NCBI GenBank assembly: GCA_045594385.1 | Contig: JAZNYM010000032.1 | Location: 8,339 to 72,338, forward strand | Source: Bacteroidaceae bacterium | GTDB taxonomy: Bacteria; Bacteroidota; Bacteroidia; Bacteroidales; Bacteroidaceae | Direction of reading: 5' to 3' | Length of the DNA stretch: 64,000 bases | Part shown: in pieces, positions 1 to 64,000 of the stretch | How positions within the stretch are numbered: the first letter of the stretch is position 1 | Layout of the letters: the number at the start of each line of letters is the position of its first letter | The notes under the pieces: generated by a model | Database searches by the model: none | What the model was told of the DNA's origin: nothing | Seen by the model: only the letters and a program-made list of their open reading frames with translations | Program-made: the position numbers and the translations under genes

Positions 1-63
1 CAACCTAAACATAGGCAACCGCCACTACAAACAAAGGCAATAGTAGTCAACCAAAACACCATG

Positions 64-169
64 CTGCAGTCCGGCAATAATCTTCATTGTTCCGGACTGC
101 AGTCCTGTCGTATCAGGACTACAGTCCGGGCATGAAAGGACTATAGTCCGAATACGTCAGGACTAGGTC
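64..169. repeat. Tandem array with about 22-bp period of GGACTNNAGTCC-type palindromes (5 units)
   Basis: ctgcagtccgg 64-74, ccggactgcagtcctg 92-107, caggactacagtccggg 114-130, aggactatagtccg 137-150, caggactaggtc 158-169. The core of the best unit is the perfect palindrome GGACTGCAGTCC. Confidence 0.8.
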
Positions 170-245
170 AATAATGTGGTGCGTTACTCGTAATGGCGGG
201 GAGGGTAAACCACAGAAACTGAGCGATAGCCTTGTAACACCGCAA

Positions 246-680
246 TCAATCGAACCAGTTGTACAGATCCAGGTACTTGTCAAAATGGAAGTCTTCCTTC
301 ACACCTGCCTTATGCAGGGCATTGAGGACGACTTCCTGCTCGGCAGGAGAAAGGATGGTATCACCATTGCGACGCTCGAAATAGGCAGAGCGTCCGAAAT
401 GAATAATGAGCGTTGACATGAATTCCCGATATTGTTCCGGGTACATCCGTTTCTGGAAATTGGTGAACCCCTGGGCATAACGAGCGCGAGACGCATCGCG
501 ATAGAACCTGCATGTACTGTCCTTGGAGCAATGGCGCGGATTAGTCATGTGCAGGAAATCTTTGCCCTCGGTCATCTGGGAATAGGCTATCTGGCGGAGA
601 CACATTGATGCCACCGGGCAATCGGCATGCATGCAAACGCCAAATCTGGCAGGAAGAGTGGTGTATATTTTCTTTGGCAT
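246..680 (-). CDS. Conserved hypothetical protein with a Cys-rich N-terminus
   Basis: ORF 246..728 trimmed to the ATG at 680 (MPKKIYTT...). A TATCTTTG -7 box lies about 20 nt upstream. I do not recognise a family with certainty. Confidence 0.55.
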   Translation of the reverse strand: MPKKIYTTLPARFGVCMHADCPVASMCLRQIAYSQMTEGKDFLHMTNPRHCSKDSTCRFYRDASRARYAQGFTNFQKRMYPEQYREFMSTLIIHFGRSAYFERRNGDTILSPAEQEVVLNALHKAGVKEDFHFDKYLDLYNWFD

Positions 681-699
681 AGTGTTAAGGATTTGTAGA

Positions 700-707
700 C
701 AAAGATA
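700..707 (-). promoter_or_regulatory. Candidate Bacteroidota -7 promoter box (TATCTTTG on the minus strand)
   Basis: Plus-strand caaagata at 700-707 is TAnnTTTG on the minus strand, 20 nt upstream of the ATG at 680. Confidence 0.4.
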
Positions 708-812
708 AAGAAGTTTCTGGATAAGCACAAGGAATAATACACGTTTATCTTGGCAGAACAGTTTTTTAGTGGTACAGAGGGCTTTTAATGCGCTTGATAG
801 AAAACATTATCC

Positions 813-820
813 TATCTTTG
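813..820 (+). promoter_or_regulatory. Candidate Bacteroidota -7 promoter box (TATCTTTG)
   Basis: tatctttg at 813-820, only 7 nt before the ATG at 828. This would imply a near-leaderless mRNA, so the call is tentative. Confidence 0.3.
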
Positions 821-827
821 CACTATC

Positions 828-1682
828 ATGAAAAGGATTTTGGTTACTGGTGCGAGCGGTTTCGTGGGAAGCCGCTTTGTGGAGAGGTGGAAGGGCGAGT
901 ACACCATACTTGCCCCCGGGCATGGGGAAATGGACATCACGGACGTGGTCTCGGTGGAGCGGTATTGCATGGAGAAAGTGCCCGATGTGGTGGTGCATCT
1001 GGCGGCGATATCGAACACGTGGTATTGCGAACAGCATCCCGAGGAGAGTTACCGCGTGAATGTGGAGGGGGCATGCAACGTGGCACTGGCTTCGGCAAGG
1101 TGTGGGGCGAAACTGGTGTTCTTCTCCAGCGACCAGGTGTATAACGGGAACAGGGAGAGCGGTCTGCTGACCGAGGACATTGCCGTTGCTCCGGAGAACG
1201 TGTACGGCAGGCATAAACTGGAGGCAGAGGGGCGTGTGCTTGGCACCTGCCCGGAGGCGGTGGCATTGCGTGCCACGTGGATGTACGACATGGAGAGGGA
1301 GGGTATGCCTACGCATGCTAACTTTGTGCTGAACATTGCCCATGCCATCAAGGAGGGAGCACAACTGCGGTTTCCCGTACGTGAGTACAGGGGAATAACG
1401 TGGGTGAAGGAGATTGTAGAACTGTTGCCACATGCCTTTGACCTACCCGGAGGCGTATACAACTTCGGTGCGGAGAACCTGCTGAACACCTACGAGACGG
1501 CATGCCGGTATTGCGAGATGCTGACTGGGGAAAAGAACAATGCTATAATCCTGCCCGACCATGAGCGATACCCCGAGCATGTGCGCAACATTTCCATCAG
1601 TATGGGTAAGGCAAACTGGGCTTCGGGTGGGACAATACGGTTCCATAACACCTTGGAGGGACTGAGGGAGGCGGAACGGTGA
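828..1682 (+). CDS. NAD(P)-dependent sugar-nucleotide reductase/epimerase, RmlD (dTDP-4-dehydrorhamnose reductase)-like SDR
   Basis: N-terminal Rossmann motif VTGASGFVGS, YGRHK (YxxxK) catalytic motif, 284 aa. The TGA stop lies in the first GGTGAGC-type repeat unit. Confidence 0.75.
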   Translation: MKRILVTGASGFVGSRFVERWKGEYTILAPGHGEMDITDVVSVERYCMEKVPDVVVHLAAISNTWYCEQHPEESYRVNVEGACNVALASARCGAKLVFFSSDQVYNGNRESGLLTEDIAVAPENVYGRHKLEAEGRVLGTCPEAVALRATWMYDMEREGMPTHANFVLNIAHAIKEGAQLRFPVREYRGITWVKEIVELLPHAFDLPGGVYNFGAENLLNTYETACRYCEMLTGEKNNAIILPDHERYPEHVRNISISMGKANWASGGTIRFHNTLEGLREAER

Positions 1683-2045
1683 GCGGTGAACGGTGAACGG
1701 TTAGCGATTTAGTTTTCCGTTTTCCGTTTCCAGTTTTCACCTTTTATCATACCCCCTCCGCTTCGCTCGTCCCCCTGTCTCAGGGGGACAGTTTAGAGCG
1801 GATGGGAGGTGAGAGGTGAGCGGATGAGAGAGTCAGAGTAATCAGAGTAATCAGAATATTCCGAGTAATCGGAAAAACCGCTCACCACTCATCCGTTAAA
1901 AACATCACTACTATACCTTATTATATATCCCCCCAATAATACTATTGCAAAACCAATCACCTACGAATACATTATACTCCCCTCCCTTGTGGAGGGGTTG
2001 GGGGGAGGGTCCTCCTCTCTCACCGCTCACCGCTCACCGCTCATA
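1671..2045. repeat. Composite mosaic element L: GGTGARC x3, TTTTCCG x3, hairpin GTCCCCCTGtctCAGGGGGAC, GGTGAGN run, GAGTAATCN 9-mers, AT-rich core, G/C-run hairpin, GCTCACC x3
   Basis: Read directly from the sequence. It is colinear with the reverse complement of 3185-3420. Submodules recur at 5749-5882, 63106-63170 and 63855-63995. Confidence 0.85.
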
Positions 2046-3266
2046 CAAGAAAGCAAAGTGGGCAGGGATGTCGCCCGTGCGGACCTTCCATAGGAGGAGG
2101 CCTTCGGGAGAGAAGCAGAAGAGGGTGCCGGGATTGACGTGGGTGCGGGCATCGCCAATGAGTATCTCACCCGTATGGGGATGGACGGCTATGCCGTAGG
2201 GCTCCATGATGGAGGCATCGGTGCCGTCGGTTATGAAGTTGGTGGTGAGGACCTGGCGGGTGCGGACGTTGACAATACCGTAGTTGGTATGGTTCTGCAT
2301 GGTGGCATAGGAGAACTCGGTGCCTATCACATACAGGGAGTCGCCACGGAGGGTCATGTTCTCCACCACAAGGTCGGTGCCGTCCTGAGCGGTGATGCGC
2401 CGTACCTGCGGAGTGCCGGCCGGGTCGGTGATGCAGAAGAGGGCACTGGTGTTGCCATAGTAATCACCACGGGAGGATACCCACAACCGCCCGTCAGAGT
2501 CGGCCAGGAGATGGTGGAGGTTGACGGCCACGGGGATGCGTCCCTCCTCACGGAAAGTCCCGATATCCACTACCGACACGGTGTTTTCATAGTTGGGAAA
2601 CATGTAACCGCCGCTATTGGCAACGAATATCTTGCCCCCAGCGATGTCCAGACGGTCGGGTTGGAAACCAACGATGCACGTGTCCACCTTCTCCAGCGTG
2701 GCGGTATCTATCTTCACCACCATGCCTTTCTGTTCGTAATCCGGATTTATCTGCACAGGTCCGGCATAACTGGTCACGTAGGCATAGCCCTCGTGGAAAG
2801 CGATATAGCGGCAGTTGGCCAGATTGACCTGCCCCACCCTGCGTGTTGTACGCGCCTCCATCACCTCTATCTTGTTGCTGCAGTTTATCACCGCCCACAT
2901 ACGGTTGCCATAGATGCGGAGGTCGTTGCCCACGTCGCCCAGTTCCTTGACGGCAGAGGGGTTGGCATTGCCGTAGATGTTGCGGATGTATGTGCCAGTG
3001 GTATAGTCATAGAAGTCCATGGTGCACTTGTTGCTGCCCATATTGCCCTCGTTGAGCAGATAGAAACCAAGGATGCTGTCCGTTCGTGTGTCTCCCACCT
3101 CTTCTTCCTCGCTGGGCCACACGATGATGTCGTGGCGGCAGGATTGGAGGAGGAGGAGAGAGAGGAGGAGGAGGAAAAGGAAGACCCACCCCCAACGGAC
3201 CCACCCCCAACCCCTCCCTGTATGGAGGGGAGTATTTAGTGTAAGTGTTGGTATCTTTTTTAGCAT
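2034..3266 (-). CDS. Surface lipoprotein, YncE-like beta-propeller (DUF5074-like), partner of the adjacent TonB-dependent receptor
   Basis: 410 aa with a lipobox (...LLLLQSC). The repetitive propeller-like body is typical of Bacteroidales proteins encoded next to TonB-dependent receptors (TBDRs). ATG 3266 is the only in-frame start upstream of the lipobox. Confidence 0.65.
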   Translation of the reverse strand: MLKKIPTLTLNTPLHTGRGWGWVRWGWVFLFLLLLSLLLLQSCRHDIIVWPSEEEEVGDTRTDSILGFYLLNEGNMGSNKCTMDFYDYTTGTYIRNIYGNANPSAVKELGDVGNDLRIYGNRMWAVINCSNKIEVMEARTTRRVGQVNLANCRYIAFHEGYAYVTSYAGPVQINPDYEQKGMVVKIDTATLEKVDTCIVGFQPDRLDIAGGKIFVANSGGYMFPNYENTVSVVDIGTFREEGRIPVAVNLHHLLADSDGRLWVSSRGDYYGNTSALFCITDPAGTPQVRRITAQDGTDLVVENMTLRGDSLYVIGTEFSYATMQNHTNYGIVNVRTRQVLTTNFITDGTDASIMEPYGIAVHPHTGEILIGDARTHVNPGTLFCFSPEGLLLWKVRTGDIPAHFAFLYER

Positions 3267-3476
3267 TGAAGTAATCGGACTATATATAATAATAAGGTAT
3301 AGTAGTGATGTTTTTTTAACGGATGAGCGAAGAGCGGATGAACGATGAGCGATTTAGTTTCCCGTTTTTCCCAACTGTCCCTCTGAGACAGGGGGACAAT
3401 CGGCTGGCGCAGTGTTTTCTGTCGTAACCACCCCCTCCCCTTGCGGGAGGGTTGGGGAGGGGTCCTCTCCCTCTAC
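3185..3476. repeat. Composite mosaic element R, an inverted copy of element L, followed by a direct copy of the G/C-run hairpin module
   Basis: A 21-bp perfect core, taataaggtatagtagtgatg at 3290-3310, is the reverse complement of 1903-1923. The flanking modules are colinear. Module ccccctccccttgcgggagggttggggaggggtcc lies at 3430-3464. Confidence 0.85.
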
Positions 3477-5527
3477 CACTCCACCTTCACACTCCCCTTC
3501 CAGTTGCGTCCGGGCATGGGATAGTTGTGTATGACATCGTATTGCTGGTTGAAGAGGTTGTTGCACTCCACGGCAAAGGTGAGGACGAGACGAGGGAGTT
3601 GCCAACGGTAGGTTGCCGACAGGTCGTGCGTGTACCAAGGCTGTTCGTAGTTCTCACGGATGTTGGCACTGGTATGGTAGCGCTCGCCCACATAGATGAA
3701 CGAGTAGTTAAGTCCGAGATTCCGCCACGACAGGTTTCCCGCCACGCTACCGCTATGCCAGGGGATGTATGCTATCTGGCCTCCGTAGGTGCCATAGTAG
3801 GGATCGTTGTCCGTAGGGTCGGTACGGTCGGTGGCCGACTGGTAGGTGTAGTTCAGGCAGAGCACCAGCGACCAGTCCCTGCGCCAACGCAGCACCGTCT
3901 CGGCCGTTGCCTCCACGCCGGCAATGTGCACCTTGCCCACGTTCATCATCATCCAGCGGTACTGGCCCGAGCCCTTGGGAATGGCAACTATCTTGTTGTC
4001 CACCATATTGAAATAGCCGTCGGCCTTCACCTCCACATGGCGGAACAGGCCACGGTACCAGTCGTGCGAGTAGATGAAGCCAAGGTTCCACTGACGGGTC
4101 GTCTCGGGTTGGAGCGAGGCATTGCCAACCTCGGTATAGTAGAGGTCGTTGAACGTGGGCAGGCGGAAGATGCCTTTATAGAAAGCACGGAGCGAGAGGT
4201 CGGGGCACTCCCTCAATGGCTGATAAGACACGTACAAGGCCGGTGTCCATCGGCTGGTGGTGTTGGAAACGGGGTCGGACGTGATGCCCTTGGTGGTACT
4301 GTCCCACACATTGGTACCAAGGAGCGAAGCCATCAGGCGCAGACGGCGGTATTCGTATTGCGTGGCAAGAGCAAGCAGGAGTGTGTGGCGCACGGGAAAG
4401 ACGAAGTTGGTGAGCGAGGCATCCAGCGTGTTGTACTGATAGTCGGCGGCCAGGTTCACCTGCCAACCGGGGAGCAGTTCCACATGGTGTGCCGTGCTGA
4501 GGTATAGTTCGTTCTGCCGGAACTTGTTGTCCTGATACATCAGGGTAGTGTCGGGGTTGAGGTAGCGCATGTGGTCGTTGGCATACTTGCCGCTGACCTG
4601 GAACTTATACCTGTCGGACACATGCTTTGTCCATTGCCCCTGGGCAAAGAAGTTTCTGTCCCACTGGCGCTGGGAGTGCTTCCATACATTATTGACGATG
4701 GCTCCGGGTATGCCACGCTCCGAGTCGTAGTAGTAGGCCTTGGCATTCCATGTGCCGTCCTGGGTGTTGCCAAAGACGGATGCTTCCACACGAAAGGAAC
4801 GTATATCGCCATTCTGGCGGACGGCAGTAGTGTCCCATGCCACCTGGCCCGAAGGAAGGACACGGCGGTAGCGGAACCTGTACTTGCCCGACGCACCCGT
4901 ATAGTCGGCACTAAGGCTGCTGCTTATGCGCTTGCTCCAGCGCTGCTCCCATGTCAGCGAGGGGTTGATGAGACCGAAACTGCCACCCTTGAGCGAAGTA
5001 CGGAGATTGTGGTTCTTGCCCTCCCCAAACCTGGGGCGACGTGTGCGGATGTACACCGAACCCGAAGTTCCGTAGTCGCGTGCCGGCTGGAATATCTGTG
5101 CCTTCTGCCCGTTGTAGAGTGCTATCTCCTCCACATTGTCCAGGGAGAAGCGGCCGAGGTCCACAAGGCCGTTCTGTGCATTGCCCAACTGTATGCCGTC
5201 GTAGAACACCCCCATGTGGTTGGTGCCCATACTGCGTATGTCTATGGTCTTCAGGCCTCCCACACCGCCATAGTCCTTTATCTGCACACCGCTGAAATAG
5301 CGCATGGCATCGGCCACGGAGAAGGAGGACAAGGACTCCAGCCGTTTGCCGCTGAGGCGCTGGCTGGGGACAATCTCCTCCGAGCGACGGGCATAGACGC
5401 TTACCTCCATCATACAGGAAACGCTATCCTGCCCATAGGCGGAATGAATAACAGAGTCCCTCTCCTGAGCGAACGTCAGAAGAGGGAAAAGGGTACAGAG
5501 TACGGGCAAGATACTCCTTAGGTTCAT
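3473..5527 (-). CDS. TonB-dependent outer-membrane receptor (plug plus 22-strand barrel, BtuB/CirA size class)
   Basis: 684 aa with a signal peptide. Plug-domain motifs are present (DAMRYFSGVQIKDYGGVGGLKTIDIRSMG). The C-terminal aromatic residue (..KVEW) is typical of OM barrels. Confidence 0.9.
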   Translation of the reverse strand: MNLRSILPVLCTLFPLLTFAQERDSVIHSAYGQDSVSCMMEVSVYARRSEEIVPSQRLSGKRLESLSSFSVADAMRYFSGVQIKDYGGVGGLKTIDIRSMGTNHMGVFYDGIQLGNAQNGLVDLGRFSLDNVEEIALYNGQKAQIFQPARDYGTSGSVYIRTRRPRFGEGKNHNLRTSLKGGSFGLINPSLTWEQRWSKRISSSLSADYTGASGKYRFRYRRVLPSGQVAWDTTAVRQNGDIRSFRVEASVFGNTQDGTWNAKAYYYDSERGIPGAIVNNVWKHSQRQWDRNFFAQGQWTKHVSDRYKFQVSGKYANDHMRYLNPDTTLMYQDNKFRQNELYLSTAHHVELLPGWQVNLAADYQYNTLDASLTNFVFPVRHTLLLALATQYEYRRLRLMASLLGTNVWDSTTKGITSDPVSNTTSRWTPALYVSYQPLRECPDLSLRAFYKGIFRLPTFNDLYYTEVGNASLQPETTRQWNLGFIYSHDWYRGLFRHVEVKADGYFNMVDNKIVAIPKGSGQYRWMMMNVGKVHIAGVEATAETVLRWRRDWSLVLCLNYTYQSATDRTDPTDNDPYYGTYGGQIAYIPWHSGSVAGNLSWRNLGLNYSFIYVGERYHTSANIRENYEQPWYTHDLSATYRWQLPRLVLTFAVECNNLFNQQYDVIHNYPMPGRNWKGSVKVEW

Positions 5528-5739
5528 TTCTTGTGGCGATTTGCCCTCTGGCGACGGATGTCAGCCTTCTTCTTGGCCGCGCCGCTGCCATGGGCACCGG
5601 TGATGTACTGCTTTTTCTTGGCCTTGGTCTTCACCTTGGCCTGCTCACGGGGATTGGGTTCCCGCTTGGGACCACCCTTGAAGGTTATGCCACCTCCCGT
5701 GATTACTGCATCTATATCGTCTCCACCAAACATGTTCAT
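5524..5739 (-). CDS. Small, very basic hypothetical protein (71 aa), possibly translationally coupled to the TBDR
   Basis: ATG start. Its TGA overlaps the TBDR ATG (ATGA overlap at 5524-5527). It is Gly-rich then Lys/Arg-rich with no recognisable family. Several frames are open here, so coding status is uncertain. Confidence 0.35.
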   Translation of the reverse strand: MNMFGGDDIDAVITGGGITFKGGPKREPNPREQAKVKTKAKKKQYITGAHGSGAAKKKADIRRQRANRHKK

Positions 5740-5748
5740 AATTCAAAC

Positions 5749-5882
5749 GGTGAGGGGTGAGGGGATGAGCGGTGAGCGGGATTTCCGATTACTCGGAATA
5801 TTCTGATTATTCGGATTACTCGGATTACTCCGACTCTCTCATCCGCCCACCCGCTCACTTTACAGTTTTCCGTTTTAATCCC
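5749..5882. repeat. Composite mosaic element: GGTGAGG/GGTGAGC run, inverted GAGTAATCN 9-mer module, TTTTCCG module
   Basis: 5765-5845 is the reverse complement of the module at about 1815-1890 (ggatgagagagtc[a/g]gagtaatc...cagaatattccgagtaatcggaaa). tttacagttttccgtttt matches 1707-1735. Confidence 0.8.
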
Positions 5883-5974
5883 GCTTCGCGGTCTTTTCCT
5901 CCTTGTTGCTCGGCATAATCAAAGTAAACTTTGCTTCTGCCCTCGCTTCCTGCGTCGGTTCACCTTTCAGTTTA

Positions 5975-7156
5975 TTAATGGTGGAACAGGCGCACACCGG
6001 TGAAGGCCATAGCTATGCCGTACTTGTCGCAAGTCTCGATAACATGGTCATCGCGCACGCTGCCTCCTGCCTGTGCCACATACTGCACACCGCTCTTGTG
6101 GGCACGCTCTATGTTGTCGCCGAAGGGGAAGAAGGCATCGCTGCCCAGACACACTCCGGTGTTCTGTGCCAGCCACTCCTGCATCTCCTGCTCGGTGAGA
6201 GGTTCGGGGCACTCGGTGAAGAACTTCTGCCATTCGCCGTCGCGCAGAACGTCCTCGCGCTCGGGCCCGATGTAGATGTCAATGGTATTGTCGCGGTCGG
6301 CACGACGTATGCCGGGCACAAAGGGAAGGTTCATCACCTTGGGGTGCTGGCGCAACCACCAGATATCGGCCTTGTTGCCTGCCAGGCGGGTGCAGTGGAT
6401 ACGGCTCTGCTGGCCGGCACCGATACCGATGGCCTGTCCGTCCTTCACGTAGCACACACTGTTGCTCTGGGTGTACTTCAAGGTAATGAGGGCGATTATC
6501 AGGTCGCGACGTGCCTCATCGTTGAAGGTCTTGTTCTGTGTGGGGATATTCTCGAAGAGAGCGGGATCGGCCAGGTTTATCTCGTTGCGTCCCTGCTCGA
6601 AGGTGATGCCGAAGCACTGCTTGCGCTCGATGGGAGCGGGAGTGTACTCGGGATCTATCTGGATGACGTTGTATGTACCCTTGCGCTTTGCCTTCAGCAC
6701 CTCCAAAGCCTCGGGGGTGTAGCCGGGAGCGATGACGCCGTCGCTGACCTCACGGTTGATGAGGCGGGCGGTTGACTCGTCGCACACGTCGCTCAGCGCA
6801 ATGAAGTCGCCGTAGGAACTCATGCGGTCGGCACCACGTGCACGTGCATAGGCACTGGCTATGGGAGTGAGGGGCAGAGGAGCGTCGTCCACGAAATACA
6901 CCTTCTTCAAAGTGTCGCTCAGGGGCAGACCTACGGCAGCGCCGGCAGGGCTGACGTGCTTGAAACTGGCGGCGGCAGGCATACCTGTGGCAGCTTTCAG
7001 TTCCTTGACCAACTGCCAGGAGTTGAAAGCGTCCAGGAAGTTGATATAACCGGGACGGCCGTTCAGTACTTCAATGGGCAGTTCGCCCTCTTCCATGTAG
7101 ATTCTGGAAGGTTTCTGGTTGGGGTTGCAACCATACTTCAATTCAAGTTCCTTCAT
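5975..7156 (-). CDS. purH: AICAR formyltransferase (PurH transformylase domain only; no N-terminal IMP cyclohydrolase/MGS domain)
   Basis: 393 aa. It has KHVSPAGAA and the C-terminal GSDAFFPF...AQAGGSVRD...GIAMAFTGVRLFHH motifs characteristic of the PurH AICARFT domain. Confidence 0.85.
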   Translation of the reverse strand: MKELELKYGCNPNQKPSRIYMEEGELPIEVLNGRPGYINFLDAFNSWQLVKELKAATGMPAAASFKHVSPAGAAVGLPLSDTLKKVYFVDDAPLPLTPIASAYARARGADRMSSYGDFIALSDVCDESTARLINREVSDGVIAPGYTPEALEVLKAKRKGTYNVIQIDPEYTPAPIERKQCFGITFEQGRNEINLADPALFENIPTQNKTFNDEARRDLIIALITLKYTQSNSVCYVKDGQAIGIGAGQQSRIHCTRLAGNKADIWWLRQHPKVMNLPFVPGIRRADRDNTIDIYIGPEREDVLRDGEWQKFFTECPEPLTEQEMQEWLAQNTGVCLGSDAFFPFGDNIERAHKSGVQYVAQAGGSVRDDHVIETCDKYGIAMAFTGVRLFHH

Positions 7157-7241
7157 ATTTTTCTATCTATAAATCAAGTTTCTTCATTAAAACACAAATA
7201 GCCACCCTTCCATTGCAGGAGGAGTGACTAAATGGATTTTG

Positions 7242-7645
7242 TGGAGCTGGAGGGGATTGAACCCTCGTCCAAACAGGGACATCCCATGCTTTCTACACGC
7301 TTATTCCGGACTTCGGTTGTAGGGAAGCGACAAGACCCGGACCACCAATCGCAACCTTAGCATCAAGAGAATTTCATCACCGAGTAGATGCGTCCTCAAC
7401 GACTATCCCCGAATTGCTGTGCCACTGAGCCTGAGAGTTTCAGGGCGTGAACCTCAGAGTGACATCCCGTCTCAGCACCTGGTGCCGAGATAAAGCCGGT
7501 AATCTACTGTACTTCGATTAGGCAGCGAGAGCGTAGTTCTTTTCGCCAGATAAATTCTTGAAGGTCAGATATTATAGAGAGCGGCCAACAACCCTCTGCG
7601 TGCTTACATGACATCTCATCCTGCTGTCAAATCCATGTCAGCCCC
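7242..7645 (-). ncRNA. ssrA: tmRNA (SsrA), tag reading frame GEKNYALAA-stop at 7518-7547
   Basis: The minus-strand 5' end GGGGCTGACATGGATTTGACAGC pairs with the 3' CAGCTCC-A, including the G3:U wobble. A T-arm GGGTTCAATCCCC is present. The tag ORF ggc gaa aag aac tac gct ctc gct gcc taa is present. CCA is not encoded. Confidence 0.93.
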
Positions 7646-7664
7646 AATGTCATTATGCAGGGGC

Positions 7665-7672
7665 AAAGGTAC
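7665..7672 (-). promoter_or_regulatory. Candidate -7 box (TACCTTTG) for ssrA
   Basis: Plus-strand caaaggta at 7665-7672, about 19 nt upstream of the mature tmRNA 5' end. Confidence 0.45.
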
Positions 7673-7904
7673 GAATAAGTGAGCATTCTACCAAATTTAT
7701 TCAAGGAAATCAGGTTTCCGTACCCACCAAATGCCGACAAAGCACAGGAAACCGCATATAAGTTTGAAAGTTTTTTACTAACTTTGTTGCGATATTGATG
7801 ACTCCACACAATATACTCCGTAAGGTAAACGTTATATATTCAAGTGCCCAAGGCAGACAACCGCGCACAGAAACACAGGAAAAAAGAAAACGAACAACCA
7901 AGAT

Positions 7905-10388
7905 ATGAAAAACAGAATCATTGCCTTTGCCACCATCCTGCTCGTCTCGCTTGCAGCGATGGCACAATCATCAATGACAGACGACCAGGTGCTGAAATAC
8001 CTGGTTACGGAAACACAAAAGGGCACATCGCAACAGAAGATGGCCGCAGAACTGCTTAAGAAAGGCGTAACACCAACGCAGTTGCAACGTGTACGCAAAA
8101 AGGCCGAGAAACTCCGCGAGGAAGCAGAAAACACCGGCAGTAAAGATAAGAAGAAGGAGAAAAAAGGCAAAAAGGACGATGACGAACTGGACATGGACGC
8201 TTCTCAGAGCCGTGCTGAAGAATTGGGTCTGGAACAAAGTGATGAAGAACTCGTCGGCGAAAGCACAGACGACATCCTCGGAATAACCGAAGAGGACCAG
8301 CGCCAGGTGTTCGGCCGAAACATCTTCAATGCCAAGAACCTTACCTTCCAACCTTCGACCAATATAGCCACTCCGGCCAACTACACCATAGGGCCCGCCG
8401 ACATGGTGACCATCAACATTTGGGGAGCCAGCCAGCAAACCATTGAAGCAGAAGTCTCTTCCGACGGATACATCGTGATTGAAGGTGTCGGCCCCGTAAA
8501 ACTGGCAGGACTAACCGTAGAACGAGCAAAAAATGTGCTACGCAACAAATTAAGCCAGCACTATAGTGATTGTAGTTTTGATCTTTCATTGTCCGAGACC
8601 CGAAGCATTCAAGTGCAGGTCATGGGCGAAGTCAAGGTGCCAGGCACATACACCCTTAGCAGTCTCTCCACCGCCTTCAACGCCCTGTACATGGCTGGAG
8701 GCATAAGCAAAATCGGTACCCTGCGCGATATAAGGGTTTACCGTAGCGGAAAGAACATAAGCAGTATTGACGTATATGACTATATTCTGAACGGCAACAG
8801 CCGTGGCGACATCCGTCTGGAGGACAACGACGTTATTGTGGTGGGAGCATACAATTGTCTGGTACAAATCAAAGGCAATGTAAAGCGACCCATGTGGTAT
8901 GAGATGAAAAAGTCGGAAACTGTCAAGGACCTGCTTACCTATGCCGGATCATTTACCGGCAACGCATACACAAAGAACGTGCGACTGACACGCAAATCGG
9001 GAGACGAGTACAGCATCCACACCATTGACGAATTCCAGATGGGCAGTTTTTCTATGGCCGACGAGGACATGGTAGAAGTGGACAGCATCAGGGCACGCTT
9101 CAGCAATAAAGTGGAAGTAAGAGGTGCGGCCAAGCATCCCGGTCTCTTTGAACTCGGAGGCAAGATACAGAGTGTGCGCGACCTGCTTCTGGCAGCCGAA
9201 GGTCTTAGCGAGGATGCCTACGAAGGCAGAGCAATCATGCACCGTGAGAACGAGGACCTGACCCTGCGCATGATCAACGTGGACATACACGGCATCATAG
9301 CCGGCACCACAAGCGACATTCCACTGAAGAACAACGACGTGCTCTTCATTCCCAGCAAATCCGACATGCTGGGCGAGAGAATTATCGACGTAAAGGGAGA
9401 AGTTACCTACCCCGGCCAGTATCCCTATGCCAACAACACCACCATACAGGACATTATCCTGCAAACCGGCGGTCTCACAGAAGCCGGTTCACTGGCACGT
9501 GTAGACGTTTTCCGGCGCATACGCGACAATAAATCTGCTTTGGCCGGTACGAACAGTTCCATAAACTTCAGCTTCTCCCTAGACGAGCAATTTGCCATTC
9601 AGGAGGACACAACCTTCTTCCTGGAACCATACGACATCGTTGTCGTGCGCAAGAGCCCTTCATACAAGGAACAACAGAACGTAACCGCCCAGGGCGAAGT
9701 CAACTTTGAAGGTCAATACTCGCTTACCAACAAGAACTACCGACTGTCCGACCTGGTAAAGGCATGCGGAGGCCTAACAGACATGGCATACATCCGTGGT
9801 GCAAAACTGATACGCCTAATGACCCAGGAAGAGTTGGAACAGCGCGACCAGGCCAACCTGAAGGCACAAATCCAACTATACGAAGACGGACTCAAGGAAG
9901 GCAAGGACATGAACATGCAGATTGCCGATTCGCTCCTGTCCCTGAAGACCAATACCTCAAACACCTTCCCCGTTGCCATCAACCTGGAAGAAGCCATGGC
10001 TAATCCGGGGACTGATGACGACATCCTGCTTCGCGAGGGAGACGTCCTCTCTGTTCCAGAAAAGAGCAACATCATCAAAATCAGCGGCGAGGTAATGTAC
10101 CCCGTGAGCATGAGTTACGAGAAAGGAAAGAAGCTCAGTTACTACATCCACCATGCAGGCGGTTACAGCACCAACGCGTCAAAGAGTAAGGTTTACGGCA
10201 TCAATGCCAACGGCTCGGTCGTAAAGCTCAGCAGCAATTCCGCACGTGCCATACAGCCCGGCATGGAAATTGTCGTTCCGCAGAAGAGTGCAAAAAAGAA
10301 ACTGTCCACAACTGAAATCATAGGCATCGGTTCTGGTATTGCCGCTCTTGCCAGCGTAATCGTAGCCCTGCTGAATGCAATAAAGTAA
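7905..10388 (+). CDS. wza: Outer-membrane polysaccharide export protein, Wza/BexD-type with multiple SLBB domains
   Basis: 827 aa with a signal peptide and repeated SLBB-like segments. There is a K/E/D-rich low-complexity stretch near the N-terminus. It is followed by wzz and wzy. Confidence 0.85.
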   Translation: MKNRIIAFATILLVSLAAMAQSSMTDDQVLKYLVTETQKGTSQQKMAAELLKKGVTPTQLQRVRKKAEKLREEAENTGSKDKKKEKKGKKDDDELDMDASQSRAEELGLEQSDEELVGESTDDILGITEEDQRQVFGRNIFNAKNLTFQPSTNIATPANYTIGPADMVTINIWGASQQTIEAEVSSDGYIVIEGVGPVKLAGLTVERAKNVLRNKLSQHYSDCSFDLSLSETRSIQVQVMGEVKVPGTYTLSSLSTAFNALYMAGGISKIGTLRDIRVYRSGKNISSIDVYDYILNGNSRGDIRLEDNDVIVVGAYNCLVQIKGNVKRPMWYEMKKSETVKDLLTYAGSFTGNAYTKNVRLTRKSGDEYSIHTIDEFQMGSFSMADEDMVEVDSIRARFSNKVEVRGAAKHPGLFELGGKIQSVRDLLLAAEGLSEDAYEGRAIMHRENEDLTLRMINVDIHGIIAGTTSDIPLKNNDVLFIPSKSDMLGERIIDVKGEVTYPGQYPYANNTTIQDIILQTGGLTEAGSLARVDVFRRIRDNKSALAGTNSSINFSFSLDEQFAIQEDTTFFLEPYDIVVVRKSPSYKEQQNVTAQGEVNFEGQYSLTNKNYRLSDLVKACGGLTDMAYIRGAKLIRLMTQEELEQRDQANLKAQIQLYEDGLKEGKDMNMQIADSLLSLKTNTSNTFPVAINLEEAMANPGTDDDILLREGDVLSVPEKSNIIKISGEVMYPVSMSYEKGKKLSYYIHHAGGYSTNASKSKVYGINANGSVVKLSSNSARAIQPGMEIVVPQKSAKKKLSTTEIIGIGSGIAALASVIVALLNAIK

Positions 10389-10400
10389 TACCACAGAGAC

Positions 10401-11477
10401 ATGAGCACAGACAACAAGACCATTCCTGCAAAAAACATATTCAACAAACTTTGGGCAAAGAAGTTCCTTTTCCTCAAGGTTTGGGTAATAACGTTTATAG
10501 TTTCGGTTGCCTACATCGTTCCCCAACCACGCACATACAGTGCAAGTGTACTCTTGGCACCGGAAATGGCAAGCGGCGACGAGATGGGAGGCCTGTCTGC
10601 AATTGCATCTTCCTTTGGTTTCAACCTTGGGGGAGGCAATTCGGTAGATGCCATATACCCCACCTTATATCCTGACCTGCTTTCTTCAAACGATTTTATC
10701 GTGAGTCTCTTTGACGTACAGATCAAAACCATAGACGGTGAGATACAGACCGACCTATACACCTACATGCTCAAGCACCAGAAAAAGACGTTTTACAAGA
10801 AACCTATATATTGGATAAAAAGCAAATTCAAGAACTTTGTAGACCCCAAAAGAACTAATGCCGAAGGAGGAAAACAAAAAACAAATCCCTCTTTCTTGAC
10901 AGAGCAAGAGTTTAATATAACAGAGGCATTGAAGTCCAACATATTCTGTAATGTTGATCCATTAACAAATGTTATAGCAATCAAGGTAAATGCACAAGAC
11001 CCTTTAGTCGCGGCATGCCTGGCAGACTCGGTTTGTTCAAGACTACAAAGATTTATTATTGATTACCGAACCAGCAAGGCAAGAATAGATGTTGAACATT
11101 ATGAAACACTTGTCAAAGATGCCCAAGAGAGTTACGAAAAGGCCCAAAAAGAATTCAGCGACTTTTGCGACAGTCACAAGAACATGACGTCACAGGCCGT
11201 GTTGTCTGAGCGCGACAAGTTTGAAATCGAAAGTTCAATGGCACTAAGCAAATATCAGGCCATGAGCGCACAAGCAGAAAATGCCAAGCACAAGTTGCAA
11301 GAGAAAACCCCTGCCTTTACAACATTGCAGAATGCATCTGTTCCTTTGCGTCCCTCAGCTCCAAAACGTGTATTCTTCTGCCTAGGCATGCTGATATTAT
11401 CTACTACAATAACACTGGCTTCAATATTTAAAGACAAGATTTTCTACACCATAGAATTCTTTGGACCAAGGAAGTAA
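10401..11477 (+). CDS. wzz: Chain-length determinant protein (Wzz/PCP family, no kinase domain)
   Basis: 358 aa with N- and C-terminal TM segments flanking a coiled-coil periplasmic region. It sits immediately after wza. Confidence 0.75.
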   Translation: MSTDNKTIPAKNIFNKLWAKKFLFLKVWVITFIVSVAYIVPQPRTYSASVLLAPEMASGDEMGGLSAIASSFGFNLGGGNSVDAIYPTLYPDLLSSNDFIVSLFDVQIKTIDGEIQTDLYTYMLKHQKKTFYKKPIYWIKSKFKNFVDPKRTNAEGGKQKTNPSFLTEQEFNITEALKSNIFCNVDPLTNVIAIKVNAQDPLVAACLADSVCSRLQRFIIDYRTSKARIDVEHYETLVKDAQESYEKAQKEFSDFCDSHKNMTSQAVLSERDKFEIESSMALSKYQAMSAQAENAKHKLQEKTPAFTTLQNASVPLRPSAPKRVFFCLGMLILSTTITLASIFKDKIFYTIEFFGPRK

Positions 11478-11561
11478 TTATTACTATTTATTATATAACA
11501 TCATTCTTTTTCGACTAATACTACAGATTTGTATTTGCTGGGCATATACTATCTATAGAAG

Positions 11562-12818
11562 ATGAAGTTTATTCAGGAATATATTTTAACAAGAGAAATC
11601 TTCTTAAATATTCTCATATTTGTAATGTGGGGATATTTGCTCCTTGCCTATTTCCGAGCTGCCATAGGTCTGCTGCCTGTAATTGGCAACTATCAACTTG
11701 AAGCAGAGGCCGTATTGGTAACACTTATAGTTTTAGCCGCCCTACCTGCAGTAATTAACAGAATGGCAACAGTAGATTGGTTATTCTTATTGGGATGTTG
11801 TGGCATATACATCGTTAATATTGGGATATTTCACACAAGCTATGACATTCTTATCAAAAATATATTCCCTACCCTATGCATAACTATCCCATTCTTTGTC
11901 ATGGGACGATTGCTTGATATAAAAAAATACATCAAGCCTATGGTTGCAATCTCTGCCATGTGTATTATCATGGATGCCTTCTACTTTTTGGTATACATGC
12001 GCAATCCAGAAAAAATGATTGAGCGTATGGCAGGCGAATACTACATGTATCAAGCCTACAGACTTCTGCCACATGTAGCATTACTTTTTTGGCAAGGAAT
12101 GAAGACTGGGAACATATGGAAACTTATACTGGCGATATTGGGTACATTCCTTATCATTGCTTATGGCACTCGAGGCCCTTTGGCTTGCCTAGGAACTTTT
12201 TGTATTACATACTTCTTCTTATATACTAAATTTAGATACTCCATTTGGATAAAATCCATAATAATCGCCCTCTGCGCATTTTCCGCAATATTTATACAAC
12301 AACTTCTCATATTCATTCAAGAGCTGTTATCTTCTGTGGATATGAGCACAAGAATTATAGACAGGATGCTTACAGGAGGACTACTACACGATACCGGGCG
12401 TGGATATATCAAACACCAATTATACAGTTATCTCGATAATGGAGAGTCTCTCACTGGTTATGGCCTATTTGGATGTTACCAATTATTTGGAAAATTTCCA
12501 CATGACTACATCCTTGACTTCTTTTTTACATTTGGGTATGTAGCAGGAGGTGCACTTTTGTTTCTAACTACTTATATCATATGCAAAGCCCATATTATCT
12601 GTCATAATAGTTATGAAAGAGGTTTCATACTATTGCTTGTATGCGTAAGCATCTTAAAAATGTTCTTCAGCAGCACATTTATTGAGGATAACATGTACTT
12701 TACCCTGATTGGTTTCTGTACATCAATACTTATACGCCACCACTACGCCAACCAGCAAACAATACATTCCATGAGTGAAGACAATGTATTGTCCAACCCT
12801 AAACAATGCATTTTCTAA
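11562..12818 (+). CDS. wzy: Polytopic membrane protein, O-antigen/EPS polymerase (Wzy)-like
   Basis: 418 aa, very hydrophobic and AT-rich. Its position in a Wzx/Wzy locus supports the call. Sequence family assignment is weak. Confidence 0.6.
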   Translation: MKFIQEYILTREIFLNILIFVMWGYLLLAYFRAAIGLLPVIGNYQLEAEAVLVTLIVLAALPAVINRMATVDWLFLLGCCGIYIVNIGIFHTSYDILIKNIFPTLCITIPFFVMGRLLDIKKYIKPMVAISAMCIIMDAFYFLVYMRNPEKMIERMAGEYYMYQAYRLLPHVALLFWQGMKTGNIWKLILAILGTFLIIAYGTRGPLACLGTFCITYFFLYTKFRYSIWIKSIIIALCAFSAIFIQQLLIFIQELLSSVDMSTRIIDRMLTGGLLHDTGRGYIKHQLYSYLDNGESLTGYGLFGCYQLFGKFPHDYILDFFFTFGYVAGGALLFLTTYIICKAHIICHNSYERGFILLLVCVSILKMFFSSTFIEDNMYFTLIGFCTSILIRHHYANQQTIHSMSEDNVLSNPKQCIF

Positions 12819-12836
12819 TTTGCAATTCTATTGTCC

Positions 12837-13748
12837 ATGCCAAAAATTGCCGTCCTACTGACTTGTTTCAACCGTAAAGACAAGACAATTGCATGTCTGA
12901 AAAGTCTATTGTCTGCAATCAAGAATTACAACGACATAGCTAAAGACAAGGTAAATATATCCATTTTCCTTACCGACGATGCATGTACAGACAGGACGGC
13001 ACAGGCAGCCATAAAAGTTTGTCAAGGAGAGGACATACATATCGTTCAAGGCAATGGTAATCTGTTTTGGGCTGGAGGAATGAGAGCGGCATGGAATGAA
13101 GCCCTAAGACACAAACAAACATGGGATTTCTTCCTACTCCTTAATGACGATACCGCATTACACGCAAATGCTTTGGCAGAACTCATGGATACCCACAGAT
13201 ACTGCATTGACAGGTATGGGTGTCCTGGCATCTATTCCGGTATAACATGTGCGGCAGGGCATCCCGAAACAATTACCTACAGTGGTGACATCTTTGAAAG
13301 TGGAGCCAAAGGAAAATGGCACAGACTTGGACCTGCCGAGAATCCACAGATGGTGGACCAATGCAACGCAAACATCCTGTTAGTGCCCCTAGAGGTGGTA
13401 AACAAAATAGGCATTTTCCACAACGGATATATTCATGGTGCTGCCGACTTGGATTACTGCATGCAAGTCCGCAAAGCCGGATTGCCCGCCCTGATAACCG
13501 CCAAGGTTATCGGAGAATGCGAATATGACCACTTTAGCGAAAAAGAAGAGTGCGAAAGACTCATACGAATGACGCTAAGCGAAAGACGGAAATATGTGTA
13601 CCACCCCACCCATTCCGATAAGGACTATCTCCTTTTTGTCAAGCGCAACATTCCCAAGAAATACCTTATCAGCACAGTACTGAGAAAAGTGCGGCTCTAT
13701 TGTCCAAGACTATATTATTATATAAATAAAATAAGGGGGCTGTACTAA
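12837..13748 (+). CDS. Glycosyltransferase family 2
   Basis: IAVLLTCFNRKDKT, LTDDACTD and LLLNDDT motifs. The ORF-track start 12831 is TTG, so the ATG at 12837 is preferred. Confidence 0.8.
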   Translation: MPKIAVLLTCFNRKDKTIACLKSLLSAIKNYNDIAKDKVNISIFLTDDACTDRTAQAAIKVCQGEDIHIVQGNGNLFWAGGMRAAWNEALRHKQTWDFFLLLNDDTALHANALAELMDTHRYCIDRYGCPGIYSGITCAAGHPETITYSGDIFESGAKGKWHRLGPAENPQMVDQCNANILLVPLEVVNKIGIFHNGYIHGAADLDYCMQVRKAGLPALITAKVIGECEYDHFSEKEECERLIRMTLSERRKYVYHPTHSDKDYLLFVKRNIPKKYLISTVLRKVRLYCPRLYYYINKIRGLY

Positions 13749-13884
13749 GGAAAAGTTTTATCCGCTACAGCACCTATTCTCAAACTCTCAATACCGCATT
13801 TCACAATCATCATCTTCCTTCTGTCACTGACCCTATCCTACGTGCTCAGAAAAAATAAAGCCGTTGAAGGAATATGTGATTTAA

Positions 13885-13992
13885 GTCAGTACCGATTTTA
13901 GTCACACATAATCGGTACTGCAGTACCACCACGTCGGTACTGCAGTACCGACATGTAGGTATTAGAGTACTGACACGACGGTACTGCACTAT
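13885..13992. repeat. Tandem array with 22-bp period of GGTACTGCAGTACC-type palindromes at a convergent gene junction
   Basis: GGTACTGCA-type cores start at 13914, 13936, 13958 (degenerate) and 13980. gtcggtactgcagtaccgac at 13933-13952 is a perfect 20-bp palindrome. Confidence 0.8.
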
Positions 13993-15131
13993 GACATCAT
14001 CTGCCTTTCCGCGGCCATCAGTTTGGCAAACTCTGTTTCCCAATTCAGTTCTTCTGACAACCTCTTGGCATTGGCAGCATACTGTTGGTACAGTTCCTTA
14101 TTCTCGTATAACACAGTTACCGCATCCCTCAGACACTCTGCCGTATTCTCCTTTAATATAATACCGAAATTATACTTCTCGTTCAAGTATCTGTGTTCTG
14201 GAATGTCAGACATTATCACTGGCAAACCAGCAGAGATATACTCAAAGATTTTGTTGGACACAGAAAGTTTGAAATTAAGATTTATAGGTACCGTAATAGC
14301 CAATCCCACATGAGAACTCCTGGCCGCAGGGATCAGTTCAGTTGTCTTTACCGGAGGTGAAAAAGTAACATTGTTCAAACCTTTATTATCCACGAAAGAC
14401 CTTAATTCCGGTTCCATCCTTCCAAAACCCCTCAATACATAGTTGATTTGCGGATTCTCTGTTATTGTCGCCGCTTCTACCATAATATCATATCCCCTTC
14501 CCTCATAGAATTGGCCATGATTCAGAACCTCAAAATATGGAGACTTAACCGACTCCTGTCCATGATGTACTTGCCTTTTAGCACAATTGGTCACAACCAA
14601 AGGTTTGGAAATATTGTATTTTGTGGCAAAGAATTCGGAAGCGGCGTTACTGACGCATACTACCAAATCCACACGTCTGATTATCCATGCCTCTACAAAG
14701 GACCAAAAGATCTTTTTCAGCACAGCAGAAGCCAAGCCGAAATTATCGGTATATACTTCGTGAGTATCAAAAACAATCTTGCATTTCCAACGTCTGGTTG
14801 CCATATATGCCGCAAGAAGGGCATCTAAATCATTTGCATGGATTATATCCGGTTTACAGGCTACAATTTCATTTGCCAATGATTTGCAGACAGAGATCTC
14901 TTTAAGAACTGTATTAAATTTATTTTGAATTCTCTTATATTTCTCCTTTATCTTGACTATTCTGACAGAAGCAGAAATTCGCTCTATTTCATTGGCATTA
15001 TATCTGTCATCCTCCTCACCGACAACACTTACATCAAAATCCGCTTTGACATACTCGTCTATCTGCTTTATTACACGAGGGTCATACCAAACCGAATTAC
15101 GAACGACATCACATACTCTTATCTTCTTCAT
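13989..15131 (-). CDS. Glycosyltransferase family 4 (GT-B)
   Basis: 380 aa with a C-terminal GT4-type region (...[38 protein letters not shown]...). Confidence 0.75.
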
Positions 15132-15783
15132 ATACCGACCTTATAAATTTATCTATATCAGAAAACAACTCAATATGATTTTTAATCCACACTTCGTCCC
15201 TATCCCACCATTTTATCTGCAATAACTTCTCTATTATTTCATTATTGAATCTATATCGGATTATTTTGGCTGGAACTCCTCCTACAATAGCATAAGGCGG
15301 TACATCCTTTGTAACAACCGCCCCCATTGCCACAATTGCACCATCACCGATTGTAACCCCTCCCTTTATCTTAACATCCTCACCTATCCAAACATCATTA
15401 CCGATCACAACGGACCTCCCATCTACAGACAATTCCTCGTCAAAAAGATTTGAAGAAACATATGTTTTGTTTGTTTGCTTCAAAGTACTAAAAAATACCG
15501 GTGAAGTAGAGACAAACGTACGAGTAGGATGTGTGTATAATACAACTTTTATGCTTTTTGCCAAGCTGCAATATGAACCAATAATAGAATTTGGCAAATA
15601 ACAGCTCTCATCTATATACGTATCATGACCAATATGCGAACCTGAAACGCAGGTCCCTTGGCGAATGACATTATATCCCCCAAAAAGTGTCTTGTGGTTA
15701 AATAGCACGCCACTATGAAGAGTTATATCTTTAGAAACAGTCTTTCGTTTCCAACATCTCCAAATATATTTTAATAACTCCAT
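15109..15783 (-). CDS. Hexapeptide-repeat O-acetyltransferase (XAT/CatB-like)
   Basis: Left-handed beta-helix repeats: [53 protein letters not shown]. Confidence 0.85.
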
Positions 15784-15794
15784 AATTCAAACAA

Positions 15795-16925
15795 TTAATC
15801 ATTATATTGGCAAAGAAGTACCTTAGAAAATTCACTTACAGAATGTGTTTTGACATAATCTACAGGAATAGGCTTTGATTTACATTCTATAGAAGAAATC
15901 TCCTTACATACTGCTTTTATATTAGAAAAATCAAAACTCCACCCCAACTTATAACGTCTTACAAGTTTACCTAACATTCCATTTTTTGTAGATATTACCG
16001 GGACGTTGTATAGAGATGCATATCCTATTACACCACTACTCTGATAGACTTCTTTGTACGGTAAGAACAAGAAATTGGACAACTGGCAAAAAGATGCGAT
16101 CTTCTCAAAAGAACAAAACTCATCAAAAAGCAAAATGCGGTATCGCTCACTCAGTTTCTGAACTCTATTATAGAATTCTTCTTTTATATCAGGGGCGACA
16201 ATACCTGCGAAAATATACGTATTTATAGAATCTAAATATTCTATGCATTTAAGAATGTCTAATGTTCCTTTTCTATAAGACATTGAACCAAAGTGAAAAT
16301 AGACTCTTGACTTTTCTGGTATTCCAAGTGATTTACGTGATATTGACAAATCTGGAGAAACTTTATTAAAGACCGGATCTAACAAATAGCAGAACTTAGA
16401 TGTTTTATATTTTTTATTAATATACCTGACTGCCACATAATCATTTAACAAGAATACCCTTTTAACATTTGAAGTATACTTTATACACAAATAATTTAAG
16501 ACCTCTACAATTCGAGAATATATTCCCAAGCTCTTCCACTTATACAAATATATATAATACAGTATTCCCGAGATACTAACCCTTCGTGGAAGCAGAAAAA
16601 CAAATGGTAGGATTTGGGCAAGAACTATTAATATTACAGAATCTGCATTGTATTGCTTGACAATTCTCCGAAGTATACAACAATTAATAAGTGGTCTACG
16701 CCAAAATCCACATATAGTTGGCCTTAGTTCATCATGAGTAATATAATGGAAACTGATATTGGACGCCTCCCGCCATGATAATTTATGCCTGACATCCTTA
16801 AATGCTTCTGGTATTGCGAAAATAAAGGTTTCATCTGTTCTATTTATTGCTTCTGAATAAATATGATGAAGGTACTCCAAATTATGTCCAGTAATATGCG
16901 TATCAAAAATAACAGTCCTACTCAT
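15795..16925 (-). CDS. Glycosyltransferase (GT-B, GT4-like)
   Basis: The C-terminal half resembles GT4 enzymes. The ORF-track start 16952 is GTG and overlaps wzx, so the first ATG at 16925 is preferred. The start is uncertain. Confidence 0.6.
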   Translation of the reverse strand: MSRTVIFDTHITGHNLEYLHHIYSEAINRTDETFIFAIPEAFKDVRHKLSWREASNISFHYITHDELRPTICGFWRRPLINCCILRRIVKQYNADSVILIVLAQILPFVFLLPRRVSISGILYYIYLYKWKSLGIYSRIVEVLNYLCIKYTSNVKRVFLLNDYVAVRYINKKYKTSKFCYLLDPVFNKVSPDLSISRKSLGIPEKSRVYFHFGSMSYRKGTLDILKCIEYLDSINTYIFAGIVAPDIKEEFYNRVQKLSERYRILLFDEFCSFEKIASFCQLSNFLFLPYKEVYQSSGVIGYASLYNVPVISTKNGMLGKLVRRYKLGWSFDFSNIKAVCKEISSIECKSKPIPVDYVKTHSVSEFSKVLLCQYND

Positions 16926-16939
16926 CCTTAATTGTATAT

Positions 16940-18481
16940 TTAACGGCGACACAATCCTAATCTTACAGATATGTAGTTCTTTATTTTATTTCGCACTGAA
17001 AAAGTCAAACCATATCTATATATGACAACACACGACAATATCACACTAAATATCATAACTAGTACCATACGCAAATATTCATTCGCTCCTGACATACTAT
17101 AATGTAATATATATGAACAAAAATATACAAAACAGAACAGCAAAAAGACTGGCATATAAACATTTTTGTAAAACCGCGATATCGGAAATTGTATATAATG
17201 GTGCATCCAATACAGTTCAAAGAAGGCGTCCAATATTGCCGCTAATATATTTAACACAAATGGTATATATGGAGGCAATCCAGCTCTCAACATAAAATAA
17301 CTTATAGGAAGGACTGTAAGTAATATTCCCCCACTAAATATACCAATATTTCGAAGATATCCTGTTGCATGAACTGCCATAATTATACTACCTGTCATAG
17401 ACGTTACTATTGAACGCAATAATACCAACTGTATAAATATTATCGTGTAATCAGGAAATTCTCCCAACCACAAAGTCAACAATGGTTCTATCTCTAATAA
17501 AAGCGGGACGGATGCAATTATCATCAAATAGGCCGAATATTTTGCTGAATTGAAAACCAGTTGTATCATCTCGTTCACTTGTCCTGAAGCATAACACTTT
17601 ATCACCTGTGGTTTTACGGCCAACTGAAAGTTGGCAATAAGTTGTTGTAACAAACCGTTTACTTGAAAGGCAATACCTTGAGCAGCATTTATAATCGTTC
17701 CGAAAAAAGCATTCATGACAAGATTTAATCCCTGAGTGTTACATACAAAAGCTACATTTCCTATTACATTCCAACCAGAAAAACCCAGCATACTCTTAAA
17801 TAAATCTTTATTATAAGCTAAGTGAAATCTTGCTTCTTCAAAATTCTTTTGACAGTATACATTATAAATGATTGCAACCAATATTTGAACTCCAAGTATC
17901 AGTCCTGCATATAATATTAAATGATCAAAATCCACCAACTGCAAGACATAAATAATCAGCAGTTTTGAGATTCCTTCAATTAAACTGACATAGGCATATA
18001 CATTCATCCTCTCATGTGCAATAATTGAAGCCATAAAGGGTAATTGGACAATCTGTATGCATATCGCAATCACGGAGAATTGGTAGACGCACATTGCAGC
18101 AAACTCTCGTCCAGAAGGCACTACCAAATAATTCTTAATATACCACAACCCGATTGTTTCTGCTATAATAAATACGATAAAAACCAAAAAAAAATGTAGT
18201 AACAAGGATGTGGAAAATACAACCTTAAGTCGTTCTTTGTTGGATTTTCCTAACTCTATATTTAGAAATCGCTGCGTACTTGTAGATAATGTTGCGTTTA
18301 GGAAGCCTAACAAAGCCACAGCACTACCAACGACATTATATAATCCATAGTCGCTTACCCCAAGTGTACGAAGTAATACTCTTGATGCATATAAGCTAAT
18401 AAGCATCAAGAGTATCATTCGGAAATACAAGAAAACCGTATTCCTCGCTATTCGACCATTATTAAGATCCTGGTTCTGCAT
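16940..18481 (-). CDS. wzx: Polysaccharide flippase Wzx (MOP superfamily)
   Basis: 513 aa with about 12-14 TM segments. The N-terminus NTVFLYFRMILLMLISLYASRVLLRTLGVSDYGLYNVVGS is typical of Wzx. Confidence 0.85.
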   Translation of the reverse strand: MQNQDLNNGRIARNTVFLYFRMILLMLISLYASRVLLRTLGVSDYGLYNVVGSAVALLGFLNATLSTSTQRFLNIELGKSNKERLKVVFSTSLLLHFFLVFIVFIIAETIGLWYIKNYLVVPSGREFAAMCVYQFSVIAICIQIVQLPFMASIIAHERMNVYAYVSLIEGISKLLIIYVLQLVDFDHLILYAGLILGVQILVAIIYNVYCQKNFEEARFHLAYNKDLFKSMLGFSGWNVIGNVAFVCNTQGLNLVMNAFFGTIINAAQGIAFQVNGLLQQLIANFQLAVKPQVIKCYASGQVNEMIQLVFNSAKYSAYLMIIASVPLLLEIEPLLTLWLGEFPDYTIIFIQLVLLRSIVTSMTGSIIMAVHATGYLRNIGIFSGGILLTVLPISYFMLRAGLPPYIPFVLNILAAILDAFFELYWMHHYIQFPISRFYKNVYMPVFLLFCFVYFCSYILHYSMSGANEYLRMVLVMIFSVILSCVVIYRYGLTFSVRNKIKNYISVRLGLCRR

Positions 18482-18577
18482 ACTTCTTTCGTATCTATGA
18501 TACCAGCAATTTTAACTTTCTACTATCAATGACGATTAACAGCATATGAGAAATATCGGTTAGGATATACGATGATA

Positions 18578-19786
18578 CTAATATCGTTTATATACACCAC
18601 AAAAATCCAAGATTACCTTACCTTCATCGTATGGCAAAGTCTTGAATTGGTCATGTGCCGTAAGCATAGCGACTATATCGGCCTTGCCGTATGCTTCTTT
18701 GTATTCTGTTAACTTAAACTGGTTGTGTTCTTTCACATTAGGCTCTACAATCAGTATATCGGCATTGTTGCATATCTGTATCACCCTACTGACGATATTC
18801 TTTGATGGAGACTCACGAAGATCATCAATATTGGGTTTGAAGGCCAAGCCCATCATTGCGACTACAGGCTTACGTTTGTTCAGCAACTCAAACTCCAGAA
18901 TTGCTGTCTTCACCTTTTCTGCACACCATAAGGATTTATAGTTATTTATTCCTCTGGCTGTAGCAATAAGTTTTGATTCCGTAGGATACTCCGCCGTTAT
19001 AAAATAAGGGTCCACTGCTATACAATGCCCACCTACTCCACATCCTGGTTGCAGAATGTTAACCCGTGGATGCTTGTTGGCAAGTTCTATCAACTCCCAA
19101 ACATTGATGCCGGCCTTATCGCAAATCAATGAAAGTTCATTTGCAAAAGCAATCTGGACATCACGACTGGAATTCTCCGTCAGTTTGCACATCTCGGCAG
19201 TGCGACAATTTGTCTTATGCAATTGCCCCTGAACGAATTTAGAATAGAATTCAATTGCCTTATTTGTGGATGCCACATTCATTCCACCAATCACACGGTC
19301 GTTATGAACCAATTCATAAATCACGTTACCCGGCAACACCCTTTCTGGGCAATAGGCGATATATATTTTATCCTTCAGCTCTGGACGCAGGGAGAAGATC
19401 AGTTCTGCCATCTTCTCCGTTGTACCTATTGGAGAAGTTGATTCAATGACGTACAGGTCGCCATCCTTCAGCAAAGGAACCACCATTTTTGTCGCTGCTT
19501 CGACATAAGATATATCCGGTTCATGGTCTCCCTTAAAAGGAGTTGGGACTACCATAAAGTATGCATCTGATACCGAGGGTTCAGTATAAGCCTTGAAATT
19601 TCCTGCCTCAAGGACCTCCTGAAGCATCTCTTCCATTCCTGGTTCAATGATGTGAAGCTTTCCTTGATTAGTAACATCGACAACATGAGGATTTATGTCT
19701 ACGCCAACGACATCCACACCATGCTTTGCTGATATTATTGCTGTAGGCAGGCCTATATAGCCCAAGCCCATAAAACATGCCTTCAT
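18578..19786 (-). CDS. wecC: UDP-N-acetyl-D-mannosamine dehydrogenase (nucleotide-sugar dehydrogenase)
   Basis: 402 aa. GLGYIGLP Rossmann motif and the catalytic region GCGVGGHCI. It is paired with wecB in the same operon. Confidence 0.85.
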   Translation of the reverse strand: MKACFMGLGYIGLPTAIISAKHGVDVVGVDINPHVVDVTNQGKLHIIEPGMEEMLQEVLEAGNFKAYTEPSVSDAYFMVVPTPFKGDHEPDISYVEAATKMVVPLLKDGDLYVIESTSPIGTTEKMAELIFSLRPELKDKIYIAYCPERVLPGNVIYELVHNDRVIGGMNVASTNKAIEFYSKFVQGQLHKTNCRTAEMCKLTENSSRDVQIAFANELSLICDKAGINVWELIELANKHPRVNILQPGCGVGGHCIAVDPYFITAEYPTESKLIATARGINNYKSLWCAEKVKTAILEFELLNKRKPVVAMMGLAFKPNIDDLRESPSKNIVSRVIQICNNADILIVEPNVKEHNQFKLTEYKEAYGKADIVAMLTAHDQFKTLPYDEGKVILDFCGVYKRY

Positions 19787-19857
19787 ATGAATAATTTTAC
19801 TCTTATCCGCTTATATCATAATATATCATCTACAAATATACAACAAAAATATTCATC

Positions 19858-20946
19858 TTACAGGTTTTTCAACTTCTTTATGAACATTTTCTTGTTTTTC
19901 TTATAGAACTTGCGGAAATCCTTAGCCGAAGCCTCACCCGGATATGTACAACATGCCCCAGACTTAGGCACTTCTATCCACTGGTTACTCCAGCAATTGA
20001 CAAAAATCGGACTATATCCCTCCAAAGAGGGCATCAGGCCCTTTGTCCACCACTGGGAATCGGAATCTGGGTTCATGCCTGTCTCGGTAACAGCATACGG
20101 CATATCAAACTCATCTGCGACATGCTTGGCAATTTTAAGATTCTTCTGCATGTGCACATAGAATCGTCTTCTTGCCTCTTTGACGCCAAACTCCTTCTGA
20201 CGATAACATTCTATTCCTATCACATCAACATATTCCCGACCGGGGAAACGCTGCATATAATCCTTTTCATCGTTAAACCATGCACCCGGAGAAAAACAGT
20301 ATTGCAGATTCGTAAGCCCTCTCGAAGTGAGATAATCACGAGTCATGTGCCATAGTCGAACATATTCCTCTGGAGAGCAATCGTCAGTACCCCACCAGAA
20401 CCAATTGCCGTTGCATTCGTGCCACGGACGGAAAACTATCGGAATCAATTGTCCTTCTTCATCACGAAGGGTCAGCAAGAAATCAGCAACACGGCTCATA
20501 TAGAGCATGAAAGTCTGGTAAGTCGGACCCTCAAGTCTTAAGATACGCGCTACCGTCCCCTTGTGCCCGTCCTTATAAAAATAGCCAAGACCATGTTCCG
20601 GATTCCTCACATGCCATGAGATGGTAATCATCCCGCCCGACTTGTGTTGTCTGATAATTGAGGTACGCATCTTATCAAACGTTACACCTCCCCAATAAAT
20701 ATCCCTTCCAAGTTCCAAGCCATCCAAATCTGTAGACAACAGGCCTGGATATGCTTTGCAGACTTGGTAGACATCTGGCTGAAGTTGCTTCTTTTTCTTG
20801 CCTGCACGACCTTGAGGACTATCACTCCAATAACGGCCATAAAGAAGGGCATCGTTATGTCCGAAAAGAGTAGAATGACCCTTCTGGGCACACAATGAAA
20901 GAGATAGGCTCAACAAAAAGAACGTATTAACGAGAAAAGAACGCAT
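19858..20946 (-). CDS. Secreted glycoside hydrolase family 26-like (beta-mannanase fold)
   Basis: Signal peptide present. RPWHECNGNWFWWG is the characteristic GH26 catalytic-acid region. 362 aa. Confidence 0.75.
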   Translation of the reverse strand: MRSFLVNTFFLLSLSLSLCAQKGHSTLFGHNDALLYGRYWSDSPQGRAGKKKKQLQPDVYQVCKAYPGLLSTDLDGLELGRDIYWGGVTFDKMRTSIIRQHKSGGMITISWHVRNPEHGLGYFYKDGHKGTVARILRLEGPTYQTFMLYMSRVADFLLTLRDEEGQLIPIVFRPWHECNGNWFWWGTDDCSPEEYVRLWHMTRDYLTSRGLTNLQYCFSPGAWFNDEKDYMQRFPGREYVDVIGIECYRQKEFGVKEARRRFYVHMQKNLKIAKHVADEFDMPYAVTETGMNPDSDSQWWTKGLMPSLEGYSPIFVNCWSNQWIEVPKSGACCTYPGEASAKDFRKFYKKNKKMFIKKLKNL

Positions 20947-22015
20947 CTATTTCCTTTTTTAGAATTACAAAATCATCTTCCCATGAAGTCTCTTTCTCAT
21001 GCTGTTTCTTCAAAGATTCATGTATTTTCATCAATTGACCTCTATTGGAAGACAATTCTGTCAATAGGGAACTGATACTCTCCACGCTATAGGGATTTAC
21101 CTGATAACCGAAGTGTTTTTGGGAGGCATACTCCCCTAAACGTGTTTTATCTGCATACACGGCAGGTACCGCATAGGCCATTGATTCATGGAACTTGTTT
21201 GATATTGCATAACGGACATTGAAATCCCTGTTAGGATATGCTGCCCATATAACATCTGCATTACGATACAACTGCTCGATATCTTCGTACTTATAGGGAC
21301 CTGTCAAAAATATATTTGATACGCCGGAGACATAGTTTCTTAAGGTCTCATAATCTGGTCCTCCCCCATGATACGAAAGCAGGAATCGCTCGTCACCTTT
21401 AACGACATCTGCAAGATTCTTCAATATCTCTATATACCTGACATTACCCAAATATGCTATCCGCAATGGTCTCTGAGGAGAATAATCTACTGAGTGGACA
21501 TTAAACACAGGTTTGTTTTCAAGTACAATTTGTCTATACTTCTTGGAGTATAGACTGGTATAGAAACGGGATGCATGTATTGTTAATGCATGGGACATAT
21601 AAGAACTTTCGATACGCCTAAGCATGCATCGGATAACAGATGGTCCTGTTGGAGCATCCAGATTCTCATATATCAACATCTGCCTATCGTAATTCAAACG
21701 GGGCAACATAAGAAGATTGTTCCAGTGCGAAGCAATTACAACATCCGGCGCTATCATACGAATTTCCTTCCTGCAAAAAGAGCGGTAGCCAAACATGCCA
21801 GCCAACTTCTGGAGTTTGTTGCCATACCTCGCCGGACGCTTATAAAGATGCCATTTCCATTCGCTACCCTCAACTGCATTGGTATCAAAATCCCCAGCCC
21901 GGTCCCACGTTATAACGTGAATCTCAGAATAAGGATAATGCAGACACAAAGATTTTAAAAGCTTTGTGTTCCTTGTATTCAATGGATAGCACTCGTCAAC
22001 TAACAGTATCTTCAT
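20927..22015 (-). CDS. Glycosyltransferase (GT-B type)
   Basis: 362 aa. It has the domain layout of GT4-like enzymes and lies inside the EPS operon. Confidence 0.6.
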   Translation of the reverse strand: MKILLVDECYPLNTRNTKLLKSLCLHYPYSEIHVITWDRAGDFDTNAVEGSEWKWHLYKRPARYGNKLQKLAGMFGYRSFCRKEIRMIAPDVVIASHWNNLLMLPRLNYDRQMLIYENLDAPTGPSVIRCMLRRIESSYMSHALTIHASRFYTSLYSKKYRQIVLENKPVFNVHSVDYSPQRPLRIAYLGNVRYIEILKNLADVVKGDERFLLSYHGGGPDYETLRNYVSGVSNIFLTGPYKYEDIEQLYRNADVIWAAYPNRDFNVRYAISNKFHESMAYAVPAVYADKTRLGEYASQKHFGYQVNPYSVESISSLLTELSSNRGQLMKIHESLKKQHEKETSWEDDFVILKKEIDAFFSR

Positions 22016-22060
22016 AGAAGAAGAGTTTTGTTTAATGCAATAATGAACACCTAAGTTCCG

Positions 22061-23221
22061 TCAACCTAACAGGAAAGTCTTTACTATTCTCTCACAAGCC
22101 TTACCGTCTCCATAAGGATTTACTGCCTTTGACATAGACTCGTATGCCGCTGAATCATCTAACAGAGCAGAGACTTCTGTGACTATCTTATCGTAGTCGG
22201 TACCCACCAGACGAACTGTACCACTCTCCAGTGCCTCGGGCCTTTCTGTCGTATCTCTCATGACGAGAACCGGTTTTCCAAGACCAGGTGCTTCTTCCTG
22301 TATTCCACCAGAGTCTGTCAAAACTATTGATGACTTCTCCATCAAATACACAAATTCAAGATACTGCAAAGGTTCAATGAAGAACATGTTATCCAAGTTG
22401 GACAGGTCCTCTCCAAAGACTGCATGTATAGGCTTGCGGACATTGGGGTTAAGATGCATTGGATATACGAAATCCACATCGGGATACTTCCTTGCCAGAT
22501 CACGTATGGCAGTGCACATGTTGATAAATCCCTCACCAAAATTTTCACGACGATGGCCTGTGATAAGAACCATACGACGACATGGGCCATTTAATCTGCC
22601 AACATCATAACCTGCATCATACAAAACTTTCTCTTGCTGGGTACGCAAGGACTCATCCTTCTTGAGTCTACTTACAACCATGTGCAATGCATCTATCACA
22701 GTATTACCAGTAACATATATCTGTCCCATAGCAGACTCTTGAACAAGGTTTACTCTAGACAAAGGAGTCGGAGAGAAATTATATGTGGCTATTCGTCCTG
22801 TTATCTGACGGTTCATCTCCTCCGGCCAAGGACTATATATGTTATGTGTACGCAAACCAGCCTCAACATGACCAACAGGAATCTGCTGATAAAAGGCTGC
22901 CATAGCAGCAGCCGTGCTGGTTGTTGTATCTCCATGGACAAGAACAACATCGGGTTTGCATTTGGCAAAGACATCCCTCATGCCCGTCAACACACGAGTT
23001 GTGACATCCGTCAAATCCTGTCCTTGCTTCATAATATTGAGATCATAGTCCGGTTTAACACCAAAAATAGACAACACCTGATCCAACATCTCGCGATGCT
23101 GCCCAGTAACACAAACCACCGTCTGAAAATCATCTGGATACTTCTGGAACTCCTTTACCAAAGGACACATTTTTATAGCTTCTGGGCGTGTGCCAAAAAC
23201 AAGCATTATCGTCTTCATCAC
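22061..23221 (-). CDS. wecB: UDP-N-acetylglucosamine 2-epimerase (non-hydrolysing)
   Basis: FGTRPEAIKMCPLV, VTGQHREMLDQVL and GGIQEEAPGLGKPVLVMRDTTERPE motifs. Confidence 0.92.
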   Translation of the reverse strand: MMKTIMLVFGTRPEAIKMCPLVKEFQKYPDDFQTVVCVTGQHREMLDQVLSIFGVKPDYDLNIMKQGQDLTDVTTRVLTGMRDVFAKCKPDVVLVHGDTTTSTAAAMAAFYQQIPVGHVEAGLRTHNIYSPWPEEMNRQITGRIATYNFSPTPLSRVNLVQESAMGQIYVTGNTVIDALHMVVSRLKKDESLRTQQEKVLYDAGYDVGRLNGPCRRMVLITGHRRENFGEGFINMCTAIRDLARKYPDVDFVYPMHLNPNVRKPIHAVFGEDLSNLDNMFFIEPLQYLEFVYLMEKSSIVLTDSGGIQEEAPGLGKPVLVMRDTTERPEALESGTVRLVGTDYDKIVTEVSALLDDSAAYESMSKAVNPYGDGKACERIVKTFLLG

Positions 23222-23272
23222 TAACTATCATTTCATTGACTTTACATACATGTAATAAGTTCAAGACCCGAA

Positions 23273-25585
23273 TTACACCTTATTTATTATATACCCTCTA
23301 AGTTTTTCTTCCCATCCATAATGTTCACGAACCATCTGGTATCCTGCCATTGCTATGACATTGCGTTCTGCCGGGTGAGTCATCAGACGTAAACAAGAGT
23401 CTGCTATCGTTGCCACTTCATCACGTATAATACAATTCTTGTCATCTTCCAGTTCTGGTATTGCACATGATATTAATGTTGTCAGTACAACCGGCAATCC
23501 ACAACCCATTGCTACTAATACCTTGTTCTGAATCCCGGCAGCCACACGCACAGGAGCCACTGCTACAGCTGCATCACAGATAGTAGCAGGCAAATCATCG
23601 ACAAAACCAGTTACGACAATATTATCCCGAGCTAATTCCATTATTTGCGAAGGCGGTTGCGCACCTACTATATAAAACTTAGCCTTGGGAATTCTTTTGA
23701 GAATACGGGGAAATATATCCTGCACAAAAGACAAGACAGCATCTTGATTCTGCAAAGTACGCATATTACCTACAAAAACTATCTTATGGGAATCGTATTC
23801 TTTCTTAATCGAAGGTAACACATCAACACCATTTGTATGCACTATCAGACTGGAATGGTGATTAGAAATGCTGCGTAAATACTCTGCATCTGCTTCTGAT
23901 ACCAGCACATTAACAGGGAAATACATCATGGCATATTGCTCAGCCCTACGAATCAGATGCCTTTCTATCGCATACACATGCTTCAAGAAACCACTTCCTT
24001 TACTTCCAGAACTAAGAGAATATGTTTTTGACAGCGCATCGGTCATCTCTATAATGGAACGGTCATGCAATTGCAATTCATCCAAATATGGCATCATCCT
24101 AAGCAAGTGTGCAATGTACAGATCTGGATGTTCCTTTTCAATTACGGTGCTTAGCAAATGCCTATATCTGGCAGAGTAATAATATCCACACTGCATTGCA
24201 CGTCCCATAAACAGATGCCTCAAAGATTGCCATAGGCTGTTAAACCGATTTCGATGTACAGTATATACCTTGTCGTAAATGCGTTCAGCTTCAAAAATCT
24301 GGGGCATACCATCGTCCTCGAAACTAACCAAGACTAGTTCATATCCATCCCGCTTCAGTTGTCTGGCTATATTGTTAATCCGCAACACATCACCTCCGTT
24401 CTCCGGAACTGGAAAGCGTGGAGTAAGGATACATATTTTCTTGGCCTTAACAGCATTCTCCGCAAAACGTTCCCTAACGGTTTCACTCATTAATTGGGTT
24501 CGTTCAAAAGACCTCACTTTTCTGGAAAGCAATATCATCAATATGATATAGAGCACTATATCTGCAGAAACTACAAGACTAAGAGAACATCCTAAGGAAT
24601 ACAGCAATGCATTCATTACCATAAACAGCAATGACAACGCTAACACACCCGCTAAAGTAAAGTTGCCAAATATGCCGGCAGACATCAATCTATGGTGTAT
24701 GTGCCGTTTGTCTGGCATAAACGGATGTTCACCATGCGCAATGCGTTCCAACACCACTCTACACAAATCTACGCATGGAACAAACAGCAGTGAAATGCAC
24801 AATAGGATGCGAGCCGACACATCTACGCTTGCCTCATCCTCTGCAACAATGTATTTTATGGAAAGGTAGGCCAAAGAGAATCCAAGCAACATAGAACCAC
24901 TGTCTCCCATGTATATCTTGGTCTTCTTCTCAACACTACCAAACATGTTATAGTATAAAAATACCGCCAAAGCCCCAATCATGGCTGCCGATATGTAACA
25001 ATATATCATATTGCCGGCATCCCAGAAGCAGAAACCAAAGCAAAGAAAGCATATTATGGAGAATATAGATGCCAAACCATCAATGCCATCAATCATATTT
25101 ACAGCATTGACAACCAATACTACACCAACCACCGTAAGTATAACTCCTGCGTATACCGGCATGGATTCGATTCCCCAAAGTCCATGTAAATTATGCAGGA
25201 ATAAATCACACAAAGGGAGAGTACATGCGGATAATAGTTGGATAAAGAATCTCAACTTGGCCGACAATGCAAACAAATCATCTAACAAACCAATGAGATA
25301 TATCATCATCACTCCACAGGCCAACAACATTGTTGAGGTCTTGATACTTTGGTCCAATCCCTCACCTTCGTTCATAAGGACAACTGCCAGACTTGCCCCC
25401 ATCAACACACTGGGTGCCAAGACCGTTCCGGCAAAACGCGGAACACCGTTACTCTTTCTTGAATGTTCATTCCTAAGCTTATATAACCCTTGGGCATAGG
25501 AATGCTTCAAAATCCAGGGCAAAAGCAGAGCCGAGGTAAGAGCGGCAGTAAAGAATGCGATAAGAATGTATATAAAATCTGACAT
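23273..25585 (-). CDS. Fusion protein: N-terminal WecA/MraY-family polyprenyl-phosphate HexNAc-1-P transferase plus C-terminal GT4 glycosyltransferase
   Basis: N-terminal half has LIGLLDDL, NMIDGIDGLA, YMGDSGS and DKRHIHHRL motifs with about 10 TM segments. From about aa 380 there is a soluble GT-B domain (KICILTPRFPVPENGGDVLRINNIA...). Confidence 0.8.
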   Translation of the reverse strand: MSDFIYILIAFFTAALTSALLLPWILKHSYAQGLYKLRNEHSRKSNGVPRFAGTVLAPSVLMGASLAVVLMNEGEGLDQSIKTSTMLLACGVMMIYLIGLLDDLFALSAKLRFFIQLLSACTLPLCDLFLHNLHGLWGIESMPVYAGVILTVVGVVLVVNAVNMIDGIDGLASIFSIICFLCFGFCFWDAGNMIYCYISAAMIGALAVFLYYNMFGSVEKKTKIYMGDSGSMLLGFSLAYLSIKYIVAEDEASVDVSARILLCISLLFVPCVDLCRVVLERIAHGEHPFMPDKRHIHHRLMSAGIFGNFTLAGVLALSLLFMVMNALLYSLGCSLSLVVSADIVLYIILMILLSRKVRSFERTQLMSETVRERFAENAVKAKKICILTPRFPVPENGGDVLRINNIARQLKRDGYELVLVSFEDDGMPQIFEAERIYDKVYTVHRNRFNSLWQSLRHLFMGRAMQCGYYYSARYRHLLSTVIEKEHPDLYIAHLLRMMPYLDELQLHDRSIIEMTDALSKTYSLSSGSKGSGFLKHVYAIERHLIRRAEQYAMMYFPVNVLVSEADAEYLRSISNHHSSLIVHTNGVDVLPSIKKEYDSHKIVFVGNMRTLQNQDAVLSFVQDIFPRILKRIPKAKFYIVGAQPPSQIMELARDNIVVTGFVDDLPATICDAAVAVAPVRVAAGIQNKVLVAMGCGLPVVLTTLISCAIPELEDDKNCIIRDEVATIADSCLRLMTHPAERNVIAMAGYQMVREHYGWEEKLRGYIINKV

Positions 25586-25857
25586 ATAGATGTATCAAGT
25601 TAGTGTATAGGCAACATATTATACATTATATATATATTATAACGTAAGCATCTTTGGTTTATTGTGTCCTCATCGCAGAAACAATAAATTATTGCTTCGT
25701 TTATATTATACAAATGGACAAATAATTATTCATATACACAATTCCTTCATCCATTGGATACCAGTAATAAGGCGTAATTGTGCTGCCAGGGTACTCGCAG
25801 AATACATTAAGGCACGTCACTTCTTCTTGTACATCATGAAATTATTGGTACTGTTTT

Positions 25858-26292
25858 TCAATATTTCCTGAAAATCAGTCTTCCCGTTTCATTACTACTA
25901 AGCACTAAGGTGTCATTGGAGAGTCTGTCTATCTTCATCAGACCGTCAGAAGGAACACCATACTGCTTCAAAGTATCCATCGACAATATTAAATCATGCC
26001 CGTCTCCCTTATACTTTATCGGGTCGTATATACGAATAGATGTTTGCTGATTATGGAAGGACGAAAACACGTAGGTAGATGGGGCTGATAACTTTTGAAA
26101 CATCATCATCTGCAACTGGAAACAGTAATATATCTTAGCCTCCTTATTTGCAACGATTTCTCCATCCGCAGATTTCCACTCTAACATCTGCCACTGCCCA
26201 TCCAACCCATCATTACAATCAAGTTTGTCACAACCAGATAGAAATAAAAGGGTTAGGTATAATATCAAGGATAACATCGTTTTCTTCTTCAT
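25858..26292 (-). CDS. Lipocalin-like domain lipoprotein
   Basis: Lipobox LFLSGC and a GQWQMLEW motif. The ORF-track start 26307 is TTG, so ATG 26292 is preferred. Confidence 0.6.
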   Translation of the reverse strand: MKKKTMLSLILYLTLLFLSGCDKLDCNDGLDGQWQMLEWKSADGEIVANKEAKIYYCFQLQMMMFQKLSAPSTYVFSSFHNQQTSIRIYDPIKYKGDGHDLILSMDTLKQYGVPSDGLMKIDRLSNDTLVLSSNETGRLIFRKY

Positions 26293-26381
26293 TCTTCTAA
26301 ACACCAATTAAGAATTATAGATAGAGGTAAAAACCATTTATACACTGTATCGATACCGTGGTATTGTATAGTCACAATTAA

Positions 26382-27890
26382 CTACCTTTGAGCACGATTT
26401 AGCCATCCCCCAAAACGAACAGCCAGCATGGCTCCGTTTGAATTACCCAACAAATTACCATCGTTATGACCATAAGAGGCAGCAAACGACAATCCCCGAC
26501 ACCATTTGGGACTATACGAGGCCTCTACCAAAATATAATTGGCAGAACATGGGTCATCAACTGGCATGATATACTTTCCTAAACTATAGTGATGTGTATA
26601 TAATATCCTCCAGGACCATTCCTCTGATGGTCTACCCAAAAGACCTATGTGATGAACACGCACACGATTATGCATCAGCGCCAAATTACCTGTCTGGTTG
26701 AAATAAGTATTGTATATAGGAGAAAGAAGCAACGGATTACCAATAACGAACCCTCCCATCTGCCACGAACCATATACATGATTATTGTAGTAGTCATCTC
26801 GTGCACTTATCTGTTGCTGGTTTTCTTCCGTTTTATCATGATATATCGGACCAGACTGATGCATAGTAGTATTATACTCGTAAACTATGCTTGAGACGAA
26901 TGGATTCTGAGGGAGTTTCACCTCCAATCCCAAGAGCATATCCTTCCAACCGTATTGAAAGAACATCTGACTATGATCTTCATACATATGCTCCATATAC
27001 ACGCCCATCCCCCATTGCTTTTGCAACCAGTCCAACCGCAAATGCCACGATCCTATGTGATTACCAGCTGCATTGGCATAGTTTTCATCGTTGACATCAC
27101 CTCCTCCTGGTATTAAAGCCGTCCATAAATTACCACCCAAGTCAACTGACTGCTCCATGGATTCTCCGGTATAGTGACGCAAGTTCCACCCTGTACCGCC
27201 AAACTGGCAGGCCATCTCCAAACCACCGGTTACCTCTAAAGGAAATCGATTCTTATTGCCTAGCTTTACGAACAAGGCTTTTGAATGGAACATACTTCCA
27301 CAGGTATATGCATTGTTGGTCTCTGCATTGAATTTGCGTTGCCATCTATTGTCGGTATACCATCCATAGGCTATGTGTGCTTTAAAGGATAATATGTCCT
27401 TAGTTCCAGGAATAGTCCAAAAGTCTGGCATCTCTAACCTGATTTGCGGCAAAGGGCGGGAATTCATGCCAAGAACCATACCACCAGTGGACAGATATGG
27501 ATTCTTAAGTTCCGATGAACGTTCTTTCTGCCCAAGACTTAGACATAACATTTTCCATTCTATATCCGCATAGGCCTGTTGAATACAAAAATAACTATTC
27601 TCCGCGTTTATCGGCGATGCAAAATCTATTCCATACCCAATGCGCCACATCCTAAGCGAATCTACTTCAGGTGTACGCCATAGTGCGACACGAGCAAGTC
27701 CGCCAAAGTTTTCTGTTGTTCCAAGACCATAGCGATTGTTGGTGAACCAGAATGGTGCATTATCCCCACCTCCAGCCGTTCCTTGCATAGAAAATTCGTA
27801 TTGTATGTTCTTACTCAAAAAAGAAATTTGAGCCTTTATGCATAACGCGTTAAAGAGCAACACATATACTACAATAATGACATTTTTCAT
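26382..27890 (-). CDS. wzi: Capsule assembly Wzi-family outer-membrane protein
   Basis: About 500 aa with a signal peptide and beta-barrel-like composition. The NAPFWFTNNRYGL motif resembles Wzi proteins, and the gene lies within one gene of wzc. ATG at 27890. Confidence 0.6.
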   Translation of the reverse strand: MKNVIIVVYVLLFNALCIKAQISFLSKNIQYEFSMQGTAGGGDNAPFWFTNNRYGLGTTENFGGLARVALWRTPEVDSLRMWRIGYGIDFASPINAENSYFCIQQAYADIEWKMLCLSLGQKERSSELKNPYLSTGGMVLGMNSRPLPQIRLEMPDFWTIPGTKDILSFKAHIAYGWYTDNRWQRKFNAETNNAYTCGSMFHSKALFVKLGNKNRFPLEVTGGLEMACQFGGTGWNLRHYTGESMEQSVDLGGNLWTALIPGGGDVNDENYANAAGNHIGSWHLRLDWLQKQWGMGVYMEHMYEDHSQMFFQYGWKDMLLGLEVKLPQNPFVSSIVYEYNTTMHQSGPIYHDKTEENQQQISARDDYYNNHVYGSWQMGGFVIGNPLLLSPIYNTYFNQTGNLALMHNRVRVHHIGLLGRPSEEWSWRILYTHHYSLGKYIMPVDDPCSANYILVEASYSPKWCRGLSFAASYGHNDGNLLGNSNGAMLAVRFGGWLNRAQR

Positions 27891-27903
27891 CAGCAAAACG
27901 GCA

Positions 27904-30264
27904 TTACTTTAGAACAACTAGGCGAGTTACTATTGTTTGGCTGGCATCTTCTGTGTTACAGATAACATGATAGATGCCACTTGAAACACGATTGCCAGAT
28001 ATATTACAACAATTCCAACGCACACTTCCACCTATACTTTTAGTTCCCCACACTACCTGGCCTGAAGGTCCTACTATCTTGACCTCAGCACCATCTGTGA
28101 GTCCCTGAATGGTCACTATCGCGTTGGTATTGGGTCTAACGGGATTTGGGAAAATCTTAATATTACTCTCAGAGAGAGTCGTTTCCGCCTCAACAACATT
28201 CTCACTATAACTGCAAAGTCCCAAATTTGTCCCAAACATAACAATGCCTGTTTTAGGATTTATTGCAATACTATGTATGTAGTCAGATAACAAATGTGAG
28301 TTCTCAGTTGTAAAATGATGTATCGTTTCCTGCCCATCATGGCTGACAAGATATACACCATCGTCACTGGTTCCGATCCATTTACGATTGGAAGGATCTA
28401 CAGCTATACATGTAACATGCACCCCAGCCAGCAGATAATCGGCATAGCCACTTCCATCATTACGATTACGCTTTATCTGATGAAAGCGAAAATCATTCTC
28501 AAACCATGACTGAGGATTGGTCATTACAAACAAGCCTTCATTAGTTCCGCACCATATCTGTGCATCATGGTCTTCCGTCAGACAATAAAATTGTGTCGGC
28601 AGTACAGTTGTACCGTCCTGATTGGTGATGGTATTTCTGAGCAAATGACGATCGTCATCCTGCATATTCAAAGTCCCGTTGGTATCAAAACCAAAGAAAC
28701 CTCGCTTTCCTCCCTCATACGTTACCATAAAATTAATGCCACATGATGAAAAAAGATACTGGAACACATTCTCCGACTCAACTATTTCCGGGTAATACAA
28801 TGAAATCCACTTGCCATTAGGACGCATAATACGCACTATAGTGTCTGTCTGCTGATTAGCCATCCACAGGTTACCGTTAGCGTCATACTGCAATGCGGCG
28901 CATGTACAATAATTCCAGGGTCTAGGCGTATTTACAGCAATACACCGGAGAGGCGAGTTTTCGTAGTTATATAATCCCACAAAGTTTATTTCACCATCTT
29001 CATTCATACGGTATTCATGCAATCCATTACGATAAACAGCTCCATAAAAATGATTGGCATCAGCAGGATCTTGTACCAAATCTACGGCGTTGTAATGAGT
29101 AAGGTGAGGATATGCCTCCTTCGGAGACTTTTCATCAAATAACGTCCAATGAGGTTGTATACCATTATCCTCCATGAACATAAAAGTTACAGGATAATAT
29201 GAAGCCAACTGAGTATTGATTCCACCTGCAACCATCAACCTGTCTCCTGCATAATTCATATGATAGAACAGATCATTACGTGGAGAATCAATCGTAAAAA
29301 GCCTGCTCATGTCAGCAAACTGATTCTCCTCCCTGGTGCAAGTGACTAGACCATCAATTCCTCCTGCTATATAGTATCTATCGTTATGGCAAGTTATACC
29401 ATTAACGAAAATGGTTGTTGGAATCTGGATGTTATCCCACCTACTGGTGTACTCTCCTTCATATATAAACACACGATTGTGAACGCCAAAGACCAATTTA
29501 TCCTCTACTGACAAGAAATATGACAGTGCACTTTCAAGTATGCCCAACGGTGTTCCATCCAACTTTATTTCATCAACACCCTTAAGTTTACAACCGAACA
29601 AATGTGAGTCATGAACAGCCAACTTTGTATAAACTACCTTACTAATCGGAGATTGCCACAAAGCCTTATCATGCATGTTGCTTCCGGCCGAAACACAGAA
29701 CAGTCCCTTGGATGTCGATATGTACAACATGCCATCAATCTGCACTATCGAATACGCTATTCCATCCAGTGATTTATAAGTTTCATTAATGACCGCTGCT
29801 TCTGAATCCAATTCAATTATACTATTACTCGTACAAAAAAATACAGTTTCATCAACGTGACTTATTCCTGTTACATCGTCCCCTAAAATAGATTTATCCC
29901 TTAATGCCGGGATATTATATACTCCATCATCCGAATCCAACAGGTCTATATTTCCATTCTTGTATAGTATAATGAGTCGCTCACTTTTGATATTATATGA
30001 TATACGTGATATTTCCTTGTCGTTAAGATCGTGTATACAATCGTATGTCTTCAAGCTTCCATCATCCACGTCATAGCGAACCAAATTGCCCGTCTGGGAA
30101 TTTAACGTACCGCTACCCTTCATTATACAATATAAGTAGTTGTCAGCAACCTCCACTTGTATGGCCTCACTAAAAGCAGGATACACCTGCCACTTCTCGT
30201 TTTGCGGATACAAGAAGAGACAGGTGCAGAAACACAAAGTAACTATCAAAAAGACTCTGTGCAT
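27904..30264 (-). CDS. Beta-propeller (two-component-regulator-propeller-like) protein with a T9SS C-terminal sorting domain
   Basis: The C-terminal about 80 aa (KIFPNPV...GIYHV...) matches the type A T9SS CTD pattern. The true start, MHRVF at 30264, lies 1 nt after the wzc stop. Confidence 0.75.
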   Translation of the reverse strand: MHRVFLIVTLCFCTCLFLYPQNEKWQVYPAFSEAIQVEVADNYLYCIMKGSGTLNSQTGNLVRYDVDDGSLKTYDCIHDLNDKEISRISYNIKSERLIILYKNGNIDLLDSDDGVYNIPALRDKSILGDDVTGISHVDETVFFCTSNSIIELDSEAAVINETYKSLDGIAYSIVQIDGMLYISTSKGLFCVSAGSNMHDKALWQSPISKVVYTKLAVHDSHLFGCKLKGVDEIKLDGTPLGILESALSYFLSVEDKLVFGVHNRVFIYEGEYTSRWDNIQIPTTIFVNGITCHNDRYYIAGGIDGLVTCTREENQFADMSRLFTIDSPRNDLFYHMNYAGDRLMVAGGINTQLASYYPVTFMFMEDNGIQPHWTLFDEKSPKEAYPHLTHYNAVDLVQDPADANHFYGAVYRNGLHEYRMNEDGEINFVGLYNYENSPLRCIAVNTPRPWNYCTCAALQYDANGNLWMANQQTDTIVRIMRPNGKWISLYYPEIVESENVFQYLFSSCGINFMVTYEGGKRGFFGFDTNGTLNMQDDDRHLLRNTITNQDGTTVLPTQFYCLTEDHDAQIWCGTNEGLFVMTNPQSWFENDFRFHQIKRNRNDGSGYADYLLAGVHVTCIAVDPSNRKWIGTSDDGVYLVSHDGQETIHHFTTENSHLLSDYIHSIAINPKTGIVMFGTNLGLCSYSENVVEAETTLSESNIKIFPNPVRPNTNAIVTIQGLTDGAEVKIVGPSGQVVWGTKSIGGSVRWNCCNISGNRVSSGIYHVICNTEDASQTIVTRLVVLK

Positions 30265-30265
30265 A

Positions 30266-32764
30266 TTACTTTTCAGTAAAGGTTTTGTCACCTCCATCTG
30301 TACGGCCATAGTGACCATAGTGACCATAGTGACCATAACGCCCGTAATGACCATAATGATATGACTGGCGACGTTTGCTCATGTTCACACCGTTCAAGAC
30401 AATATTACAATTAGGCATCTTTTCCTCATTGACCAAACTATTTATCAGCTCAAAATTAACCTTAGGAGAATGGTCAACTCGGGCAACAAACAGGGTAACG
30501 TTTGCCAACTTGGCAATCATTAATGTATCAGATACCAATCCAACTGGTGGTGTATCCATGATAACATAGTCATATTTCTTTGAAAGATAGTCTATTGCCT
30601 TCGGAAGCAAATCACCGCTAAGCAATTCAGCAGGATTAGGAGGTATTATGCCAGCAGGTAACACATCCATATTCTTATGTATTCCAGAAGGTATTATCTG
30701 GCTCTCCAACAATTCATAGTCAGGTTCTAAACCGCATAGGAAATTTACAATGCCTTGCTTGGTCGGTTTCAACCCAAACAATGCCACCAATCTTGGTTTA
30801 CGGATATCCAAACCAACAACCACCACTCTCTTTCCTAAAAGAGCCAATGACATCGCCAAATTGGCAGCCACAAATGTCTTTCCTTCCCCAGGGATAACCG
30901 AAGTTGTCATTATTATGTTCTGACCTGGTTTAAGCACAAAACTGATATTTGTTCTCAAACCTCTAAATGACTCTTCCATAGAATCATTATAATTCTCACG
31001 AACAACAACCGCACGCTCCGCATTCTTACCCGTTTGGTTTTTAATTGCTGGAATATCTGCCAAAATTGGCAACTTAGTGAGACTTTCAACATCCTTACGG
31101 CCTTCAATGCGATAACTTAGCAATTCTCTAAGTAGCATAATACCTATTGGCAAAGCCAAACCGAGTATCAATCCCAGCAGCAGAACCATACTAGTCTTTG
31201 GGCTTACCTTCCCGTTTATGACAGGAGTATCAATCAAGCGTCCCTTAGTTGCTGTGCTGTATAGTTGAATAAAGTTCTCTTCACGCTTTTGCAGCAAAGT
31301 CAAATACAGTTCTGACTGCAAGGTTTGCTGACGTATGATATTTGCCAAAACACGCTCTTGCGTAGGAGTCGCAGAAATACGTCCTGTCACATATTTATAC
31401 TCATCTTCTACGGCTTTTTTCCTTAGTTCTACATTACGACAAATATTCGTCATGTTCTGACGTATGGAGGGCCACATGTCGGAAATTTCGCGAGTCAACT
31501 GTACTACCATTGGATTTTCTTCGCTGCTACCTCTAAGATAACGATTCCTCTTTAGAACCATTTCATTATAACCGGTAATCATCGAAACCAGAGGCGCAAT
31601 AAGAGGAGAATTCTCCAATCCCATATTCGCCGGTATTATCTGGAGGTAGTTTTCCGGATTATCCATGTACTCCATCAACGACTTCAGAACCGTATATTGA
31701 GTTTGTACCTCCAACAAATCTCTCTTGTATTCCGACGATTCTTTAAGAACTGAATTGGCATCGTTGGCGAGGTTAATAAGTTCATTCTTTTTCTTATAAG
31801 ATTCCATATTACCCTCCGTCATATCCAATTCTTGCCTTATGCTAGCCAAACGATCGGAGATGAATTCCTCTGTCTTTCGTGCAATCTCGTTCTTGTCCTC
31901 ATTGGCCTCCTCATTATAGCATACGAACAATTCGTTCAGGAAGTCCAGCGCACGTGTCTTCTTTGTATCCGTCAAGCTTACATTAGCCACAGTTGTCGTC
32001 TTGGCTGTAGCCGTAGCATTCAAAATTTTTGTCGAATACACTCTTCCCACATATTGAGGAGAGTAGATCGCCACGTACAAATCCTTGCCCTTCTTCATCA
32101 ATTCAGTCACCTTTTCCGCATCTAGTTTTGACTGAAGATTTGCAAAATCAGAATTGGCGGTAATCGTAATAACTCCATAAGGAGTTGCAAGCGATGCAGG
32201 CAAAGACGACACGTCGGCACTATAAGTGATTTCATCAGGTTCCAAATGGTTGAAGTATCCGTCAACGTGGTAACCAGAGGTCCCCAAAGCACTTATTCTC
32301 AGGCCAAGCGGAATACTCAAGGTATCTCTGAAACACTTATCCAAATCAATCGAGATAGGACTATTCTTATATAGTTCCTGTTTCTTTACAGTCCCTTCCA
32401 GATAATATCTGACGTACAATTTCAGACGGTCTACCACATCTGAAGATAAAGCCGCACTGCGCAATATTTCCAACTCATTGTCAAAGGCGTCCGAATTTGA
32501 CATCAATCCCATCTCCCCCAGGCTCATACTCATTCCCCTAAAAGCGGAATTCTTCTTATCTGACTCCTTTACCAGAATCTTCATGGATGCAGAATACACT
32601 GGAGAAGTGTATCTCAAATATACCACAGAAATACACAAGCATACCAGCACAGAAAGCAATACCCAATACCAATTGATGAGGACAAGAGCCCAGATTTTCT
32701 TCAAGTCAAAAAGCTCGTTTTCCTCCACTTCATCATACACCTTCTTTTTAACATTTTCTGCCAT
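30266..32764 (-). CDS. wzc: Tyrosine autokinase / polysaccharide co-polymerase (Wzc, PCP2a) with an (H/R)YG-repeat tail
   Basis: Two TM segments flank a coiled-coil. Walker A is SVIPGEGKT and Walker B region VIMDTPPV. The C-terminal tail is YHYGHYGRYGHYGHYGHYGR. ATG at 32764 (the GTG at 32773 is in the track). Confidence 0.9.
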   Translation of the reverse strand: MAENVKKKVYDEVEENELFDLKKIWALVLINWYWVLLSVLVCLCISVVYLRYTSPVYSASMKILVKESDKKNSAFRGMSMSLGEMGLMSNSDAFDNELEILRSAALSSDVVDRLKLYVRYYLEGTVKKQELYKNSPISIDLDKCFRDTLSIPLGLRISALGTSGYHVDGYFNHLEPDEITYSADVSSLPASLATPYGVITITANSDFANLQSKLDAEKVTELMKKGKDLYVAIYSPQYVGRVYSTKILNATATAKTTTVANVSLTDTKKTRALDFLNELFVCYNEEANEDKNEIARKTEEFISDRLASIRQELDMTEGNMESYKKKNELINLANDANSVLKESSEYKRDLLEVQTQYTVLKSLMEYMDNPENYLQIIPANMGLENSPLIAPLVSMITGYNEMVLKRNRYLRGSSEENPMVVQLTREISDMWPSIRQNMTNICRNVELRKKAVEDEYKYVTGRISATPTQERVLANIIRQQTLQSELYLTLLQKREENFIQLYSTATKGRLIDTPVINGKVSPKTSMVLLLGLILGLALPIGIMLLRELLSYRIEGRKDVESLTKLPILADIPAIKNQTGKNAERAVVVRENYNDSMEESFRGLRTNISFVLKPGQNIIMTTSVIPGEGKTFVAANLAMSLALLGKRVVVVGLDIRKPRLVALFGLKPTKQGIVNFLCGLEPDYELLESQIIPSGIHKNMDVLPAGIIPPNPAELLSGDLLPKAIDYLSKKYDYVIMDTPPVGLVSDTLMIAKLANVTLFVARVDHSPKVNFELINSLVNEEKMPNCNIVLNGVNMSKRRQSYHYGHYGRYGHYGHYGHYGRTDGGDKTFTEK

Positions 32765-32930
32765 AATTTCCACTGATTATATTCAATACATTACAACGCA
32801 GCAATATTATACTACGCATTACAACCGCCAAAGTTATGGAATATTTTTCAAATGCACAAGTTTATCAGGCAAAAAGAGTCTCACGCAAAAGAAAAAGAGT
32901 GTTTAATTTTAATTATTCTTCAATATTACC

Positions 32931-32938
32931 TAACTTTG
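32931..32938 (+). promoter_or_regulatory. Candidate -7 box (TAACTTTG)
   Basis: taactttg at 32931-32938, 9 nt before the ATG at 32947, in the divergent wzc intergenic region. Confidence 0.35.
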
Positions 32939-32946
32939 CGCAATAT

Positions 32947-33564
32947 ATGGAAAAGTACATGGACAGGAACGGTGCAGAGTTCCAAAAACGCCTCATATGG
33001 TCAATTGACATCATCATGCTGAATGCATGTGGTGTTGCCATATATTATGCCCTCGCCATTGACACTGACTATATTTCCGCATTGTTGGCAATTAACGGCA
33101 TCGCTATAATTGCTTTCCGCCAATGGATATGCTACTCTTTACAAATCCACTGGCTACTAAGTCCTCTAAACCGCTTTTTGAAACGTTTGGCCGATATCGT
33201 TTTGGCAACTCTTTTCTTACTCACGCTATTCCCCATTATGATAATACTGCATGCTGTTGTCACCAAAGCGAATCATGGAGGGCCGATTTTCTGTTTTCGA
33301 AAATTCACAACCGGCCAAAATCGTTTTTTTACAGCAATAGCATTTAACGCAAACCCATTTAGAGGCAATAAAATCCTGGAGATGACACCACTGGCTTTTA
33401 ACATCTTAATCGGTTCTATCTCCATTTGGGATTTGGGGATTGTGCAAGAAGTCCCGACGGACAACCACAATCCTTCGCAGACCGAGCACGAAGAACCTTG
33501 TTTTGAGGCATTTCCTACACAAGAGACACAAGACAAACAGACAATAGAAGATGAGCATATTTAA
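32947..33564 (+). CDS. Degenerate bacterial sugar-transferase (EpsL/WbaP C-terminal-domain)-like protein, probably inactive
   Basis: LKRLADIVLATLFLLTLFPIMIIL..GGPIFCFRKF and PLAFNILIGSISIWDLG resemble the KRxxD...GPxFFxQxR and LPQLxNVLxGxMSxVGPRP blocks. The KFRTM and DxR blocks and the C-terminal part are missing. The start is uncertain (32947 or 32959). Confidence 0.45.
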   Translation: MEKYMDRNGAEFQKRLIWSIDIIMLNACGVAIYYALAIDTDYISALLAINGIAIIAFRQWICYSLQIHWLLSPLNRFLKRLADIVLATLFLLTLFPIMIILHAVVTKANHGGPIFCFRKFTTGQNRFFTAIAFNANPFRGNKILEMTPLAFNILIGSISIWDLGIVQEVPTDNHNPSQTEHEEPCFEAFPTQETQDKQTIEDEHI

Positions 33565-34168
33565 CAATTTATTCAAAAAGAAGGAACAAGTCAATACTGG
33601 AGGCGTGGAGGATTTCATGCTGTTGATTCGCGTATACTACCAAGCTGCCATAGCTGCACAAATCGGGATAAACAATCTTGCGGCATTGCCGGATCTTAGG
33701 ATCTTCAAGCAAACCTACCATGTCACCACCTTGAACAACAAACTGGGACTGGCAGAAAAGAAGCAATGCCAGAAAATGCTTCAAAGCATCTATCACAGCA
33801 GCGACAATTTCTTTAAGGAAATAGACCTCAGCATCAAGAAAAGATGCCGCAATATACAGGACATACAGCCCTACCTTATACAATTCCAGGGATTCAGCCA
33901 AGACCTCATGATGCTGATGGGCAATTTAATGCAGTGGAAGTTTCGCCTGCCCGGTTTCTTCCAAAAAGCAATACGCAATATGGTAGAAAAGCAAGTCCAC
34001 GACATAGTGACAAAGATCGACTGGAAGGATGACTCCGTACGCAGAGCCTGCATATCAATACGCAAATACCAAGCATCACTTGCCTACAGCGAAGCATGGA
34101 TGAGCGAATATGCCTATACGACCATAATGCTCGCAAAAAAAGAAAAAAGCCATAAAAATCCAGAATAG
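33551..34168 (+). CDS. Hypothetical protein
   Basis: 205-aa ORF overlapping the upstream stop by 14 nt, in an operon with the zapA-rny genes. No family recognised. Confidence 0.5.
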   Translation: MSIFNNLFKKKEQVNTGGVEDFMLLIRVYYQAAIAAQIGINNLAALPDLRIFKQTYHVTTLNNKLGLAEKKQCQKMLQSIYHSSDNFFKEIDLSIKKRCRNIQDIQPYLIQFQGFSQDLMMLMGNLMQWKFRLPGFFQKAIRNMVEKQVHDIVTKIDWKDDSVRRACISIRKYQASLAYSEAWMSEYAYTTIMLAKKEKSHKNPE

Positions 34169-34170
34169 GC

Positions 34171-34470
34171 ATGAATCAGAATGTCACATCATTGCTTTCA
34201 AGGCTTGAGACGCGTACACGGCAACTTATGCTGGAATACGACAAACTCAAGCAACAACTGGCGGAAACCAAGCAGCAACTCTCCATGCAGCAGCAGCAGT
34301 GTGTCCATCTGGAAGAAGAAAAACGCGAGCTCGAGGAAAAATACGCCAGACTCAAAATGGCCAAAATGATTGATATGGCTGATGATGACAATTTGAAGAC
34401 TACGCGCCAACGCATCAACAAAATGATTGCATCGGTAGACAGATGCCTTGCAACACTGAAAGCACAATAG
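34171..34470 (+). CDS. Coiled-coil protein (ZapB-like) upstream of zapA
   Basis: 99 aa, Q/E/K-rich with heptad character. It starts 3 nt after the previous stop. Confidence 0.55.
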   Translation: MNQNVTSLLSRLETRTRQLMLEYDKLKQQLAETKQQLSMQQQQCVHLEEEKRELEEKYARLKMAKMIDMADDDNLKTTRQRINKMIASVDRCLATLKAQ

Positions 34471-34478
34471 CAACAGGT

Positions 34479-34775
34479 ATGGAAGACACACAGAAAATAA
34501 CCATACGCTTTGGTTCATGGGACCTGCCAATGAATGTACTTCGCAAAGACGAACACCTTTATCGTGAAGCGGAGAGACTGATGAAAGAGCGATACACTTT
34601 CTATACGAGCAACTATAAAGGTCTGGCCACAGAGCGCTATATGGTAATGTGCATGTTGGACATTGCCGTCAGACTGCAACACGCTTTGGAGAACAATGAC
34701 AACGCAGATACTGTAGAAAGATTGACCCCTCTCGTTGAAGAGATTGAACAGATGTTGAAAGAACAACGAAATTAG
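34479..34775 (+). CDS. zapA: Cell division protein ZapA
   Basis: About 98 aa. The zapA-rny gene order is conserved in Bacteroidota. The ATG at 34479 follows the upstream stop at 34470. Confidence 0.65.
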   Translation: MEDTQKITIRFGSWDLPMNVLRKDEHLYREAERLMKERYTFYTSNYKGLATERYMVMCMLDIAVRLQHALENNDNADTVERLTPLVEEIEQMLKEQRN

Positions 34776-34828
34776 AATTTACACATTATTATATATATAA
34801 CATTTTAACCTAATTCATTAAAAACAAC

Positions 34829-36376
34829 ATGATCGAAATAATAATCGGAGTAGCCTGTGGCCTTATTTTGGTAGCAGCTTGGTGGGCTGTCTGGTACTTT
34901 GTTGTAGTACCACAAAAACAACAGAAAATGGAAGCAGAAATCCAGAAAGAGGCCGAAGTCATCAAACAGAAGAAGCTTTTGGAAGTCAAAGAAAAATTCC
35001 TTTCCAAAAAGAATGAATTGGATAAGGAAATACACCAGCGCAACCAACAGCTTCAACAGGCTGAGAATAGAAACAAACAACGCGAAATGAGCCTAAACCA
35101 GCGACAGGATGAACTTAACCGCCGTAAACAGGAAACAGAAGCCTTGCGTACGCGTTTGGACAATCAACTGACTATGCTGGAAAAGAAGGAAGAGGAACTG
35201 GATGCGCGTCAAAACGATCTGATAAACCAGGAACGTTCAAAACTGGAAGAACTTTCCGGACTGTCTGCAGAAGAAGCCAAACAACAGCTCATAGACTCTC
35301 TTAAAGATGAGGCCCGTACCAATGCACAGGCCTACATAAACGAAATTGTAGACGAAGCAAAACTCAATGCTAACAAGGAAGCCAAGCGAATTATTATTCA
35401 AAGTATACAGCGTGTAGCAACAGAAACCGCAGTAGAAAACAGCGTTACCGTTTTTCATATCGACAACGACGAGGTCAAGGGCAGAGTAATTGGACGTGAA
35501 GGACGTAACATACGGGCTTTGGAAAACGCAACAGGTGTGGAAATTGTTGTAGACGACACTCCCGAAGCAATAGTCATAAGTGCCTTTGACCCTGTTCGTA
35601 GGGAAATTTGCCGTCTGGCACTGCACCAACTTGTTTCTGACGGCAGAATACATCCGGCCCGTATAGAAGAAGTGGTTGCCAAAGTCAAGAAACAGGTAGA
35701 AGAAGAAATTCAGGAAACAGGCAAGAGAACGACTATTGACTTGGGAATACATGGTCTTCATCCCGAACTGGTACGTATTATCGGCAAAATGAAATATCGC
35801 AGTTCATATGGGCAGAATCTCCTCCAGCATGCCAGAGAAACAGCCAACCTCTGTGCTGTAATGGCTAGCGAACTAGGCCTGAATCCAAAGAAAGCCAAAC
35901 GCGCCGGTCTATTGCACGACATAGGAAAAGTACCTGACGAAGAACCGGAAATGCCACACGCATTATACGGAGCAAAACTGGCTGAAAAGTATAAGGAAAA
36001 GCCAGATATATGCAATGCAATCGGCGCACACCACGAAGAAACGGAAATGACCTCACTTATCGCACCAATTGTACAAGTGTGCGATGCTATCAGTGGAGCA
36101 CGTCCCGGAGCACGCAGAGAAATCGTAGAAGCATACATCAAGAGACTGAAGGATCTGGAGAACATTGCCATGTCATATCCTGGTGTCACCAAGACCTATG
36201 CCATACAAGCCGGACGTGAGCTAAGAGTTATAGTCGGAGCAGACAAGATTGATGACAAGCAGACAGAGAAACTCTCTGGAGAAATAGCTACACGGATCCA
36301 GAATGAGATGACATATCCTGGTCAAGTTAAGATTACAGTTATACGTGAAACCCGTTCAGTAGCATACGCAAAATAA
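34829..36376 (+). CDS. rny: Ribonuclease Y
   Basis: N-terminal TM, long coiled-coil, KH domain ([15 protein letters not shown]) and HD domain (HDIGK...GAHHEE). 515 aa. Confidence 0.95.
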
Positions 36377-36382
36377 CAAATT

Positions 36383-36805
36383 ATGATTATTGCTGTAGAT
36401 TTCGACGGAACTATCGTCACCCATGAATATCCAAAGATTGGCAAAGAAATACCATTTGCCACACAGACATTAAAAATGCTCATAAACGACGGACACCGTT
36501 TAATATTATGGTCAGTACGTGAGGGCCAGCTTCTTGAAGATGCTGTTAAATGGTGTAGAGAGCGTGGTTTGGAGTTCTATGCGGTAAATAAAGATTACCC
36601 CGAGGAAGAAAAGGCAAACAACAACCATTTTTCAAGGAAGTTGAAAGCCGATATGTGGATAGACGACCGTAATGTAGGAGGACTACCGGATTGGGGCACC
36701 ATCTACCGTATAATAAAGGAAGGAAAGACATATGAAGAGGTGCTCAATGGTAACATCACCGCAGAAGAGCAAACCGGCAAAAAACGTAAATGGTGGCAGT
36801 TTTAG
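36383..36805 (+). CDS. Small HAD-fold hydrolase-like protein
   Basis: N-terminal VDFDGTIV (DxDGT) motif. 140 aa. Confidence 0.55.
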   Translation: MIIAVDFDGTIVTHEYPKIGKEIPFATQTLKMLINDGHRLILWSVREGQLLEDAVKWCRERGLEFYAVNKDYPEEEKANNNHFSRKLKADMWIDDRNVGGLPDWGTIYRIIKEGKTYEEVLNGNITAEEQTGKKRKWWQF

Positions 36806-36840
36806 TCAAATAGTTTAATCATACCATAACATAGACAGAC

Positions 36841-37668
36841 ATGAAAAAATCCTTATTCTTCATGAGTACCATGTTACTCTTGGTGGCAAGTATGCTGACA
36901 ACCGGTTGCGTAAGCCAAAAGAAACTGGTCTATTTCCAAGGTGCAGACACACTCTATGCTACTGCTCAGAGAATTTCGCAGCAATATGAAATGAAACTGA
37001 AGCCGGCAGACCAGATTCTTGTAAAAATCACGACAACCGATAATCCTGAACTTCTGCAAATCTTTGCAAGAGACATAACAATGGGCGCACTTGCTACAAC
37101 CCAAACCTACAATCAGGGCGGAGGTTTGTCAAATGCCTACGGATACACCGTTACAAACGACGGTTACGTTATTCTTCCTGCTATAGGCAAAGTATACGTT
37201 GACAACATGACTTGCGAAAATGCGGCAAGAACTATTGAAAACAAAATCAAAGAGCTCCAAATCATTCAAGAACCTGAAGTGACAGTACGCCTGTTAAATG
37301 CACGTGTCACTGTTGTTGGTGCAGTAAAAGGGCCCAGAAGTGTCAGCCTCACAAGTGAACGTAATACTATCATCGATATTTTGGCCCAATGTGGCGATTT
37401 AGATGTCACATCCCTCAGACAGAACGTGAAGTTATTCAGAGAGGTTAATGGCCAACGCCACATGTACACGCTTGACCTTACGGATGTAAATGTCTTCAAC
37501 AACCCCGCCTTCTATGTAGAGCAAAACGACATGATTTATGTAGAGCCCAACAAGAGCCTAGGCGTAAAGAGCAGTGCATTCTACACATTCCTTAGTGCAG
37601 GCGCAAGCATTCTTGGACTTGCTTCAAGTATCGTAGCCTTAGTGCTTACCATCAAGGATTCCAAATAA
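36841..37668 (+). CDS. Polysaccharide export lipoprotein (short Wza family)
   Basis: Lipobox LTTGC and the Poly_export-type N-terminal motif (YKLKPADQILVKI). C-terminal TM helix. 275 aa. Confidence 0.75.
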   Translation: MKKSLFFMSTMLLLVASMLTTGCVSQKKLVYFQGADTLYATAQRISQQYEMKLKPADQILVKITTTDNPELLQIFARDITMGALATTQTYNQGGGLSNAYGYTVTNDGYVILPAIGKVYVDNMTCENAARTIENKIKELQIIQEPEVTVRLLNARVTVVGAVKGPRSVSLTSERNTIIDILAQCGDLDVTSLRQNVKLFREVNGQRHMYTLDLTDVNVFNNPAFYVEQNDMIYVEPNKSLGVKSSAFYTFLSAGASILGLASSIVALVLTIKDSK

Positions 37669-37705
37669 CCCAAGGTCACATCACTGCTGTCAAACAAAAA
37701 CCAAG

Positions 37706-37771
37706 TCGTTTTATTGCTTTTACCCAAGGACATTCCATCGGACAAAAGCAATAAAACGATTTGCTTTTTTT
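37706..37771 (+). terminator. Rho-independent terminator (16-bp stem plus T-tract)
   Basis: tcgttttattgctttt (37706-37721) pairs with aaaagcaataaaacga (37744-37759), followed by tttgcttttttt. Confidence 0.7.
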
Positions 37772-37860
37772 ATCTTGCTTTTTTTTATCTTTTCACTCCC
37801 CTTCTCGTAAATAGCGGACCGGCTTCGGCTAATATGCAATACATTGTCACTAACCGTTCG

Positions 37861-37948
37861 CCGAAACATCGATAATCGTTCGCCGAAGCATCAGTAATCG
37901 TTCGCCGAACGAACGATAATGATTCACAGGCATCACCGTGAGAGTAAA
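37861..37948. repeat. 22-bp tandem repeat x4 (TAATCGTTCGCCGAAnnATCnn family)
   Basis: Units start at 37861, 37883, 37905 and 37927. The same family, period and copy number occur at 62947-63040. Confidence 0.8.
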
Positions 37949-37980
37949 ACTCGTCACCATGATAATGGAGGCAATGACTT

Positions 37981-39270
37981 CTATATTTCCATTATCAATG
38001 CCTCGTCCTGACTGTAATATCTGTATTGGCGCAAACGCTTCCATTCAGGATTATGCAGCATCCATGCTGGAGAGAAGTTCTCCGTCCCCCTGGAGTCAAG
38101 TCTATCCACTACCATACGCACCGTAAGACGATGAATGTCTATGGCCGGTATATAAAGCATTTCCGTACCGGAATTATTGTGCGTGATGGCCAATACACCC
38201 ACACTGACAAGTTCATCCAAGAGCACCGTAACCAAAGTTTCCGGCAAGTGTGTTGCGCGCGAAAGGGAACGCTGGCTCAACGGACGGTTGCCGGCAGCAA
38301 ATCTTTTGGCAACATGACTTACCAGCAAAAGGGAAAGTGTATCGCGGAAACGACGGCTCATGCCACGTGTCGAACGCTCAAATGCATATTCCTGTACCAT
38401 CTGGTTGGCATAACTCAACTGACATCCTATAAGACAGATATACCAAGTGAACTGCAAGAAAATCAAAAGCAAGGGGATTGCGGCAAAAGAACCATAGATG
38501 GCGTTGTATGCCGACAGTTTTATCTGGTAGTGTATGTAGAAAAACTCTAACCCCTGAAACAACAGACCTGCAATAATGCCGGGGCCGACACATGCACTCC
38601 ATCTGACATGCGTGTTTGGCATAAGTTTGTACAACAGGACAAACACCAGACTGCTGATAAAGAACGGCACCATCACCACTATGACATGAAAGGTACTTCC
38701 CATGGAAAAGTATATGTCAAGCCACGACTCCAACGTCAGCATTGCCACATTCACACCATTTGTCAGTATCATCAATATGGGTAACAGCAGGAATACGGAT
38801 ATGTAATCTGTTATCCGTCTGTAGATATTGCGCGTGTTTGTCACTTGCCAAACGGTATTGAAGGCCGTTTCTATATTCATGGTCAGGTTAACCAAAGTAT
38901 AGAACAACAACAATATACCTACGCCCAAGAAGACACCGCTCTTGGTATGCTGAAGATAACTTTCTACAAACGTGAGAACCGTATGGGTCATTTCCGGACT
39001 GAATGAATCCAGTGCGACACGCAGACGACTTTCTATAATGTTGTCAAAGCCAAAGCCCCGGGCAATGGCAAAGATAATGGCCAGCACCGGAACAACGGCC
39101 AAGGTGGTATTGTATGTAAGTGCCGAGGCATAAGAACTGAGATTATTGTTGACAAAGTGATCTATGGTGATATAGACACGTTTGAAGAGCAGCAATGCCC
39201 AACGCTGTAAGCACTTGCACTGCCGTTCATCCATGTTCCACCAGGATTCCATTCTTTCTTCTATTGTCAT
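37981..39270 (-). CDS. YihY/BrkB-family inner-membrane protein with a C-terminal extension
   Basis: SSYASALTYNTTLAVVPVLAIIFAI is the YihY signature region. The start is moved to ATG 39270 because the longer ORF (to 39336) runs into the RNase P RNA gene. Confidence 0.75.
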   Translation of the reverse strand: MTIEERMESWWNMDERQCKCLQRWALLLFKRVYITIDHFVNNNLSSYASALTYNTTLAVVPVLAIIFAIARGFGFDNIIESRLRVALDSFSPEMTHTVLTFVESYLQHTKSGVFLGVGILLLFYTLVNLTMNIETAFNTVWQVTNTRNIYRRITDYISVFLLLPILMILTNGVNVAMLTLESWLDIYFSMGSTFHVIVVMVPFFISSLVFVLLYKLMPNTHVRWSACVGPGIIAGLLFQGLEFFYIHYQIKLSAYNAIYGSFAAIPLLLIFLQFTWYICLIGCQLSYANQMVQEYAFERSTRGMSRRFRDTLSLLLVSHVAKRFAAGNRPLSQRSLSRATHLPETLVTVLLDELVSVGVLAITHNNSGTEMLYIPAIDIHRLTVRMVVDRLDSRGTENFSPAWMLHNPEWKRLRQYRYYSQDEALIMEI

Positions 39271-39304
39271 AAGAGGAAATTCTTTTTTTGGACGAATAAA
39301 AAGA

Positions 39305-39715
39305 AGCAGTGGCCCTGTAAGCCGGGTTCTGTGCACGGATATTTCTGCATCAAGCCTCCATATCCGCCGCCTGTCATTTATCCACTACCGGCGTCACCGC
39401 CAGTCTCTATCGTTCTACCCTCCGGCTCGGACGGACAACCCTCCCACTCCCGCCATTACAGCAGGAGCACCGCCGGTATACGCGAACTTTCAACATCCGG
39501 AGTGCACAGCACGCATGTCGCCACACGCCTGGTGGGCTCTTACTCCACCTTCTCACCCTTGCCTGCAATATATACAGGCGGTTGTTTTCTTCTGCACTGA
39601 CCAACCATCACTGGCTCCTACCCGTTAGGTAGCGGATTGTCCTGTGTTGCCCGGACTTTCCTCTCGTCTCCTCCCAAAAGGAGAAAACCAGCGACAGGCC
39701 GGACCACTGTTTCTT
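39305..39715 (-). ncRNA. rnpB: RNase P RNA (bacterial type A)
   Basis: On the minus strand, GAGAGGAAAGTCCGGGCAAC (P4 5' strand) and ACAGAACCCGGCTTA (P4 3' strand) are present. P1 pairs CAGTGGTCC (39701-39709) with GGGCCACTG (39307-39315). Ends are approximate. Confidence 0.9.
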
Positions 39716-39721
39716 TGTGTG

Positions 39722-39729
39722 CAAATTTA
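39722..39729 (-). promoter_or_regulatory. Candidate -7 box (TAAATTTG) for rnpB
   Basis: Plus-strand caaattta at 39722-39729, about 7-12 nt upstream of the P1 helix. Confidence 0.5.
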
Positions 39730-39813
39730 CGAATATTCCTTAAAATGACAAAACAGCCGTAACTAAAAGGTTAAAATAAGACAAGGAAAATGACAACGGA
39801 CATCATTTATAGC

Positions 39814-39821
39814 TACTTTTG
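39814..39821 (+). promoter_or_regulatory. Candidate -7 box (TACTTTTG) for htrA
   Basis: tacttttg at 39814-39821, about 60 nt upstream of the ATG at 39881. Confidence 0.4.
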
Positions 39822-39880
39822 CGAACGGAAAAGCAATCACCCCCATACTTACTGAATATTAACCATAAAACATCAATAAT

Positions 39881-41347
39881 ATGAAGAAAGCACTATTCAT
39901 CATCCTTGGTTCTACACTGATTGCATGCTCCGGCAATGCGGAAACAGCCAACACGACAGAGTTGGAACTGAAGACGGAAGAAAAGACCACCACACTCTCT
40001 GCCCCACAGGGCGGATATGTGGACCTCACCTATGCGGCAGAGAGCAGCGTAAATGCTGTTGTATATATTAAGGTGACACAGATGGGCAAGACACATAAGG
40101 TGACATACCGCGACCCATTTGAAGAATTTTTCGGAGATTTCTTCGGACACAGCCAGCGTACTCCCCAGCAACGCGAATACAAGGAACCCGACCGCCGCGG
40201 TTCCGGTTCCGGTGTGATTATCTCTGCAGACGGATACATCGTCACCAACAACCACGTTGTGGCCGGTGCCGACGAGATTCTTGTAAAATTGAATGACAAC
40301 CGCGAGTTCTCCGGACGCATCGTAGGCCTGGATGCCAACACCGACCTGGCTCTTATCAAGATTGAGGGGAAGAACCTCCCCACACTGCCCATCGGCAACA
40401 GCGACAACCTGAAGATTGGCGAATGGGTACTGGCCGTGGGCAATCCCTTCAATCTCACGAGCACTGTCACAGCCGGCATCGTATCTGCCAAGGCCAGAAG
40501 TCTTGGAGCCAACGGCATTGAAAGTTTCATACAGACCGACGCAGCTATCAACCAGGGTAACTCCGGTGGTGCCCTGGTCAATGCCAAGGGAGAACTTGTA
40601 GGCATCAATGCCATGCTGTATTCTCAGACTGGAAGTTACAGCGGCTATGGTTTTGCCATTCCCACATCAATAATGAACAAGGTCGTTGCCGACCTCAAGG
40701 CATACGGAACCGTACAACGTGCCGTATTGGGTGTAACCGGAGGTGACGTAACAAACTATATCGACAGTGAAAAAGCCAAAGGCAACACCCCTGACCTCGG
40801 CACTCTTACCGGAGTATGGGTAAACGAAGTCATGGAAGGTTCTGCCGCCGCTGAAGCCGGCCTAAAGAAAGGCGACGCAATCATCCAATTCAACGGCAAG
40901 GAGGTCCACAAGATGTCTGAAATGCAGGAAGCCATTGCCCAGCATCGTCCAGGCGACAAGGTGAGTATCACCTGGTTGCGCGACAAGAAGAAGCACACCG
41001 AAACAGTTACTATGAAGAACAGCCAAGGTTCGACAAAGATTCTGCAGGAAGTGGACGTTGACGAAATGGGCGTCTCCATGGAACCTTTGCCTGCAGACGA
41101 GAAAGCACGCCTTGGAGTACCATACGGCCTTGTTATCAAGGCTATACGCAATGGCAAGATGCAAAAGGCTGGAGTCTCCAAGGGCACAATCATTTTGGCT
41201 GTAAACGACACCCGTATGGAAAAAGCAGAAGACTGGGAGAACGCCGTCAAGGCTGCCAACCAGAGCGCCGACCGCACTCTTTGGATCAAGGCTATTGCCC
41301 CAAGCGGACGCAAGCAAAGTTTTGTCATCGACCTTAACGAGAAATAG
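39881..41347 (+). CDS. htrA: Periplasmic serine endoprotease HtrA/DegP/DegQ with two PDZ domains
   Basis: Lipobox LIACSG. Catalytic motifs TNNHVV, DLALIKI and GNSGGAL. Two PDZ-like C-terminal regions. 488 aa. Confidence 0.93.
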   Translation: MKKALFIILGSTLIACSGNAETANTTELELKTEEKTTTLSAPQGGYVDLTYAAESSVNAVVYIKVTQMGKTHKVTYRDPFEEFFGDFFGHSQRTPQQREYKEPDRRGSGSGVIISADGYIVTNNHVVAGADEILVKLNDNREFSGRIVGLDANTDLALIKIEGKNLPTLPIGNSDNLKIGEWVLAVGNPFNLTSTVTAGIVSAKARSLGANGIESFIQTDAAINQGNSGGALVNAKGELVGINAMLYSQTGSYSGYGFAIPTSIMNKVVADLKAYGTVQRAVLGVTGGDVTNYIDSEKAKGNTPDLGTLTGVWVNEVMEGSAAAEAGLKKGDAIIQFNGKEVHKMSEMQEAIAQHRPGDKVSITWLRDKKKHTETVTMKNSQGSTKILQEVDVDEMGVSMEPLPADEKARLGVPYGLVIKAIRNGKMQKAGVSKGTIILAVNDTRMEKAEDWENAVKAANQSADRTLWIKAIAPSGRKQSFVIDLNEK

Positions 41348-41375
41348 GCACAGTCCGCTCACATACCACACAGAA

Positions 41376-41419
41376 GACACCCCGTAAGTACCAGTATCCT
41401 TATGGGGTGTCTCCTTTTT
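41376..41419 (+). terminator. Rho-independent terminator after htrA
   Basis: gacaccccgtaag pairs with cttatggggtgtc (one G-U), followed by tccttttt. Confidence 0.7.
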
Positions 41420-41527
41420 AACCCAAATCTGTCTTCATATTTGTGAACATGACAGCCGTAATTAGATTTTTACAACACGTACATTGCATTTTTCATTTCT
41501 CCTTGGTCATTTCTCCACTTAATTTCG

Positions 41528-41535
41528 TACCTTTG
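41528..41535 (+). promoter_or_regulatory. Candidate -7 box (TACCTTTG)
   Basis: tacctttg at 41528-41535, 26 nt upstream of the ATG at 41561 and just after the htrA terminator. Confidence 0.5.
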
Positions 41536-41560
41536 CGCAGAATAAACATAACAGACTTAT

Positions 41561-41989
41561 ATGAAGAACAGAGGCAAACTCCTGTGCATAATCCTTACCG
41601 CCTTACTGACCGTCTGCGTCACAGGCATCACGGCCAAGCCCAAACAGACAAAGGTATATATCTTCGGCGTAAGCATCAACCTTACAGATTCAGTCACCTA
41701 CCTGACTGACGTGCAGGTTCTTGAGCCTGCATACATCGAAACCAAGACCGGTTTCCTTTATGACCGCAGCATCTACTCCCAGCAACTGCAAATATGGGTA
41801 GAACATGCAAAGGGGCAGCCCAACACAACTTGCACCGTATTCTTCAGCACCAACAGATCTAAGCTTGAGGAGAAATTCATCAAAGTCCGCAATAAATACA
41901 ACAAGGACCAGTCTACCATCTTGAAGAGCCTTGACGCCGGGGAATTCAAGTTCATACCACAAGAATGGACAGAACATGAAAGACTATAA
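41561..41989 (+). CDS. Secreted hypothetical protein (142 aa)
   Basis: N-terminal signal peptide (MKNRGKLLCIILTALLTVCVTG). It overlaps the next gene by 14 nt. Confidence 0.55.
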   Translation: MKNRGKLLCIILTALLTVCVTGITAKPKQTKVYIFGVSINLTDSVTYLTDVQVLEPAYIETKTGFLYDRSIYSQQLQIWVEHAKGQPNTTCTVFFSTNRSKLEEKFIKVRNKYNKDQSTILKSLDAGEFKFIPQEWTEHERL

Positions 41990-42857
41990 AATCGCCGGGC
42001 ACCGTCTGTCCATAGACTTCTTTGACAACGGTATTAACGAAAAACTGTTGCCCAACCTTGCTCCCTTTGCCTACGACGGTTCCGAACCACCTGCCATCAC
42101 TCTACGCATTGTCACGGACTACGAATGGGCACAGGAAGTGCATGAAGTCGGCACTTTTGACGTAGGTGGCAGCAACTATGGAGTGTTCCGCACCTCCGAC
42201 GGCGGCTACGTGTTTGACATTTACGACACCACCGGACACCTATGCAGCCGCATGCAGTCCAACCCCGATTTCACTCTTTGCCACATCAAGGTATATGACG
42301 GCACCTCTGTACAACAGAATTACGGACTTAACAACAGCATGATGATGGCATATGCATTTGGCACTGCCACCATGGACACGTTGCTGGTTCATTCCAGCGT
42401 CATACGTTGCGACGGCCAAGGCTACCTGATGACAGCACCCAGCGGCACAGGCAAAAGCACACACACACATCTTTGGTACACCAACATTCCCGGATGCGAC
42501 CTGATGAACGATGACAACCCCATCATCAGGATTATGGATGGCAGACCTGTCGTCTTCGGTTCTCCATGGAGTGGCAAAACCCCCTGCTACCGCAACATCG
42601 AGGCACCGATAGGAGGCATAGTTCGCATCAAGCAGCATTCGGAAAACATAATCCGGCGCCTGTCTCCAATAGAAGCGTTTACAGTACTGTTACCAGCCTG
42701 CAGCAACATGAAATGGGATGCACGCATATACAACGGCATCTGCGACAGCATCACAAAAGTCATACAGACCTGCAAGATCTGGGAACTTCAATGTCTACCG
42801 AACGATGAAGCGGCCATAATCTGTCATGACACAATCTGTAAAGAAAGCAATACTTGA
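41976..42857 (+). CDS. HPr-kinase-like P-loop protein (HprK-related kinase)
   Basis: LLVHSSVIRCDGQGYLMTAPSGTGKSTHT...DLMNDDNPII resembles the HprK C-terminal catalytic core (GxSGxGKS followed by DD). Start taken at MKDYK (41976). Confidence 0.6.
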   Translation: MKDYKIAGHRLSIDFFDNGINEKLLPNLAPFAYDGSEPPAITLRIVTDYEWAQEVHEVGTFDVGGSNYGVFRTSDGGYVFDIYDTTGHLCSRMQSNPDFTLCHIKVYDGTSVQQNYGLNNSMMMAYAFGTATMDTLLVHSSVIRCDGQGYLMTAPSGTGKSTHTHLWYTNIPGCDLMNDDNPIIRIMDGRPVVFGSPWSGKTPCYRNIEAPIGGIVRIKQHSENIIRRLSPIEAFTVLLPACSNMKWDARIYNGICDSITKVIQTCKIWELQCLPNDEAAIICHDTICKESNT

Positions 42858-43386
42858 AGGGCTTAGACTACTGCTCTTTCCCATAAGGAGTTTCTACCGG
42901 AAAAGAAATGGTACCGCCACTCCCATGCCACGCATGGAGATTCCTAACGATATCCTTCTCGGTTCAGCAAGGGATGCGATACGGGAGGGTTACACGGCCA
43001 CGATAACAGTAAAAGGCTGGAGCATGCGCCCCTTTCTGGAACATCAACGTGACAAGGTGATACTGGACACACCAAAATGTGCAAAAGTAGGAGATGCCGT
43101 TTTGGCTGAAATACTGCCGGGGAAGTATGTCTTGCACAGGATTATAGAGATAATCCCACATGCCACAAACGAAGGGTTGGACAAAATAACATTGATGGGT
43201 GACGGAAACATCCAAGGCACAGAACAATGCCTGCGCAAGGATGTATGTGGAATTGTAACCCATTACATACGCCCCGGCAGGACAATCCCCTCCAACGACC
43301 CGAAACTTATCGGAAGAATCAGACTTTGGAAGAAATTGCTACCTTTCAGAAGATTTCTGCTCTTAATCTACAAATCAATAATATAA
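42826..43386 (+). CDS. S24/S26-family (signal-peptidase-like) serine peptidase
   Basis: GWSMRPFL motif (Ser nucleophile context) and a downstream Lys-containing block. The tail is hydrophobic and basic. The start is uncertain (42826 overlaps the upstream gene; alternative 42925). Confidence 0.55.
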   Translation: MTQSVKKAILEGLRLLLFPIRSFYRKRNGTATPMPRMEIPNDILLGSARDAIREGYTATITVKGWSMRPFLEHQRDKVILDTPKCAKVGDAVLAEILPGKYVLHRIIEIIPHATNEGLDKITLMGDGNIQGTEQCLRKDVCGIVTHYIRPGRTIPSNDPKLIGRIRLWKKLLPFRRFLLLIYKSII

Positions 43387-43398
43387 ACCTATAGAAAT

Positions 43399-43665
43399 AT
43401 GAAAATAAAGGAAGGTTTTGAACTTCGCGAAATATGCGGAGAGTATATAGTTGTAGCACATGGAGACCGCAACATCGACTTCTCCAATGTGATATGCCTC
43501 AACGAGTCGTCTGCACTGATGTGGAAGACTGCAGTGACCAAGGACTTTACACATGAGGACCTTTGTGCTGTCCTGATGGACACATACGAAGTGGAAGAGG
43601 ATATCGCCAAGAATGATGTCACCCGCATCGTAGAGGAATGGAAAAACATGGGTATTATAGAATAA
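43399..43665 (+). CDS. PqqD-family protein, a candidate RiPP recognition element (RRE)
   Basis: 88 aa. The pattern ...GEYIVVA....NIDFSNVICLNESSALMWK......T.EDLCAVLMDTYEV....A.NDV...VEEW...GII is typical of PqqD/RRE winged-helix proteins. Confidence 0.7.
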   Translation: MKIKEGFELREICGEYIVVAHGDRNIDFSNVICLNESSALMWKTAVTKDFTHEDLCAVLMDTYEVEEDIAKNDVTRIVEEWKNMGIIE

Positions 43666-43676
43666 CATCTACGATT

Positions 43677-44345
43677 ATGGAGCAAATATGGCAAGACATA
43701 GCAGAATGGATCAACCTTCTTGCACAGACATTGCGCATCCCCACATCATTTCTGCTCATAGAGTTCATCGGTACCTTTGCATTTGCCCTGTCGGGCATAC
43801 GACTGGCCAGTGCCAAGCAGTTTGACGTCTTCGGCGCATGGATAGTGGGCATGGCCACAGCCATCGGCGGAGGAACGTTCCGCGATGTCATGCTGGGCGT
43901 CAATCCATTCTGGATGACCAATGAAATCTATTTCATCTGGTGTGCACTTGCCGTCCTGTTCGTACACATCTTTGCCAAATACCTTGTAAAGCAGAAGAAC
44001 ACATGGTTCATCTTCGACACCATCGGTCTTGCACTCTTCAACGTGGTCGGCATCGAGAAGACCCTGCAGATGGGGTTCCCCTTATGGACCGCCATCACCA
44101 TGGGTTCCGTTACCGGTGCTGCCGGCGGCGTCATCCGTGATGTCCTCATAAACGAAGTGCCCCTCATATTCCGCAAGGAAATATATGCCCTTGCATGTGT
44201 GGCAGGCGGCATCGTTTACTCCATACTGCACACCATGGAGTATGATCCCAACATCAGCGCATTGTTCTCCAGCATAGTTGTCATAGCCGTTAGATGCTTT
44301 GCTGTAAAGTTCCACTGGCACCTGCCCATCGTAAAAGGAGAATAG
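43677..44345 (+). CDS. Trimeric intracellular cation channel (TRIC/UPF0126, YadS-like) membrane protein
   Basis: Two internal repeats carry the glycine motifs (TAIGGGTFRDVMLG and GAAGGVIRDVLINE). Start at MEQIW (43677). Confidence 0.8.
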   Translation: MEQIWQDIAEWINLLAQTLRIPTSFLLIEFIGTFAFALSGIRLASAKQFDVFGAWIVGMATAIGGGTFRDVMLGVNPFWMTNEIYFIWCALAVLFVHIFAKYLVKQKNTWFIFDTIGLALFNVVGIEKTLQMGFPLWTAITMGSVTGAAGGVIRDVLINEVPLIFRKEIYALACVAGGIVYSILHTMEYDPNISALFSSIVVIAVRCFAVKFHWHLPIVKGE

Positions 44346-44356
44346 GCTTCTGTATC

Positions 44357-45583
44357 ATGAAACGTACGCTCCTCATACTTGCCACATTGCTGCTGACCGT
44401 TCTGGCACATGCTCAGCACATGGTATATGACACGAATGTACGTACACTGCAAGTCACCCTTAACGACAATCCGCTCCTGCCTCCAGTACTCAAACTTGGC
44501 AAGTCCTCGTTCCTGAGAATTTCATGGGACGAGATGTCGCACGACTACCACCGCTATGTCTACCGCATACAGCACTGCACACGAGACTGGGAACCTACCG
44601 AAGACCTGTTTGAAAGTGACTATCTCCACGGCACCAACGGTCTGCCTGTGGAGGATTACGAAACAAGCTTCAACACCACACAACTCTACACACACTACTC
44701 CCTCACATTCCCCAACAGGGATGCATCGGTCCTGCTCAGCGGCAACTACAAGCTGCTGGTATACGAAGAGGATTTCATGGACAACGGCCCTATAATCGAA
44801 GTGCGTTTCCATGTTGTAGAGGCCGAAATGGGATTGACCATGCAGGTTTCCTCCAATACGGACATCGATTTCAACGACAAGCACCAGCAGGTATCACTGA
44901 ATCTGACCTATGGCGGCATCAAGGTTACCGACCCGTACAACCAGATTCATGCCGTAGTAAGCCAGAACCGCCGTCCCTCGCGTACAGTCACTGGCATACG
45001 CCCCGACATAAACAAGGCCAATGGCCTGGAATGGCAACATTGCGAAAAACTTATCTTTCCTGCCGGAAACGAGTATCACAAGTTCGAAATCCTTGACGTG
45101 AATCATTCCGGCATGAATGTAGACCACATGCGATGGTTCGAACCCTACTACCATGCCACTCTGTGGATGGACGAGGTTCCGCACAGCTACCTTACTTCAG
45201 AGGACAGAAACGGTGCCTTCTATCCAAGAACAGATGATCAGGAGAGCAACGACACACAGTCGGAATACGTAGTCGTACATTTCTCGCTGCAATCTCCACG
45301 CCTGCCCCAACAGGTCTACGTGAACGGCAAGTGGAGCAACGGTGAAACATCGCCCGACTGCATCATGGAATACAACGACAACTACGAATGCTACGAAGCC
45401 TCCATACTGCTGAAACAAGGTTACTACGACTATCAATACATCACGGCAGACGGATCCACACTTGAAACCATGAACGACTTCTGGCAGACAGAAAACGAAT
45501 ATCAGACTTTTATCTACTACAAAGAGATTGGAGGACGTTATGACAAAATAGTCGCATACAACCGCGTCAATACTAGGTTCTGA
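44357..45583 (+). CDS. T9SS plug-protein-domain (DUF5103) protein
   Basis: Signal peptide present. YRIQHCTRDWEPT....SDYLHG......DYETSFNTTQLYTHYSLTFPN.....LSGNYKLLVYEED matches my recollection of the DUF5103/T9SS plug family signature. Confidence 0.65.
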   Translation: MKRTLLILATLLLTVLAHAQHMVYDTNVRTLQVTLNDNPLLPPVLKLGKSSFLRISWDEMSHDYHRYVYRIQHCTRDWEPTEDLFESDYLHGTNGLPVEDYETSFNTTQLYTHYSLTFPNRDASVLLSGNYKLLVYEEDFMDNGPIIEVRFHVVEAEMGLTMQVSSNTDIDFNDKHQQVSLNLTYGGIKVTDPYNQIHAVVSQNRRPSRTVTGIRPDINKANGLEWQHCEKLIFPAGNEYHKFEILDVNHSGMNVDHMRWFEPYYHATLWMDEVPHSYLTSEDRNGAFYPRTDDQESNDTQSEYVVVHFSLQSPRLPQQVYVNGKWSNGETSPDCIMEYNDNYECYEASILLKQGYYDYQYITADGSTLETMNDFWQTENEYQTFIYYKEIGGRYDKIVAYNRVNTRF

Positions 45584-45617
45584 CATAAACCCTCCGCATA
45601 CTCGCCTTAACATACTA

Positions 45618-47069
45618 ATGAAAAAACAAGGATACACATCTATCCACCACATACTGAAATACATTGGCGTCTTCGGCGGCGTTGAAGTCCTGAAAACATT
45701 GGCAAACCTGTCACGTGGAAAGATAACCGCATCTTTCCTTGGTCCTTTCGGCACCGGTTTGATTGCCATATACCAAAACATACTGGACGTCATCCGTTCA
45801 TGTACTAACATAGGTCTTGAAACCGCCAGCATACAACAGCTTAGCGAAATAGACTCCCATACGCAACAAGCTGAAGTAGCCACAATGGCCAAGGTAATAC
45901 GAACCTGGTCCATGGCAATGGCTCTGCTGGATGTTGTGGTGTGCCTGGCGGTTGCCATGCTACTGGGCAACGTATTCTTCAACGACTCCAACTGCCACCA
46001 GGCGGAAATCCTCATGCTTATCCCAGCAGCCTTCATGGCACCCATTGCCGCCGGAGAATGTGCCATCCTTAAGGGAACCCACAAACTCAAGAGAGTGGCT
46101 ATCGTAGAGTTGCTTGGCGCCATAGGAACCGTTATCTGCACCCTCACTATCTACTGGATATGGGGACTGTCAGGCATAATACCAGCCCTGAACCTGTGCA
46201 TAGCCACAGAAACCTTCGTACATCTGTTCTTCTGTATCCAGATTATGCCATACCGCATAAACATGTTTTCTGCAGAGGTTTGGAAACGCGGAATTCCCTT
46301 GCTGAAGTTCGGTATCCCCTATGCAGCCACAGCCATCATGGGAGCAATCACCACCACCCTATTATACAAAATCATCTCTTCCACCGACAGTATTGCGTTC
46401 TACAAGACCGGCTATGCCCTAATCATGTACTACATCGGCATCGTATTCAGTTCCAATGCCACAGACTATTTTCCCCGACTGACAAGCGTTTGCCACGACA
46501 AAGCGCTCAAAATGGAAACCGTCAACAAACAGATACACGTCAGTTTCACTCTCACCACCCCTCTGGTAATGACGTTCCTTTTGGCCATGCCGATAATCAT
46601 CCTGACGCTATACACCGAGGAATTCATGCCCATGGCAAGCATCTGCACTATGGCTGGTCTGTTCCAGCTGCACAGGTCTGTGGCCTTGCCCTTGGAATAC
46701 GTTTCCCTGGCACACGGTCACTCATGGATGTTCCTCATTTTGGAAAGTGTGTACAATGTCCTTATCATATCATCAGTATATCTTCTTTACAACATCTGGG
46801 GATTGCCGGGCATAGGCCTTGCCCTATCCTTCGTGGGAATTTCCAACACCATCATCCTGGGCATTGTCAACTACTACTTCTACGACATCAGGATATCTCG
46901 CAGCAACATTGCCATGATACTTATCGGTTCATGCATCGTTACCGCCATCATCATATTGTGCAATATTGACAACATGTCCCTGCGCTTAGGCATCGGTATA
47001 CCCCTTACCTTGCTTACGGCGACGTACTGCTACAGGACACTGAAAAAGGGTATTACAGATGAAGCATGA
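45618..47069 (+). CDS. Oligosaccharide/polysaccharide flippase (MOP/Wzx family)
   Basis: 483 aa, polytopic, with a Wzx-like N-terminus. It overlaps the next GT2 gene by 11 nt. Confidence 0.7.
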   Translation: MKKQGYTSIHHILKYIGVFGGVEVLKTLANLSRGKITASFLGPFGTGLIAIYQNILDVIRSCTNIGLETASIQQLSEIDSHTQQAEVATMAKVIRTWSMAMALLDVVVCLAVAMLLGNVFFNDSNCHQAEILMLIPAAFMAPIAAGECAILKGTHKLKRVAIVELLGAIGTVICTLTIYWIWGLSGIIPALNLCIATETFVHLFFCIQIMPYRINMFSAEVWKRGIPLLKFGIPYAATAIMGAITTTLLYKIISSTDSIAFYKTGYALIMYYIGIVFSSNATDYFPRLTSVCHDKALKMETVNKQIHVSFTLTTPLVMTFLLAMPIIILTLYTEEFMPMASICTMAGLFQLHRSVALPLEYVSLAHGHSWMFLILESVYNVLIISSVYLLYNIWGLPGIGLALSFVGISNTIILGIVNYYFYDIRISRSNIAMILIGSCIVTAIIILCNIDNMSLRLGIGIPLTLLTATYCYRTLKKGITDEA

Positions 47070-48069
47070 TCCCATAGTCAGCGTTGTTGTTGCCGTACAC
47101 AACATAAAAGAACATATACGGCAATGCATTGAATCGGTACTAGACCAAAGCCTACAGGAATTGGAACTGGTGCTGGTCGACGATGTCAGCACGGACGGTA
47201 CTGCTGACATACTCAGGGAGTATGCGGAAAAAGACAAGCGCGTAAGACTCGTATGGCAACCGCAAAACGGCGGCGCACAACTGGCACGCAATGCCGGCAT
47301 ATCCGTTTCATGTGGCAAGTATATCACCACTTTGGACCATGACGACTTTCTGGCCTCCGATGCTCTAGCCTGTGCCATTGATACGTTCCGCAACCATAAA
47401 GACCTGCAATGTGTCTGCTTCAGGGAAATCAGGCTCCTGCCGGACGGTTCCTTCCTTGAGCACAAGGAAAAGAACTCTTTCGGCCTCATCAACGGCGAAG
47501 AGGCATACCGCAGAAGTATCAGTTGGAATGGCATTACCGGCAGGATGATAGTTACCAGGGAATTGCAGATGCAGTATCCCTTCGACAACTGCGAACGTGT
47601 ATACGGCGAAGACAATACCGCACAGATGCAGTTCCTCGCCTCGCCCCTAGTGGCCAGTTGCCAAGGCATATATTACCACCGCCTGCTCGACACATCGCTT
47701 TCGCACAAGGTCAGCCTTAACAATATCCGTGGCAATATCCGTTTCACCAACATGAAGCGCCAACTCAAAGCACATGGTTATAGCAATGAGATTCTAAGTC
47801 TGAACGAAACCGCCTTTTGGAAAAGCATAGTCAGTTCCTACTATTACTACCACCGCTACCGCCATCGTTTTTCCCAAGAGGAGCAACAGGAGGCCCTATA
47901 CCTTATTAAATATATGAGGGAGCAGATAGACACCGCCCTACTGGCACCTTCTACAAGATGGAGACCCGGCTACTGGAAGATGCCTTCATGGATCCTGTTC
48001 AGACTACAGGAAGAAACTTACTTCTTGCTTAGGCGATTAATCAAAAACGACAATAGTACATTGGAGTAA
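47059..48069 (+). CDS. Glycosyltransferase family 2
   Basis: VSVVVAVHN....CIESVLDQS, LVDDVSTDGT and TLDHDDF (DxD) motifs. Confidence 0.85.
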   Translation: MKHDPIVSVVVAVHNIKEHIRQCIESVLDQSLQELELVLVDDVSTDGTADILREYAEKDKRVRLVWQPQNGGAQLARNAGISVSCGKYITTLDHDDFLASDALACAIDTFRNHKDLQCVCFREIRLLPDGSFLEHKEKNSFGLINGEEAYRRSISWNGITGRMIVTRELQMQYPFDNCERVYGEDNTAQMQFLASPLVASCQGIYYHRLLDTSLSHKVSLNNIRGNIRFTNMKRQLKAHGYSNEILSLNETAFWKSIVSSYYYYHRYRHRFSQEEQQEALYLIKYMREQIDTALLAPSTRWRPGYWKMPSWILFRLQEETYFLLRRLIKNDNSTLE

Positions 48070-48084
48070 AAACCATCACCTGCT

Positions 48085-49185
48085 ATGAAGTCCCTGAAGA
48101 AAACCATCCGATACATTTGGCATATTATCGCCCTGCTCTTAATACCGTTGCGGTATGCTATCTACTGCACAAGATTCCAAAAACATTTACACATAACGGC
48201 AGAGGTTGCCGAAGAGAAACTTTCTGCCATCCAGCCCGACAAAGGACAAACCTGTCTGTGCAACAACAGCATAGAAGCCGCCTACGACCTTCACATCATC
48301 GTACCCGTATACAATACTGCCCCATACCTAAAACAATGCCTCGATTCCATCTTTCAGCAAGAGACAGAGTTTTCCTTCTTTGTCTCCATAGTGGATGACG
48401 GCAGTACAGACAACAGTCCAGCCTTGCTCGACGATTATCATGCGTCCCTACAAGGAAGTTCCCATTACTCTAACACTGAAATCATACATCAGACCAACCA
48501 AGGGCCGTCTGCCGCCAGAAACGTTGCCCTCAGGAACATACGCGGCAAATACCTCATGTTCGTTGACAGCGATGACATGCTTCTGCCCGGAGCCATCCAG
48601 ACGCTAATGAACGTCGCCATCCTGTCTGGGGCAGACATTTCTGAGGGGAACTTCAACTGTGGCCCATCACATGGCTGTGCGTGCGGAAAGGTTTATCGTT
48701 CGGAACTCTTCCGCCATGTCCATTTCCCACCCGGATATTGGTTCGAGGATACCCTGAACATCTTCTATCTTTATCCTCTCTGCCACAGGATTGTCCAGGT
48801 TCCGGGCACACACTACTATTATCGGCCAAATCCAGTTTCCATCATGCATTCCTTTCAGGGCAATGAGCGTACTGTGGACTCTCTTTGGGTAAGCCGACGC
48901 GTCCTTTCCGACTACTTCTCGCAAGGACACAAGGCGACGCCCAAACTGCTACGCTTCTATCTTCAGGACACTCTTTCCACTGCCTCACATTTCCACACTT
49001 TGAAAAACGAGCAGGCCATGCAGGCGCTTTTCGTCACTCATTGCGATATATTCCAGAAATACTTTGCCGCTTCCCAAAATGACAGCAGTCACAACACCGG
49101 ACTCCCACTTCTACTGAAAGGGGTTGCCTTTTCTTTGTCAAAAGCAAACTACAGATTATTCCGCACTATTGCAGACTGTATTTAA
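48085..49185 (+). CDS. Glycosyltransferase family 2 with an N-terminal TM segment
   Basis: IIVPVYNTAPYLKQCLDSIFQQ, IVDDGSTDNS, GPSAARN and FVDSDD motifs. Confidence 0.85.
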   Translation: MKSLKKTIRYIWHIIALLLIPLRYAIYCTRFQKHLHITAEVAEEKLSAIQPDKGQTCLCNNSIEAAYDLHIIVPVYNTAPYLKQCLDSIFQQETEFSFFVSIVDDGSTDNSPALLDDYHASLQGSSHYSNTEIIHQTNQGPSAARNVALRNIRGKYLMFVDSDDMLLPGAIQTLMNVAILSGADISEGNFNCGPSHGCACGKVYRSELFRHVHFPPGYWFEDTLNIFYLYPLCHRIVQVPGTHYYYRPNPVSIMHSFQGNERTVDSLWVSRRVLSDYFSQGHKATPKLLRFYLQDTLSTASHFHTLKNEQAMQALFVTHCDIFQKYFAASQNDSSHNTGLPLLLKGVAFSLSKANYRLFRTIADCI

Positions 49186-49350
49186 CCCAAATCGGGCATC
49201 AGACTGCTACGCAATAATGAAACCATCTTTTTGTCACCCGTTTCGTCGTTTCGCGGTTACAATGGAACCCTATTGCGCCCTCAAAGCGGCAAAACATCTG
49301 TCCAAAAATAGAGGCTATTATCATCATAACGCTAATGAGCGATTTGGGTA
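49184..49350 (+). mobile_element. 167-bp MITE-like element with 11-bp terminal inverted repeats (AACCCAAATCG ... CGATTTGGGTa)
   Basis: A second copy of identical length, about 85 percent identical by eye and in inverted orientation, lies at 62726-62892. The element starts inside the TAA stop of the GT2 gene. Confidence 0.7.
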
Positions 49351-49381
49351 AAAAAAACAAAGGCTTTAAGGTCCTTTTGGG

Positions 49382-49417
49382 TTATTGTCATCATAACGCC
49401 AATGACCGATTGGGGGG
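49382..49417 (+). repeat. Solo copy of the right end of the 167-bp element
   Basis: ttattgtcatcataacgccaatgaccgattgggg matches 49315-49350 (ctattatcatcataacgctaatgagcgatttggg). Confidence 0.65.
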
Positions 49418-49428
49418 AAGGGTAAATG

Positions 49429-50535
49429 CTACGTTGTCATGATAAACGAGTATAGTTTCTCGTATTCTCTGGCAACCTTATCCACACCGTGGTGCTTGCG
49501 GACATATTCCACACTCTGCCTTTTCAGTTCAGGCAAGCGTTCAGGATGCAGCACCAACTTCTCCAACTGGCCATACACGCTTTCCTCGTTCGGTTCCACG
49601 TTAATTATCGGACGTAATGCGCTCTCCCCTATGAGGTCATAATGCTCTTCCTCTCCACCTCCCACGCATACAATACCCTTGCTCATGGCCAGCAGGGCAT
49701 TCATGGCTGGCGTGTAACTATAGAGTTGGTCCAATATCACATCACTTCCGTCCATCATGCTCTGATACTGGGCAAACGGTACGCCCTCTGCCACAATCAG
49801 TTCCAAACGACCAGGATAAGCCCGCTTCAGACGCTTGGCTGCACGTAACATTATGTCTGTTCCTTTGTATTGTGAACGTCCCTTGCTGATGCCCACAAAT
49901 ATCCTTATCCCATCTCCCTGCGCAGGACGTGGTTTATTCTCCGCTATGGGGAAAGGTATGAATGAAGTCTTTGGCTTGAAGGCTCCGCTCTCTGCCAACT
50001 GGTATGTAATCCAATATTCGTACAGACCTGCCACTATAGCCTCCGAGCGTTCTGCCACATAACGGCAAAGGCGCTCGGCATCTGTACCTATCCACGTGTC
50101 AATGTCCGCCTGAGCCACAGCATCCGTACGGGGGAAGTCTCCTATGTTGAAGTCGCTGTAGCGCATTGGGCGTATATCGCGGTTCACCTGTACCCAATAA
50201 TGGTCCATACCGAAAGCACCTAGCACAACATGCTTGTTGTTCCGGCGCAGATAGTCAAAGATAAGACGATGAGGCCCTGGGCGCATCTCCAGAAAGACCG
50301 GGTTTATCAGTTGCACTATGTCATATCCGCGTAACCTTGGCAATGCACACAACAGGCGCCATGCAAAAGAGACATGGCCACGCCAATCCAGTCTGTGGCA
50401 TAGGTCTATATCCCTAGGATAGTCCTTCCAACCATCGCCTCCGCTGACCACAGTCACTTCATGACCAAGGGTACGAAGTCCCTGTGCCAAAGTCCAGTGT
50501 ACGTTGCTGTATTCACCTACGAGGAGTATCTTCAT
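49429..50535 (-). CDS. Glycosyltransferase (GT4-like, GT-B)
   Basis: 368 aa. MKILLVGEYSNVHWTLAQGLRTLGHEV N-terminus and a GT-B C-terminal domain. Confidence 0.7.
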   Translation of the reverse strand: MKILLVGEYSNVHWTLAQGLRTLGHEVTVVSGGDGWKDYPRDIDLCHRLDWRGHVSFAWRLLCALPRLRGYDIVQLINPVFLEMRPGPHRLIFDYLRRNNKHVVLGAFGMDHYWVQVNRDIRPMRYSDFNIGDFPRTDAVAQADIDTWIGTDAERLCRYVAERSEAIVAGLYEYWITYQLAESGAFKPKTSFIPFPIAENKPRPAQGDGIRIFVGISKGRSQYKGTDIMLRAAKRLKRAYPGRLELIVAEGVPFAQYQSMMDGSDVILDQLYSYTPAMNALLAMSKGIVCVGGGEEEHYDLIGESALRPIINVEPNEESVYGQLEKLVLHPERLPELKRQSVEYVRKHHGVDKVAREYEKLYSFIMTT

Positions 50536-50554
50536 ATATTCGTGTCTGCTAAAC

Positions 50555-51619
50555 TCACCCCTGTCTTATACTAAACCAGAAGCGTTTCCATTTTTCTATC
50601 ACATTACGCTTTGAGTATTCCGCTGACATCTCACTTGCATTTCTTCCCATCTGCTCCCTTAGGCAACTGTCTTCCATCAGTTCAGATACGGACCTCACAA
50701 AGGCCGCATCGTCATCCTGAGGTACAAGGAAACCGTTCTCACCGTTCCTGATTATGTCAGCAGGACCGTATGGGCAGTCTGTACTTACCACAGGCAGACC
50801 GTTTCGCATAGCCTCTATCAGTACCATCGGTAACCCTTCGGTTCTTGAACAGAGCAGAAGAACAGCACTCTTTGCATACATGCCGCCAATATCTGATACC
50901 TGACCATGCATAACCACACTGTCACCTATACCAAGGCGAGATATCTCGGCACTAAGTTCCGTTTCCAGTTCCCCTTCTCCGCAAATGTCCAACTGCCACC
51001 CAGGATGCCCTTTTACAATACTCTTCCACAGACTAACAAGCCTCAAAGGATCCTTCTCCGGACACAACCGTCCTACAAACAGGCACCTTCTTCCCTCCTC
51101 ACTGTGATGGTTAGGGCGGATTCCAGTGAAGTTAGGTATCACCTCCACCCTCTTTGCTCGGACATAGTTTGCCGCATCTCCCTTTGTCAGGCACACCACA
51201 GCGTCCACCCTGCGCTCCATCAGCGGATACAGCCACCTGTGGTTACTATGCTGACGTGCCGTATGTGCCTCGAAAACAGTATATCCCTTCCATGAAGAAA
51301 ACGTTGCCAGCATAGCACCCATGGCACGGAAATGCACCACCGCATCAGGAACTATCGCGCGTACCTTATTATTATATATATATAGGACACGTGGCATTAC
51401 CGCCAACATACCCAAGGCAGATTTCGGGCGTCCCACACCCAGGCAAACATGCTCCACCCTTTTGTCCAAGGGGAAGGCAGGAGCGTTTTCATCCTGCCAC
51501 ACCGTCATCAACACTACCTCAAAACCTTCCTCGGCGACCAGGGCGTTCATCTTCTCTATAATGATACGCTCCAGTCCCCCAACGGTGGAAATATGCTCTA
51601 TGACGTATAGCAGTTTCAT
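50555..51619 (-). CDS. Glycosyltransferase family 4
   Basis: 354 aa with a GT4 C-terminal motif region (SRTEGLPMVLIEAMRNGLPVVSTDCPYGPADII..GENGFLV). Confidence 0.85.
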   Translation of the reverse strand: MKLLYVIEHISTVGGLERIIIEKMNALVAEEGFEVVLMTVWQDENAPAFPLDKRVEHVCLGVGRPKSALGMLAVMPRVLYIYNNKVRAIVPDAVVHFRAMGAMLATFSSWKGYTVFEAHTARQHSNHRWLYPLMERRVDAVVCLTKGDAANYVRAKRVEVIPNFTGIRPNHHSEEGRRCLFVGRLCPEKDPLRLVSLWKSIVKGHPGWQLDICGEGELETELSAEISRLGIGDSVVMHGQVSDIGGMYAKSAVLLLCSRTEGLPMVLIEAMRNGLPVVSTDCPYGPADIIRNGENGFLVPQDDDAAFVRSVSELMEDSCLREQMGRNASEMSAEYSKRNVIEKWKRFWFSIRQG

Positions 51620-51694
51620 GACTGTTTTCTCTAATCAAGGTCTTCAAAGATCTTGGGGAGCTTGCCCCCAAGATCCTTAAAGTCCCTCCTATCC

Positions 51695-52522
51695 CTATCT
51701 CTGATGAATCGTCAATTGCGGATAGGGGAAGTTAATACCTAACTTGTTGAACTCGTTGTATATCTTCTCATTGGTTTGGAAGAATACATCCCAGTAGTTC
51801 TCGCTCTTCACCCACACACGTACTGTCATGTTCACACTGCTGTCCGCCAGACTGCCAAGGACGATTACTGGTGCAGGTTCCAGCAATACCCTTTCATCTT
51901 TGGATAGGATTCCAGACAGGGTCTCTCTTACCTTGTCTATATCCTCGCCATACTCCACAGCAACATTAAAGTCCACACGACGCAACGGTTCCTTGCTGTA
52001 GTTTGTGATATTGCCGCTGGACAAAGCCCCATTGGGCAGATAGATCTTCTTGTTGTCAGGGGTTGTCAGTATGGTGTGGAATATCTGTATTTCAGACACA
52101 GTTCCGCCAGTTCCCTGAGCTTCTATGTAGTCTCCTACCTTAAAGGGACGGAACAGCAGTATCACAATGCCACCTGCCAGGTTCTGCAGATTGCCGGACA
52201 AAGCCATACCTACTGCCACACCGGCCGAAGCCAACAGGGCAGCAAAACTGGTTGTATTCACTCCCAATGCACTCACTACACTGATAACCAGCAGTATCAT
52301 CAGCAGGATGTTCACCAGGCTTCCCAAGAACGTCTGTATTGCAGGGTCCACCTTCTTACGCTCCATCACACCATGAAGCATGCGGTTTATCAGCGATATC
52401 AACGCCTTACCGACAAAATATATGATTATGGCAATGATAATGCTCTTGCCTGCTTCCACTCCAAGGTCAATGCCTTTATCTATCAATTCCTGTATGTATT
52501 CGCTATTGCCTAATTCTTTCAT
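51695..52522 (-). CDS. mscS: Small-conductance mechanosensitive channel (MscS family)
   Basis: Three TM segments followed by the MscS beta-domain motif FRPFKVGDYIEAQGTGGTVSEIQIFHTILTTPDNKKIYLPNG. Confidence 0.9.
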   Translation of the reverse strand: MKELGNSEYIQELIDKGIDLGVEAGKSIIIAIIIYFVGKALISLINRMLHGVMERKKVDPAIQTFLGSLVNILLMILLVISVVSALGVNTTSFAALLASAGVAVGMALSGNLQNLAGGIVILLFRPFKVGDYIEAQGTGGTVSEIQIFHTILTTPDNKKIYLPNGALSSGNITNYSKEPLRRVDFNVAVEYGEDIDKVRETLSGILSKDERVLLEPAPVIVLGSLADSSVNMTVRVWVKSENYWDVFFQTNEKIYNEFNKLGINFPYPQLTIHQR

Positions 52523-52589
52523 GTTACCTTTTTACCTTATATATTATTATAGGTTCATCGCCTACAGTTTCTCTTTTATTTATTGTTGC

Positions 52590-52623
52590 AGACACCTCTT
52601 CGCCAATTGGCGGAGAGGTGTCT
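52590..52623 (-). terminator. Hairpin downstream of nifJ (possible terminator with a weak U-tract)
   Basis: agacacctcttcgcc aatt ggcggagaggtgtct forms a 15-bp stem with one mismatch, 34 nt after the nifJ stop. Confidence 0.45.
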
Positions 52624-52656
52624 TATCATGGATTGTATGCTTGTATGCATCTAAGT

Positions 52657-55600
52657 TTACAGAGACCAGTCCTCCTGGGTCTTGCGGATGTATGACTTGT
52701 AGCGGCGCTGTGCTGCAGCCTTACAAGCATCATACAGTTCCTGTGCCTCCTGTGGAGCGGCCTTCTTCAGAGAGAGGAAGCGAACCTCGCCCTCGAGGAA
52801 GTCCTGGAACTTGTCCCATTCGGGCTCCTTGCTGTCCAGCTGGAAGGGGTTCTTGCCCTCTTCGCCCAGAGCGGGATTGTAGCGCCACAAGTGCCAGTAA
52901 CCGCACTCTACAGCCTTGGCCTCCTCGGCCTGGCTCTTGCCCATGCCGCCCTTGGCCTTCAGGCCATGGTTGATACAGGGAGCGTAAGCGATTACCAGTG
53001 AAGGACCGTTCCATGCCTCAGCCTCGCGGAATGCCTTCAGACACTGTGCCTGGTCGGCACCCATAGCCACCTGTGCCACATAAACGTTGCCGTATGTTGC
53101 CTGCATCAGACCCAGATCCTTCTTGCCCACACGCTTGCCGTTGGCAGCAAACTGTGCAATGGCACCGATGGGAGTAGCCTTTGATGCCTGGCCGCCGGTA
53201 TTTGAGTAAACCTCGGTGTCGATGACGAAGATGTTCACGTCCTCGCCTGAACCGATAACGTGGTCCAGACCACCGTAACCGATATCGTAGGAAGCACCGT
53301 CACCACCGATAATCCACTGGCTGCGCTTAACCAGATAGTGATCCAGTTCCTTCAACTGCTGGCAAACGGGGCAACCAGCCTCGGCACCTGCGGCAATCAT
53401 GGGCTTCAGCACTGCTGCCGCTGCCTTAGAGGCACCGGTGTCGTTCTGACCCTCTAACCACTGCTGTGCAGCAGCCTTGAATTCGGCAGGAGTCTCCTCC
53501 GAAGCAATAGCCTCATTAAGCAGGACGTTGATGCGTGCCTTCATCTTCTTGTTGGCCAATACCATACCCAGACCGAACTCGCAGAAGTCCTCGAACAGGG
53601 AGTTTGCCCATGCAGGACCCTGACCTTCGGCATTCTTGGTGTAGGGGGTAGAGGGGATAGAACCGGAGTAGATTGAAGAGCAACCGGTAGCGTTGGCCAC
53701 CATCTGACGGTCACCGAACAACTGGCTGATGAGCTTCACGTAGGGAGTCTCACCACAGCCGGCACATGCACCGCTGAACTCGAACAGAGGCTGTGCAAAC
53801 TGGCTGTTCTTGGGGCTCTGCTTGATGTCCACCAGATGCTGCTTGCTTGTCACCTTCTGCATGAAGTACTTCCAGTCGGCGGCATTCTTCTGAGCCTCCT
53901 CGGAAGAGTCGTCGTAGGCCTTCATTGTCAGAGCCACGCCCTTCTTGGGGTTGCCGGGACAAACGTCGGCACAGTTGCCGCAACCCAGACAGTCCTTGTC
54001 ATCCACAGCGATGACGAAGTGCATGCCCTTCATAGTGGCGGGAGCCTTCATCTCTATGCTCTGGCCCTCGTAGCCTGCCAGTTCCTCGTCGGTCATTACG
54101 ATAGGACGGATAGCGGCGTGAGGACAAACGAATGCACACTTGTTACACTGGATACAGTTCTCGCTGTTCCATACGGGCACAAAGCCGGCAACGCCACGCT
54201 TCTCGTATGCGGCAGTACCCTGCTCCCATGCACCGTCCTCTATGCCCTTGTATGCACTCACGGGCAACAGGTCGCCGTTCTGTGCGTTGATGGGACGTAC
54301 CAAGCTGGTGATGTATTCGGGCTCGTCATACTTGGGAGCCTCGTCGGCAGGCAGGTTCATCCAGGCGGGATCCACGGGCAGAACCTTGTACTCGCCACCG
54401 CGGTCCACGGCAGCATAGTTCATGTTCACCACGTCCTCACCCTTCTTGCCGTAAGACTTCACGATAGCCTTCTTCATCTGCTCTACTGCCAGTTCCACGG
54501 GGATTACCTCGGTAATACGGAAGAATGCAGACTGCAGAATGGTGTTGGTGCGGTTGCCCAGACCAATCTCCTGAGCGATCTTGGTAGCGTTGATATAGTA
54601 AACGGTAATGTTCTTCTCGGCGAAGTACTTCTTCAGGTTGTTGGGGATGAAGTTCACCAGTTCCTCGCCCTCGAAGATGGTGTTCAGCAGGAACTGACCG
54701 CCGGGCTGCAGACCGCGGATAACATCATACATGCGCAGATAAGCCTGAACGTGACATGCCACGAAGTTGGGAGTCTTGATCTGGTATGTGCTGCGGATGG
54801 GAGTGTCGCCGAAGCGCAGGTGAGAACAGGTAAAGCCGCCGCTCTTCTTTGAGTCGTATGAGAAGTAAGCCTGACAGTACTTGTCGGTATTGTCACCGAT
54901 AATCTTCACAGAGTTCTTGTTAGCGCCCACTGTACCGTCGGCACCCAGACCGAAGAACTTGGCCTCGAAGATACCCTTGCCACCCAGCGCCATCTCTTCC
55001 TTCTTGGGCAGAGAGGTGAAGGTAAGGTCGTCCACGATGCCCACGGTGAAGTGGTCCTTGGGCTGAGCCATCTCCAGATTCTCGAATACACCCAGAATCA
55101 TGGTGGGGGTAACGTCGGCACTGCCCAGACCATAGCGGCCGCCCACGATGAGGGGAGCATTCTCCACACCATAGAAGGCATCCTTCACGTCCAGCAACAG
55201 AGGTTCGCCGTTGCTGCCGGGTTCCTTGGTGCGGTCCAGTACGGCAATGCGCTTGCAGCTTGCAGGCACGGCCTTCAGCAGGTGCTTCACAGAGAAGGGA
55301 CGATACAGGTGTACGCTCACCATACCGTACTTCTTGCCGTTGGCGTTAGCATGGTCAATAGCCTCGCGTGCAGCCTCGGTGGCAGAACCCATCAGGATGA
55401 TGATTTCCTCTGCATCCTCTGCGCCATAATATGTAAACAGGTCATACTTGCGGCCTGTGCGCTCGCTGATTGCGGCCATGTACTTCTCCACGATGGCAGG
55501 AACGGCATCGTAGTAGCGGTTGCAGCTCTCGCGGTGAGCGAAGAAGGTCTCGGGGTTCTCTGCCATACCCTTTGCCATGGGGCGTTCGGGTGTCAGTGCA

Positions 55601-56223
55601 CGTGAACGGAACTCGCTCACTGCCTTCATGTCCACCAGGTCGCGAACGTCGTCGTCCTCTATCAGTTCCACCTTCTGGTATTCGTGAGAGGTGCGGAAAC
55701 CGTCGAAGAAGTTGATGAAGGGCACGCGGGCCTCTATGGCAGCCAGATGTGCTACGGCACTCAGGTCCATAACCTCCTGCACGCTACCCTCTGCCAGCAT
55801 GGCGAAACCGGTCTGGCGGCAAGCCATCACGTCGCTGTGGTCACCGAAGATACACAGAGAGTGTGTGGCCACAGTACGTGCGCTCACGTGGAACACGCTG
55901 GGCAGCAACTCGCCGGCTATCTTGTACATATTAGGAATCATCAGCAGCAGACCCTGGCTGGCGGTGAAGGTAGATGTCAGAGCACCTGCCTGCAGAGAGC
56001 CATGCACGGCACCGGCGGCGCCGGCCTCAGACTGCATTTCCTGAACCAGGACTGTATCTCCGAACAGATTCTTTCTGCCCTGTGCAGCCCACTCATCCAC
56101 ATGCTCCGCCATAGGAGACGAAGGAGTGATGGGATAGATGGCGGCAACCTCACTGAACATGTAAGCCACATGTCCGGCACAGGTATTACCGTCCCATGTC
56201 ACAAATTTCTTTTCTTTTGCCAT
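52657..56223 (-). CDS. nifJ: Pyruvate:ferredoxin (flavodoxin) oxidoreductase
   Basis: 1188 aa. Two ferredoxin-type 4Fe-4S motifs (CIQCNKCAFVCPH and CLGCGNCADVCP), a TPP-binding GDG region (IIGGDGASYDIGYGGLD), and colinearity with PFOR throughout. Confidence 0.95.
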   Translation of the reverse strand: MAKEKKFVTWDGNTCAGHVAYMFSEVAAIYPITPSSPMAEHVDEWAAQGRKNLFGDTVLVQEMQSEAGAAGAVHGSLQAGALTSTFTASQGLLLMIPNMYKIAGELLPSVFHVSARTVATHSLCIFGDHSDVMACRQTGFAMLAEGSVQEVMDLSAVAHLAAIEARVPFINFFDGFRTSHEYQKVELIEDDDVRDLVDMKAVSEFRSRALTPERPMAKGMAENPETFFAHRESCNRYYDAVPAIVEKYMAAISERTGRKYDLFTYYGAEDAEEIIILMGSATEAAREAIDHANANGKKYGMVSVHLYRPFSVKHLLKAVPASCKRIAVLDRTKEPGSNGEPLLLDVKDAFYGVENAPLIVGGRYGLGSADVTPTMILGVFENLEMAQPKDHFTVGIVDDLTFTSLPKKEEMALGGKGIFEAKFFGLGADGTVGANKNSVKIIGDNTDKYCQAYFSYDSKKSGGFTCSHLRFGDTPIRSTYQIKTPNFVACHVQAYLRMYDVIRGLQPGGQFLLNTIFEGEELVNFIPNNLKKYFAEKNITVYYINATKIAQEIGLGNRTNTILQSAFFRITEVIPVELAVEQMKKAIVKSYGKKGEDVVNMNYAAVDRGGEYKVLPVDPAWMNLPADEAPKYDEPEYITSLVRPINAQNGDLLPVSAYKGIEDGAWEQGTAAYEKRGVAGFVPVWNSENCIQCNKCAFVCPHAAIRPIVMTDEELAGYEGQSIEMKAPATMKGMHFVIAVDDKDCLGCGNCADVCPGNPKKGVALTMKAYDDSSEEAQKNAADWKYFMQKVTSKQHLVDIKQSPKNSQFAQPLFEFSGACAGCGETPYVKLISQLFGDRQMVANATGCSSIYSGSIPSTPYTKNAEGQGPAWANSLFEDFCEFGLGMVLANKKMKARINVLLNEAIASEETPAEFKAAAQQWLEGQNDTGASKAAAAVLKPMIAAGAEAGCPVCQQLKELDHYLVKRSQWIIGGDGASYDIGYGGLDHVIGSGEDVNIFVIDTEVYSNTGGQASKATPIGAIAQFAANGKRVGKKDLGLMQATYGNVYVAQVAMGADQAQCLKAFREAEAWNGPSLVIAYAPCINHGLKAKGGMGKSQAEEAKAVECGYWHLWRYNPALGEEGKNPFQLDSKEPEWDKFQDFLEGEVRFLSLKKAAPQEAQELYDACKAAAQRRYKSYIRKTQEDWSL

Positions 56224-56296
56224 TGTTATTGTTGTTTTATCGTCAGGCCCCAGGCCTGATAACGGTTAATAATTGTTTTCTTATCTTTTTGGCCAT

Positions 56297-56390
56297 CTAG
56301 AACACCTAGAAAGACTAGAAGTTCTAGAAAGTCTAGGATGTCTAGGAAGACTAGGATGTCTAGGAAGACTAGGAAGTCTAGTTCCTCTAG
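56297..56390. repeat. CTAG array: 11 CTAG cores on a strict 9-bp register
   Basis: CTAG starts at 56297 plus 9n for n = 0..10, counted by hand. The last CTAG contains the TAG stop of the AAA ATPase gene. Confidence 0.9.
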
Positions 56391-57568
56391 TAGATCAGCC
56401 CGAACATCCACAAGGGAATCTCCTGTCCCTCTCCTTCCTTTTTGTCGGTACTCACGTATATCACGTCTGTCGACCTCCTTTTGGGAATCTCATCCAGTAT
56501 CCGGAACCTATACTTGTCATCCAGTATGAATGTACAGGACCTGTCACCCACACTCACCTTGTGTTTCGGACTTGTGGCACTCTGGAAGAATGTCTCTATC
56601 ATGTCCTGCCTGTTCACTTGTCCCGGTGTCATCACATGCATCAGATTGGTATTGTGCATCATCAGACGCACAGGCTTCTTTGGGAATCCCTCACCTCTGC
56701 GATATAGCATATTCAGCAATCGCGCGTCACCCAGAAATTTGATATAGTTCATTATCGTGGTCCGCGAAGTCTGGACCTCCAAAGCCAGCTGGCTCACATT
56801 GGGGGTTCCTGTACCACCCGTAGCCAACAGGAAAAACAGTTTCTTTATTCTGTTGAGGTTCTTCTGCTCCATCTGGTATATGAGCAGCACATCCACCTCT
56901 ATCATCATGTTCATCGTCTTCAGCAGGTTCTCGCTGAAATTCCTTTTGTTCAGGAAAAACGGATAATAGCCATGATGCAGATATGCCTCGAAGTAATCCA
57001 GCGGATTGCAGCGTGCACAAATCTCCTTGGCAATACGCTCATGGCGGTTCTGCAGTTCTCTCAGCGTGACGGGTCTGATATCTGTACCTGCCTTTATATT
57101 CAGGAACTCACGGAAAGAAAAACCTCTCAGGCTATAACTCCGGCATATTCCGTTCAGTTCGGGATTTTCGTCCTTCAGCCTCATCACTGTGCTGCCTGTG
57201 AATACTATGCGGAGCATGGGATATTTCTCGTAGCACTCGTGCAGCACATGGCTCCAGTTGGACACCTTGAATATCTGATCTATCAGCAACACCTGTCCTC
57301 CGGCCCTATAGAAGTCTCCAGCAAACTTCAGCAAACTGTAGGTCTGGAAAAAGAAGTTGTTCATATTGATGTACAAACATCTCTTGTCGTTGGCCGTATA
57401 GTTTTCTTTTGCATATTGTAGCAGGAAAGTTGTCTTTCCCACTCCACGGCTGCCCTTTATTCCAATCAGGCGGTCACGCCAATTTATCTCGTCCATCAAC
57501 GCACGATGCACGGGCTCTCCCAGATGTTCCAGCAAATACCGATGTGTTCTGAATAGGGTCTCCAACAT
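56387..57568 (-). CDS. AAA-family ATPase with a DUF4143-type C-terminal domain
   Basis: Walker A GSRGVGKTT and Walker B LLIDQI. 393 aa. This architecture is common in Bacteroidota (AAA_14 plus DUF4143, from memory). Confidence 0.75.
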   Translation of the reverse strand: MLETLFRTHRYLLEHLGEPVHRALMDEINWRDRLIGIKGSRGVGKTTFLLQYAKENYTANDKRCLYINMNNFFFQTYSLLKFAGDFYRAGGQVLLIDQIFKVSNWSHVLHECYEKYPMLRIVFTGSTVMRLKDENPELNGICRSYSLRGFSFREFLNIKAGTDIRPVTLRELQNRHERIAKEICARCNPLDYFEAYLHHGYYPFFLNKRNFSENLLKTMNMMIEVDVLLIYQMEQKNLNRIKKLFFLLATGGTGTPNVSQLALEVQTSRTTIMNYIKFLGDARLLNMLYRRGEGFPKKPVRLMMHNTNLMHVMTPGQVNRQDMIETFFQSATSPKHKVSVGDRSCTFILDDKYRFRILDEIPKRRSTDVIYVSTDKKEGEGQEIPLWMFGLIY

Positions 57569-57671
57569 ACTTGCAAGTTGTATTTACATGTAACCGACAC
57601 ATATTTTACGCAGACAAAGATACACTTTTTTTGTTTAATTGCAAAGTAGAAGTGACAAAAAAGATAAAAAC

Positions 57672-57905
57672 GTGAAGAGGTGAGAGGTGAGAGGTGAGCG
57701 GTGAGAGGTGAGCGGTGAGCGGTGAGCGGTGAGAGGATGAGAGGATGAGAGGTGAGAGGTGAGCGGTGAGAGGATGAGAGGATGAGAGGTGAGCGGTGAG
57801 CGGTGAGCGGTGAGCGGATGAGCGGATGAGCGGATGAGCGGAAACCTGAAACTTGAAACCTGAAACTTGAAACCTGAAACCTTCAACCAGTAACCTTCAC
57901 CGTTC
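57672..57905. repeat. Composite 7-bp arrays: (GGTGAGN/GGATGAG) about 24 units, then (CTGAAAC/TTGAAAC) about 6 units
   Basis: Read directly from the sequence. It is the reverse complement in type of 60820-61114. The mtgA stop (57897-57899) lies in the last degenerate unit, cggtgaagg. Confidence 0.9.
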
Positions 57906-58592
57906 AAATTCCACTTTCCCGATATTCCTCATCTGGCGCATTATCTGTGTCTGTCTGCGCAGCATATATGGCGAAGGGTCCTTTGAACTGAACTTCAACG
58001 GGTTCGGCAGCGTGGCGGCTATCAGGGCACAGTTGGCCCGTGTCAGTCGGTCGGCTCCGCGTCCGAAGTTTTGCCATGCCACGGCATCGGCACCATATAT
58101 GCCGTCTCCCATCTCTATGCTGTTCAGGTACACCTCCATTATGCGGTGTTTGTCCCACATCAGTTCTATCAGTATGGTAAAGTATGCTTCCAGTCCTTTT
58201 CTGAACCATCCTCCTCCGGGCCACAGGAACACGTTCTTTGCCGTCTGCTGCGATATTGTGCTGGCGCCTCGTCTGCGCTTTCCACTCTGTCTCTCGTCCC
58301 AGGCCTTGGATATGGCGTCAAAGTCGAAGCCGTTATGCGTCATGAACCTTTGGTCTTCGCTTGCCACCACGGCAAGAGCCAGGTCGGGTGTCATGCCCTT
58401 GTCCATCTCCACCCAATGGTGCTTCAGGCGTATTTTCTCGCCCCTGCCCATCTGCTGGCAGCAACGTATCAACATCAGTGGCGTCACCTGCACCGGCAAC
58501 CACCTGTATGCCAGCACCGCCAGTATGGAACTGAGGAAAAACAGTCCCACTATCCAACGGAGTATATTGCGCAGTCGTGTAAATATCTTCAT
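57897..58592 (-). CDS. mtgA: Monofunctional peptidoglycan glycosyltransferase
   Basis: [26 protein letters not shown] and [27 protein letters not shown] motifs of the GT51 family. 231 aa. Confidence 0.92.
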
Positions 58593-58613
58593 AAAGCAAT
58601 CTTTTAGAAAAGC

Positions 58614-58707
58614 CTAGAATATCTAGAATATCTAGAGAGACTAGAAAGACTAGAAGGACTAGAAGGACTAGATTGTCTAGATTGTCTAGATTGTCTAGAA
58701 AACCTAG
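58614..58707. repeat. CTAG array: 11 CTAG cores on a strict 9-bp register (twin of 56297-56390)
   Basis: CTAG starts at 58614 plus 9n for n = 0..10, counted by hand. It fills the gap between the GH20 stop and the mtgA start. Confidence 0.9.
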
Positions 58708-58721
58708 CCCCCCAGTCCCTC

Positions 58722-60815
58722 CTACTCCCTTTCCTTATCAGGAGAGTAGATCAGTCCTTCCACGGCATTCCTGCCCTCCAGGTCCGTGAGCACGAAGGTA
58801 AACATCCACTTGTCCAGTCGGTATCCTGCATTCACGTAGGGCAGTTTCAGGAACACCTTGTTCCAACCCTTGTTCAGTGTCACTGCTATGGGTTTGCGGG
58901 CAGGGAAGTTCTCGTTCTTCAGTTCCACCTCCTTGTTGCTTATGGCCACACCGGCATTCTCATAGTCGGGAGCCTCTATTTCCTCACCGTTTACCCATAT
59001 TCTGGAGCCATACAGGTCCCAGTTGCCTGCCGTGGGGGCCGGGTCCTGCTCCGAGCGGCTGTAGTTCTGGAACTCTATCACGGCACCCACCTCCTGCTTC
59101 TTCTTGCTGTAGACGTATGTCCAGGCGTATGCAGTGTTGTTGAACGAGGGCGACTCGTAGTAGGCCTTTATGATGCTGTGCCCCCATGTGTGTCTCAGGT
59201 ATATGCCGGCACCCGTGGCCACTCCTGTGCCGTAGGTTTTGCCCTCGTGTGTGAAAGTGTTGGGGATGTTGCACATCGCGCATGTTGTGGCATGCTTCTC
59301 CGGAGCGAACTCTGCGGCGTTGTTGCCGCCGTTGGGGAAGGCATCCGTTATGCGCCAGCGTACGTTGGTCTGTTTCACGTATGGTATGGGCTCGTCCTTC
59401 AGCGCATGTGCCTTATGGAACAGGAAGCGGCGCTCCCAGTCGCGGAACTCATCGTACTCCTCGCCGCTGTTGGGCAGCATCACGCCGCCACCGCCGTTCG
59501 TGCCACCGTTGTTGCAGTTGTCTATGTAGCGTTTGCCTCCGCCCACCCAGGCGCGTTCTGCCGTGGCAATCACGTTGGCCCACACGTTGTTCTGCGCCAT
59601 GATATCCTCCTCGGTGGAGAGTTTGCGGTCGTTCCAGCAACCGGAGACGGCACCTGCCACCTCGGCATCGCCCTTCTCCTTATAATATATATTGCTCTTG
59701 AAGATGCCCACCAGGTCGGCAAACACGTCGAAGTGGTTGGTGTAGTTGTATCGGCTGTCTATGTTGGCCTTGCCCCCGGCAAAGTAACCGCGTGTACCCC
59801 ACATCTGTGTCAGCGAGGCGTTCAGGCTCTTCTGTCCTATGCCGTTGATGGGGTTCCATATCTCTGCCTTCTTGCCCTTGCTCTCCACATAGGCAATCAT
59901 TTCGTTCAGGTAGGCGGCAGTCGTGCTCACCTCGTCACCGCCAATGTGTATGTAGGGTGCATCGGCAAAGACCTCTGCCACCTCGTCCAGCACCTTCTTC
60001 AGCACAGCTTTTCCTTCGGCGCTCTGCATGTCAAAGCCCATGGCACGCCTGAAGGCCGCGCTGTGTCCCGGCATGTCTATCTCGGGGATAACCGTTACGC
60101 CGTGCTTCTTGGCAGCCTCCATCACCTTGCGGCAGTCCTCCTGTGTGTAGTACTGGCCGGCGAAGCGAGTCATGGACTCGGCAGAGGTAAGTTGCGGATA
60201 AGCCTTCACCTCGAAGCGCCATGCCTGGTTCTCTGTCATGTGCCAATGGAAAGTGTTCACCTTGAAGCGCGAGAACAATTCTATCTGCCTTACCAGTTCC
60301 CCGGCGCTGATGAACGAGCGGCCCACATCGTGCATGTATCCGCGCAACTTGAATGCCGGCCAGTCCGTCATCTTCACGGCCTCCAGGGCGGGCTTGCCCT
60401 TCCATCCCTCTGCCATCTGCACCAGTGTCTGTGTTGCGCGTATCACACCGGTGGGCGTTACCGCTGTGATGTTTATGGCCTCCGGTGTCACCTCCAGGGT
60501 GTAGGCCTCGTTCTCGTATCCGTACAGTTCATAGTCGTATGCGCCTTCTATGCTCTTCACCATGCTCACGTTCACAGCCTTGCCGCCACTTGGCACCAGT
60601 TTGCAACCGTTGCTGGTCAGGAACTCCTCCAGCAGGGCACATGCTTTTGCCCCGTTGGCATAGTTTATGCTTACTTTGCCCTTCAGTTTGAAGGCCGCCA
60701 CGTTTTCCGTGGCAGTAATCTGTTGTGGACGTGGCAGTATGTGCTGCACCTTTGCCTGTAATGCCGATGGCACCAGCGACATCATCATTGCCGTTACAAG
60801 TAGAGTCTTTTTCAT
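58722..60815 (-). CDS. Beta-N-acetylhexosaminidase (GH20)
   Basis: Signal peptide present. GH20 catalytic region YIHIGGDEV, HWHMTENQAWR and IPEIDMPGHS. 697 aa. Confidence 0.92.
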   Translation of the reverse strand: MKKTLLVTAMMMSLVPSALQAKVQHILPRPQQITATENVAAFKLKGKVSINYANGAKACALLEEFLTSNGCKLVPSGGKAVNVSMVKSIEGAYDYELYGYENEAYTLEVTPEAINITAVTPTGVIRATQTLVQMAEGWKGKPALEAVKMTDWPAFKLRGYMHDVGRSFISAGELVRQIELFSRFKVNTFHWHMTENQAWRFEVKAYPQLTSAESMTRFAGQYYTQEDCRKVMEAAKKHGVTVIPEIDMPGHSAAFRRAMGFDMQSAEGKAVLKKVLDEVAEVFADAPYIHIGGDEVSTTAAYLNEMIAYVESKGKKAEIWNPINGIGQKSLNASLTQMWGTRGYFAGGKANIDSRYNYTNHFDVFADLVGIFKSNIYYKEKGDAEVAGAVSGCWNDRKLSTEEDIMAQNNVWANVIATAERAWVGGGKRYIDNCNNGGTNGGGGVMLPNSGEEYDEFRDWERRFLFHKAHALKDEPIPYVKQTNVRWRITDAFPNGGNNAAEFAPEKHATTCAMCNIPNTFTHEGKTYGTGVATGAGIYLRHTWGHSIIKAYYESPSFNNTAYAWTYVYSKKKQEVGAVIEFQNYSRSEQDPAPTAGNWDLYGSRIWVNGEEIEAPDYENAGVAISNKEVELKNENFPARKPIAVTLNKGWNKVFLKLPYVNAGYRLDKWMFTFVLTDLEGRNAVEGLIYSPDKERE

Positions 60816-60819
60816 ATGA

Positions 60820-61114
60820 GGTTAAAGTTTCAAGTTTAAGGTTTCAAGTTTCAAGGTTTCAGGTTTCAAGTTTCAAGTTTCTGGTTTAAAGTTTTAGGTT
60901 TCCGCTCATCCGTTCACCGCTCACCGCTCATCCGCTCACCGCTCACCGCTCACCGCTCACCGGTTTCAAGTTTCAAGTTTCTGGTTTAAAGTTTAAGGTT
61001 TCCGCTCATCCGCTCACCACTCATCCGCTCACCGCTCATCCGCTCATCCGCTCATCCGCTCATCCGCTCACCGTTTATCGCTCACCGCTCACCGCTCACC
61101 GTTTATCGCTCACC
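60820..61114. repeat. Composite 7-bp arrays in duplicate: (GTTTCAA) then (GCTCACC/GCTCATC), twice
   Basis: GTTTCAA-type at 60824-60900 and 60962-61000. GCTCACC-type at 60901-60961 and 61001-61114. It covers the last 6 codons and the stop of the S24 gene. Confidence 0.9.
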
Positions 61115-61929
61115 GCCTGTGCAATTTTTACGTACTCCTCGAAGCGTATTCCTGTCACGGGGGCATTGTTTATATTCCATTGGTTTACAGGCCTGCAAAA
61201 GCTGCCAACAGCCATGCGCCTCATGGCATCCACCGTCGGTAGGCTGGGATGCTCCGGAACAGCTCTGGCAACCATGTCCACAAAGGTGGCGTACATCTCC
61301 GACTCACACAGTCCCATGTCCACCAATGCCCTGTACACGGCATACCAATGACGTGAATTGCGTACCATGGGAGCCGCCTTGCATATCAGCGGACCGGGAT
61401 CGTCCATGGGTTTGTCTTCTGGCGTTTCAGCAGCCTTAAGCACCCGCATTATACTGGCATGGCTATAGCGTGGAGCATCCTTTGTCACTTTCACCACCTT
61501 TCCCACTATCCTCACGTCCATGTCTTCCGTCAGCCTGATTGGTTTGTAGGCTTCGTTGGCCGGCACCAGCCAGCATTGTCCGTTCTCATCGCGGAAGAAA
61601 GCCTTCAGCGTAAACTCTCCGTCTATGGCGGCCACCACTATGTCACCGTCATCTGCACAGGGACCGGATTTTATCTGGAGCTTGTCGCCGGGCATGATGC
61701 CTATGTCCGTCATCGAGTTGCCTGTCACGTCCACGCTGAAAGTGATTCCCAGATTCAGGAAACTCTTGGACAAGAACAAACATTCATCCCTTGGAATATC
61801 TCCGCACACGGTGGGAGTGCCGGCCCTCACGGCCTGGTTCATGTCTGGAACGGGTATATTGCAGAGTTCGGGGTTAATCACATCGCCCTGCATCTCTCCC
61901 AGTATTTCCTTCAGTTCTTCGTCTGTCAT
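61096..61929 (-). CDS. UmuD/LexA-type S24 self-cleaving peptidase domain fused to an unrecognised C-terminal domain
   Basis: A RAG/TP candidate Ala-Gly cleavage site, a GNSM Ser nucleophile, a Lys in FTLKAF, and GDIVVAAIDGEFTLK. The start is set to MTDEEL (61929) because upstream codons are repeat-derived. Confidence 0.7.
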   Translation of the reverse strand: MTDEELKEILGEMQGDVINPELCNIPVPDMNQAVRAGTPTVCGDIPRDECLFLSKSFLNLGITFSVDVTGNSMTDIGIMPGDKLQIKSGPCADDGDIVVAAIDGEFTLKAFFRDENGQCWLVPANEAYKPIRLTEDMDVRIVGKVVKVTKDAPRYSHASIMRVLKAAETPEDKPMDDPGPLICKAAPMVRNSRHWYAVYRALVDMGLCESEMYATFVDMVARAVPEHPSLPTVDAMRRMAVGSFCRPVNQWNINNAPVTGIRFEEYVKIAQAVSDKR

Positions 61930-61933
61930 GGTA

Positions 61934-62024
61934 ATCGGGTTTCGGGTTTGAGGTTTCAAGTTTCAAGTTTAAGGTTTTAGGTTTCAGGTTTCAAGTTTCA
62001 GGCTTCAGGTTTCAGGTTTCAGGT
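61934..62024. repeat. GTTTCAN 7-bp array filling the S24/four-helix-bundle intergenic gap
   Basis: tcgggtttcgggtttgaggtttcaagtttcaagtttaaggttttaggtttcaggtttcaagtttcaggcttcaggtttcaggtttcagg. It supplies the TGA stop of the four-helix-bundle gene. Confidence 0.9.
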
Positions 62025-62406
62025 ATTTGGAGCCGGTAATGGAGCTCTTCTTTAAGCTTTTTATAAAAGCTGCAATTGCGCTGCTCAGTTCCAGACATAC
62101 GTTATACAATCTCTTTGCATCCGTGTTATTGAGGAAATTTGTATCTGATGCTCTGATAATTTGCGAGCGGACTTCCCCACACGAACCTTTTGCCACATAA
62201 AGAAACTGTATAAACTCCTTGTTCCCGTCTCGCTCAAACCCTTCTGCGATATTATCCATGACACTTCCTGCAGCTGCACGAATCTGTTGTACGAACCGCG
62301 TGTCCGTTTTCCATGGTTGGGTTTCGGTATGAAGATAAACTTCCTGACACAACTCCCTTGCCATCTGCCAAATCCGTAATTCCTCAAATCTTTCAACCAC
62401 TGCCAT
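62005..62406 (-). CDS. Four-helix-bundle protein (23S rRNA intervening-sequence protein / Avd-like family)
   Basis: F.ELRIWQ.AREL...VY......P.......QIR.AA.SV..NIAEGF.R....EF..FL..A.GS..EV..Q is the family signature (TIGR02436-type, from memory). 133 aa. Confidence 0.85.
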   Translation of the reverse strand: MAVVERFEELRIWQMARELCQEVYLHTETQPWKTDTRFVQQIRAAAGSVMDNIAEGFERDGNKEFIQFLYVAKGSCGEVRSQIIRASDTNFLNNTDAKRLYNVCLELSSAIAAFIKSLKKSSITGSKYLKPET

Positions 62407-62424
62407 AGTTTTGTTATTAGATTA

Positions 62425-62632
62425 GTTTAAGGTTTCTGGTTTCAAGTTTCAAGTTTCTGGTTTCAAGTTTCTGGTTTCAAGTTTCTGGTATGCCTCTTGC
62501 TCTGTTATCATGAGATGCCCTTACGCTCCTTGGCTTCTTGAAACTTGAAACTTGAAACATGAAACCTATAATTTGTACTTCCTTGACTTCTTGAAACATG
62601 AAACTTGAAACTTGAAACTTGAAACATGAAAC
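62425..62632. repeat. Inverted 7-bp arrays: left arm (GTTTCAA/GTTTCTG), right arm (TTGAAAC/ATGAAAC) duplicated
   Basis: Left arm 62425-62489. Right arms 62536-62566 and 62589-62632, each preceded by a cttccttgrcttc-like motif. Confidence 0.85.
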
Positions 62633-62725
62633 TAGAGCCTCCACGCTCCTTTTCTCCCCGCAAATTTACTTTTTTTATTCCACATCACCAAAATTTTGGG
62701 ACATCTTGTAGTAAAACGGCAATTC

Positions 62726-62892
62726 AACCCAAATCGGTCATTAGCGTTATGATGATAATAGCGTTTGTTTTTGAACAGATGTTTTGCCACTTTGAGGGCG
62801 CAATGGGGTTCCATTGTAACCGAGAAGTGACGAAACAGATGACAAAAAGAAGGTTTCATTAGCGCATAACAGTCTAATGAACGATTTGGGTT
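62726..62892 (-). mobile_element. Second copy of the 167-bp MITE-like element (perfect 11-bp TIRs AACCCAAATCG / CGATTTGGGTT)
   Basis: Inverted relative to the copy at 49184-49350 and of the same length. Confidence 0.7.
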
Positions 62893-62946
62893 AAACATTG
62901 TTACTACAGAATCAAAAGACCTCCCCCATGGCACTGTCATTTTATC

Positions 62947-63040
62947 ATCGGTAATGGTAAATTTTGCCATCGGTGACGGTAAATCTCACCATCGGTAATC
63001 GTTCGCCGAACGATCGGTAATGATTCGCCTTCATCATCGT
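62947..63040. repeat. 22-bp tandem repeat x4 (CATCGGTAATnGTTCGCCGAA family)
   Basis: Units start at 62947, 62969, 62991 and 63013. 62993-63045 is nearly colinear with 37905-37950. Confidence 0.8.
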
Positions 63041-63060
63041 GAGGACAAGAAGCACCCCTC

Positions 63061-63625
63061 AATAGGAAGGTTTAAAGTTTAAAGTTTCAGGTTTCAGGTT
63101 TCTCGCTACTTTGTCCCTCTGAGACAGGGGGACGAGGAACAAAGTTCCGGAGGGGGTATGATAAGTACTGCTGTCAGGCTTCATCGTTCATCGTTCTTTT
63201 ACAGACCCCTCAGCCCTTCGGGCACCTCGCCCTAACTTAGGGGAGGAAAGGGGGAGGGGGGGGCAAGTTTCAGGTTTAAGGTATCCGCTCAGCACTTCCC
63301 GGTTTAAGGTTTCAGGTTTCAAGTTTCAAGTTTAAGGTATCCGCTCAGCGCTTCCCGGTTTAAGGTTTCAGGTTTCAAGTTTCAAGTTTAAGGTATCCGC
63401 TCAGCGCTTCCAAGTTTAAGGTTTCAAGTTCGCTAAGGCCTTAAACCCGAAACATGAAACATGAAACTCCAAACCTGAAACATGAAACCTGAAACATGAA
63501 ACCTGAAACTCCAAACCCGAAACATGAAACTTGAAACATGAAACTTGAAACTCCAAACTCTAAACCCGAAACTTGAAACCTGAAACCTGAAACTTTAAAC
63601 CTGAAACTTTAAACTCCAAACCCGA
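63061..63625. repeat. Large composite: GTTTMAR arrays, hairpin module, G-rich tract, 56-bp tandem repeat x about 2.7, then an inverted (nTGAAAC) arm
   Basis: gtccctctgagacagggggac occurs near 63106-63130. gtatccgctcagc recurs at 63281, 63337 and 63393 (56-bp spacing). The symmetry centre AAGGCCTT is at 63435-63442. The GAAAC-type arm runs 63443-63625. Confidence 0.85.
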
Positions 63626-63660
63626 AACAAAACCGCCGAGGTTTTTCGAACCCCGGCGGC
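63625..63660 (-). terminator. Rho-independent terminator of the small-peptide gene
   Basis: On the minus strand, gccgccgggg ttcgaaaaa cctcggcgg is followed by ttttgtttcgggttt. Confidence 0.65.
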
Positions 63661-63668
63661 TTGATATA

Positions 63669-63848
63669 TTACCATTCGCTGTCCCAGATGCCGGGAGCAG
63701 AAGGACCATTGTCCTCACGGCCAAGTTGGACATCAGCGACTGAAGTGTCAACTGTCTCTTCATTGATGCCCAAACTTGCTGCCAGCATGTTTACGGCACT
63801 TACCTTTATTGTCTCCACTGAGGGAGTGATATATGTCTTCTTGTTCAT
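63669..63848 (-). CDS. Small protein (59 aa) missed by the 60-aa ORF cutoff: MNKKTYITPSVETIKVSAVNMLAASLGINEETVDTSVADVQLGREDNGPSAPGIWDSEW
   Basis: Hand-translated from the ATG at 63848 to the TAA at 63669-63671. It has its own terminator. The N-terminal pattern MxKKxYxxPxxExxxV...MLAAS resembles small Bacteroidales peptides I have seen annotated as hypothetical. Confidence 0.5.
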   Translation of the reverse strand: MNKKTYITPSVETIKVSAVNMLAASLGINEETVDTSVADVQLGREDNGPSAPGIWDSEW

Positions 63849-63854
63849 AATAAC

Positions 63855-63995
63855 GGACCCCCTTTGCCTTTGGCGTCTCCCCCTCTATGGGGAGAAGTTT
63901 CCGGCTGCCTTGGTGGGGGTATGGCTTTTATTGTTTTACTTCTTTTATCATAGCCCTCCGGAAGCGCTCCCCATAGAGGGGGCGAACAAGGTCCT
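63855..63995. repeat. Inverted pair of the ATCATACCCCCTCCG/CCCC..GGGG hairpin module upstream of the small-peptide gene
   Basis: tctccccctctatggggaga and gctccccatagagggggcg hairpins are present. 63935-63990 is homologous to 1741-1795. 63855-63925 is its degenerate reverse complement. Confidence 0.7.
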
Positions 63996-64000
63996 CGGAG

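Follow-up and report, generated by a model that had tools for sequence, protein, structure and literature searches.

A MITE/REPIN-like repeat appears to supply the start codon and nearly all of the signal peptide of a BtuG-like lipoprotein

Introduction

In a 64,000-nucleotide stretch of a Bacteroidaceae contig (the window), a lipoprotein gene is bracketed by inverted copies of a mosaic repeat, and its only start codon lies within one of them. This arrangement raises the question of whether the repeat has become coding sequence, is a mere spacer, forms a structure in the transcript, or provides the arms of a switch that inverts the gene. An earlier note on this DNA had proposed a portable start codon and leader or, alternatively, inversion of the whole gene. 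In the present study, we analyzed the gene pair, the anatomy of the repeat copies, the leader, the related strains, and the occurrence of the repeat elsewhere.

Results

The lipoprotein ORF (2034..3266, minus strand) encodes 410 aa of a DUF5074/YncE-family beta-propeller, and its product matched the BtuG1 propeller (8BLW_B) with an E value of 2.2e-31. Directly upstream of the element that holds its sole start codon, a TonB-dependent receptor gene (3473..5527, minus strand) matched BtuB1 (8BLW_A) with an E value of 6.9e-129; the receptor stop codon was 6 nt from the outer TIR of the element. By homology, this gene pair is a BtuB-like receptor and a BtuG-like lipoprotein, with predicted B12 capture and cobalamin binding. 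Besides the receptor gene, the neighbouring genes comprised a PurH-like gene, a 71-aa ORF, an RmlD-like gene, DUF6078 and DUF4465 genes, and a beta-lactamase-family gene. At E<=1, positions 1-8000 contained no cobalamin riboswitch, and tmRNA was the only known RNA family found in that region. The earlier note had allowed for a promoter on the element; a consensus scan of 1327-7663 revealed no Bacteroidetes -7 promoter motif (TAnnTTTG) throughout, which argues against it. A sigma-70-type match at 1896-1924 was rejected as a promoter, such a match not being meaningful for this phylum.

The upstream (right) element extended over 3197..3466 on the minus strand according to inverted-repeat comparison, and its architecture was matched in three related loci (L001, L004, and L011). 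In gene direction, and all on the minus strand, it consisted of an outer TIR (3430-3466), a subterminal GGTTACGACAG just inside this TIR, the hairpin H2 (3377-3397), 7-mer remnants (3313-3368), an AT-rich core (3236-3315) that holds the ATG (3264-3266), and an inner TIR (3197-3235). The copy is TIR-bounded because its hairpin repeat at 3197-3235 recurs in inverted orientation at 3430-3466; the pair was 71% complementary over 34 nt in the window (3197-3230 vs 3432-3465) and 91% complementary over 33 nt in L004. Each TIR was about 36 nt long and had a G/C hairpin and a G-tract. CCCCTCC-N5/6-GGAGGGG was present in each, and the hairpin was no more stable than shuffled sequence (z -0.4 to -0.8). 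TAA, TAG, and TGA were absent from the TIR ends on either strand, which leaves the ends open in all six frames. The element measured about 270 nt in the window and about 150 nt in L001 and L011; in L001, L004, and L011 the TIR-centre-TIR unit of about 150 nt lacked the H2/7-mer insert of about 110 nt. It carried no transposase gene, its only ORFs were run-ins from the neighbouring genes, and the content between the TIRs differed freely among strains. Within the window, TIRs were found at the receptor-lipoprotein locus only. Judged by this architecture, the right copy, bounded by hairpin-containing TIRs, resembles a MITE or REPIN.

The same inverted ends could act in RNA: paired TIRs, or pairing of the two copies across the cistron, would give the btuB-btuG transcript a long stem that sets BtuG translation, processing, or stability, and for this the repeats would be retained. 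In an RNA fold of 3130-3480, the outer and inner TIRs paired around the start codon (MFE -116.8 kcal/mol, z -2.1), and in some strains the flanking copies were complementary over up to 150 nt at 89% (L004). In addition, PMC6847099 describes mRNA structure as tuning initiation in SD-less Bacteroidetes. However, the fold z-score is modest and no Rfam family was found in the region. Moreover, the content between the TIRs differs freely among strains, the downstream copy is dispensable, and the element family adjoins unrelated genes at 5' and 3' ends alike. We consider an RNA-level role unlikely as the explanation of this locus.

The downstream (left) copy (1741..2022, plus strand) was inverted relative to the right copy and lacked an outer TIR. 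It comprised, all on the plus strand, an H2-long module (1750-1793), 7-mer/22-mer repeats (1796-1838), an array of the 9-mer TCAGAGTAA (1833-1877), a core (1896-1975) with a decayed start (TTG 1945), and a TIR (1974-2012). A pyrimidine run and CTCACCG 7-mer array (2010..2043, plus strand) linked the 3' end of the lipoprotein gene to this TIR and held the stop codon of the gene, the last codons and stop (Y-E-R-TGA) falling in the GAGCGGT 7-mer array. As the earlier note had described, 1741-2022 was colinear with the reverse complement of 3185-3420, and the common order was the hairpin GTCCCCCTG..CAGGGGGAC, simple repeats, core, variable block, and CCCCTCC..GGAGGGGTTGGGGG. The shared core, given there as a perfect 21 nt, was real and spanned 27 nt (1898-1924 / 3289-3315); shuffled sequence gave an expectation of 0 matches for the core, and likewise for each of the two hairpin patterns. 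The description as a mosaic was also sustained, but the pair is not one rigid 290-bp unit, since the sub-block 1674-1723 matched 3320-3368 in direct rather than inverted orientation. The right copy also reached further than described, to 3466. The left copy contained an additional 9-mer block of about 50 nt, found again inverted at 5763-5851; a third, partial copy of its 7-mer and 9-mer block (5748..5851, minus strand) lay upstream of the 71-aa ORF and the receptor gene.

Within the lipoprotein reading frame, ATG 3266 was the sole ATG/GTG/TTG from the upstream stop to the Cys codon (3138-3140), in agreement with the earlier claim of a single possible start. Residues 2-28, one more than had been assigned, were encoded in the core and the inner hairpin repeat. 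The h-region FLFLLLLSLLLL was encoded by a CTC/CTT microsatellite (3147-3182), a simple repeat as previously read, followed by the lipobox L-Q-S-C (together 3138..3182, minus strand). L-Q-S-C was conserved and followed a Leu-rich run of 12 residues together with Arg/Lys residues, and the length of the microsatellite differed among strains by whole codons. The leader was long, with 42 residues before the Cys, and odd in composition; in BtuG2 of B. thetaiotaomicron the Cys is residue 32 (PMC10404256). The core ATG was in frame with the Cys at every element-bearing locus. The frame was kept despite a 15-nt tandem duplication at the outer end of the inner TIR (GACCCACCCCCAACG x2; 3183..3211, minus strand), translated as WVRWGWV, and despite a 75-nt nested hairpin module (25 codons, no stop). 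Between two leader types, a 2-nt indel in the core was offset by a 1-nt indel in the loop, and the frame was again kept. The start codon and nearly all of the signal peptide of the lipoprotein appear to be encoded by the element.

If the start were mis-assigned or the gene a pseudogene, the element would be no more than a 5' UTR or intercistronic spacer, with a non-canonical start after the TIR or no lipoprotein made at all. The length and composition of the leader would fit this, the NCBI pipeline placed the start of one homolog internally (P0078, MIVWPSEEEE), and extension of an ORF into six-frame-open TIRs is partly automatic. Against this, the window has no ATG/GTG/TTG from the TIR to the Cys, and a start after the Cys would drop the lipobox, which is kept in every ortholog. 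The independent indels keep the leader in frame, and conservation of the mature lipoprotein exceeded 90% over many strains, without frameshifts. Without the element ATG, Sir2, LeuC, and other genes adjoining family members would also lose conserved N-terminal motifs. Such a misreading of the gene is very unlikely, and we infer that translation starts at ATG 3266 and that the repeat-encoded leader functions as a signal peptide.

The N-termini of relatives, to which the earlier note had pointed, were informative. In the ortholog L020 (79% identity), the receptor stop was followed by 16 nt and then MKKTGMVFLLFVALGLVLVSC; repeats were present on neither side, and the protein had an ordinary signal peptide in place of the repeat-derived leader. 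The repeat-derived N-terminus is thus secondary. Element-bearing strains had alternative leaders (types A, B, and C), all in frame. Some strains used the leader version that in the window sits downstream, and two leader types traded upstream and downstream positions among strains. The ORF at 1945 in the left copy exists as reported (TTG, MQNQSPTNTLYSPPLWRGWGEG..), but the start that had been called vestigial is the real lipoprotein N-terminus in other strains. In some genomes, the downstream-copy start had decayed to TTG or ATA, as would be expected were translation confined to the upstream copy. An A-type copy was found downstream of the gene in L014 by a peptide-profile search for the leader on other proteins, which missed even the lipoproteins themselves, probably through low-complexity filtering. 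In most A/B-type and several C-type strains, the downstream copy was absent or replaced.

Inverted copies on both sides of a gene could also constitute a switch, in which their recombination would flip the 1.2-kb lipoprotein gene, turning it off or placing it under the transcription of the convergent RmlD-like gene. The extended complementarity in L004 would fit such recombination, and each copy has a start and leader; the leader-type swaps could stem from two successive inversions with different crossovers. A TIR-bounded segment downstream of the gene was oppositely oriented in L011 and L018, and the contigs of some strains ended within the repeats, where the orientation of the gene is not readable. 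However, all 47 contigs showing a flanking gene had the receptor, the lipoprotein, and then the convergent RmlD-like gene, with none inverted; a DUF6261 gene occupied the convergent position instead in L016 and L017. MQNQ-, A-, and B-type variants shared this orientation, including every examined MQNQ-type protein, the predicted product of an inverted gene. The frequent loss or replacement of the downstream copy further argues against a switch, no recombinase was present among the neighbouring genes called at these loci, and the TAnnTTTG consensus scan found no promoter motif in either copy. A scan of JGI metagenome contigs for inverted junctions gave 0 matches, a weak negative because no close lipoprotein homolog was listed from JGI, the sole collection scanned; the close homologs come from ENA and Logan. 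Collectively, these results indicated that the gene inversion raised in the earlier note is extremely improbable.

A TIR pattern scan of metagenomes recovered 31 loci, with at least 8 contigs from assembly ERZ808043 alone. At most of these loci, a partner TIR lay 60-200 nt away around a variable centre, and the subterminal motifs ATAATGTACTG.. and ..GTCGGTTGTAACC were common to most. The element ends ran on into variable GGGTCCGYTGGG or CTC runs, and inspection of the flanks of these loci found no consistent direct repeat as a target-site duplication. On the basis of these matches, the TIR repeat family is scattered through gut Prevotella-like genomes; nothing specific on a Prevotella TIR repeat family was found in the literature. 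The entire 290-bp unit was rejected as a dispersed element, as a two-anchor genome scan matched this locus only and just the ends are dispersed. In that scan, the AT-rich core (two core anchors) gave 3 matches in 185,579 species genomes, all at the receptor-lipoprotein locus. The undispersed AT-rich centre could have been native DNA that became trapped between two hairpin repeats, which counts against reading it as element-derived.

TIR-family elements gave the sole in-frame start to LeuC, Sir2, PepD-like, and several MacB/FtsX-like permease genes. A survey of other copies for adjacent ORFs, suggested previously, found an identical MSDIVSTPLPCGG leader on both LeuC and Sir2. In Sir2, the TIR ended at aa 18 and the Pfam domain began at aa 27; in LeuC, the TIR ended at aa 17 and the domain began at aa 23. 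The idea of a portable start codon stands insofar as start and leader are element-encoded and the same family starts other genes, but the AT-rich core with this particular ATG is locus-specific. The idea that the family favours gene 5' ends was rejected, 26 TIR ends facing 5' ends and 27 facing 3' ends in a crude count. Given this split, start donation looks like survivorship rather than design, and the cases elsewhere are most likely tolerated insertions.

Discussion

We consider it probable that a MITE/REPIN-like repeat between the BtuB-like and BtuG-like genes overwrote the ancestral start, that the ATG and leader of the element are now used, and that no orientation switch operates. A non-autonomous repeat of this kind would have lodged between the receptor and lipoprotein genes, overwriting the ancestral start codon of the lipoprotein and the N-terminus of its signal peptide. 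Translation would start at the ATG in the AT-rich centre of the element, and readthrough of the inner TIR would yield a Gly/Trp/Arg-rich n-region. The CTC/CTT microsatellite, contiguous with the repeat end, would then yield a poly-Leu h-region leading into the conserved lipobox. The downstream inverted copy, present in only some strains, would belong to the same element lineage, and the upstream and downstream copies would exchange sequence via gene conversion or double recombination, not orientation switching.

Several known systems resemble this locus in part. The BrickBuilt MITE of Porphyromonas gingivalis is reportedly always intergenic, at a distance of 49-591 nt to coding sequences, and shows promoter activity (PMC4596501). 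Compared by description, both elements are small, non-coding, and multicopy, have inverted-repeat ends and internal tandem repeats, and occur near gene ends in one lineage; however, the element here overlaps coding sequence, supplies a start codon, and lacks the promoter motif. REP/REPIN/BIME sequences of Proteobacteria share the imperfect palindrome of about 36 nt, the inverted doublets with a short variable spacer, and the mosaics, composed of such units and further short motifs, that occupy intergenic space. They belong to another phylum; the spacer here is longer and more variable, and the elements intrude into coding sequence at the starts and stops of genes. The Rickettsia palindromic elements (RPE) of Ogata and colleagues (2000) reportedly insert in frame into ORFs. 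In both cases, a palindromic repeat is tolerated in coding sequence and adds a translated segment to the protein; RPEs are internal to ORFs, whereas the element here would replace the N-terminus, give the initiation codon, and, at this locus, stand in for a signal peptide. Inverted repeats likewise flank a segment by outer-membrane receptor and lipoprotein genes in Bacteroides invertible promoters and SusC/SusD shufflons, but at this locus no orientation heterogeneity, segment promoter, or adjacent invertase was found, and the second repeat is frequently lacking. The BtuB-BtuG B12 uptake pairs of Bacteroides (PMC10404256, PMC6143338) also place a TonB-dependent receptor beside a beta-propeller surface lipoprotein, consistent with the BtuB1G1 match; they differ in that the predicted signal peptide here is repeat-derived, with no C-terminal BtuH domain and no cobalamin riboswitch in 1-8000.

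A bolder reading, which we offer tentatively and regard as doubtful, is that the TIR family is a mobile "translation-start cassette" for Shine-Dalgarno-less Bacteroidota. Its six-frame-open ends and AT-rich, ATG-bearing interior would make viable N-terminal fusions, and at this locus a complete lipoprotein signal peptide of variable length. Copy exchange would give leader types A, B, and C and could tune the export or expression of the B12-capture protein.

For genome annotation, this repeat may contain the starts of many genes among the uncultured Prevotella-like bacteria of the gut. If so, N-termini would be mis-called, contigs would break there, and signal-peptide and localisation predictions, such as those for BtuG, would be affected. 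The alternative leaders of close strains provide a natural experiment on the tolerance of the Bacteroidota lipoprotein signal peptide and on SD-independent initiation. If the preferred reading is true, this locus would offer a clear example from bacteria of a mobile repeat co-opted as coding sequence, contributing the start codon, the n-region, and possibly the h-region.

Genes at the Locus

The bracketed gene is a DUF5074/YncE-family ORF of 410 aa (2034-3266, minus strand), which lies between an RmlD-like gene (828-1682, plus strand) and a TonB-dependent receptor gene (3473-5527, minus strand). The receptor matched BtuB1 of Bacteroides thetaiotaomicron, whose structure is solved (8BLW_A, E 6.9e-129; PMC10404256), and the lipoprotein matched the propeller of the BtuB1 partner, BtuG1 (8BLW_B, E 2.2e-31; PMC10404256; see also PMC6143338). 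These two matches identify the bracketed gene as that of a putative BtuG-like surface lipoprotein from a vitamin-B12 uptake pair. A cobalamin riboswitch is present at the Bacteroides btuB loci studied in PMC10404256, whereas none was detected 5' of the BtuB-like operon in the window (5740-5975). A conserved 71-aa ORF 5' of the receptor gene (5524-5739, minus strand; 69-71 aa across all related loci) is Lys/Gly-rich, shares an ATGA overlap with the receptor gene start and had no Pfam match. Further upstream, a full-length tmRNA gene was found at 7239-7645 on the minus strand (Rfam RF00023, 121 bits), with TAnnTTTG motifs just 5' of it at 7664-7699.

The Two Inverted Copies

Alignment and a reading-frame scan confirmed an inverted mosaic pair around the lipoprotein gene, with the predicted start and most of the leader inside the right copy. 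The segment 1741-2022 (plus strand) aligned with the reverse complement of 3185-3420 in the block order described in an earlier note. The perfect core shared by both copies is 27 nt (1898-1924 and 3289-3315) rather than 21 nt, and the core and both hairpin patterns had no match in shuffled sequence. The right copy extends past 3420 to 3466, where a second hairpin repeat (3430-3466) is inverted relative to that at 3197-3235. A sub-block, 1674-1723 versus 3320-3368, is in direct, not inverted, orientation. The final two codons and stop of the lipoprotein gene lie within a GAGCGGT 7-mer array; thus repeats bound the gene on both sides. From the upstream stop to the lipobox Cys codon, ATG 3266 is the only in-frame ATG, GTG or TTG; residues 2-28 come from the core and hairpin repeat, and the h-region is a CTC/CTT microsatellite. 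No sign of a promoter was seen: 1327-7663 holds no TAnnTTTG motif.

Architecture and Dispersal of the Element

In other strains, a compact element of ~150 nt is made up, in order, of an outer hairpin repeat (GGACCCCTCCCCAACCCTCCC-gcaag-GGGAGGGAGT), GGTTACRACAG, an AT-rich centre of ~70 nt holding the ATG, ..ACATTAT and an inner hairpin repeat (ACTCCCCTCCC-ttgtg-GGAGGGGTTGGGGGAGGGTC). The window copy has ~110 nt more (hairpin H2 and 7-mers), placed after GGTTACGACAG. Scanning metagenome contigs with the terminal-repeat pattern returned 31 loci, including at least eight contigs from one assembly (ERZ808043). At most of them, a partner repeat lies 60-200 nt off; the loci have the subterminal motifs ATAATGTACTG.. 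and ..GTCGGTTGTAACC in common, and their centres differ, with nested hairpins or tandem repeats present in some. These patterns are those of a dispersed, apparently MITE/REPIN-like family of hairpin-ended elements, for which no target-site duplication or transposase was identified. The AT-rich centre of the window locus is not dispersed: two core anchors gave three matches among 185,579 species genomes, each of them 3' of the same lipoprotein gene; the genomes are those of uncultured Bacteroidaceae sampled from human, water deer and yak. Bacteroidota are MITE-rich (PMC11602168), and of the published elements found, BrickBuilt, a Porphyromonas gingivalis MITE (PMC4596501) that likewise has internal tandem repeats, is the closest analogue.

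Origin and Maintenance of the N-terminus

In a 79%-identical ortholog (L020; L-numbers denote the contigs compared with the window), the receptor stop is followed by 16 nt and then MKKTGMVFLLFVALGLVLVSC, with repeats on neither side. More distant orthologs also have ordinary lipoprotein signal peptides. The repeat-derived N-terminus is, on this comparison, secondary but maintained. At least three alternative leaders occur among close relatives (>89% identity): type A, the window's own (MLKKIPTLTLNTPLHTGRGWGWV...); type B, which is type A plus a 25-codon insert; and type C (MQNQSPTNTLYSPPLWRGWGRV...). The extra codons of type B come from a distinct two-hairpin module that is nested within the inner repeat and read through with no stop. 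The coding start in the left copy, previously called vestigial, has type C sequence, which is a real leader in close relatives.

Core ATG and Cys share one reading frame at every element-bearing locus, despite a 75-nt insert, a 15-nt duplication and microsatellite length changes; between types A and C, a 2-nt core difference is offset by a 1-nt hairpin-loop difference. In some genomes, the start in the downstream copy has decayed to TTG or ATA. Because the frame is held upstream while downstream starts decay, these results argue that the upstream ATG is the start in use. In type C, the hairpin loop also offers a TTG, initiation at which would yield a 19-23-residue signal peptide; type A lacks this option. 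A 59%-identical ortholog (L068) has a homologous element and its ATG at the same position, suggesting that the arrangement is either old or spread through recombination.

Orientation of the Lipoprotein Gene

Inversion of the gene as a switch was not supported. Its orientation was constant in 47/47 contigs read that show a flanking gene, a set that spans leader types A, B and C and includes orthologs of as little as 75% identity; some contigs end inside repeats, where orientation is not readable in strains with near-identical copies. The order was always receptor, lipoprotein and convergent RmlD-like gene, with a DUF6261 gene in that convergent place in L016/L017. MQNQ-type proteins, which an inverted gene in a type-A strain is predicted to encode, were all in the normal orientation. 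The predicted inverted junction had no match in JGI metagenome contigs, a collection that may lack the window's species, and no recombinase was found among the neighbouring genes. The downstream copy is type C in the window, L001-L008 and L058, type A in L014, absent in L010, L053-L057 and L059-L063, absent with a different gene next in L016, and replaced by another TIR-bounded element in L011-L013 and L018. The inner ~58 nt of that other element are oppositely oriented in L011 (5215-5349) and L018 (4290-4400), which could reflect inversion between TIRs or independent insertions.

The movement of leader types between both positions shows that the upstream and downstream copies recombine with each other; gene conversion and paired inversions would look alike in assemblies, and either could account for this movement. 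In L065 (1-80), the DNA next to the outer hairpin repeat is unrelated sequence and not the receptor gene, likely owing to an assembly chimera at the repeat.

Other Repeats and Composition in the Window

Long intergenic arrays of 7-mers (GGTGAGC, GTTTCAA/GAAACYT) and 9-mers (CTAGNNNNN, TCAGAGTAA) were found at 56306-56381, 57676-57896, 58609-58701, 60825-61116, 61938-62024, 62425-62633 and 63068-63615, directly adjoining start and stop codons. Every unit has a stop codon on one of its strands, and as a result the 7-mer arrays leave none of the three frames open on that strand. Another 'H2-long' module (GTCCCTCTGAGACAGGGGGAC ... GGAGGGGGTATGAT) lies at 63100-63165; this module also makes up the outer part of the left copy (1750-1793). 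A 169-nt inverted repeat pair (49181-49349 and 62727-62895; 88% complementary, 13 kb apart) is unrelated to the hairpin-repeat family. Tandem 22-nt repeats of the TAATCGTTCGCCGAAACATCGA type are common to two distant intergenic sites (37851-37942 and 62939-63043), and a separate palindromic 22-mer array lies at 13912-13988. The gene block at ~10400-37700, starting after a polysaccharide-export gene (7905-10388), has a third-position GC of 0.27-0.47 versus 0.6-0.75 in the flanks and may represent a surface-polysaccharide locus gained by horizontal transfer.

Start Donation to Other Genes

We analysed 58 terminal repeats from the metagenome loci. Several lie 9-40 nt 5' of a native ATG (e.g., TrxB-like, aminotransferase-like and XseB-like genes). 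At least nine neighbouring genes lack a native start and are in frame from an element-internal ATG: MacB/FtsX-like permeases (two in L023, two in L030, one in L036), LeuC (L024, L044), a Sir2-family gene (L052) and a PepD-like peptidase (L042). Such fusions are possible because six-frame reading of the terminal repeats gave no stop codon in any frame. In Pfam, the first domain begins a few residues after the repeat: at residue 27 for SIR2 (repeat end 18), 23 for Aconitase/LeuC (17) and 39 for MacB_PCD (22). LeuC (L044) and Sir2 (L052) carry an identical leader, MSDIVSTPLPCGG. The idea of a portable start codon and leader is supported for the element family but not for this particular core, whose three matches all come from one locus.

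Repeat ends typically lie 4-50 nt from the neighbouring ORF and face gene 5' and 3' ends about equally (26:27, a crude count). In L051 (~768-870), an element sits within a single 1899-nt open frame that runs from a QueA-like gene into the following gene with no stop. Because of the facing count and this bridging, start donation looks like a tolerated result of elements filling intergenic space completely and would not be evidence for targeting. A palindromic repeat or MITE tolerated within coding sequence is a known kind of arrangement. What is unusual here is that a repeat appears to provide both the start codon and essentially all of the signal peptide for a surface lipoprotein, and that alternative leaders occur at strain level.

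Follow-up and report, generated by a model that had tools for sequence, protein, structure and literature searches.

The linear polyphosphorylated peptide (LPP) family was described from the type cluster lppA-K-B-S-D-N of Paenibacillus alginolyticus (Popov et al., Nat Commun, May 2026; PMC13381572). Its defining core comprises an HprK-like kinase, an archaeal-type/SipW-type signal peptidase and a discrete RRE, and Supplementary Data 2 of that work describes the core by TIGR04249/TIGR04352, TIGR02228, PqqD, NTP_transf_5 and TIGR02203 (PMC13381572). LPP precursors reach up to 200 aa, vary at their C-termini, carry the leader YxxPxVLxHQxIxFETxxS and are in some cases of the dataset encoded elsewhere in the genome (PMC13381572). 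The RRE LppB binds the YxxP leader, with N33 and D70 making the leader Pro and Tyr contacts, a core Ser is polyphosphorylated, and leader cleavage is RRE-dependent: LppS, with the catalytic residues S29/H68/D93, cleaves only when LppB is present (PMC13381572). The same work cites SipW as a signal peptidase dedicated to specific cargo. According to the authors, LPPs are restricted to Bacillota, where their distribution in Bacilli is patchy and transfer-driven, and their clusters are located in capsular polysaccharide loci; the SpI/RRE SSN clusters 4 and 9 were left uncharacterised (PMC13381572).

A cassette with a similar core lies in the window that we analysed, a stretch of 64,000 nt of DNA within which all coordinates are numbered (Table 1). 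According to the ORF list and the sequence, four ORFs on the + strand encode a secreted protein, a kinase, a peptidase and an RRE in this order. The 3' end of the first gene overlaps the second by 14 nt, the second overlaps the third by 32 nt and a gap of 12 nt precedes the fourth, in agreement with an earlier sequence-only reading of this DNA. We consider, with moderate confidence, that the cassette is a diverged and precursor-less Bacteroidales relative of the LPP RiPP maturation machinery.

Table 1. Features of the cassette and its surroundings (positions within the 64,000-nt window)
Feature	Position	Strand	Basis or comment
Terminator-like hairpin after htrA	41377..41419	+	Read from sequence
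Putative -7 promoter element TACCTTTG	41528..41535	+	Read from sequence; 26 nt 5' of first ATG
142-aa secreted protein gene (cassette gene 1)	41561..41989	+	Signal peptide and conserved core
PEPCK/HprK-fold P-loop kinase gene (ScmC/HprK-related type; LppK-like)	41976..42857	+	TIGR hits, AlphaFold/Foldseek
S26B (SipW/SEC11-type) serine peptidase homologue gene (LppS-like)	42826..43386	+	186 aa; TIGR02228, Foldseek
Discrete PqqD-type RRE gene (LppB/lasso-B1-like adaptor)	43399..43665	+	88 aa; PF05402
TRIC-type channel gene (Gly_transporter/UPF0126)	43677..44345	+	PF03458, 151.8 bits
T9SS plug protein gene	44357..45583	+	NF052315, 414.5 bits
59-aa peptide with LPP/lasso-type leader N-terminus MNKKTYITPSV	63669..63848	-	Candidate trans-encoded substrate

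The hairpin after htrA consists of a 12-bp stem (41377-41388 / 41399-41410) and a 10-nt loop and is followed by CTCCTTTTT; judged by its sequence, this putative terminator marks the upstream boundary of the cassette transcription unit. It was missed by a terminator consensus scan because the loop limit of the scan is 8 nt, and within that limit the scan found no + strand terminator between the cassette and its polysaccharide-gene flanks. The putative promoter element fits TAnnTTTG, which we take to be the Bacteroidetes -7 consensus. Genes for Wza, a flippase and glycosyltransferases flank the cassette, which, like the LPP clusters, sits among polysaccharide genes. The TRIC-type channel gene begins 12 nt 3' of the RRE gene and adjoins the cassette in 24 of 89 related loci (labelled L004, L082, L094 etc.), a linkage limited to the closer relatives of the window, and the channel is probably outside the core system. 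Together with the T9SS plug gene, which is linked to the cassette in the window's clade only, it makes up a conserved pair (a single fused ORF in about 10 loci).

The kinase (293 aa from its ATG, with an alternative TTG start at 41931) contains the motifs APSGTGKST and MNDDNP. In a Foldseek search, the only structures matched by its AlphaFold model (pLDDT 95.2, pTM 0.92) were those of ATP-dependent PEPCK and of HPr kinase/phosphorylase, which bears out the earlier assignment to HprK. Residues H139, S141, SGTGKS 156-161, NDD 178-180 and PWSGK 197-201 are invariant in the family alignment. The only family HMM matches are sub-threshold, namely TIGR04352 (25.7 bits, cutoff 200; profile positions 60-148 only and not equivalog-level) and TIGR04249 (20.7 bits, cutoff 125; below the ScmC equivalog level), and homologues are tagged PF27840 'ScmC' in precomputed Pfam annotation. 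The kinase thus resembles LppK in the same two TIGR families and the PEPCK/HprK fold, a comparison by family and fold.

The HprK-related kinase A/PqqD pairs of TIGRFAMs and the SynChlorMet (SCM) cassette, in which the TIGR04249 protein ScmC occurs with radical SAM/SPASM enzymes, are bioinformatic definitions only. The sequence-only reading had pointed to the HprK-related kinase/PqqD-related pairs of TIGRFAMs, aptly, as TIGR04352 and TIGR04249 are the sole family matches of the kinase. These matches, the 'ScmC' homologues and the PqqD-like partner are shared with both systems, whereas the scores are far below the cutoffs. Membership in the HprK-related kinase A system was rejected on the TIGR04352 score, and SynChlorMet membership on the ScmC score and on the lack of radical SAM/SPASM partners, since no radical SAM gene was found beside the cassette, in its conserved neighbourhood or among the scanned window ORFs. 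The radical SAM gene in locus L095 is an anaerobic sulfatase maturase.

The peptidase contains the motif GWSMRPFL and likewise matches family HMMs below threshold (PF00717, 15.2 bits; TIGR02228, its best NCBIfam match, 18.5 bits against a cutoff of 51.85). That all curated HMM scores of kinase and peptidase lie far below the cutoffs weighs against a relation to the LPP machinery. A Foldseek search with the model of the peptidase (pLDDT 82.3) retrieved SEC11C and SEC11A first, followed by UmuD', LexA, lambda cI, SpsB and SipA. S66, H104, D126 and E133 are invariant in the family, and because Ser and His are invariant and no Lys is, the protein belongs to the S26B (ER/archaeal/SipW) type and not to the LexA-type S24 peptidases. 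The earlier designation as S24/S26 therefore stands in its fold, which matches SEC11 and S24/S26 proteins, and falls in its S24 part. In the alignment with LppS, S29, H68 and D87 correspond to S66, H104 and D126, whereas the catalytic D93 of LppS aligns with Thr132, close to the invariant E133 and D126. This replacement, together with a pLDDT below 50 in the catalytic Ser loop, also speaks against the LPP relation.

The peptidase shares the fold and the conserved Ser and His catalytic boxes of SipW/SEC11 (S26B) enzymes but has an RRE partner and no membrane anchor. In the model, an N-terminal helix (residues 41-53) precedes Ser66 and an amphipathic helical hairpin lies at the C-terminus; no hydrophobic transmembrane helix was found in it, only amphipathic helices. 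Natural fusions carry the peptidase domain C-terminally on the cytoplasmic P-loop kinase. The peptidase homologue is placed in the cytoplasm on account of these fusions and, going by the model, lacks a membrane anchor. The absent transmembrane helix and the fusions led us to reject a housekeeping type I signal peptidase (S26). They also make it very improbable that the enzyme is a dedicated SipW-like membrane signal peptidase that would act in the periplasm to mature the secreted protein encoded upstream. Such a role would fit the S26B-type fold with its Ser/His motifs, the specific cargo of SipW and the neighbouring gene for a signal-peptide protein with an A-x-A-like site, but the partner is a cytoplasmic RRE, as for LppS, which cleaves only with LppB (PMC13381572).

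The RRE matches PF05402 (PqqD) with 41.9 bits (cutoff 23.4) over the full model, and the PqqD assignment of the sequence-only reading is hence supported by profile search. When the RRE family profile was compared with the PDB, TfuB1 (6jx3_B) ranked first (E 5e-7), followed by TbiB1, LppB (9x8z_B) and PbaB1 (9x90_B), all ahead of PqqD (3g2b); lasso B1 proteins and LppB are thus the nearest relatives of known structure. Only five positions are invariant in the family; N35 and D73 are among them and align with N33 and D70 of LppB, so that this discrete PqqD-type RRE has the equivalents of both the Asn and the Asp that read the YxxP leader. RRE and peptidase are homologous to the published SpI/RRE systems: the RRE is 41% identical to cluster-4 RREs over the full 88 aa, and the peptidase is 27-30% identical to cluster-4 and cluster-9 SpIs over about 145 aa (family HMM, 83-89 bits). 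The family HMMs score cluster-4 RREs at 70-83 bits versus 13-32 bits for those of LPP cluster 1, and cluster-4 SpIs at 86-89 bits versus 21-38 bits for LPP cluster-1 SpIs. The nearest relatives thus lie in the uncharacterised SSN clusters 4 and 9 and not in LPP cluster 1, which is a further point against the LPP reading.

An HprK-like kinase and a discrete B1-type RRE, with TfuB1 as its best PDB match, are also features of paeninodin-type lasso peptide clusters, and likeness extends to the exporter and NTP_transf_5 of sister loci and to the [Y/W]xxP-type leader that would be expected. In contrast to these clusters, the cassette of the window lacks a macrolactam cyclase and a B2 protease of the transglutaminase type, and an S26B serine peptidase takes the place of the leader peptidase. 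The neighbouring genes and the window's ten largest other ORFs, a set that leaves out some mid-sized ORFs of the 12-23 kb capsule block, yielded no lasso cyclase, B2 protease, radical SAM enzyme or ABC exporter; the same four absences had been noted before. No lasso cyclase (C) or B2 protease recurs near the cassette in related loci, either. A lasso peptide cluster was rejected because neither an Asn-synthetase-like cyclase nor B2 is present in the cassette or the scanned ORFs.

Kinase, peptidase and RRE of the window match the LPP core families TIGR04249/TIGR04352, TIGR02228 and PqqD (kinase and peptidase below the cutoffs), and the equivalents of LppS Ser/His/Asp87 and LppB Asn33/Asp70 are conserved in the Bacteroidales families. 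Sister loci of the Bacteroidales supply further parts: NTP_transf_5 lies directly 3' of the cassette in L082 and L094 and nearby in L089, an MsbA-like ABC exporter adjoins it in L084, L085, L087, L089, L094 and L095, and the gene order in L094 is K-S-B-NTP_transf_5-ABC. The sequence-only reading had placed the cassette outside the described RiPP classes, a view that does not hold given that the trio of HprK-like kinase, SipW-type peptidase and discrete RRE is what defines the LPP family (PMC13381572). The cassette differs from LPP clusters in its phylum, Bacteroidota versus Bacillota, in the order K-S-B instead of K-B-S, in the extra conserved secreted protein as first gene and in the absence of an adjacent precursor. 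NTP_transf_5 (LppN) is absent from the cassette and the scanned window ORFs, and the MsbA-like ABC exporter (LppD) from the latter.

A cassette locus occurs in at least 594 GTDB species genomes of Bacteroidales, including Prevotella-type gut, oral and rumen bacteria, and clustering at 50% identity gives at least 7,234 representatives for the kinase-like family, so the label 'orphan' that the cassette had been given does not apply. The four genes are genetically coupled: secreted protein, kinase, peptidase and RRE keep their order in about 75 of the 89 loci, across many genera, genes overlap, and kinase::peptidase fusions occur. The synteny check called for earlier is in this way answered in favour of the cassette.

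The active-site and ligand-binding residues of kinase, peptidase and RRE are invariant across sequences that are only 32-79% identical. Together with intact ORFs and kept order, this is the pattern of purifying selection, which disfavours the view that an ancestral lasso or LPP cluster has been decaying and has left a cassette that no longer functions. The window does lack precursor, NTP_transf_5 and ABC exporter relative to L094 and the LPP core, but with thousands of homologues a remnant is scarcely credible.

The position of the cassette is stable beside htrA, directly after rpoD in about 44 loci, in a region that also holds RNase Y, RNase P RNA and tmRNA. It looks vertically inherited and not horizontally shuffled, in contrast to the patchy, transfer-driven LPPs. 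Such a stable core-genome site is an argument against the LPP relation and could point to a housekeeping role. The cassette would then be no natural-product pathway but a kinase-controlled regulatory module in which the adaptor would offer the terminal segment of a normal cellular protein to the protease, e.g., in envelope or stress functions. The vertically conserved order in all these species, the absence of an adjoining precursor and the lack of any match of the four cassette proteins to PADLOC anti-phage defence models would suit this alternative. However, dedicated ribosomal peptides are the substrates of every characterised relative of this gene set (LPP, paeninodin-type lasso), and an exporter and an NTP-transferase, as RiPP clusters typically have them, are present in sister loci. 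Furthermore, the flanks vary by clade (DPP-IV in L004 and L007, MurF in L061 and L070), and the adjacency to htrA/rpoD therefore reflects lineage synteny and not an obligate link. We regard a housekeeping module as unlikely.

The first gene encodes a protein with an SPase-I-type signal peptide that contains an A-x-A-like site, a conserved core of about 110 aa and, across the family, variable Lys-rich tails. No relatives were found in Pfam, PDB or NCBIfam; the family alignment shows Y33, G36, D43, L66, R69, Y72, Q75, Y113 and F129 to be invariant. The role of this conserved protein is left unexplained by an LPP-like function, which counts against the latter. It had been proposed as a possible substrate. 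In one such scheme, the RRE would bind it, phosphorylation or trimming would take place in the cytoplasm and export through Sec would follow, in which case this lineage would need no ABC exporter. Its gene comes first, is translationally coupled to the kinase through the overlap and is present in 78 of 89 loci. It is also absent from all seven loci of the exporter type, so that secreted protein and adjacent exporter are mutually exclusive in the sample, and LPP precursors likewise have up to 200 aa and variable C-termini (PMC13381572). Yet the exclusion may merely reflect two phylogenetic clades, and L061, L068, L070 and L083 have the trio with neither the secreted-protein gene nor an exporter. 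An ordinary, poorly conserved Sec signal peptide and a globular core are, moreover, unlike a leader-core peptide. The [Y/W]xxP leader motif is not conserved in the family alignment, whereas in the RRE the two residues that recognise this motif, Asn and Asp, are retained. We do not favour this protein as substrate or product and judge the proposal quite unlikely.

A conserved precursor-like ORF beside the cassette was found neither in the gap between peptidase and RRE, nor within 650 nt downstream or 700 nt upstream, nor in a relaxed [Y/W]xxP search, as anticipated by the sequence-only reading, which had seen no obvious small-ORF substrate here. The 59-aa product that it had named as a possible trans-encoded substrate shares 8 of its first 11 residues with an LppA leader (MNKKTYITPSV versus MVKKTYIAPTV). 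It belongs to a family of candidate peptides that begin with LppA-like KKTYIxPxV and occur in L015, L017, L082, L097, L098 (two copies) and L099; of the LPP leader consensus, the ORF has only the YxxPxV part. This likeness lends the peptide genuine, though partial, support as a candidate, but synteny with the cassette is lacking: its link to the cassette is unproven because the recurrent neighbours of the family are large secreted proteins and not the cassette. Of about 85 loci, only 3 have a YxxP peptide within about 5 kb of the cassette, a proximity not clearly above chance given that the usual place of these peptides is after unrelated large secreted proteins. Their rarity near the cassette and the lack of a conserved adjacent precursor are arguments against the LPP relation. 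In L082, a 44-aa YxxP peptide heads a tight operon in which 7 nt separate it from a lipoprotein gene and 20 nt separate the latter from K-S-B-N. Dispersed YxxP-leader peptides, including the one in the window, are the best candidate class of substrates.

For the LPP-like machinery that we prefer, we infer chemistry, step order and substrate by homology. As with LppB, a ribosomal peptide would be captured by the RRE through its [Y]xxP leader, which would add a beta-strand to the RRE, and the kinase, in the manner of LppK, would transfer phosphate from ATP to a Ser close to the junction of leader and core. The RRE would then present the end of the leader to the cytoplasmic SipW/SEC11-type serine peptidase, which, like LppS, would remove the leader. 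In sister lineages, the set is completed by NTP_transf_5 and the MsbA-like ABC exporter, and in the window's lineage the Sec-exported 142-aa protein holds the first position instead. A module for peptide recognition, phosphorylation and cleavage, as first suggested by the sequence-only reading, is supported by family, fold and the match to the LPP core, with function assigned by homology. We also put forward, tentatively and as a rather improbable extension, that in Prevotella-type Bacteroidales a single core-genome LPP-like set of kinase, SipW-type peptidase and RRE matures many trans-encoded YxxP-leader peptides that are scattered beside large secreted, possibly T9SS-sorted proteins, with a Sec-exported partner replacing the ABC exporter.

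A homologous kinase-peptidase-RRE core in fixed order in this many Bacteroidales species would extend an RRE-guided, signal-peptidase-dependent peptide pathway, previously held to be confined to Bacillota, to a second major phylum. The uncharacterised SSN clusters gain a large family of relatives, and the peptides with KKTYIxP leaders provide concrete candidate substrates. As in Bacilli, the cassette is tied to polysaccharide loci; the Bacteroidales version appears to have lost, or never had, the adjacent precursor and exporter and to have gained a conserved secreted protein. If the dispersed peptides are indeed its substrates, abundant members of the microbiome would have an unusual RiPP architecture, a system of one machine and many dispersed precursors with ties to the biology of the cell surface, the capsule or the T9SS in major bacteria of the gut and rumen.

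Four plus-strand ORFs make up the cassette, at the positions already read from the sequence alone and with the same overlaps of 14 nt and then 32 nt and a last gap of 12 nt. The kinase gene has an alternative TTG start at 41931, and lengths of 293 and 307 aa both occur among its close homologues. A hairpin and T-run 3' of htrA mark the upstream boundary of the transcription unit, and the promoter-like element ahead of the first gene fits the Bacteroidetes -7 consensus. A scan of the window found no plus-strand terminator-like site between the cassette and the genes that follow it (TRIC, T9SS plug, flippase and glycosyltransferases).

Coordinates of cassette features, RNA genes and members of the 59-aa peptide family (in the window, or in the related locus from another genome named by its L-number)
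Feature	Location	Strand	Remarks
tmRNA	window 7239-7645	-	tag peptide GEKNYALAA
RNase P RNA	window 39302-39710	-	216 bits
Hairpin, 12-bp, then T-run	window 41377-41419		3' of htrA
Promoter-like element	window 41528-41535		TACCTTTG
Secreted protein	window 41561-41989	+	ORF, 142 aa
Kinase-like protein	window 41976-42857	+	ORF, 293 aa counted from ATG
Peptidase-like protein	window 42826-43386	+	ORF, 186 aa
RRE	window 43399-43665	+	ORF, 88 aa
59-aa peptide	window 63669-63848	-	ORF, MNKKTYITPSVETIKVSAVNMLAAS...
59-aa family member	L097 4472-4636
59-aa family member, first copy	L098 2981-3145
59-aa family member, second copy	L098 10001-10162
59-aa family member	L099 1190-1366
59-aa family member	L017 7266-7448
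59-aa family member	L015 9603-9770	-
59-aa family member	L082

The kinase-like protein matches TIGR04352 (HprK_rel_A, 25.7 bits) and TIGR04249 (ScmC, 20.7 bits), both below threshold, and its homologues are tagged with the newer Pfam family PF27840 "ScmC". H139, S141, SGTGKS (156-161), NDD (178-180) and PWSGK (197-201) are invariant in an alignment of 28 sequences. Single-protein sequence searches of the PDB were uninformative for the cassette proteins and a profile of the kinase reached PEPCK and HprK only weakly, so structure prediction was needed. AlphaFold modelled the protein with very high confidence (pLDDT 95.2, pTM 0.92), and each of the best 50 of its 52 Foldseek matches (E <= 0.001) is either an ATP-dependent PEPCK, at a TM score of ~0.5 across both domains, or the catalytic domain of an HPr kinase/phosphorylase.

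The peptidase-like protein likewise scores below threshold against Peptidase_S24 (15.2 bits) and the archaeal-type signal peptidase I family TIGR02228 (18.5 bits). Ser66 (G-x-S-M-R-P), His104 (L-H-R), Asp126 (G-D-G-N) and Glu133 are among the residues that never vary across 28 diverse aligned members, and no Lys is invariant; judged by these residues, the pattern is that of ER/archaeal S26B enzymes and not of a LexA-type Ser/Lys dyad. The structural model, built on a shallower alignment of members at least 56% identical to the query, has a pLDDT of 82.3 overall and below 50 at residues 65-67. SEC11C and SEC11A, subunits of the human signal peptidase, are its best Foldseek matches, ahead of UmuD', LexA, lambda cI, SpsB and SipA. 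Elsewhere in the window, 61096-61959 (minus strand) encodes a bona fide LexA/UmuD-type S24 protein (PF00717, 81.7 bits), which contrasts with the S26B-like cassette peptidase.

Kinase and peptidase occur as natural fusion proteins (kinase homologues P0127, P0168, P0192, P0205 and others), which ties the two enzymes together and places the peptidase domain in the cytoplasm. Two further kinase-like family members, P0251 (656 aa, which gene calling joins to TruB pseudouridine synthase) and P0219 (481 aa, with a long N-terminal extension that has no family match), may be gene-calling read-throughs and not real fusions. The SEC11 resemblance, together with the SPase-I-type signal peptide of the secreted protein, could suggest that the peptidase is the true signal peptidase of that protein. 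The peptidase has no transmembrane helix and its fusions point to the cytoplasm; we regard this explanation as very improbable.

The RRE matches Pfam PqqD over the whole model (41.9 bits, cutoff 23.4). Against solved structures, its profile finds the lasso protein TfuB1 first (E 5e-7), then TbiB1, LppB and PbaB1, with PqqD last. LppB belongs to the linear polyphosphorylated peptides (LPPs), a RiPP family described as restricted to Bacillota (Popov et al., Nat Commun 2026, PMC13381572). The LPP core comprises the archaeal-type, SipW-like signal peptidase LppS, the discrete RRE LppB, the HprK-like kinase LppK, the NTP-transferase LppN and the MsbA-like exporter LppD, and the clusters often lie within capsular polysaccharide loci (PMC13381572). 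The precursor LppA has 35-200 aa and a leader YxxPxVLxHQxIxFETxxS; Ser3 of the core receives several phosphates from LppK, and LppS, which requires LppB and is inactivated by S29A, H68A and D93A, cuts after Thr-1 (PMC13381572). The domain families listed for this core (TIGR04249/TIGR04352, TIGR02228, PqqD, NTP_transf_5 and TIGR02203; PMC13381572) are exactly those found for the window proteins and the genes of sister loci. The earlier proposal that the module lies outside described RiPP classes has thus been overtaken by this report of the same enzyme core. Literature searches on PqqD, HPr kinase and Bacteroid and on ScmC returned nothing relevant, and RRE-Finder and a 2025 RRE survey do not mention the gene set.

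The correspondence extends to functional residues. LppB N33 and D70, which hold the Pro kink and the Tyr hydroxyl of the leader (PMC13381572), align by profile with Asn35 and Asp73; the RRE family of Bacteroidales has just five positions that are invariant, these two among them. A profile match to PDB 9x8z_B repeated this mapping at a constant offset of 18. LppS S29, H68 and D87 similarly align with Ser66, His104 and Asp126. LppS D93 aligns with Thr132, beside the invariant Glu133, and the acidic triad member of the window peptidase is therefore uncertain. We also compared the published RRE and signal-peptidase-like (SpI) sequences (Supplementary Data 1 of PMC13381572) by pairwise identity and family HMMs. 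The closest are those of SSN cluster 4 (Dehalobacter, Anaerocolumna), with 36-41% identity over all 88 residues for the RRE (70-83 bits) and 27-30% over ~145 residues for the peptidase (86-89 bits). The corresponding values are 32% (61 bits) and 29% (83 bits) for cluster 9, 26% (39 bits) and 24% (43 bits) for cluster 8, and 27% over 55 aa (13-32 bits) and 22-29% (21-38 bits) for cluster 1, the LPPs. By this direct comparison, the cassette is homologous to the published SpI-RRE-kinase systems.

The kinase-like family has at least 7,947 matches in a 90% identity database and at least 7,234 cluster representatives at 50% identity (E <= 0.001). Cassette loci were confirmed in GTDB species genomes at least 594 times, the best 80 of these being from Prevotella, Paraprevotella, Alloprevotella, Hoylesella, Hallella, Palleniella, Muribaculaceae and Alistipes. 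Iterated HMMs on the ORFs of 89 loci recovered the kinase in every one; 88 also had the peptidase, 83 the RRE and 78 the secreted protein, and ~75 of the 89 keep the window's gene order. With such retention and the invariant catalytic residues, a dead remnant is hardly credible. In 43 loci htrA lies upstream. Most Prevotella-type genomes (~44 loci, L020-L075) have rpoD, which encodes the housekeeping sigma factor, immediately ahead of the cassette and after htrA, an arrangement that the window's clade does not share. The window also carries RNase P RNA and tmRNA, and the cassette region is a stable housekeeping region and not an island. A housekeeping module for regulatory proteolysis would suit this setting; given the homology to peptide-modifying systems, we consider such a module unlikely.

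Several neighbours show features of their own. The long GTG-start call of a BrkB/YihY-family gene (37981-39336) overlaps the RNase P RNA, and its true start is therefore probably further downstream. Genes for a TRIC-type channel (PF03458) and a T9SS plug (PF17116) are adjacent at 43677-45583. They follow the cassette in just ~25 of 89 loci and stay paired, often as a fusion, when away from it (in L024, L026, L027 and L035, in reversed order), and were rejected as part of the cassette core. In ~10 related loci the pair forms a single ORF (L004 9747-11663, L007 9848-11791, also L013-L018 and L021), an odd fusion of inner-membrane channel and plug that suggests a functional link. Capsule/EPS genes (Wza-like, Wzz, Wzc-like tyrosine kinase, Wzi, glycosyltransferases) and the gene for T9SS PorZ occupy a low-GC block at ~10000-34000 (0.33-0.43 versus ~0.5 elsewhere); this polysaccharide locus is probably variable and subject to horizontal exchange. 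PADLOC gave no defence match for any of the four cassette proteins.

Lineages without the secreted-protein gene carry an MsbA-like ABC exporter (L084, L085, L087, L089, L094, L095) and/or NTP_transf_5 (L082, L094; nearby in L089) after the cassette. L094 has the order kinase, peptidase, RRE, NTP_transf_5, ABC, and in L084, L085 and L095 the peptidase and kinase genes are divergently transcribed. A radical SAM gene near the divergent member L095 proved to be an anaerobic sulfatase maturase.

No conserved small ORF lies beside the cassette in any lineage examined, exporter-type loci included. Clustering of ORFs of at least 45 aa across loci, and of short ORFs on both sides of the cassette, returned no precursor, the recurrent ORFs being shadows of flanking genes; the S24-pqqD gaps held none either. 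Strict and relaxed scans for [Y/W]xxP gave 6 matches versus 4 on the opposite-strand control. The secreted protein, encoded within the unit itself, might be the substrate. It has a conserved core of ~110 aa and, in homologues from other species, a variable Lys-rich tail; it lacks relatives in Pfam, NCBIfam and the PDB and is hypothetical in every source. Its family alignment shows no conserved [Y/W]xxP, so canonical RRE capture is unlikely, and we consider this role improbable.

The sequence-only reading had also named the 59-aa peptide as a possible trans-encoded substrate. Its leader resembles that of LppA: eight of residues 1-11 agree with, for example, the LppA leader MVKKTYIAPTV, but synteny with the cassette did not emerge. 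The family shares a KKTYIxPE N-terminus and small residues at -3/-1 some 16-20 residues past YxxP. The C-terminus contains Trp, mostly as WGxxW or WDxEW, and in L082 ends with RWGFPE. In L082 the peptide gene opens a tight operon, followed after 7 nt by a gene for a 379-aa lipoprotein and after 20 nt by kinase, peptidase, RRE and NTP_transf_5. Elsewhere, family genes follow large secreted proteins with a common C-terminal region of ~190 aa. Against TIGR04183, the type A sorting domain of the T9SS, this region reaches 16.6 and 13.2 bits (cutoff 23), and T9SS cargo as the identity of the upstream proteins is thus supported only below threshold. Near cassettes the family occurs at 3 per 1.55 Mb, a density that does not stand out clearly from chance, and a metagenome scan gave three loci, none with cassette genes; the peptide was rejected as a syntenic partner. 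Trans-encoding is no barrier, because the LPP dataset includes precursors encoded elsewhere in the genome (PMC13381572). The family is the best candidate substrate, albeit a tentative one. Beside the peptide gene, dense arrays of a 7-nt unit (GAAACNT and its complement GTTTCAR, both orientations; 62420-62650 and 63060-63650) form long imperfect inverted repeats around small ORFs, and 62005-62406 (minus strand) encodes a 23S-rRNA-intervening-sequence four-helix-bundle protein.

We think it probable that the cassette runs a pathway like that of LPP: the RRE would capture a YxxP leader, the kinase would phosphorylate a Ser close to the junction, and the cytoplasmic S26B peptidase would remove the RRE-presented leader. 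The analysis establishes the folds, the residue conservation, the homology and the genetic linkage; the chemistry and the substrate are inferred. The original view of a module for peptide recognition, phosphorylation and cleavage was right. The Bacteroidales cassette differs from LPP in phylum and sub-cluster, in its added secreted protein and in its stable core-genome inheritance, and the window's lineage has no adjacent precursor, exporter or NTP-transferase. It is thus a distinct variant relative to LPP and, as far as sequence comparison places it, a branch left uncharacterised in PMC13381572, in a phylum its authors did not consider.

Follow-up and report, generated by a model that had tools for sequence, protein, structure and literature searches.

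The window analysed here, a 64,000-nt stretch of a gut Bacteroidales contig that is itself a metagenome-assembled genome (MAG) contig, carries genes whose identities as RmlD, DUF5074, AAA_14, Transgly, Peptidase_S24 (S24) and 23S_rRNA_IVP (four-helix bundle, 4HB) are confirmed by Pfam. Gaps filled by tandem arrays, which were called with Tandem Repeats Finder (TRF), are concentrated at the ends of the window; arrays account for 54% of non-coding sequence in the last 8 kb versus 3% in the middle 49 kb, where the gaps are ordinary. The left end contains the following features:

1674..1738, plus strand: GGTGAAC x4, overlapping the RmlD stop (1680-1682), then GTTTTCC x4 (TRF and sequence).
1794..1898, plus strand: 105-nt composite hairpin consisting of a GGTGAGC-unit arm, palindromic 9-mers (TCAGAGTAA / CGAGTAATC) and a GCTCACC-unit arm; further copies in L176-L179.
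2019..2043, minus strand: GGTGAGC x3.6, overlapping the DUF5074 stop (2034-2036) (TRF).
5746..5862, minus strand: second copy of the composite hairpin, adjoining the start codon of a 71-aa ORF; kept in some same-species strains and replaced by an AAACGGA-heptamer module in others.

The right end is more densely occupied:

56306..56390, unstranded: 9-mer array CTAGGAAGW x ~9, purine-rich on the plus strand, whose last CTAG (56387-56390) supplies the AAA_14 stop TAG (TRF and sequence).
57615..57622, minus strand: canonical Bacteroidetes -7 promoter box TATCTTTG serving AAA_14, located where the gap is free of repeats (motif scan); the 100 nt around it match L023 exactly and are conserved between species.
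57676..57841, plus strand: ~23-unit GGTGAGC/GGTGAGA/GGATGAG array (higher-order period 37 nt), located between the AAA promoter and the mtgA stop (TRF, dimer census); its sense (minus) strand is C-rich and stop-free, and the minus-strand RNA is predicted to be unstructured (MFE -0.5 kcal/mol over 125 nt).
57841..57896, minus strand: 6-8 GGTTTCA/AGTTTCA heptamers (minus-strand reading) directly 3' of the mtgA stop (TRF).
58609..58701, unstranded: 9-mer array CTAGNNNNN x ~10, between GH20 and mtgA (TRF).
60825..61116, unstranded: composite [GTTTCA]n[CCGCTCA]n block (TRF), duplicated as a 100-nt higher-order repeat (60862-61062), that takes up the S24-GH20 gap and includes the S24 stop (61096-61098), so that repeat units encode the C-terminus AVSDKR*.
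61938..62024, plus strand: GGTTTCA array x12 that fills the 4HB-S24 gap and supplies the 4HB gene with its stop and final six codons (TRF).
62005..62406, minus strand: 4HB (23S_rRNA_IVP) gene, between two same-orientation heptamer arrays (Pfam).
62424..62633, minus strand: leader of the 4HB-S24 unit, with GTTTCAAG arrays (62537-62633) and inverted CTTGAAAC arrays (62424-62489).
62661..62668, minus strand: canonical -7 promoter box TAAATTTG upstream of the leader arrays (motif scan); the equivalent box TATATTTG is conserved in L171-L175.
62723..62895, unstranded: 173-bp MITE-like element with 22-nt terminal inverted repeats (repeat search and BLAST); a second copy lies at 49181-49353, and the orthologous site of the first is empty in L024.
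62939..62999, unstranded: 22-mer array, CATCGGTAATGGTAAATTTTGC-type, related to 22-mers at 37851-37920 (TRF and sequence).
63068..63102, plus strand: GGTTTAA/GGTTTCA heptamers x5, flanking the 160-nt element (TRF).
63103..63262, minus strand: 160-nt hairpin-rich dispersed element inside GTTTCA arrays (fold z -2.6), with 95% identical copies in L013 (uncultured Paraprevotella sp.).
63264..63430, plus strand: 56-mer x3 higher-order repeat, each of four GTTTCA-type units plus GGTATCCGCTCAGCGCTTCCC (TRF); single copy in L024.
63439..63615, minus strand: GTTTCA-type heptamers x24, inverted, with a 42-nt higher-order period (TRF).
63624..63662, minus strand: hairpin and T-run resembling an intrinsic terminator, directly 3' of the small gene 63669-63848 (sequence reading); L024 has this hairpin too.

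The arrays are real and far above chance. The last 8 kb contain 1337 array bases compared with 0 in first-order Markov simulations, while GGTGAGC x2 and GTTTCAR x2 have 32 and 62 matches, respectively, against chance expectations of 0.2 and 0.09. They are also almost limited to non-coding DNA, with 1672 of 1855 array bases outside coding sequence. The units comprise dispersed 7-nt families (GGTGAGC/GGATGAG, GGTTTCA/AGTTTCA/GGTTTAA and GTTTTCC) and 9-10-nt families (CTAGGAAGN and GATTACTCG), with higher-order periods of 37, 42, 56 and 100 nt detected by TRF; hairpin and MITE-type insertion elements form a second group beside them. The modules reported by the first-pass annotation were recovered by TRF where they had been placed: CTAGN5 9-mers at 56306-56381 and 58609-58701, GGTGAGC/GGATGAG at 57676-57841 and 60902-61116, GTTTCAA/GTTTCAG/GTTTAAG at 57841-57896, 60825-60902, 60963-61002 and 61938-62024 (with further sites at 62424-62489, 62537-62633, 63068-63102 and 63439-63615), the 22-mer at 62939-62999 and the three 56-mers at 63264-63430. 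The accompanying statement that the seven gaps consist almost wholly of such modules was, however, too strong, as array cover ranges from 0 to 97% (56224-56386, 47%; 57569-57896, 67%; 58593-58721, 72%; 60816-61095, 97%; 61930-62004, 89%; 62407-63668, 49%; 63849-64000, 0%). The last of these holds no tandem arrays, only inverted-repeat hairpins, and the non-array remainder of the seven gaps comprises promoter/leader sequence conserved across species, the 173-bp MITE, the 160-nt hairpin element and the terminator. Similarly, of the modules said to recur at the left end the GGTGAGC family does so, but GTTTCA units are absent and the 9-mers there are GATTACTCG, not CTAG. Beyond the window, heptamer arrays with diverse, unrelated units are widespread: a metagenome scan returned at least 120 contigs with (GGTGAGC)n, spanning 41-74% GC and mostly carrying other heptamer families alongside; in viral contigs (GGTGAGC)3 was no commoner than scrambled controls (12 versus 9, 11 and 2).

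Comparison of strains shows satellite-like behaviour, the arrays gaining and losing whole units and building higher-order repeats as bacterial micro- and minisatellites do. In independent same-species assemblies they differ by whole units even though the flanking genes share 96-99% identity. Thus the 4HB-S24 gap measures 31, 38, 52, 66 or 80 nt (31+7k nt) in eight assemblies and the AAA-PFOR gap 109 or 118 nt, in direct support of the earlier suggestion of a slippage-prone spacer, although the comparison contigs are mostly short-read assemblies and absolute unit counts may be imprecise. L024-L026 differ in unit number and order, with only 7 mismatches in the 834 nt of the S24 coding sequence (99.2% identical), and number and order also differ among strains in the S24-GH20 gap, where the 160-nt element, among GAAAC heptamers, has one or two copies (L169, L170) and none in the other six assemblies. 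Three left-end gaps show two to four different structures among strains with flanking genes 96-97% identical, the leader module of the 4HB-S24 unit has 1-3 copies in other strains, and the 4HB gene is absent from L024, in which its flanking arrays are joined. The AAA-PFOR gap contains a TAG-core array with a 9-10-nt period in all five lineages examined, with differences in unit sequence and orientation, and same-species strains carry a 10-mer CCTAGGAAGA array of opposite orientation in the GH20-mtgA gap. CTAG-type arrays at two orthologous gaps are inverted in sister lineages, with a period of 9 versus 10. A few unit families are common to many loci and to sister species. It could be argued that such arrays are an artefact of assembly, given the MAG origin of the window and the fact that contigs assembled from short reads of close strains break off within arrays, so that exact unit counts may be unreliable. 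Nevertheless, over 15 independent assemblies of varied sample origin, bearing record names in different assembler styles, read through the same arrays in the same gaps and differ cleanly by whole units, making an artefact extremely unlikely.

The relationship between arrays and stop codons is less regular than was initially proposed. The TGA-bearing strand had been described as the coding strand at all five gene ends that run into heptamers; the rule holds for four, because the array 3' of mtgA reads GGTTTCA/CCGCTCA, the stop-free strand, on the coding strand. The mtgA stop (57897-57899) does lie in a repeat unit, but this is one isolated GAACGGTGA unit and not the array that follows. The spurious ORF 57635..57907, attributed to the stop-free strand, was confirmed. 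Relative to the uniformly minus-strand genes of the window, both orientations of each family are seen. In a census of 293 heptamer arrays, in which ORF calls were crude and many loci were orthologous duplicates, the stop-bearing strand was the sense strand in 42 versus 3 cases where the ORF ran into the array, in 25 versus 11 where the array lay within 10 nt of the ORF, and in 9 versus 21 where it began 11-60 nt downstream. The TGA-strand rule holds mainly where a reading frame enters or abuts an array. It is highly improbable that the arrays are positioned to present stops in all three frames to ribosomes coming off a gene. A 7-nt TGA-bearing unit does, by simple arithmetic, close all frames within 21 nt, and four of the five gene ends and the census bias at 10 nt or less fit; however, mtgA is followed by the stop-free strand, the bias is reversed at 11-60 nt, the stop-less family GTTTTCC/AAACGGA also occupies 3' ends, arrays fill 5' leaders equally, relatives lack arrays at the same gene ends, and simple tolerance already predicts the bias (PMC4679880). 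The translation/transcription insulator of the first-pass annotation is likewise not supported, in view of mixed family orientations, CTAG-type arrays flipped in sister lineages and the census counts. The stop-codon pattern is best explained as a by-product rather than as a designed insulator.

Other roles can be envisaged at the level of RNA or DNA. Inverted-pair hairpins might, as proposed for REPs, end transcription or protect mRNA ends, with unidirectional C-rich arrays yielding unstructured, G-poor RNA on which Rho would load at operon ends. The inverted arrays fold far better than shuffles (leader GTTTCAAG/CTTGAAAC pairing, window 62407-62660, minus strand, -77.6 kcal/mol, z -7.3; composite hairpins 1794..1898, -39.6 kcal/mol, z -6.0, and 5746..5862, -51 kcal/mol, z -6.1), the composite hairpins lie at the ends of genes, including one between convergent genes, and the array giving C-rich RNA follows mtgA, beyond which no gene precedes the next canonical promoter box. 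After S24, RmlD and DUF5074, however, the sense strand of the GGTGAGC family is the G-rich one, the mtgA-AAA array is degenerate or absent in other species (absent from L005 and L008), orthologous gaps show flipped orientation and hairpin arm lengths are free to vary between strains. In addition, arrays after the small gene start only beyond its separate terminator-like hairpin and T-run, which suggests that termination there may have no need of them. We therefore regard an RNA-level role as unlikely, if worth keeping in view. Less likely again is that the arrays serve as portable homology, crossing over within them allowing strains to swap or lose genes and gap cassettes. The 4HB loss in L024 has both junctions within same-orientation CTGAAAC arrays, and nucleotide identity to same-species strains jumps at array-filled gaps (S24 0.58 to GH20 0.95+; GH20 1.0 to mtgA 0.77-0.93; AAA 0.70 to PFOR 0.97), but equally sharp gene-wise jumps occur in an array-free polysaccharide operon (Wza/Wzz/X418/GT2, 0.87/0.82/0.65/0.92), identity also switches across the tmRNA gap, S24 has an internal identity gradient, and such exchange would be a consequence that need not have been selected as a function. 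Palindromic TAG-core units every 9-10 bp, on one helix face upstream of promoters such as that of PFOR, might instead form protein-binding or bending platforms. The AAA-PFOR array persists in 5/5 lineages despite changes in unit sequence, either orientation is tolerated, as a double-stranded palindromic site would predict, and the arrays at 58609 and 56306 hold 22 of the window's 47 CTAG sites. The core (CTAG, CTATAG, CCTAGG or ATAG) and period (9 versus 10) nevertheless vary, unit number differs between strains, no candidate binding protein was identified and the heptamer families have no palindromic core, leaving this proposal improbable.

On balance we think it probable that the arrays are micro-/minisatellites of the short tandemly repeated repetitive (STRR)-like kind, that small mobile hairpins seeded them and that selection against damage to reading frames acts as a filter. 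They would belong to a lineage-wide repeatome with two layers, one of dispersed short head-to-tail units of 7 nt and 9-10 nt, the other of small insertion elements (the 105-nt composite hairpin, the 160-nt hairpin-rich element and the 173-bp MITE). Unit number would change through slipped-strand mispairing and unequal recombination, and units may have reached many loci by riding on, or being seeded by, mobile hairpin elements. Selection would only filter the sites at which arrays are permitted. When an array overruns a gene 3' end, only the orientation with stops in all frames would leave a near-normal protein, which may be why the TGA-strand pattern exists and why RmlD, DUF5074, mtgA and S24 have common ...CGG-TGA endings. 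Long hairpins would arise incidentally from inverted array pairs and may function as REP-type 3' or 5' structures do. The first-pass annotation had held that random orientation and free length variation would indicate neutral microsatellite growth, and the evidence leans towards microsatellite-like growth. It should be emphasized that three observations run against the satellite reading: upkeep of families across loci and sister species is not predicted by pure local slippage, arrays abutting stops (10 nt or less) remain biased, and every lineage examined has the TAG-core array in the AAA-PFOR gap, where palindromic cores (CTAG, CTATAG, CCTAGG) about one helical turn apart fit a protein-binding or DNA-bending role. 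The demonstrable consequence of the arrays is structural plasticity, in the form of variable spacers, gain or loss of genes and elements within arrays, and broken short-read assemblies.

The arrays had been likened to a BIME/REP mosaic, which is loosely apt in that a few dispersed families are reused, but their units are not palindromes and the arrays themselves are therefore not REPs. No paper containing the unit strings was found in the literature; the view that this is not a described kind of repeat was, however, too strong. Cyanobacteria, Beggiatoaceae, Xanthomonas and some Bacteroidetes have heptamer arrays between genes (PMC4679880, PMC4692102). For TAACTGA repeats, tolerance of stop codons has been argued in the same way (PMC4679880), GGGNATC repeats are reported to have a similar sense-strand bias, and intergenic heptamers vary in unit number (PMC4692102). 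The best reading is that the arrays belong to this known but functionally unexplained kind, a bacterial 'satellite DNA' that resembles the STRR-like repeats of cyanobacteria.

The minus strand carries every gene of the last 8 kb of the window, which has a G+C content of 46% and whose proteins find matches in uncultured "Bacteroidaceae bacterium" MAGs. The features on which the analysis draws are as follows:

52657-56223, minus strand, PFOR
56387-57568, minus strand, AAA_14 ATPase
57897-58592, minus strand, mtgA
58722-60815, minus strand, GH20
61096-61929, minus strand, S24-like gene
62005-62406, minus strand, four-helix-bundle (4HB) gene (23S_rRNA_IVP / Avd-like)
63669-63848, minus strand, 59-aa ORF
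7239-7645, minus strand, tmRNA with tag GEKNYALAA (Rfam)
39302-39710, minus strand, RNase P RNA class A (Rfam)

The two RNA genes fill two of the window's long array-free gaps. An exact-sequence look-up of the mtgA protein returned no identical record. The 59-aa ORF, compared with positions 53-232 of comparison locus L024, has conserved N and C termini (the latter ending ...EDNGPSAPGIWDSEW) and a middle that diverges between strains; in related strains it comes after a large protein of 757-1088 aa, for which a RicinB-lectin Pfam match, marked 'faint', was obtained in two loci.

The short-period arrays described in the first-pass annotation were recovered at the same places by Tandem Repeats Finder (TRF). 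They are real and represent dispersed repeat families. The period-7 arrays of the window comprise 4 to 24 units arranged head to tail; the units abut without spacers, and the combination of identical repeats and unique spacers typical of a CRISPR was not found in them. Two-unit matches number 32 for GGTGAGC, against 0.2 expected, and 62 for GTTTCAR, against 0.09 expected, while Markov simulations generated zero array bases. The arrays occupy 1855 bases of the window, 1672 of them non-coding, with overlap into coding sequence confined to the final few codons of genes and one 9-mer array. Their share of non-coding sequence is 54% for the last 8 kb, 17% for the first 7 kb and 3% for the 49 kb between them. 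The GGTGAGC family occurs at no fewer than 10 places in the window and the GTTTCA family at no fewer than 8, related loci also hold both, and TRF detected higher-order repeats of 37, 42, 56 and 100 nt within the arrays. Most arrays lie at gene 3' ends or between cistrons, and some are in the 4HB-S24 leader or stop 8-18 nt before start codons; the positions typical of phase-variation contingency repeats are the 5' coding region and the stretch between promoter elements of the regulated gene.

The proposal that the gaps of the last 8 kb consist almost wholly of such modules was too strong, as tandem array accounts for 47, 67, 72, 97, 89, 49 and 0% of the seven gaps. The remainder is promoter or leader sequence conserved across species, a 173-bp MITE-like element, a 160-nt hairpin-rich element and a terminator-like hairpin. 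Similarly, the same modules had been placed at the left end of the window, where the GGTGAGC family is indeed present but the GTTTCA family is absent. Searches against Rfam 15 at gathering score gave no match in the gaps, the only matches in the window being the tmRNA and RNase P RNA outside them; under a permissive search the long hairpins gave just far-sub-threshold matches to plant miRNA precursors.

Inverted ends, several copies and filled and empty sites, the features of a MITE, were all found in the 173-bp element. Its two copies (62723-62895 and 49181-49353) are 88% identical, with 22-nt terminal inverted repeats and the core AACCCAAATCG; L024 has an empty site at the orthologous position, and another comparison locus, L001, contains fragments of the element. 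The 160-nt element is present at 63103-63262 of the window, at 3629-3785 of a contig from an uncultured Paraprevotella sp. (L013; ~95% identity) and in comparison loci L169 (5378-5536) and L170 (5339-5492 and 5504-5653). All the full-length copies found lie among GTTTCA/GAAAC heptamers, and at the S24-GH20 gap there are 0, 1 or 2 copies by strain, inserted among GAAAC units. Shorter fragments are found elsewhere, for example at 1744-1790 of the window.

Repeats with other periods were also noted. Six copies of the 9-mer CCATAATGA at 30306-30359, which on the sense strand have an ATG in each unit and no stop, lie inside the 89-nt overlap of the large minus-strand ORFs 27904-30354 and 30266-32773. 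Tandem 22-nt units occur at 13912-13988, 37851-37920 and 62939-62999, the last two arrays sharing the palindromic core ATCGTTCGCCGAACGAT. Over the whole window several palindromic tetramers fall below maximal-order Markov expectation (GATC 0.34, AGCT 0.48, CTAG 0.52, TCGA 0.57), and two 90-bp arrays contain nearly half of the CTAG sites.

It had been claimed that six genes have their stop codons inside repeat units and that, at all five gene ends running into a 7-mer array, the TGA-bearing strand is the coding strand. Five of the six stops do lie in array units, that of the AAA gene being the TAG of an in-phase CTAG, and four of the five gene ends follow the orientation rule. The exception in both cases is mtgA, because its stop sits in an isolated GAACGGTGA unit, after which the coding strand of the array reads GGTTTCA/CCGCTCA. 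Four unrelated proteins (RmlD, DUF5074, mtgA and S24) have a ...CGG TGA ending that derives from one shared unit. The last six codons of the 4HB gene are made of heptamer units.

A crude census of 293 heptamer arrays in all retrieved loci, which recorded whether it is the sense strand that bears the stops, gave 42 arrays with stops on the sense strand against 3 stop-free where an ORF runs into the array. The corresponding figures were 25 against 11 for arrays within 10 nt of a stop codon, and 9 against 21 for those 11-60 nt downstream. In the clade, the rule is obeyed where an ORF ends inside an array, and in the window each family is present in both orientations among genes that share a single strand. 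The idea of a designed stop insulator does not fit this pattern, given the reversal at 11-60 nt and the occurrence of stop-less AAACGGA units at 3' ends as well. The pattern is consistent with a tolerance filter, in which an array in the stop-free orientation would append a repeat-encoded tail to the protein, an argument identical to that made by MacGregor for TAACTGA repeats (PMC4679880). Beyond reading-frame tolerance there is no orientation constraint on the arrays.

Folding distinguishes inverted from unidirectional arrangements. The inverted array pair in the 4HB-S24 leader (62407-62660, minus strand) folds with a z-score of -7.3, and both copies of the 105-nt composite hairpin (1794-1898 and 5746-5862), in which GGTGAGC units form the arms and palindromic 9-mers the core, have z of about -6. 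No such folding is seen in unidirectional arrays: for the C-rich strand that follows mtgA the MFE is -0.5 kcal/mol and z is +0.4. Inverted array pairs may have REP-like RNA roles, C-rich arrays may load Rho, and phased TAG-core arrays may bind protein. A role in making promoters was rejected, as the canonical TAnnTTTG box lies inside none of the arrays. In the gaps of the last 8 kb the sense strand has only two canonical Bacteroidetes -7 boxes, at 57622 and at 62668, each within unique sequence, which makes an intercistronic position probable for the arrays at 58593-58721, 60816-61095 and 61930-62004. Mimicry of Shine-Dalgarno or anti-Shine-Dalgarno sequences, prompted by GGTGA and TAAGGAGG-like units, was also set aside, the skew relative to start codons being only weak (28 v 18). 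A 9-mer family absent from the window, CTCCTTAMC, is found in the S24-GH20 and GH20-mtgA gaps of loci L163-L170; its sense strand repeats the 3' tail sequence of 16S rRNA (CCUCCUUA), and a perfect Shine-Dalgarno core is read on the complement.

Length polymorphism at orthologous gaps emerged from comparison with same-species assemblies, recognised by nucleotide identity (purH, TonB, DUF5074, RmlD, PFOR and GH20 are 96-97% identical to them). The 4HB-S24 gap measures 31, 38, 52, 66 or 80 nt (31+7k) in eight assemblies, differences that are purely of heptamer copy number. Unit number differs from that of the window in loci L024-L026 as well, whose S24 coding sequence shows 7 mismatches over 834 nt. 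Among the same-species assemblies the AAA-PFOR gap comes in two lengths, 109 and 118 nt, and the 4HB-S24 leader module is present in 1-3 copies; the S24-GH20 gap has the form [GGTGAGC]n[CTGAAAC]n[CTCCTTAMC]n, the GH20-mtgA gap contains 10-mers that run opposite to the 9-mers of the window, and each of three left-end gaps exists in 2-4 structurally distinct forms. L024 lacks the 4HB gene, its flanking arrays being joined; the gene is a presence/absence polymorphism inside the species. Between species, the AAA-PFOR gap carries a TAG-core array with a 9-10-nt period in every lineage compared, its unit (CTAGWCTTC, TATAGNNNN, CCTAGGAARN or TTCTATAGW) and orientation both varying. Among the other species whose orthologous mtgA-AAA-PFOR loci were compared, one has a degenerate version of the heptamer array that follows mtgA and two have none. 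The arrays are hypervariable by whole units and are hosts for insertions and deletions. We infer that slippage and unequal recombination enlarge them, that small mobile hairpins seed them and that they are mostly neutral.

An alternative that assigns the arrays a role starts from the handful of unit families common to all strains and sister species, and proposes that these provide portable homology, such that genes and gap cassettes would be swapped, deleted and inserted through crossovers within arrays. This is compatible with two observations: a pair of CTGAAAC arrays exactly brackets the loss or gain of the 4HB gene, and switches in identity between genes coincide with array-filled gaps. 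Over 51695-62406, five same-species strains (L171-L175) are 99% identical to the window in 4HB, 97% in PFOR and 96% in GH20, with the divergent genes at about 76-77% (S24), 78% (AAA_14), 87% (MscS) and 88% (mtgA); within S24 identity declines 5' to 3' from 0.93 to 0.58. Neither observation proves the proposal, because similar gene-wise switches occur at array-free gene boundaries in the polysaccharide operon, a result that led us to downgrade the arrays as recombination junctions and to regard portable homology as unlikely. In that polysaccharide locus (10401-13748, compared with L176-L179) an unannotated 418-aa ORF at 11562-12818 is 94% identical to two strains and 65% to two others, which looks like allelic replacement with no arrays nearby. 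The contrast between 4HB and S24 first suggested recent inter-species transfer of the 4HB gene. This was withdrawn because the 96-97% identity of the six reference genes places the comparison strains in the same species; judged by identity, S24, AAA and mtgA are the divergent alleles.

The recurrent junction GGTTTCCGCTCATCCGCTCA, scanned in 185,579 reference genomes, gave one relevant match, in the uncultured Paraprevotella sp.; other matches were chance occurrences in high-GC genomes, including a locus (L014) without arrays. A string search of the literature with these units returned nothing relevant. At least 120 metagenome contigs, with G+C contents of 41-74%, contain (GGTGAGC)3, and most of them carry other, unrelated heptamer arrays alongside. 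The notion that GGTGAGC is special across phyla was rejected, as it is not commoner in viral contigs (12) than scrambled heptamers of the same composition (9, 11 and 2). These two results indicate that heptamer arrays are widespread as a class; the particular families and how densely they occur are what is specific to this case.

The contigs of close strains assembled from short reads often end inside arrays, and many that bear these genes reach no more than 1-2 kb. The arrays account for the way in which short-read assemblies of the lineage break up at almost every gene boundary. They also affect annotation, through spurious ORFs and array-encoded C-termini, and could serve as high-resolution VNTR-like markers for strain typing. 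The many public metagenomes of this gut Bacteroidales lineage offer a natural population sample of heptamer-array dynamics, which were measured here at a handful of gaps. A recombination or protein-binding role, if true, would give these widespread repeats a function, and portable homology would amount to a repeat-based system of modular exchange.

Similar arrays were reportedly described by Mazel et al. in 1990 as the short tandemly repeated repetitive (STRR) heptanucleotides of cyanobacteria. Both systems have 7-nt head-to-tail units, with several families over many intergenic sites per genome and an unexplained function. The 7-nt units, non-coding location, dispersed families and unit-number polymorphism place the window's arrays in an STRR-like class. 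They are not cyanobacterial STRRs proper, which have other unit sequences and a heterocystous host; the units here are GGTGAGC, GGTTTCA and GTTTTCC, in an uncultured gut member of the Bacteroidaceae (Bacteroidales). Unlike STRRs, the heptamers are interspersed with 9-10-nt TAG-core arrays and also supply composite hairpins with their arms. The BIME/REP-like assignment of the first-pass annotation holds in part: similar to E. coli REP/BIME sequences, the repeats are extragenic, dispersed and mosaic, with hairpin-forming members at gene ends, but the REP unit is an imperfect palindrome of 20-40 nt, whereas the arrays are unstructured direct repeats that fold only in composite inverted arrangements.

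Parallels are also found among other bacterial heptamers. The TAACTGA direct repeats of Beggiatoaceae, cyanobacteria and a few Bacteroidetes (MacGregor 2015, PMC4679880) are likewise intergenic, with stops on one strand, strain indels in 7-nt steps and other heptamer families in the same gaps. The window, however, has no two-unit match to TAACTGA even with one mismatch allowed, and its arrays are not consistently placed just upstream of starts and are longer (up to 24 units, with higher-order repeats). The G-quadruplex-forming GGGNATC heptamers of Xanthomonas and Nostoc (Rehm et al. 2015, PMC4692102) are also G-rich and variable in unit number, and are concentrated in gaps that separate ORFs of the same orientation, frequently on the sense strand and no more than 50 bp from a stop codon; in contrast, the units here have GG runs only, and no four-unit preference was seen. 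The BrickBuilt MITE of Porphyromonas gingivalis, which belongs to the same order, has an internal minisatellite (PMC4596501); in common with the window it shows an intergenic tandem array inside a small non-autonomous element with inverted ends, and unit number varies by copy. Its unit is 23 nt, with a defined leader and tail, whereas the composite hairpin combines 7-nt arms with a 9-nt core, and for most arrays of the window no element ends can be recognised; the window's 22-nt units are similar in length to the BrickBuilt minisatellite unit. Comparable intergenic heptamer arrays have been described without an established function (PMC4679880, PMC4692102, PMC6749651), and the arrays of the window belong to this known, functionally unexplained kind of bacterial repeat, represented here by a new set of families.
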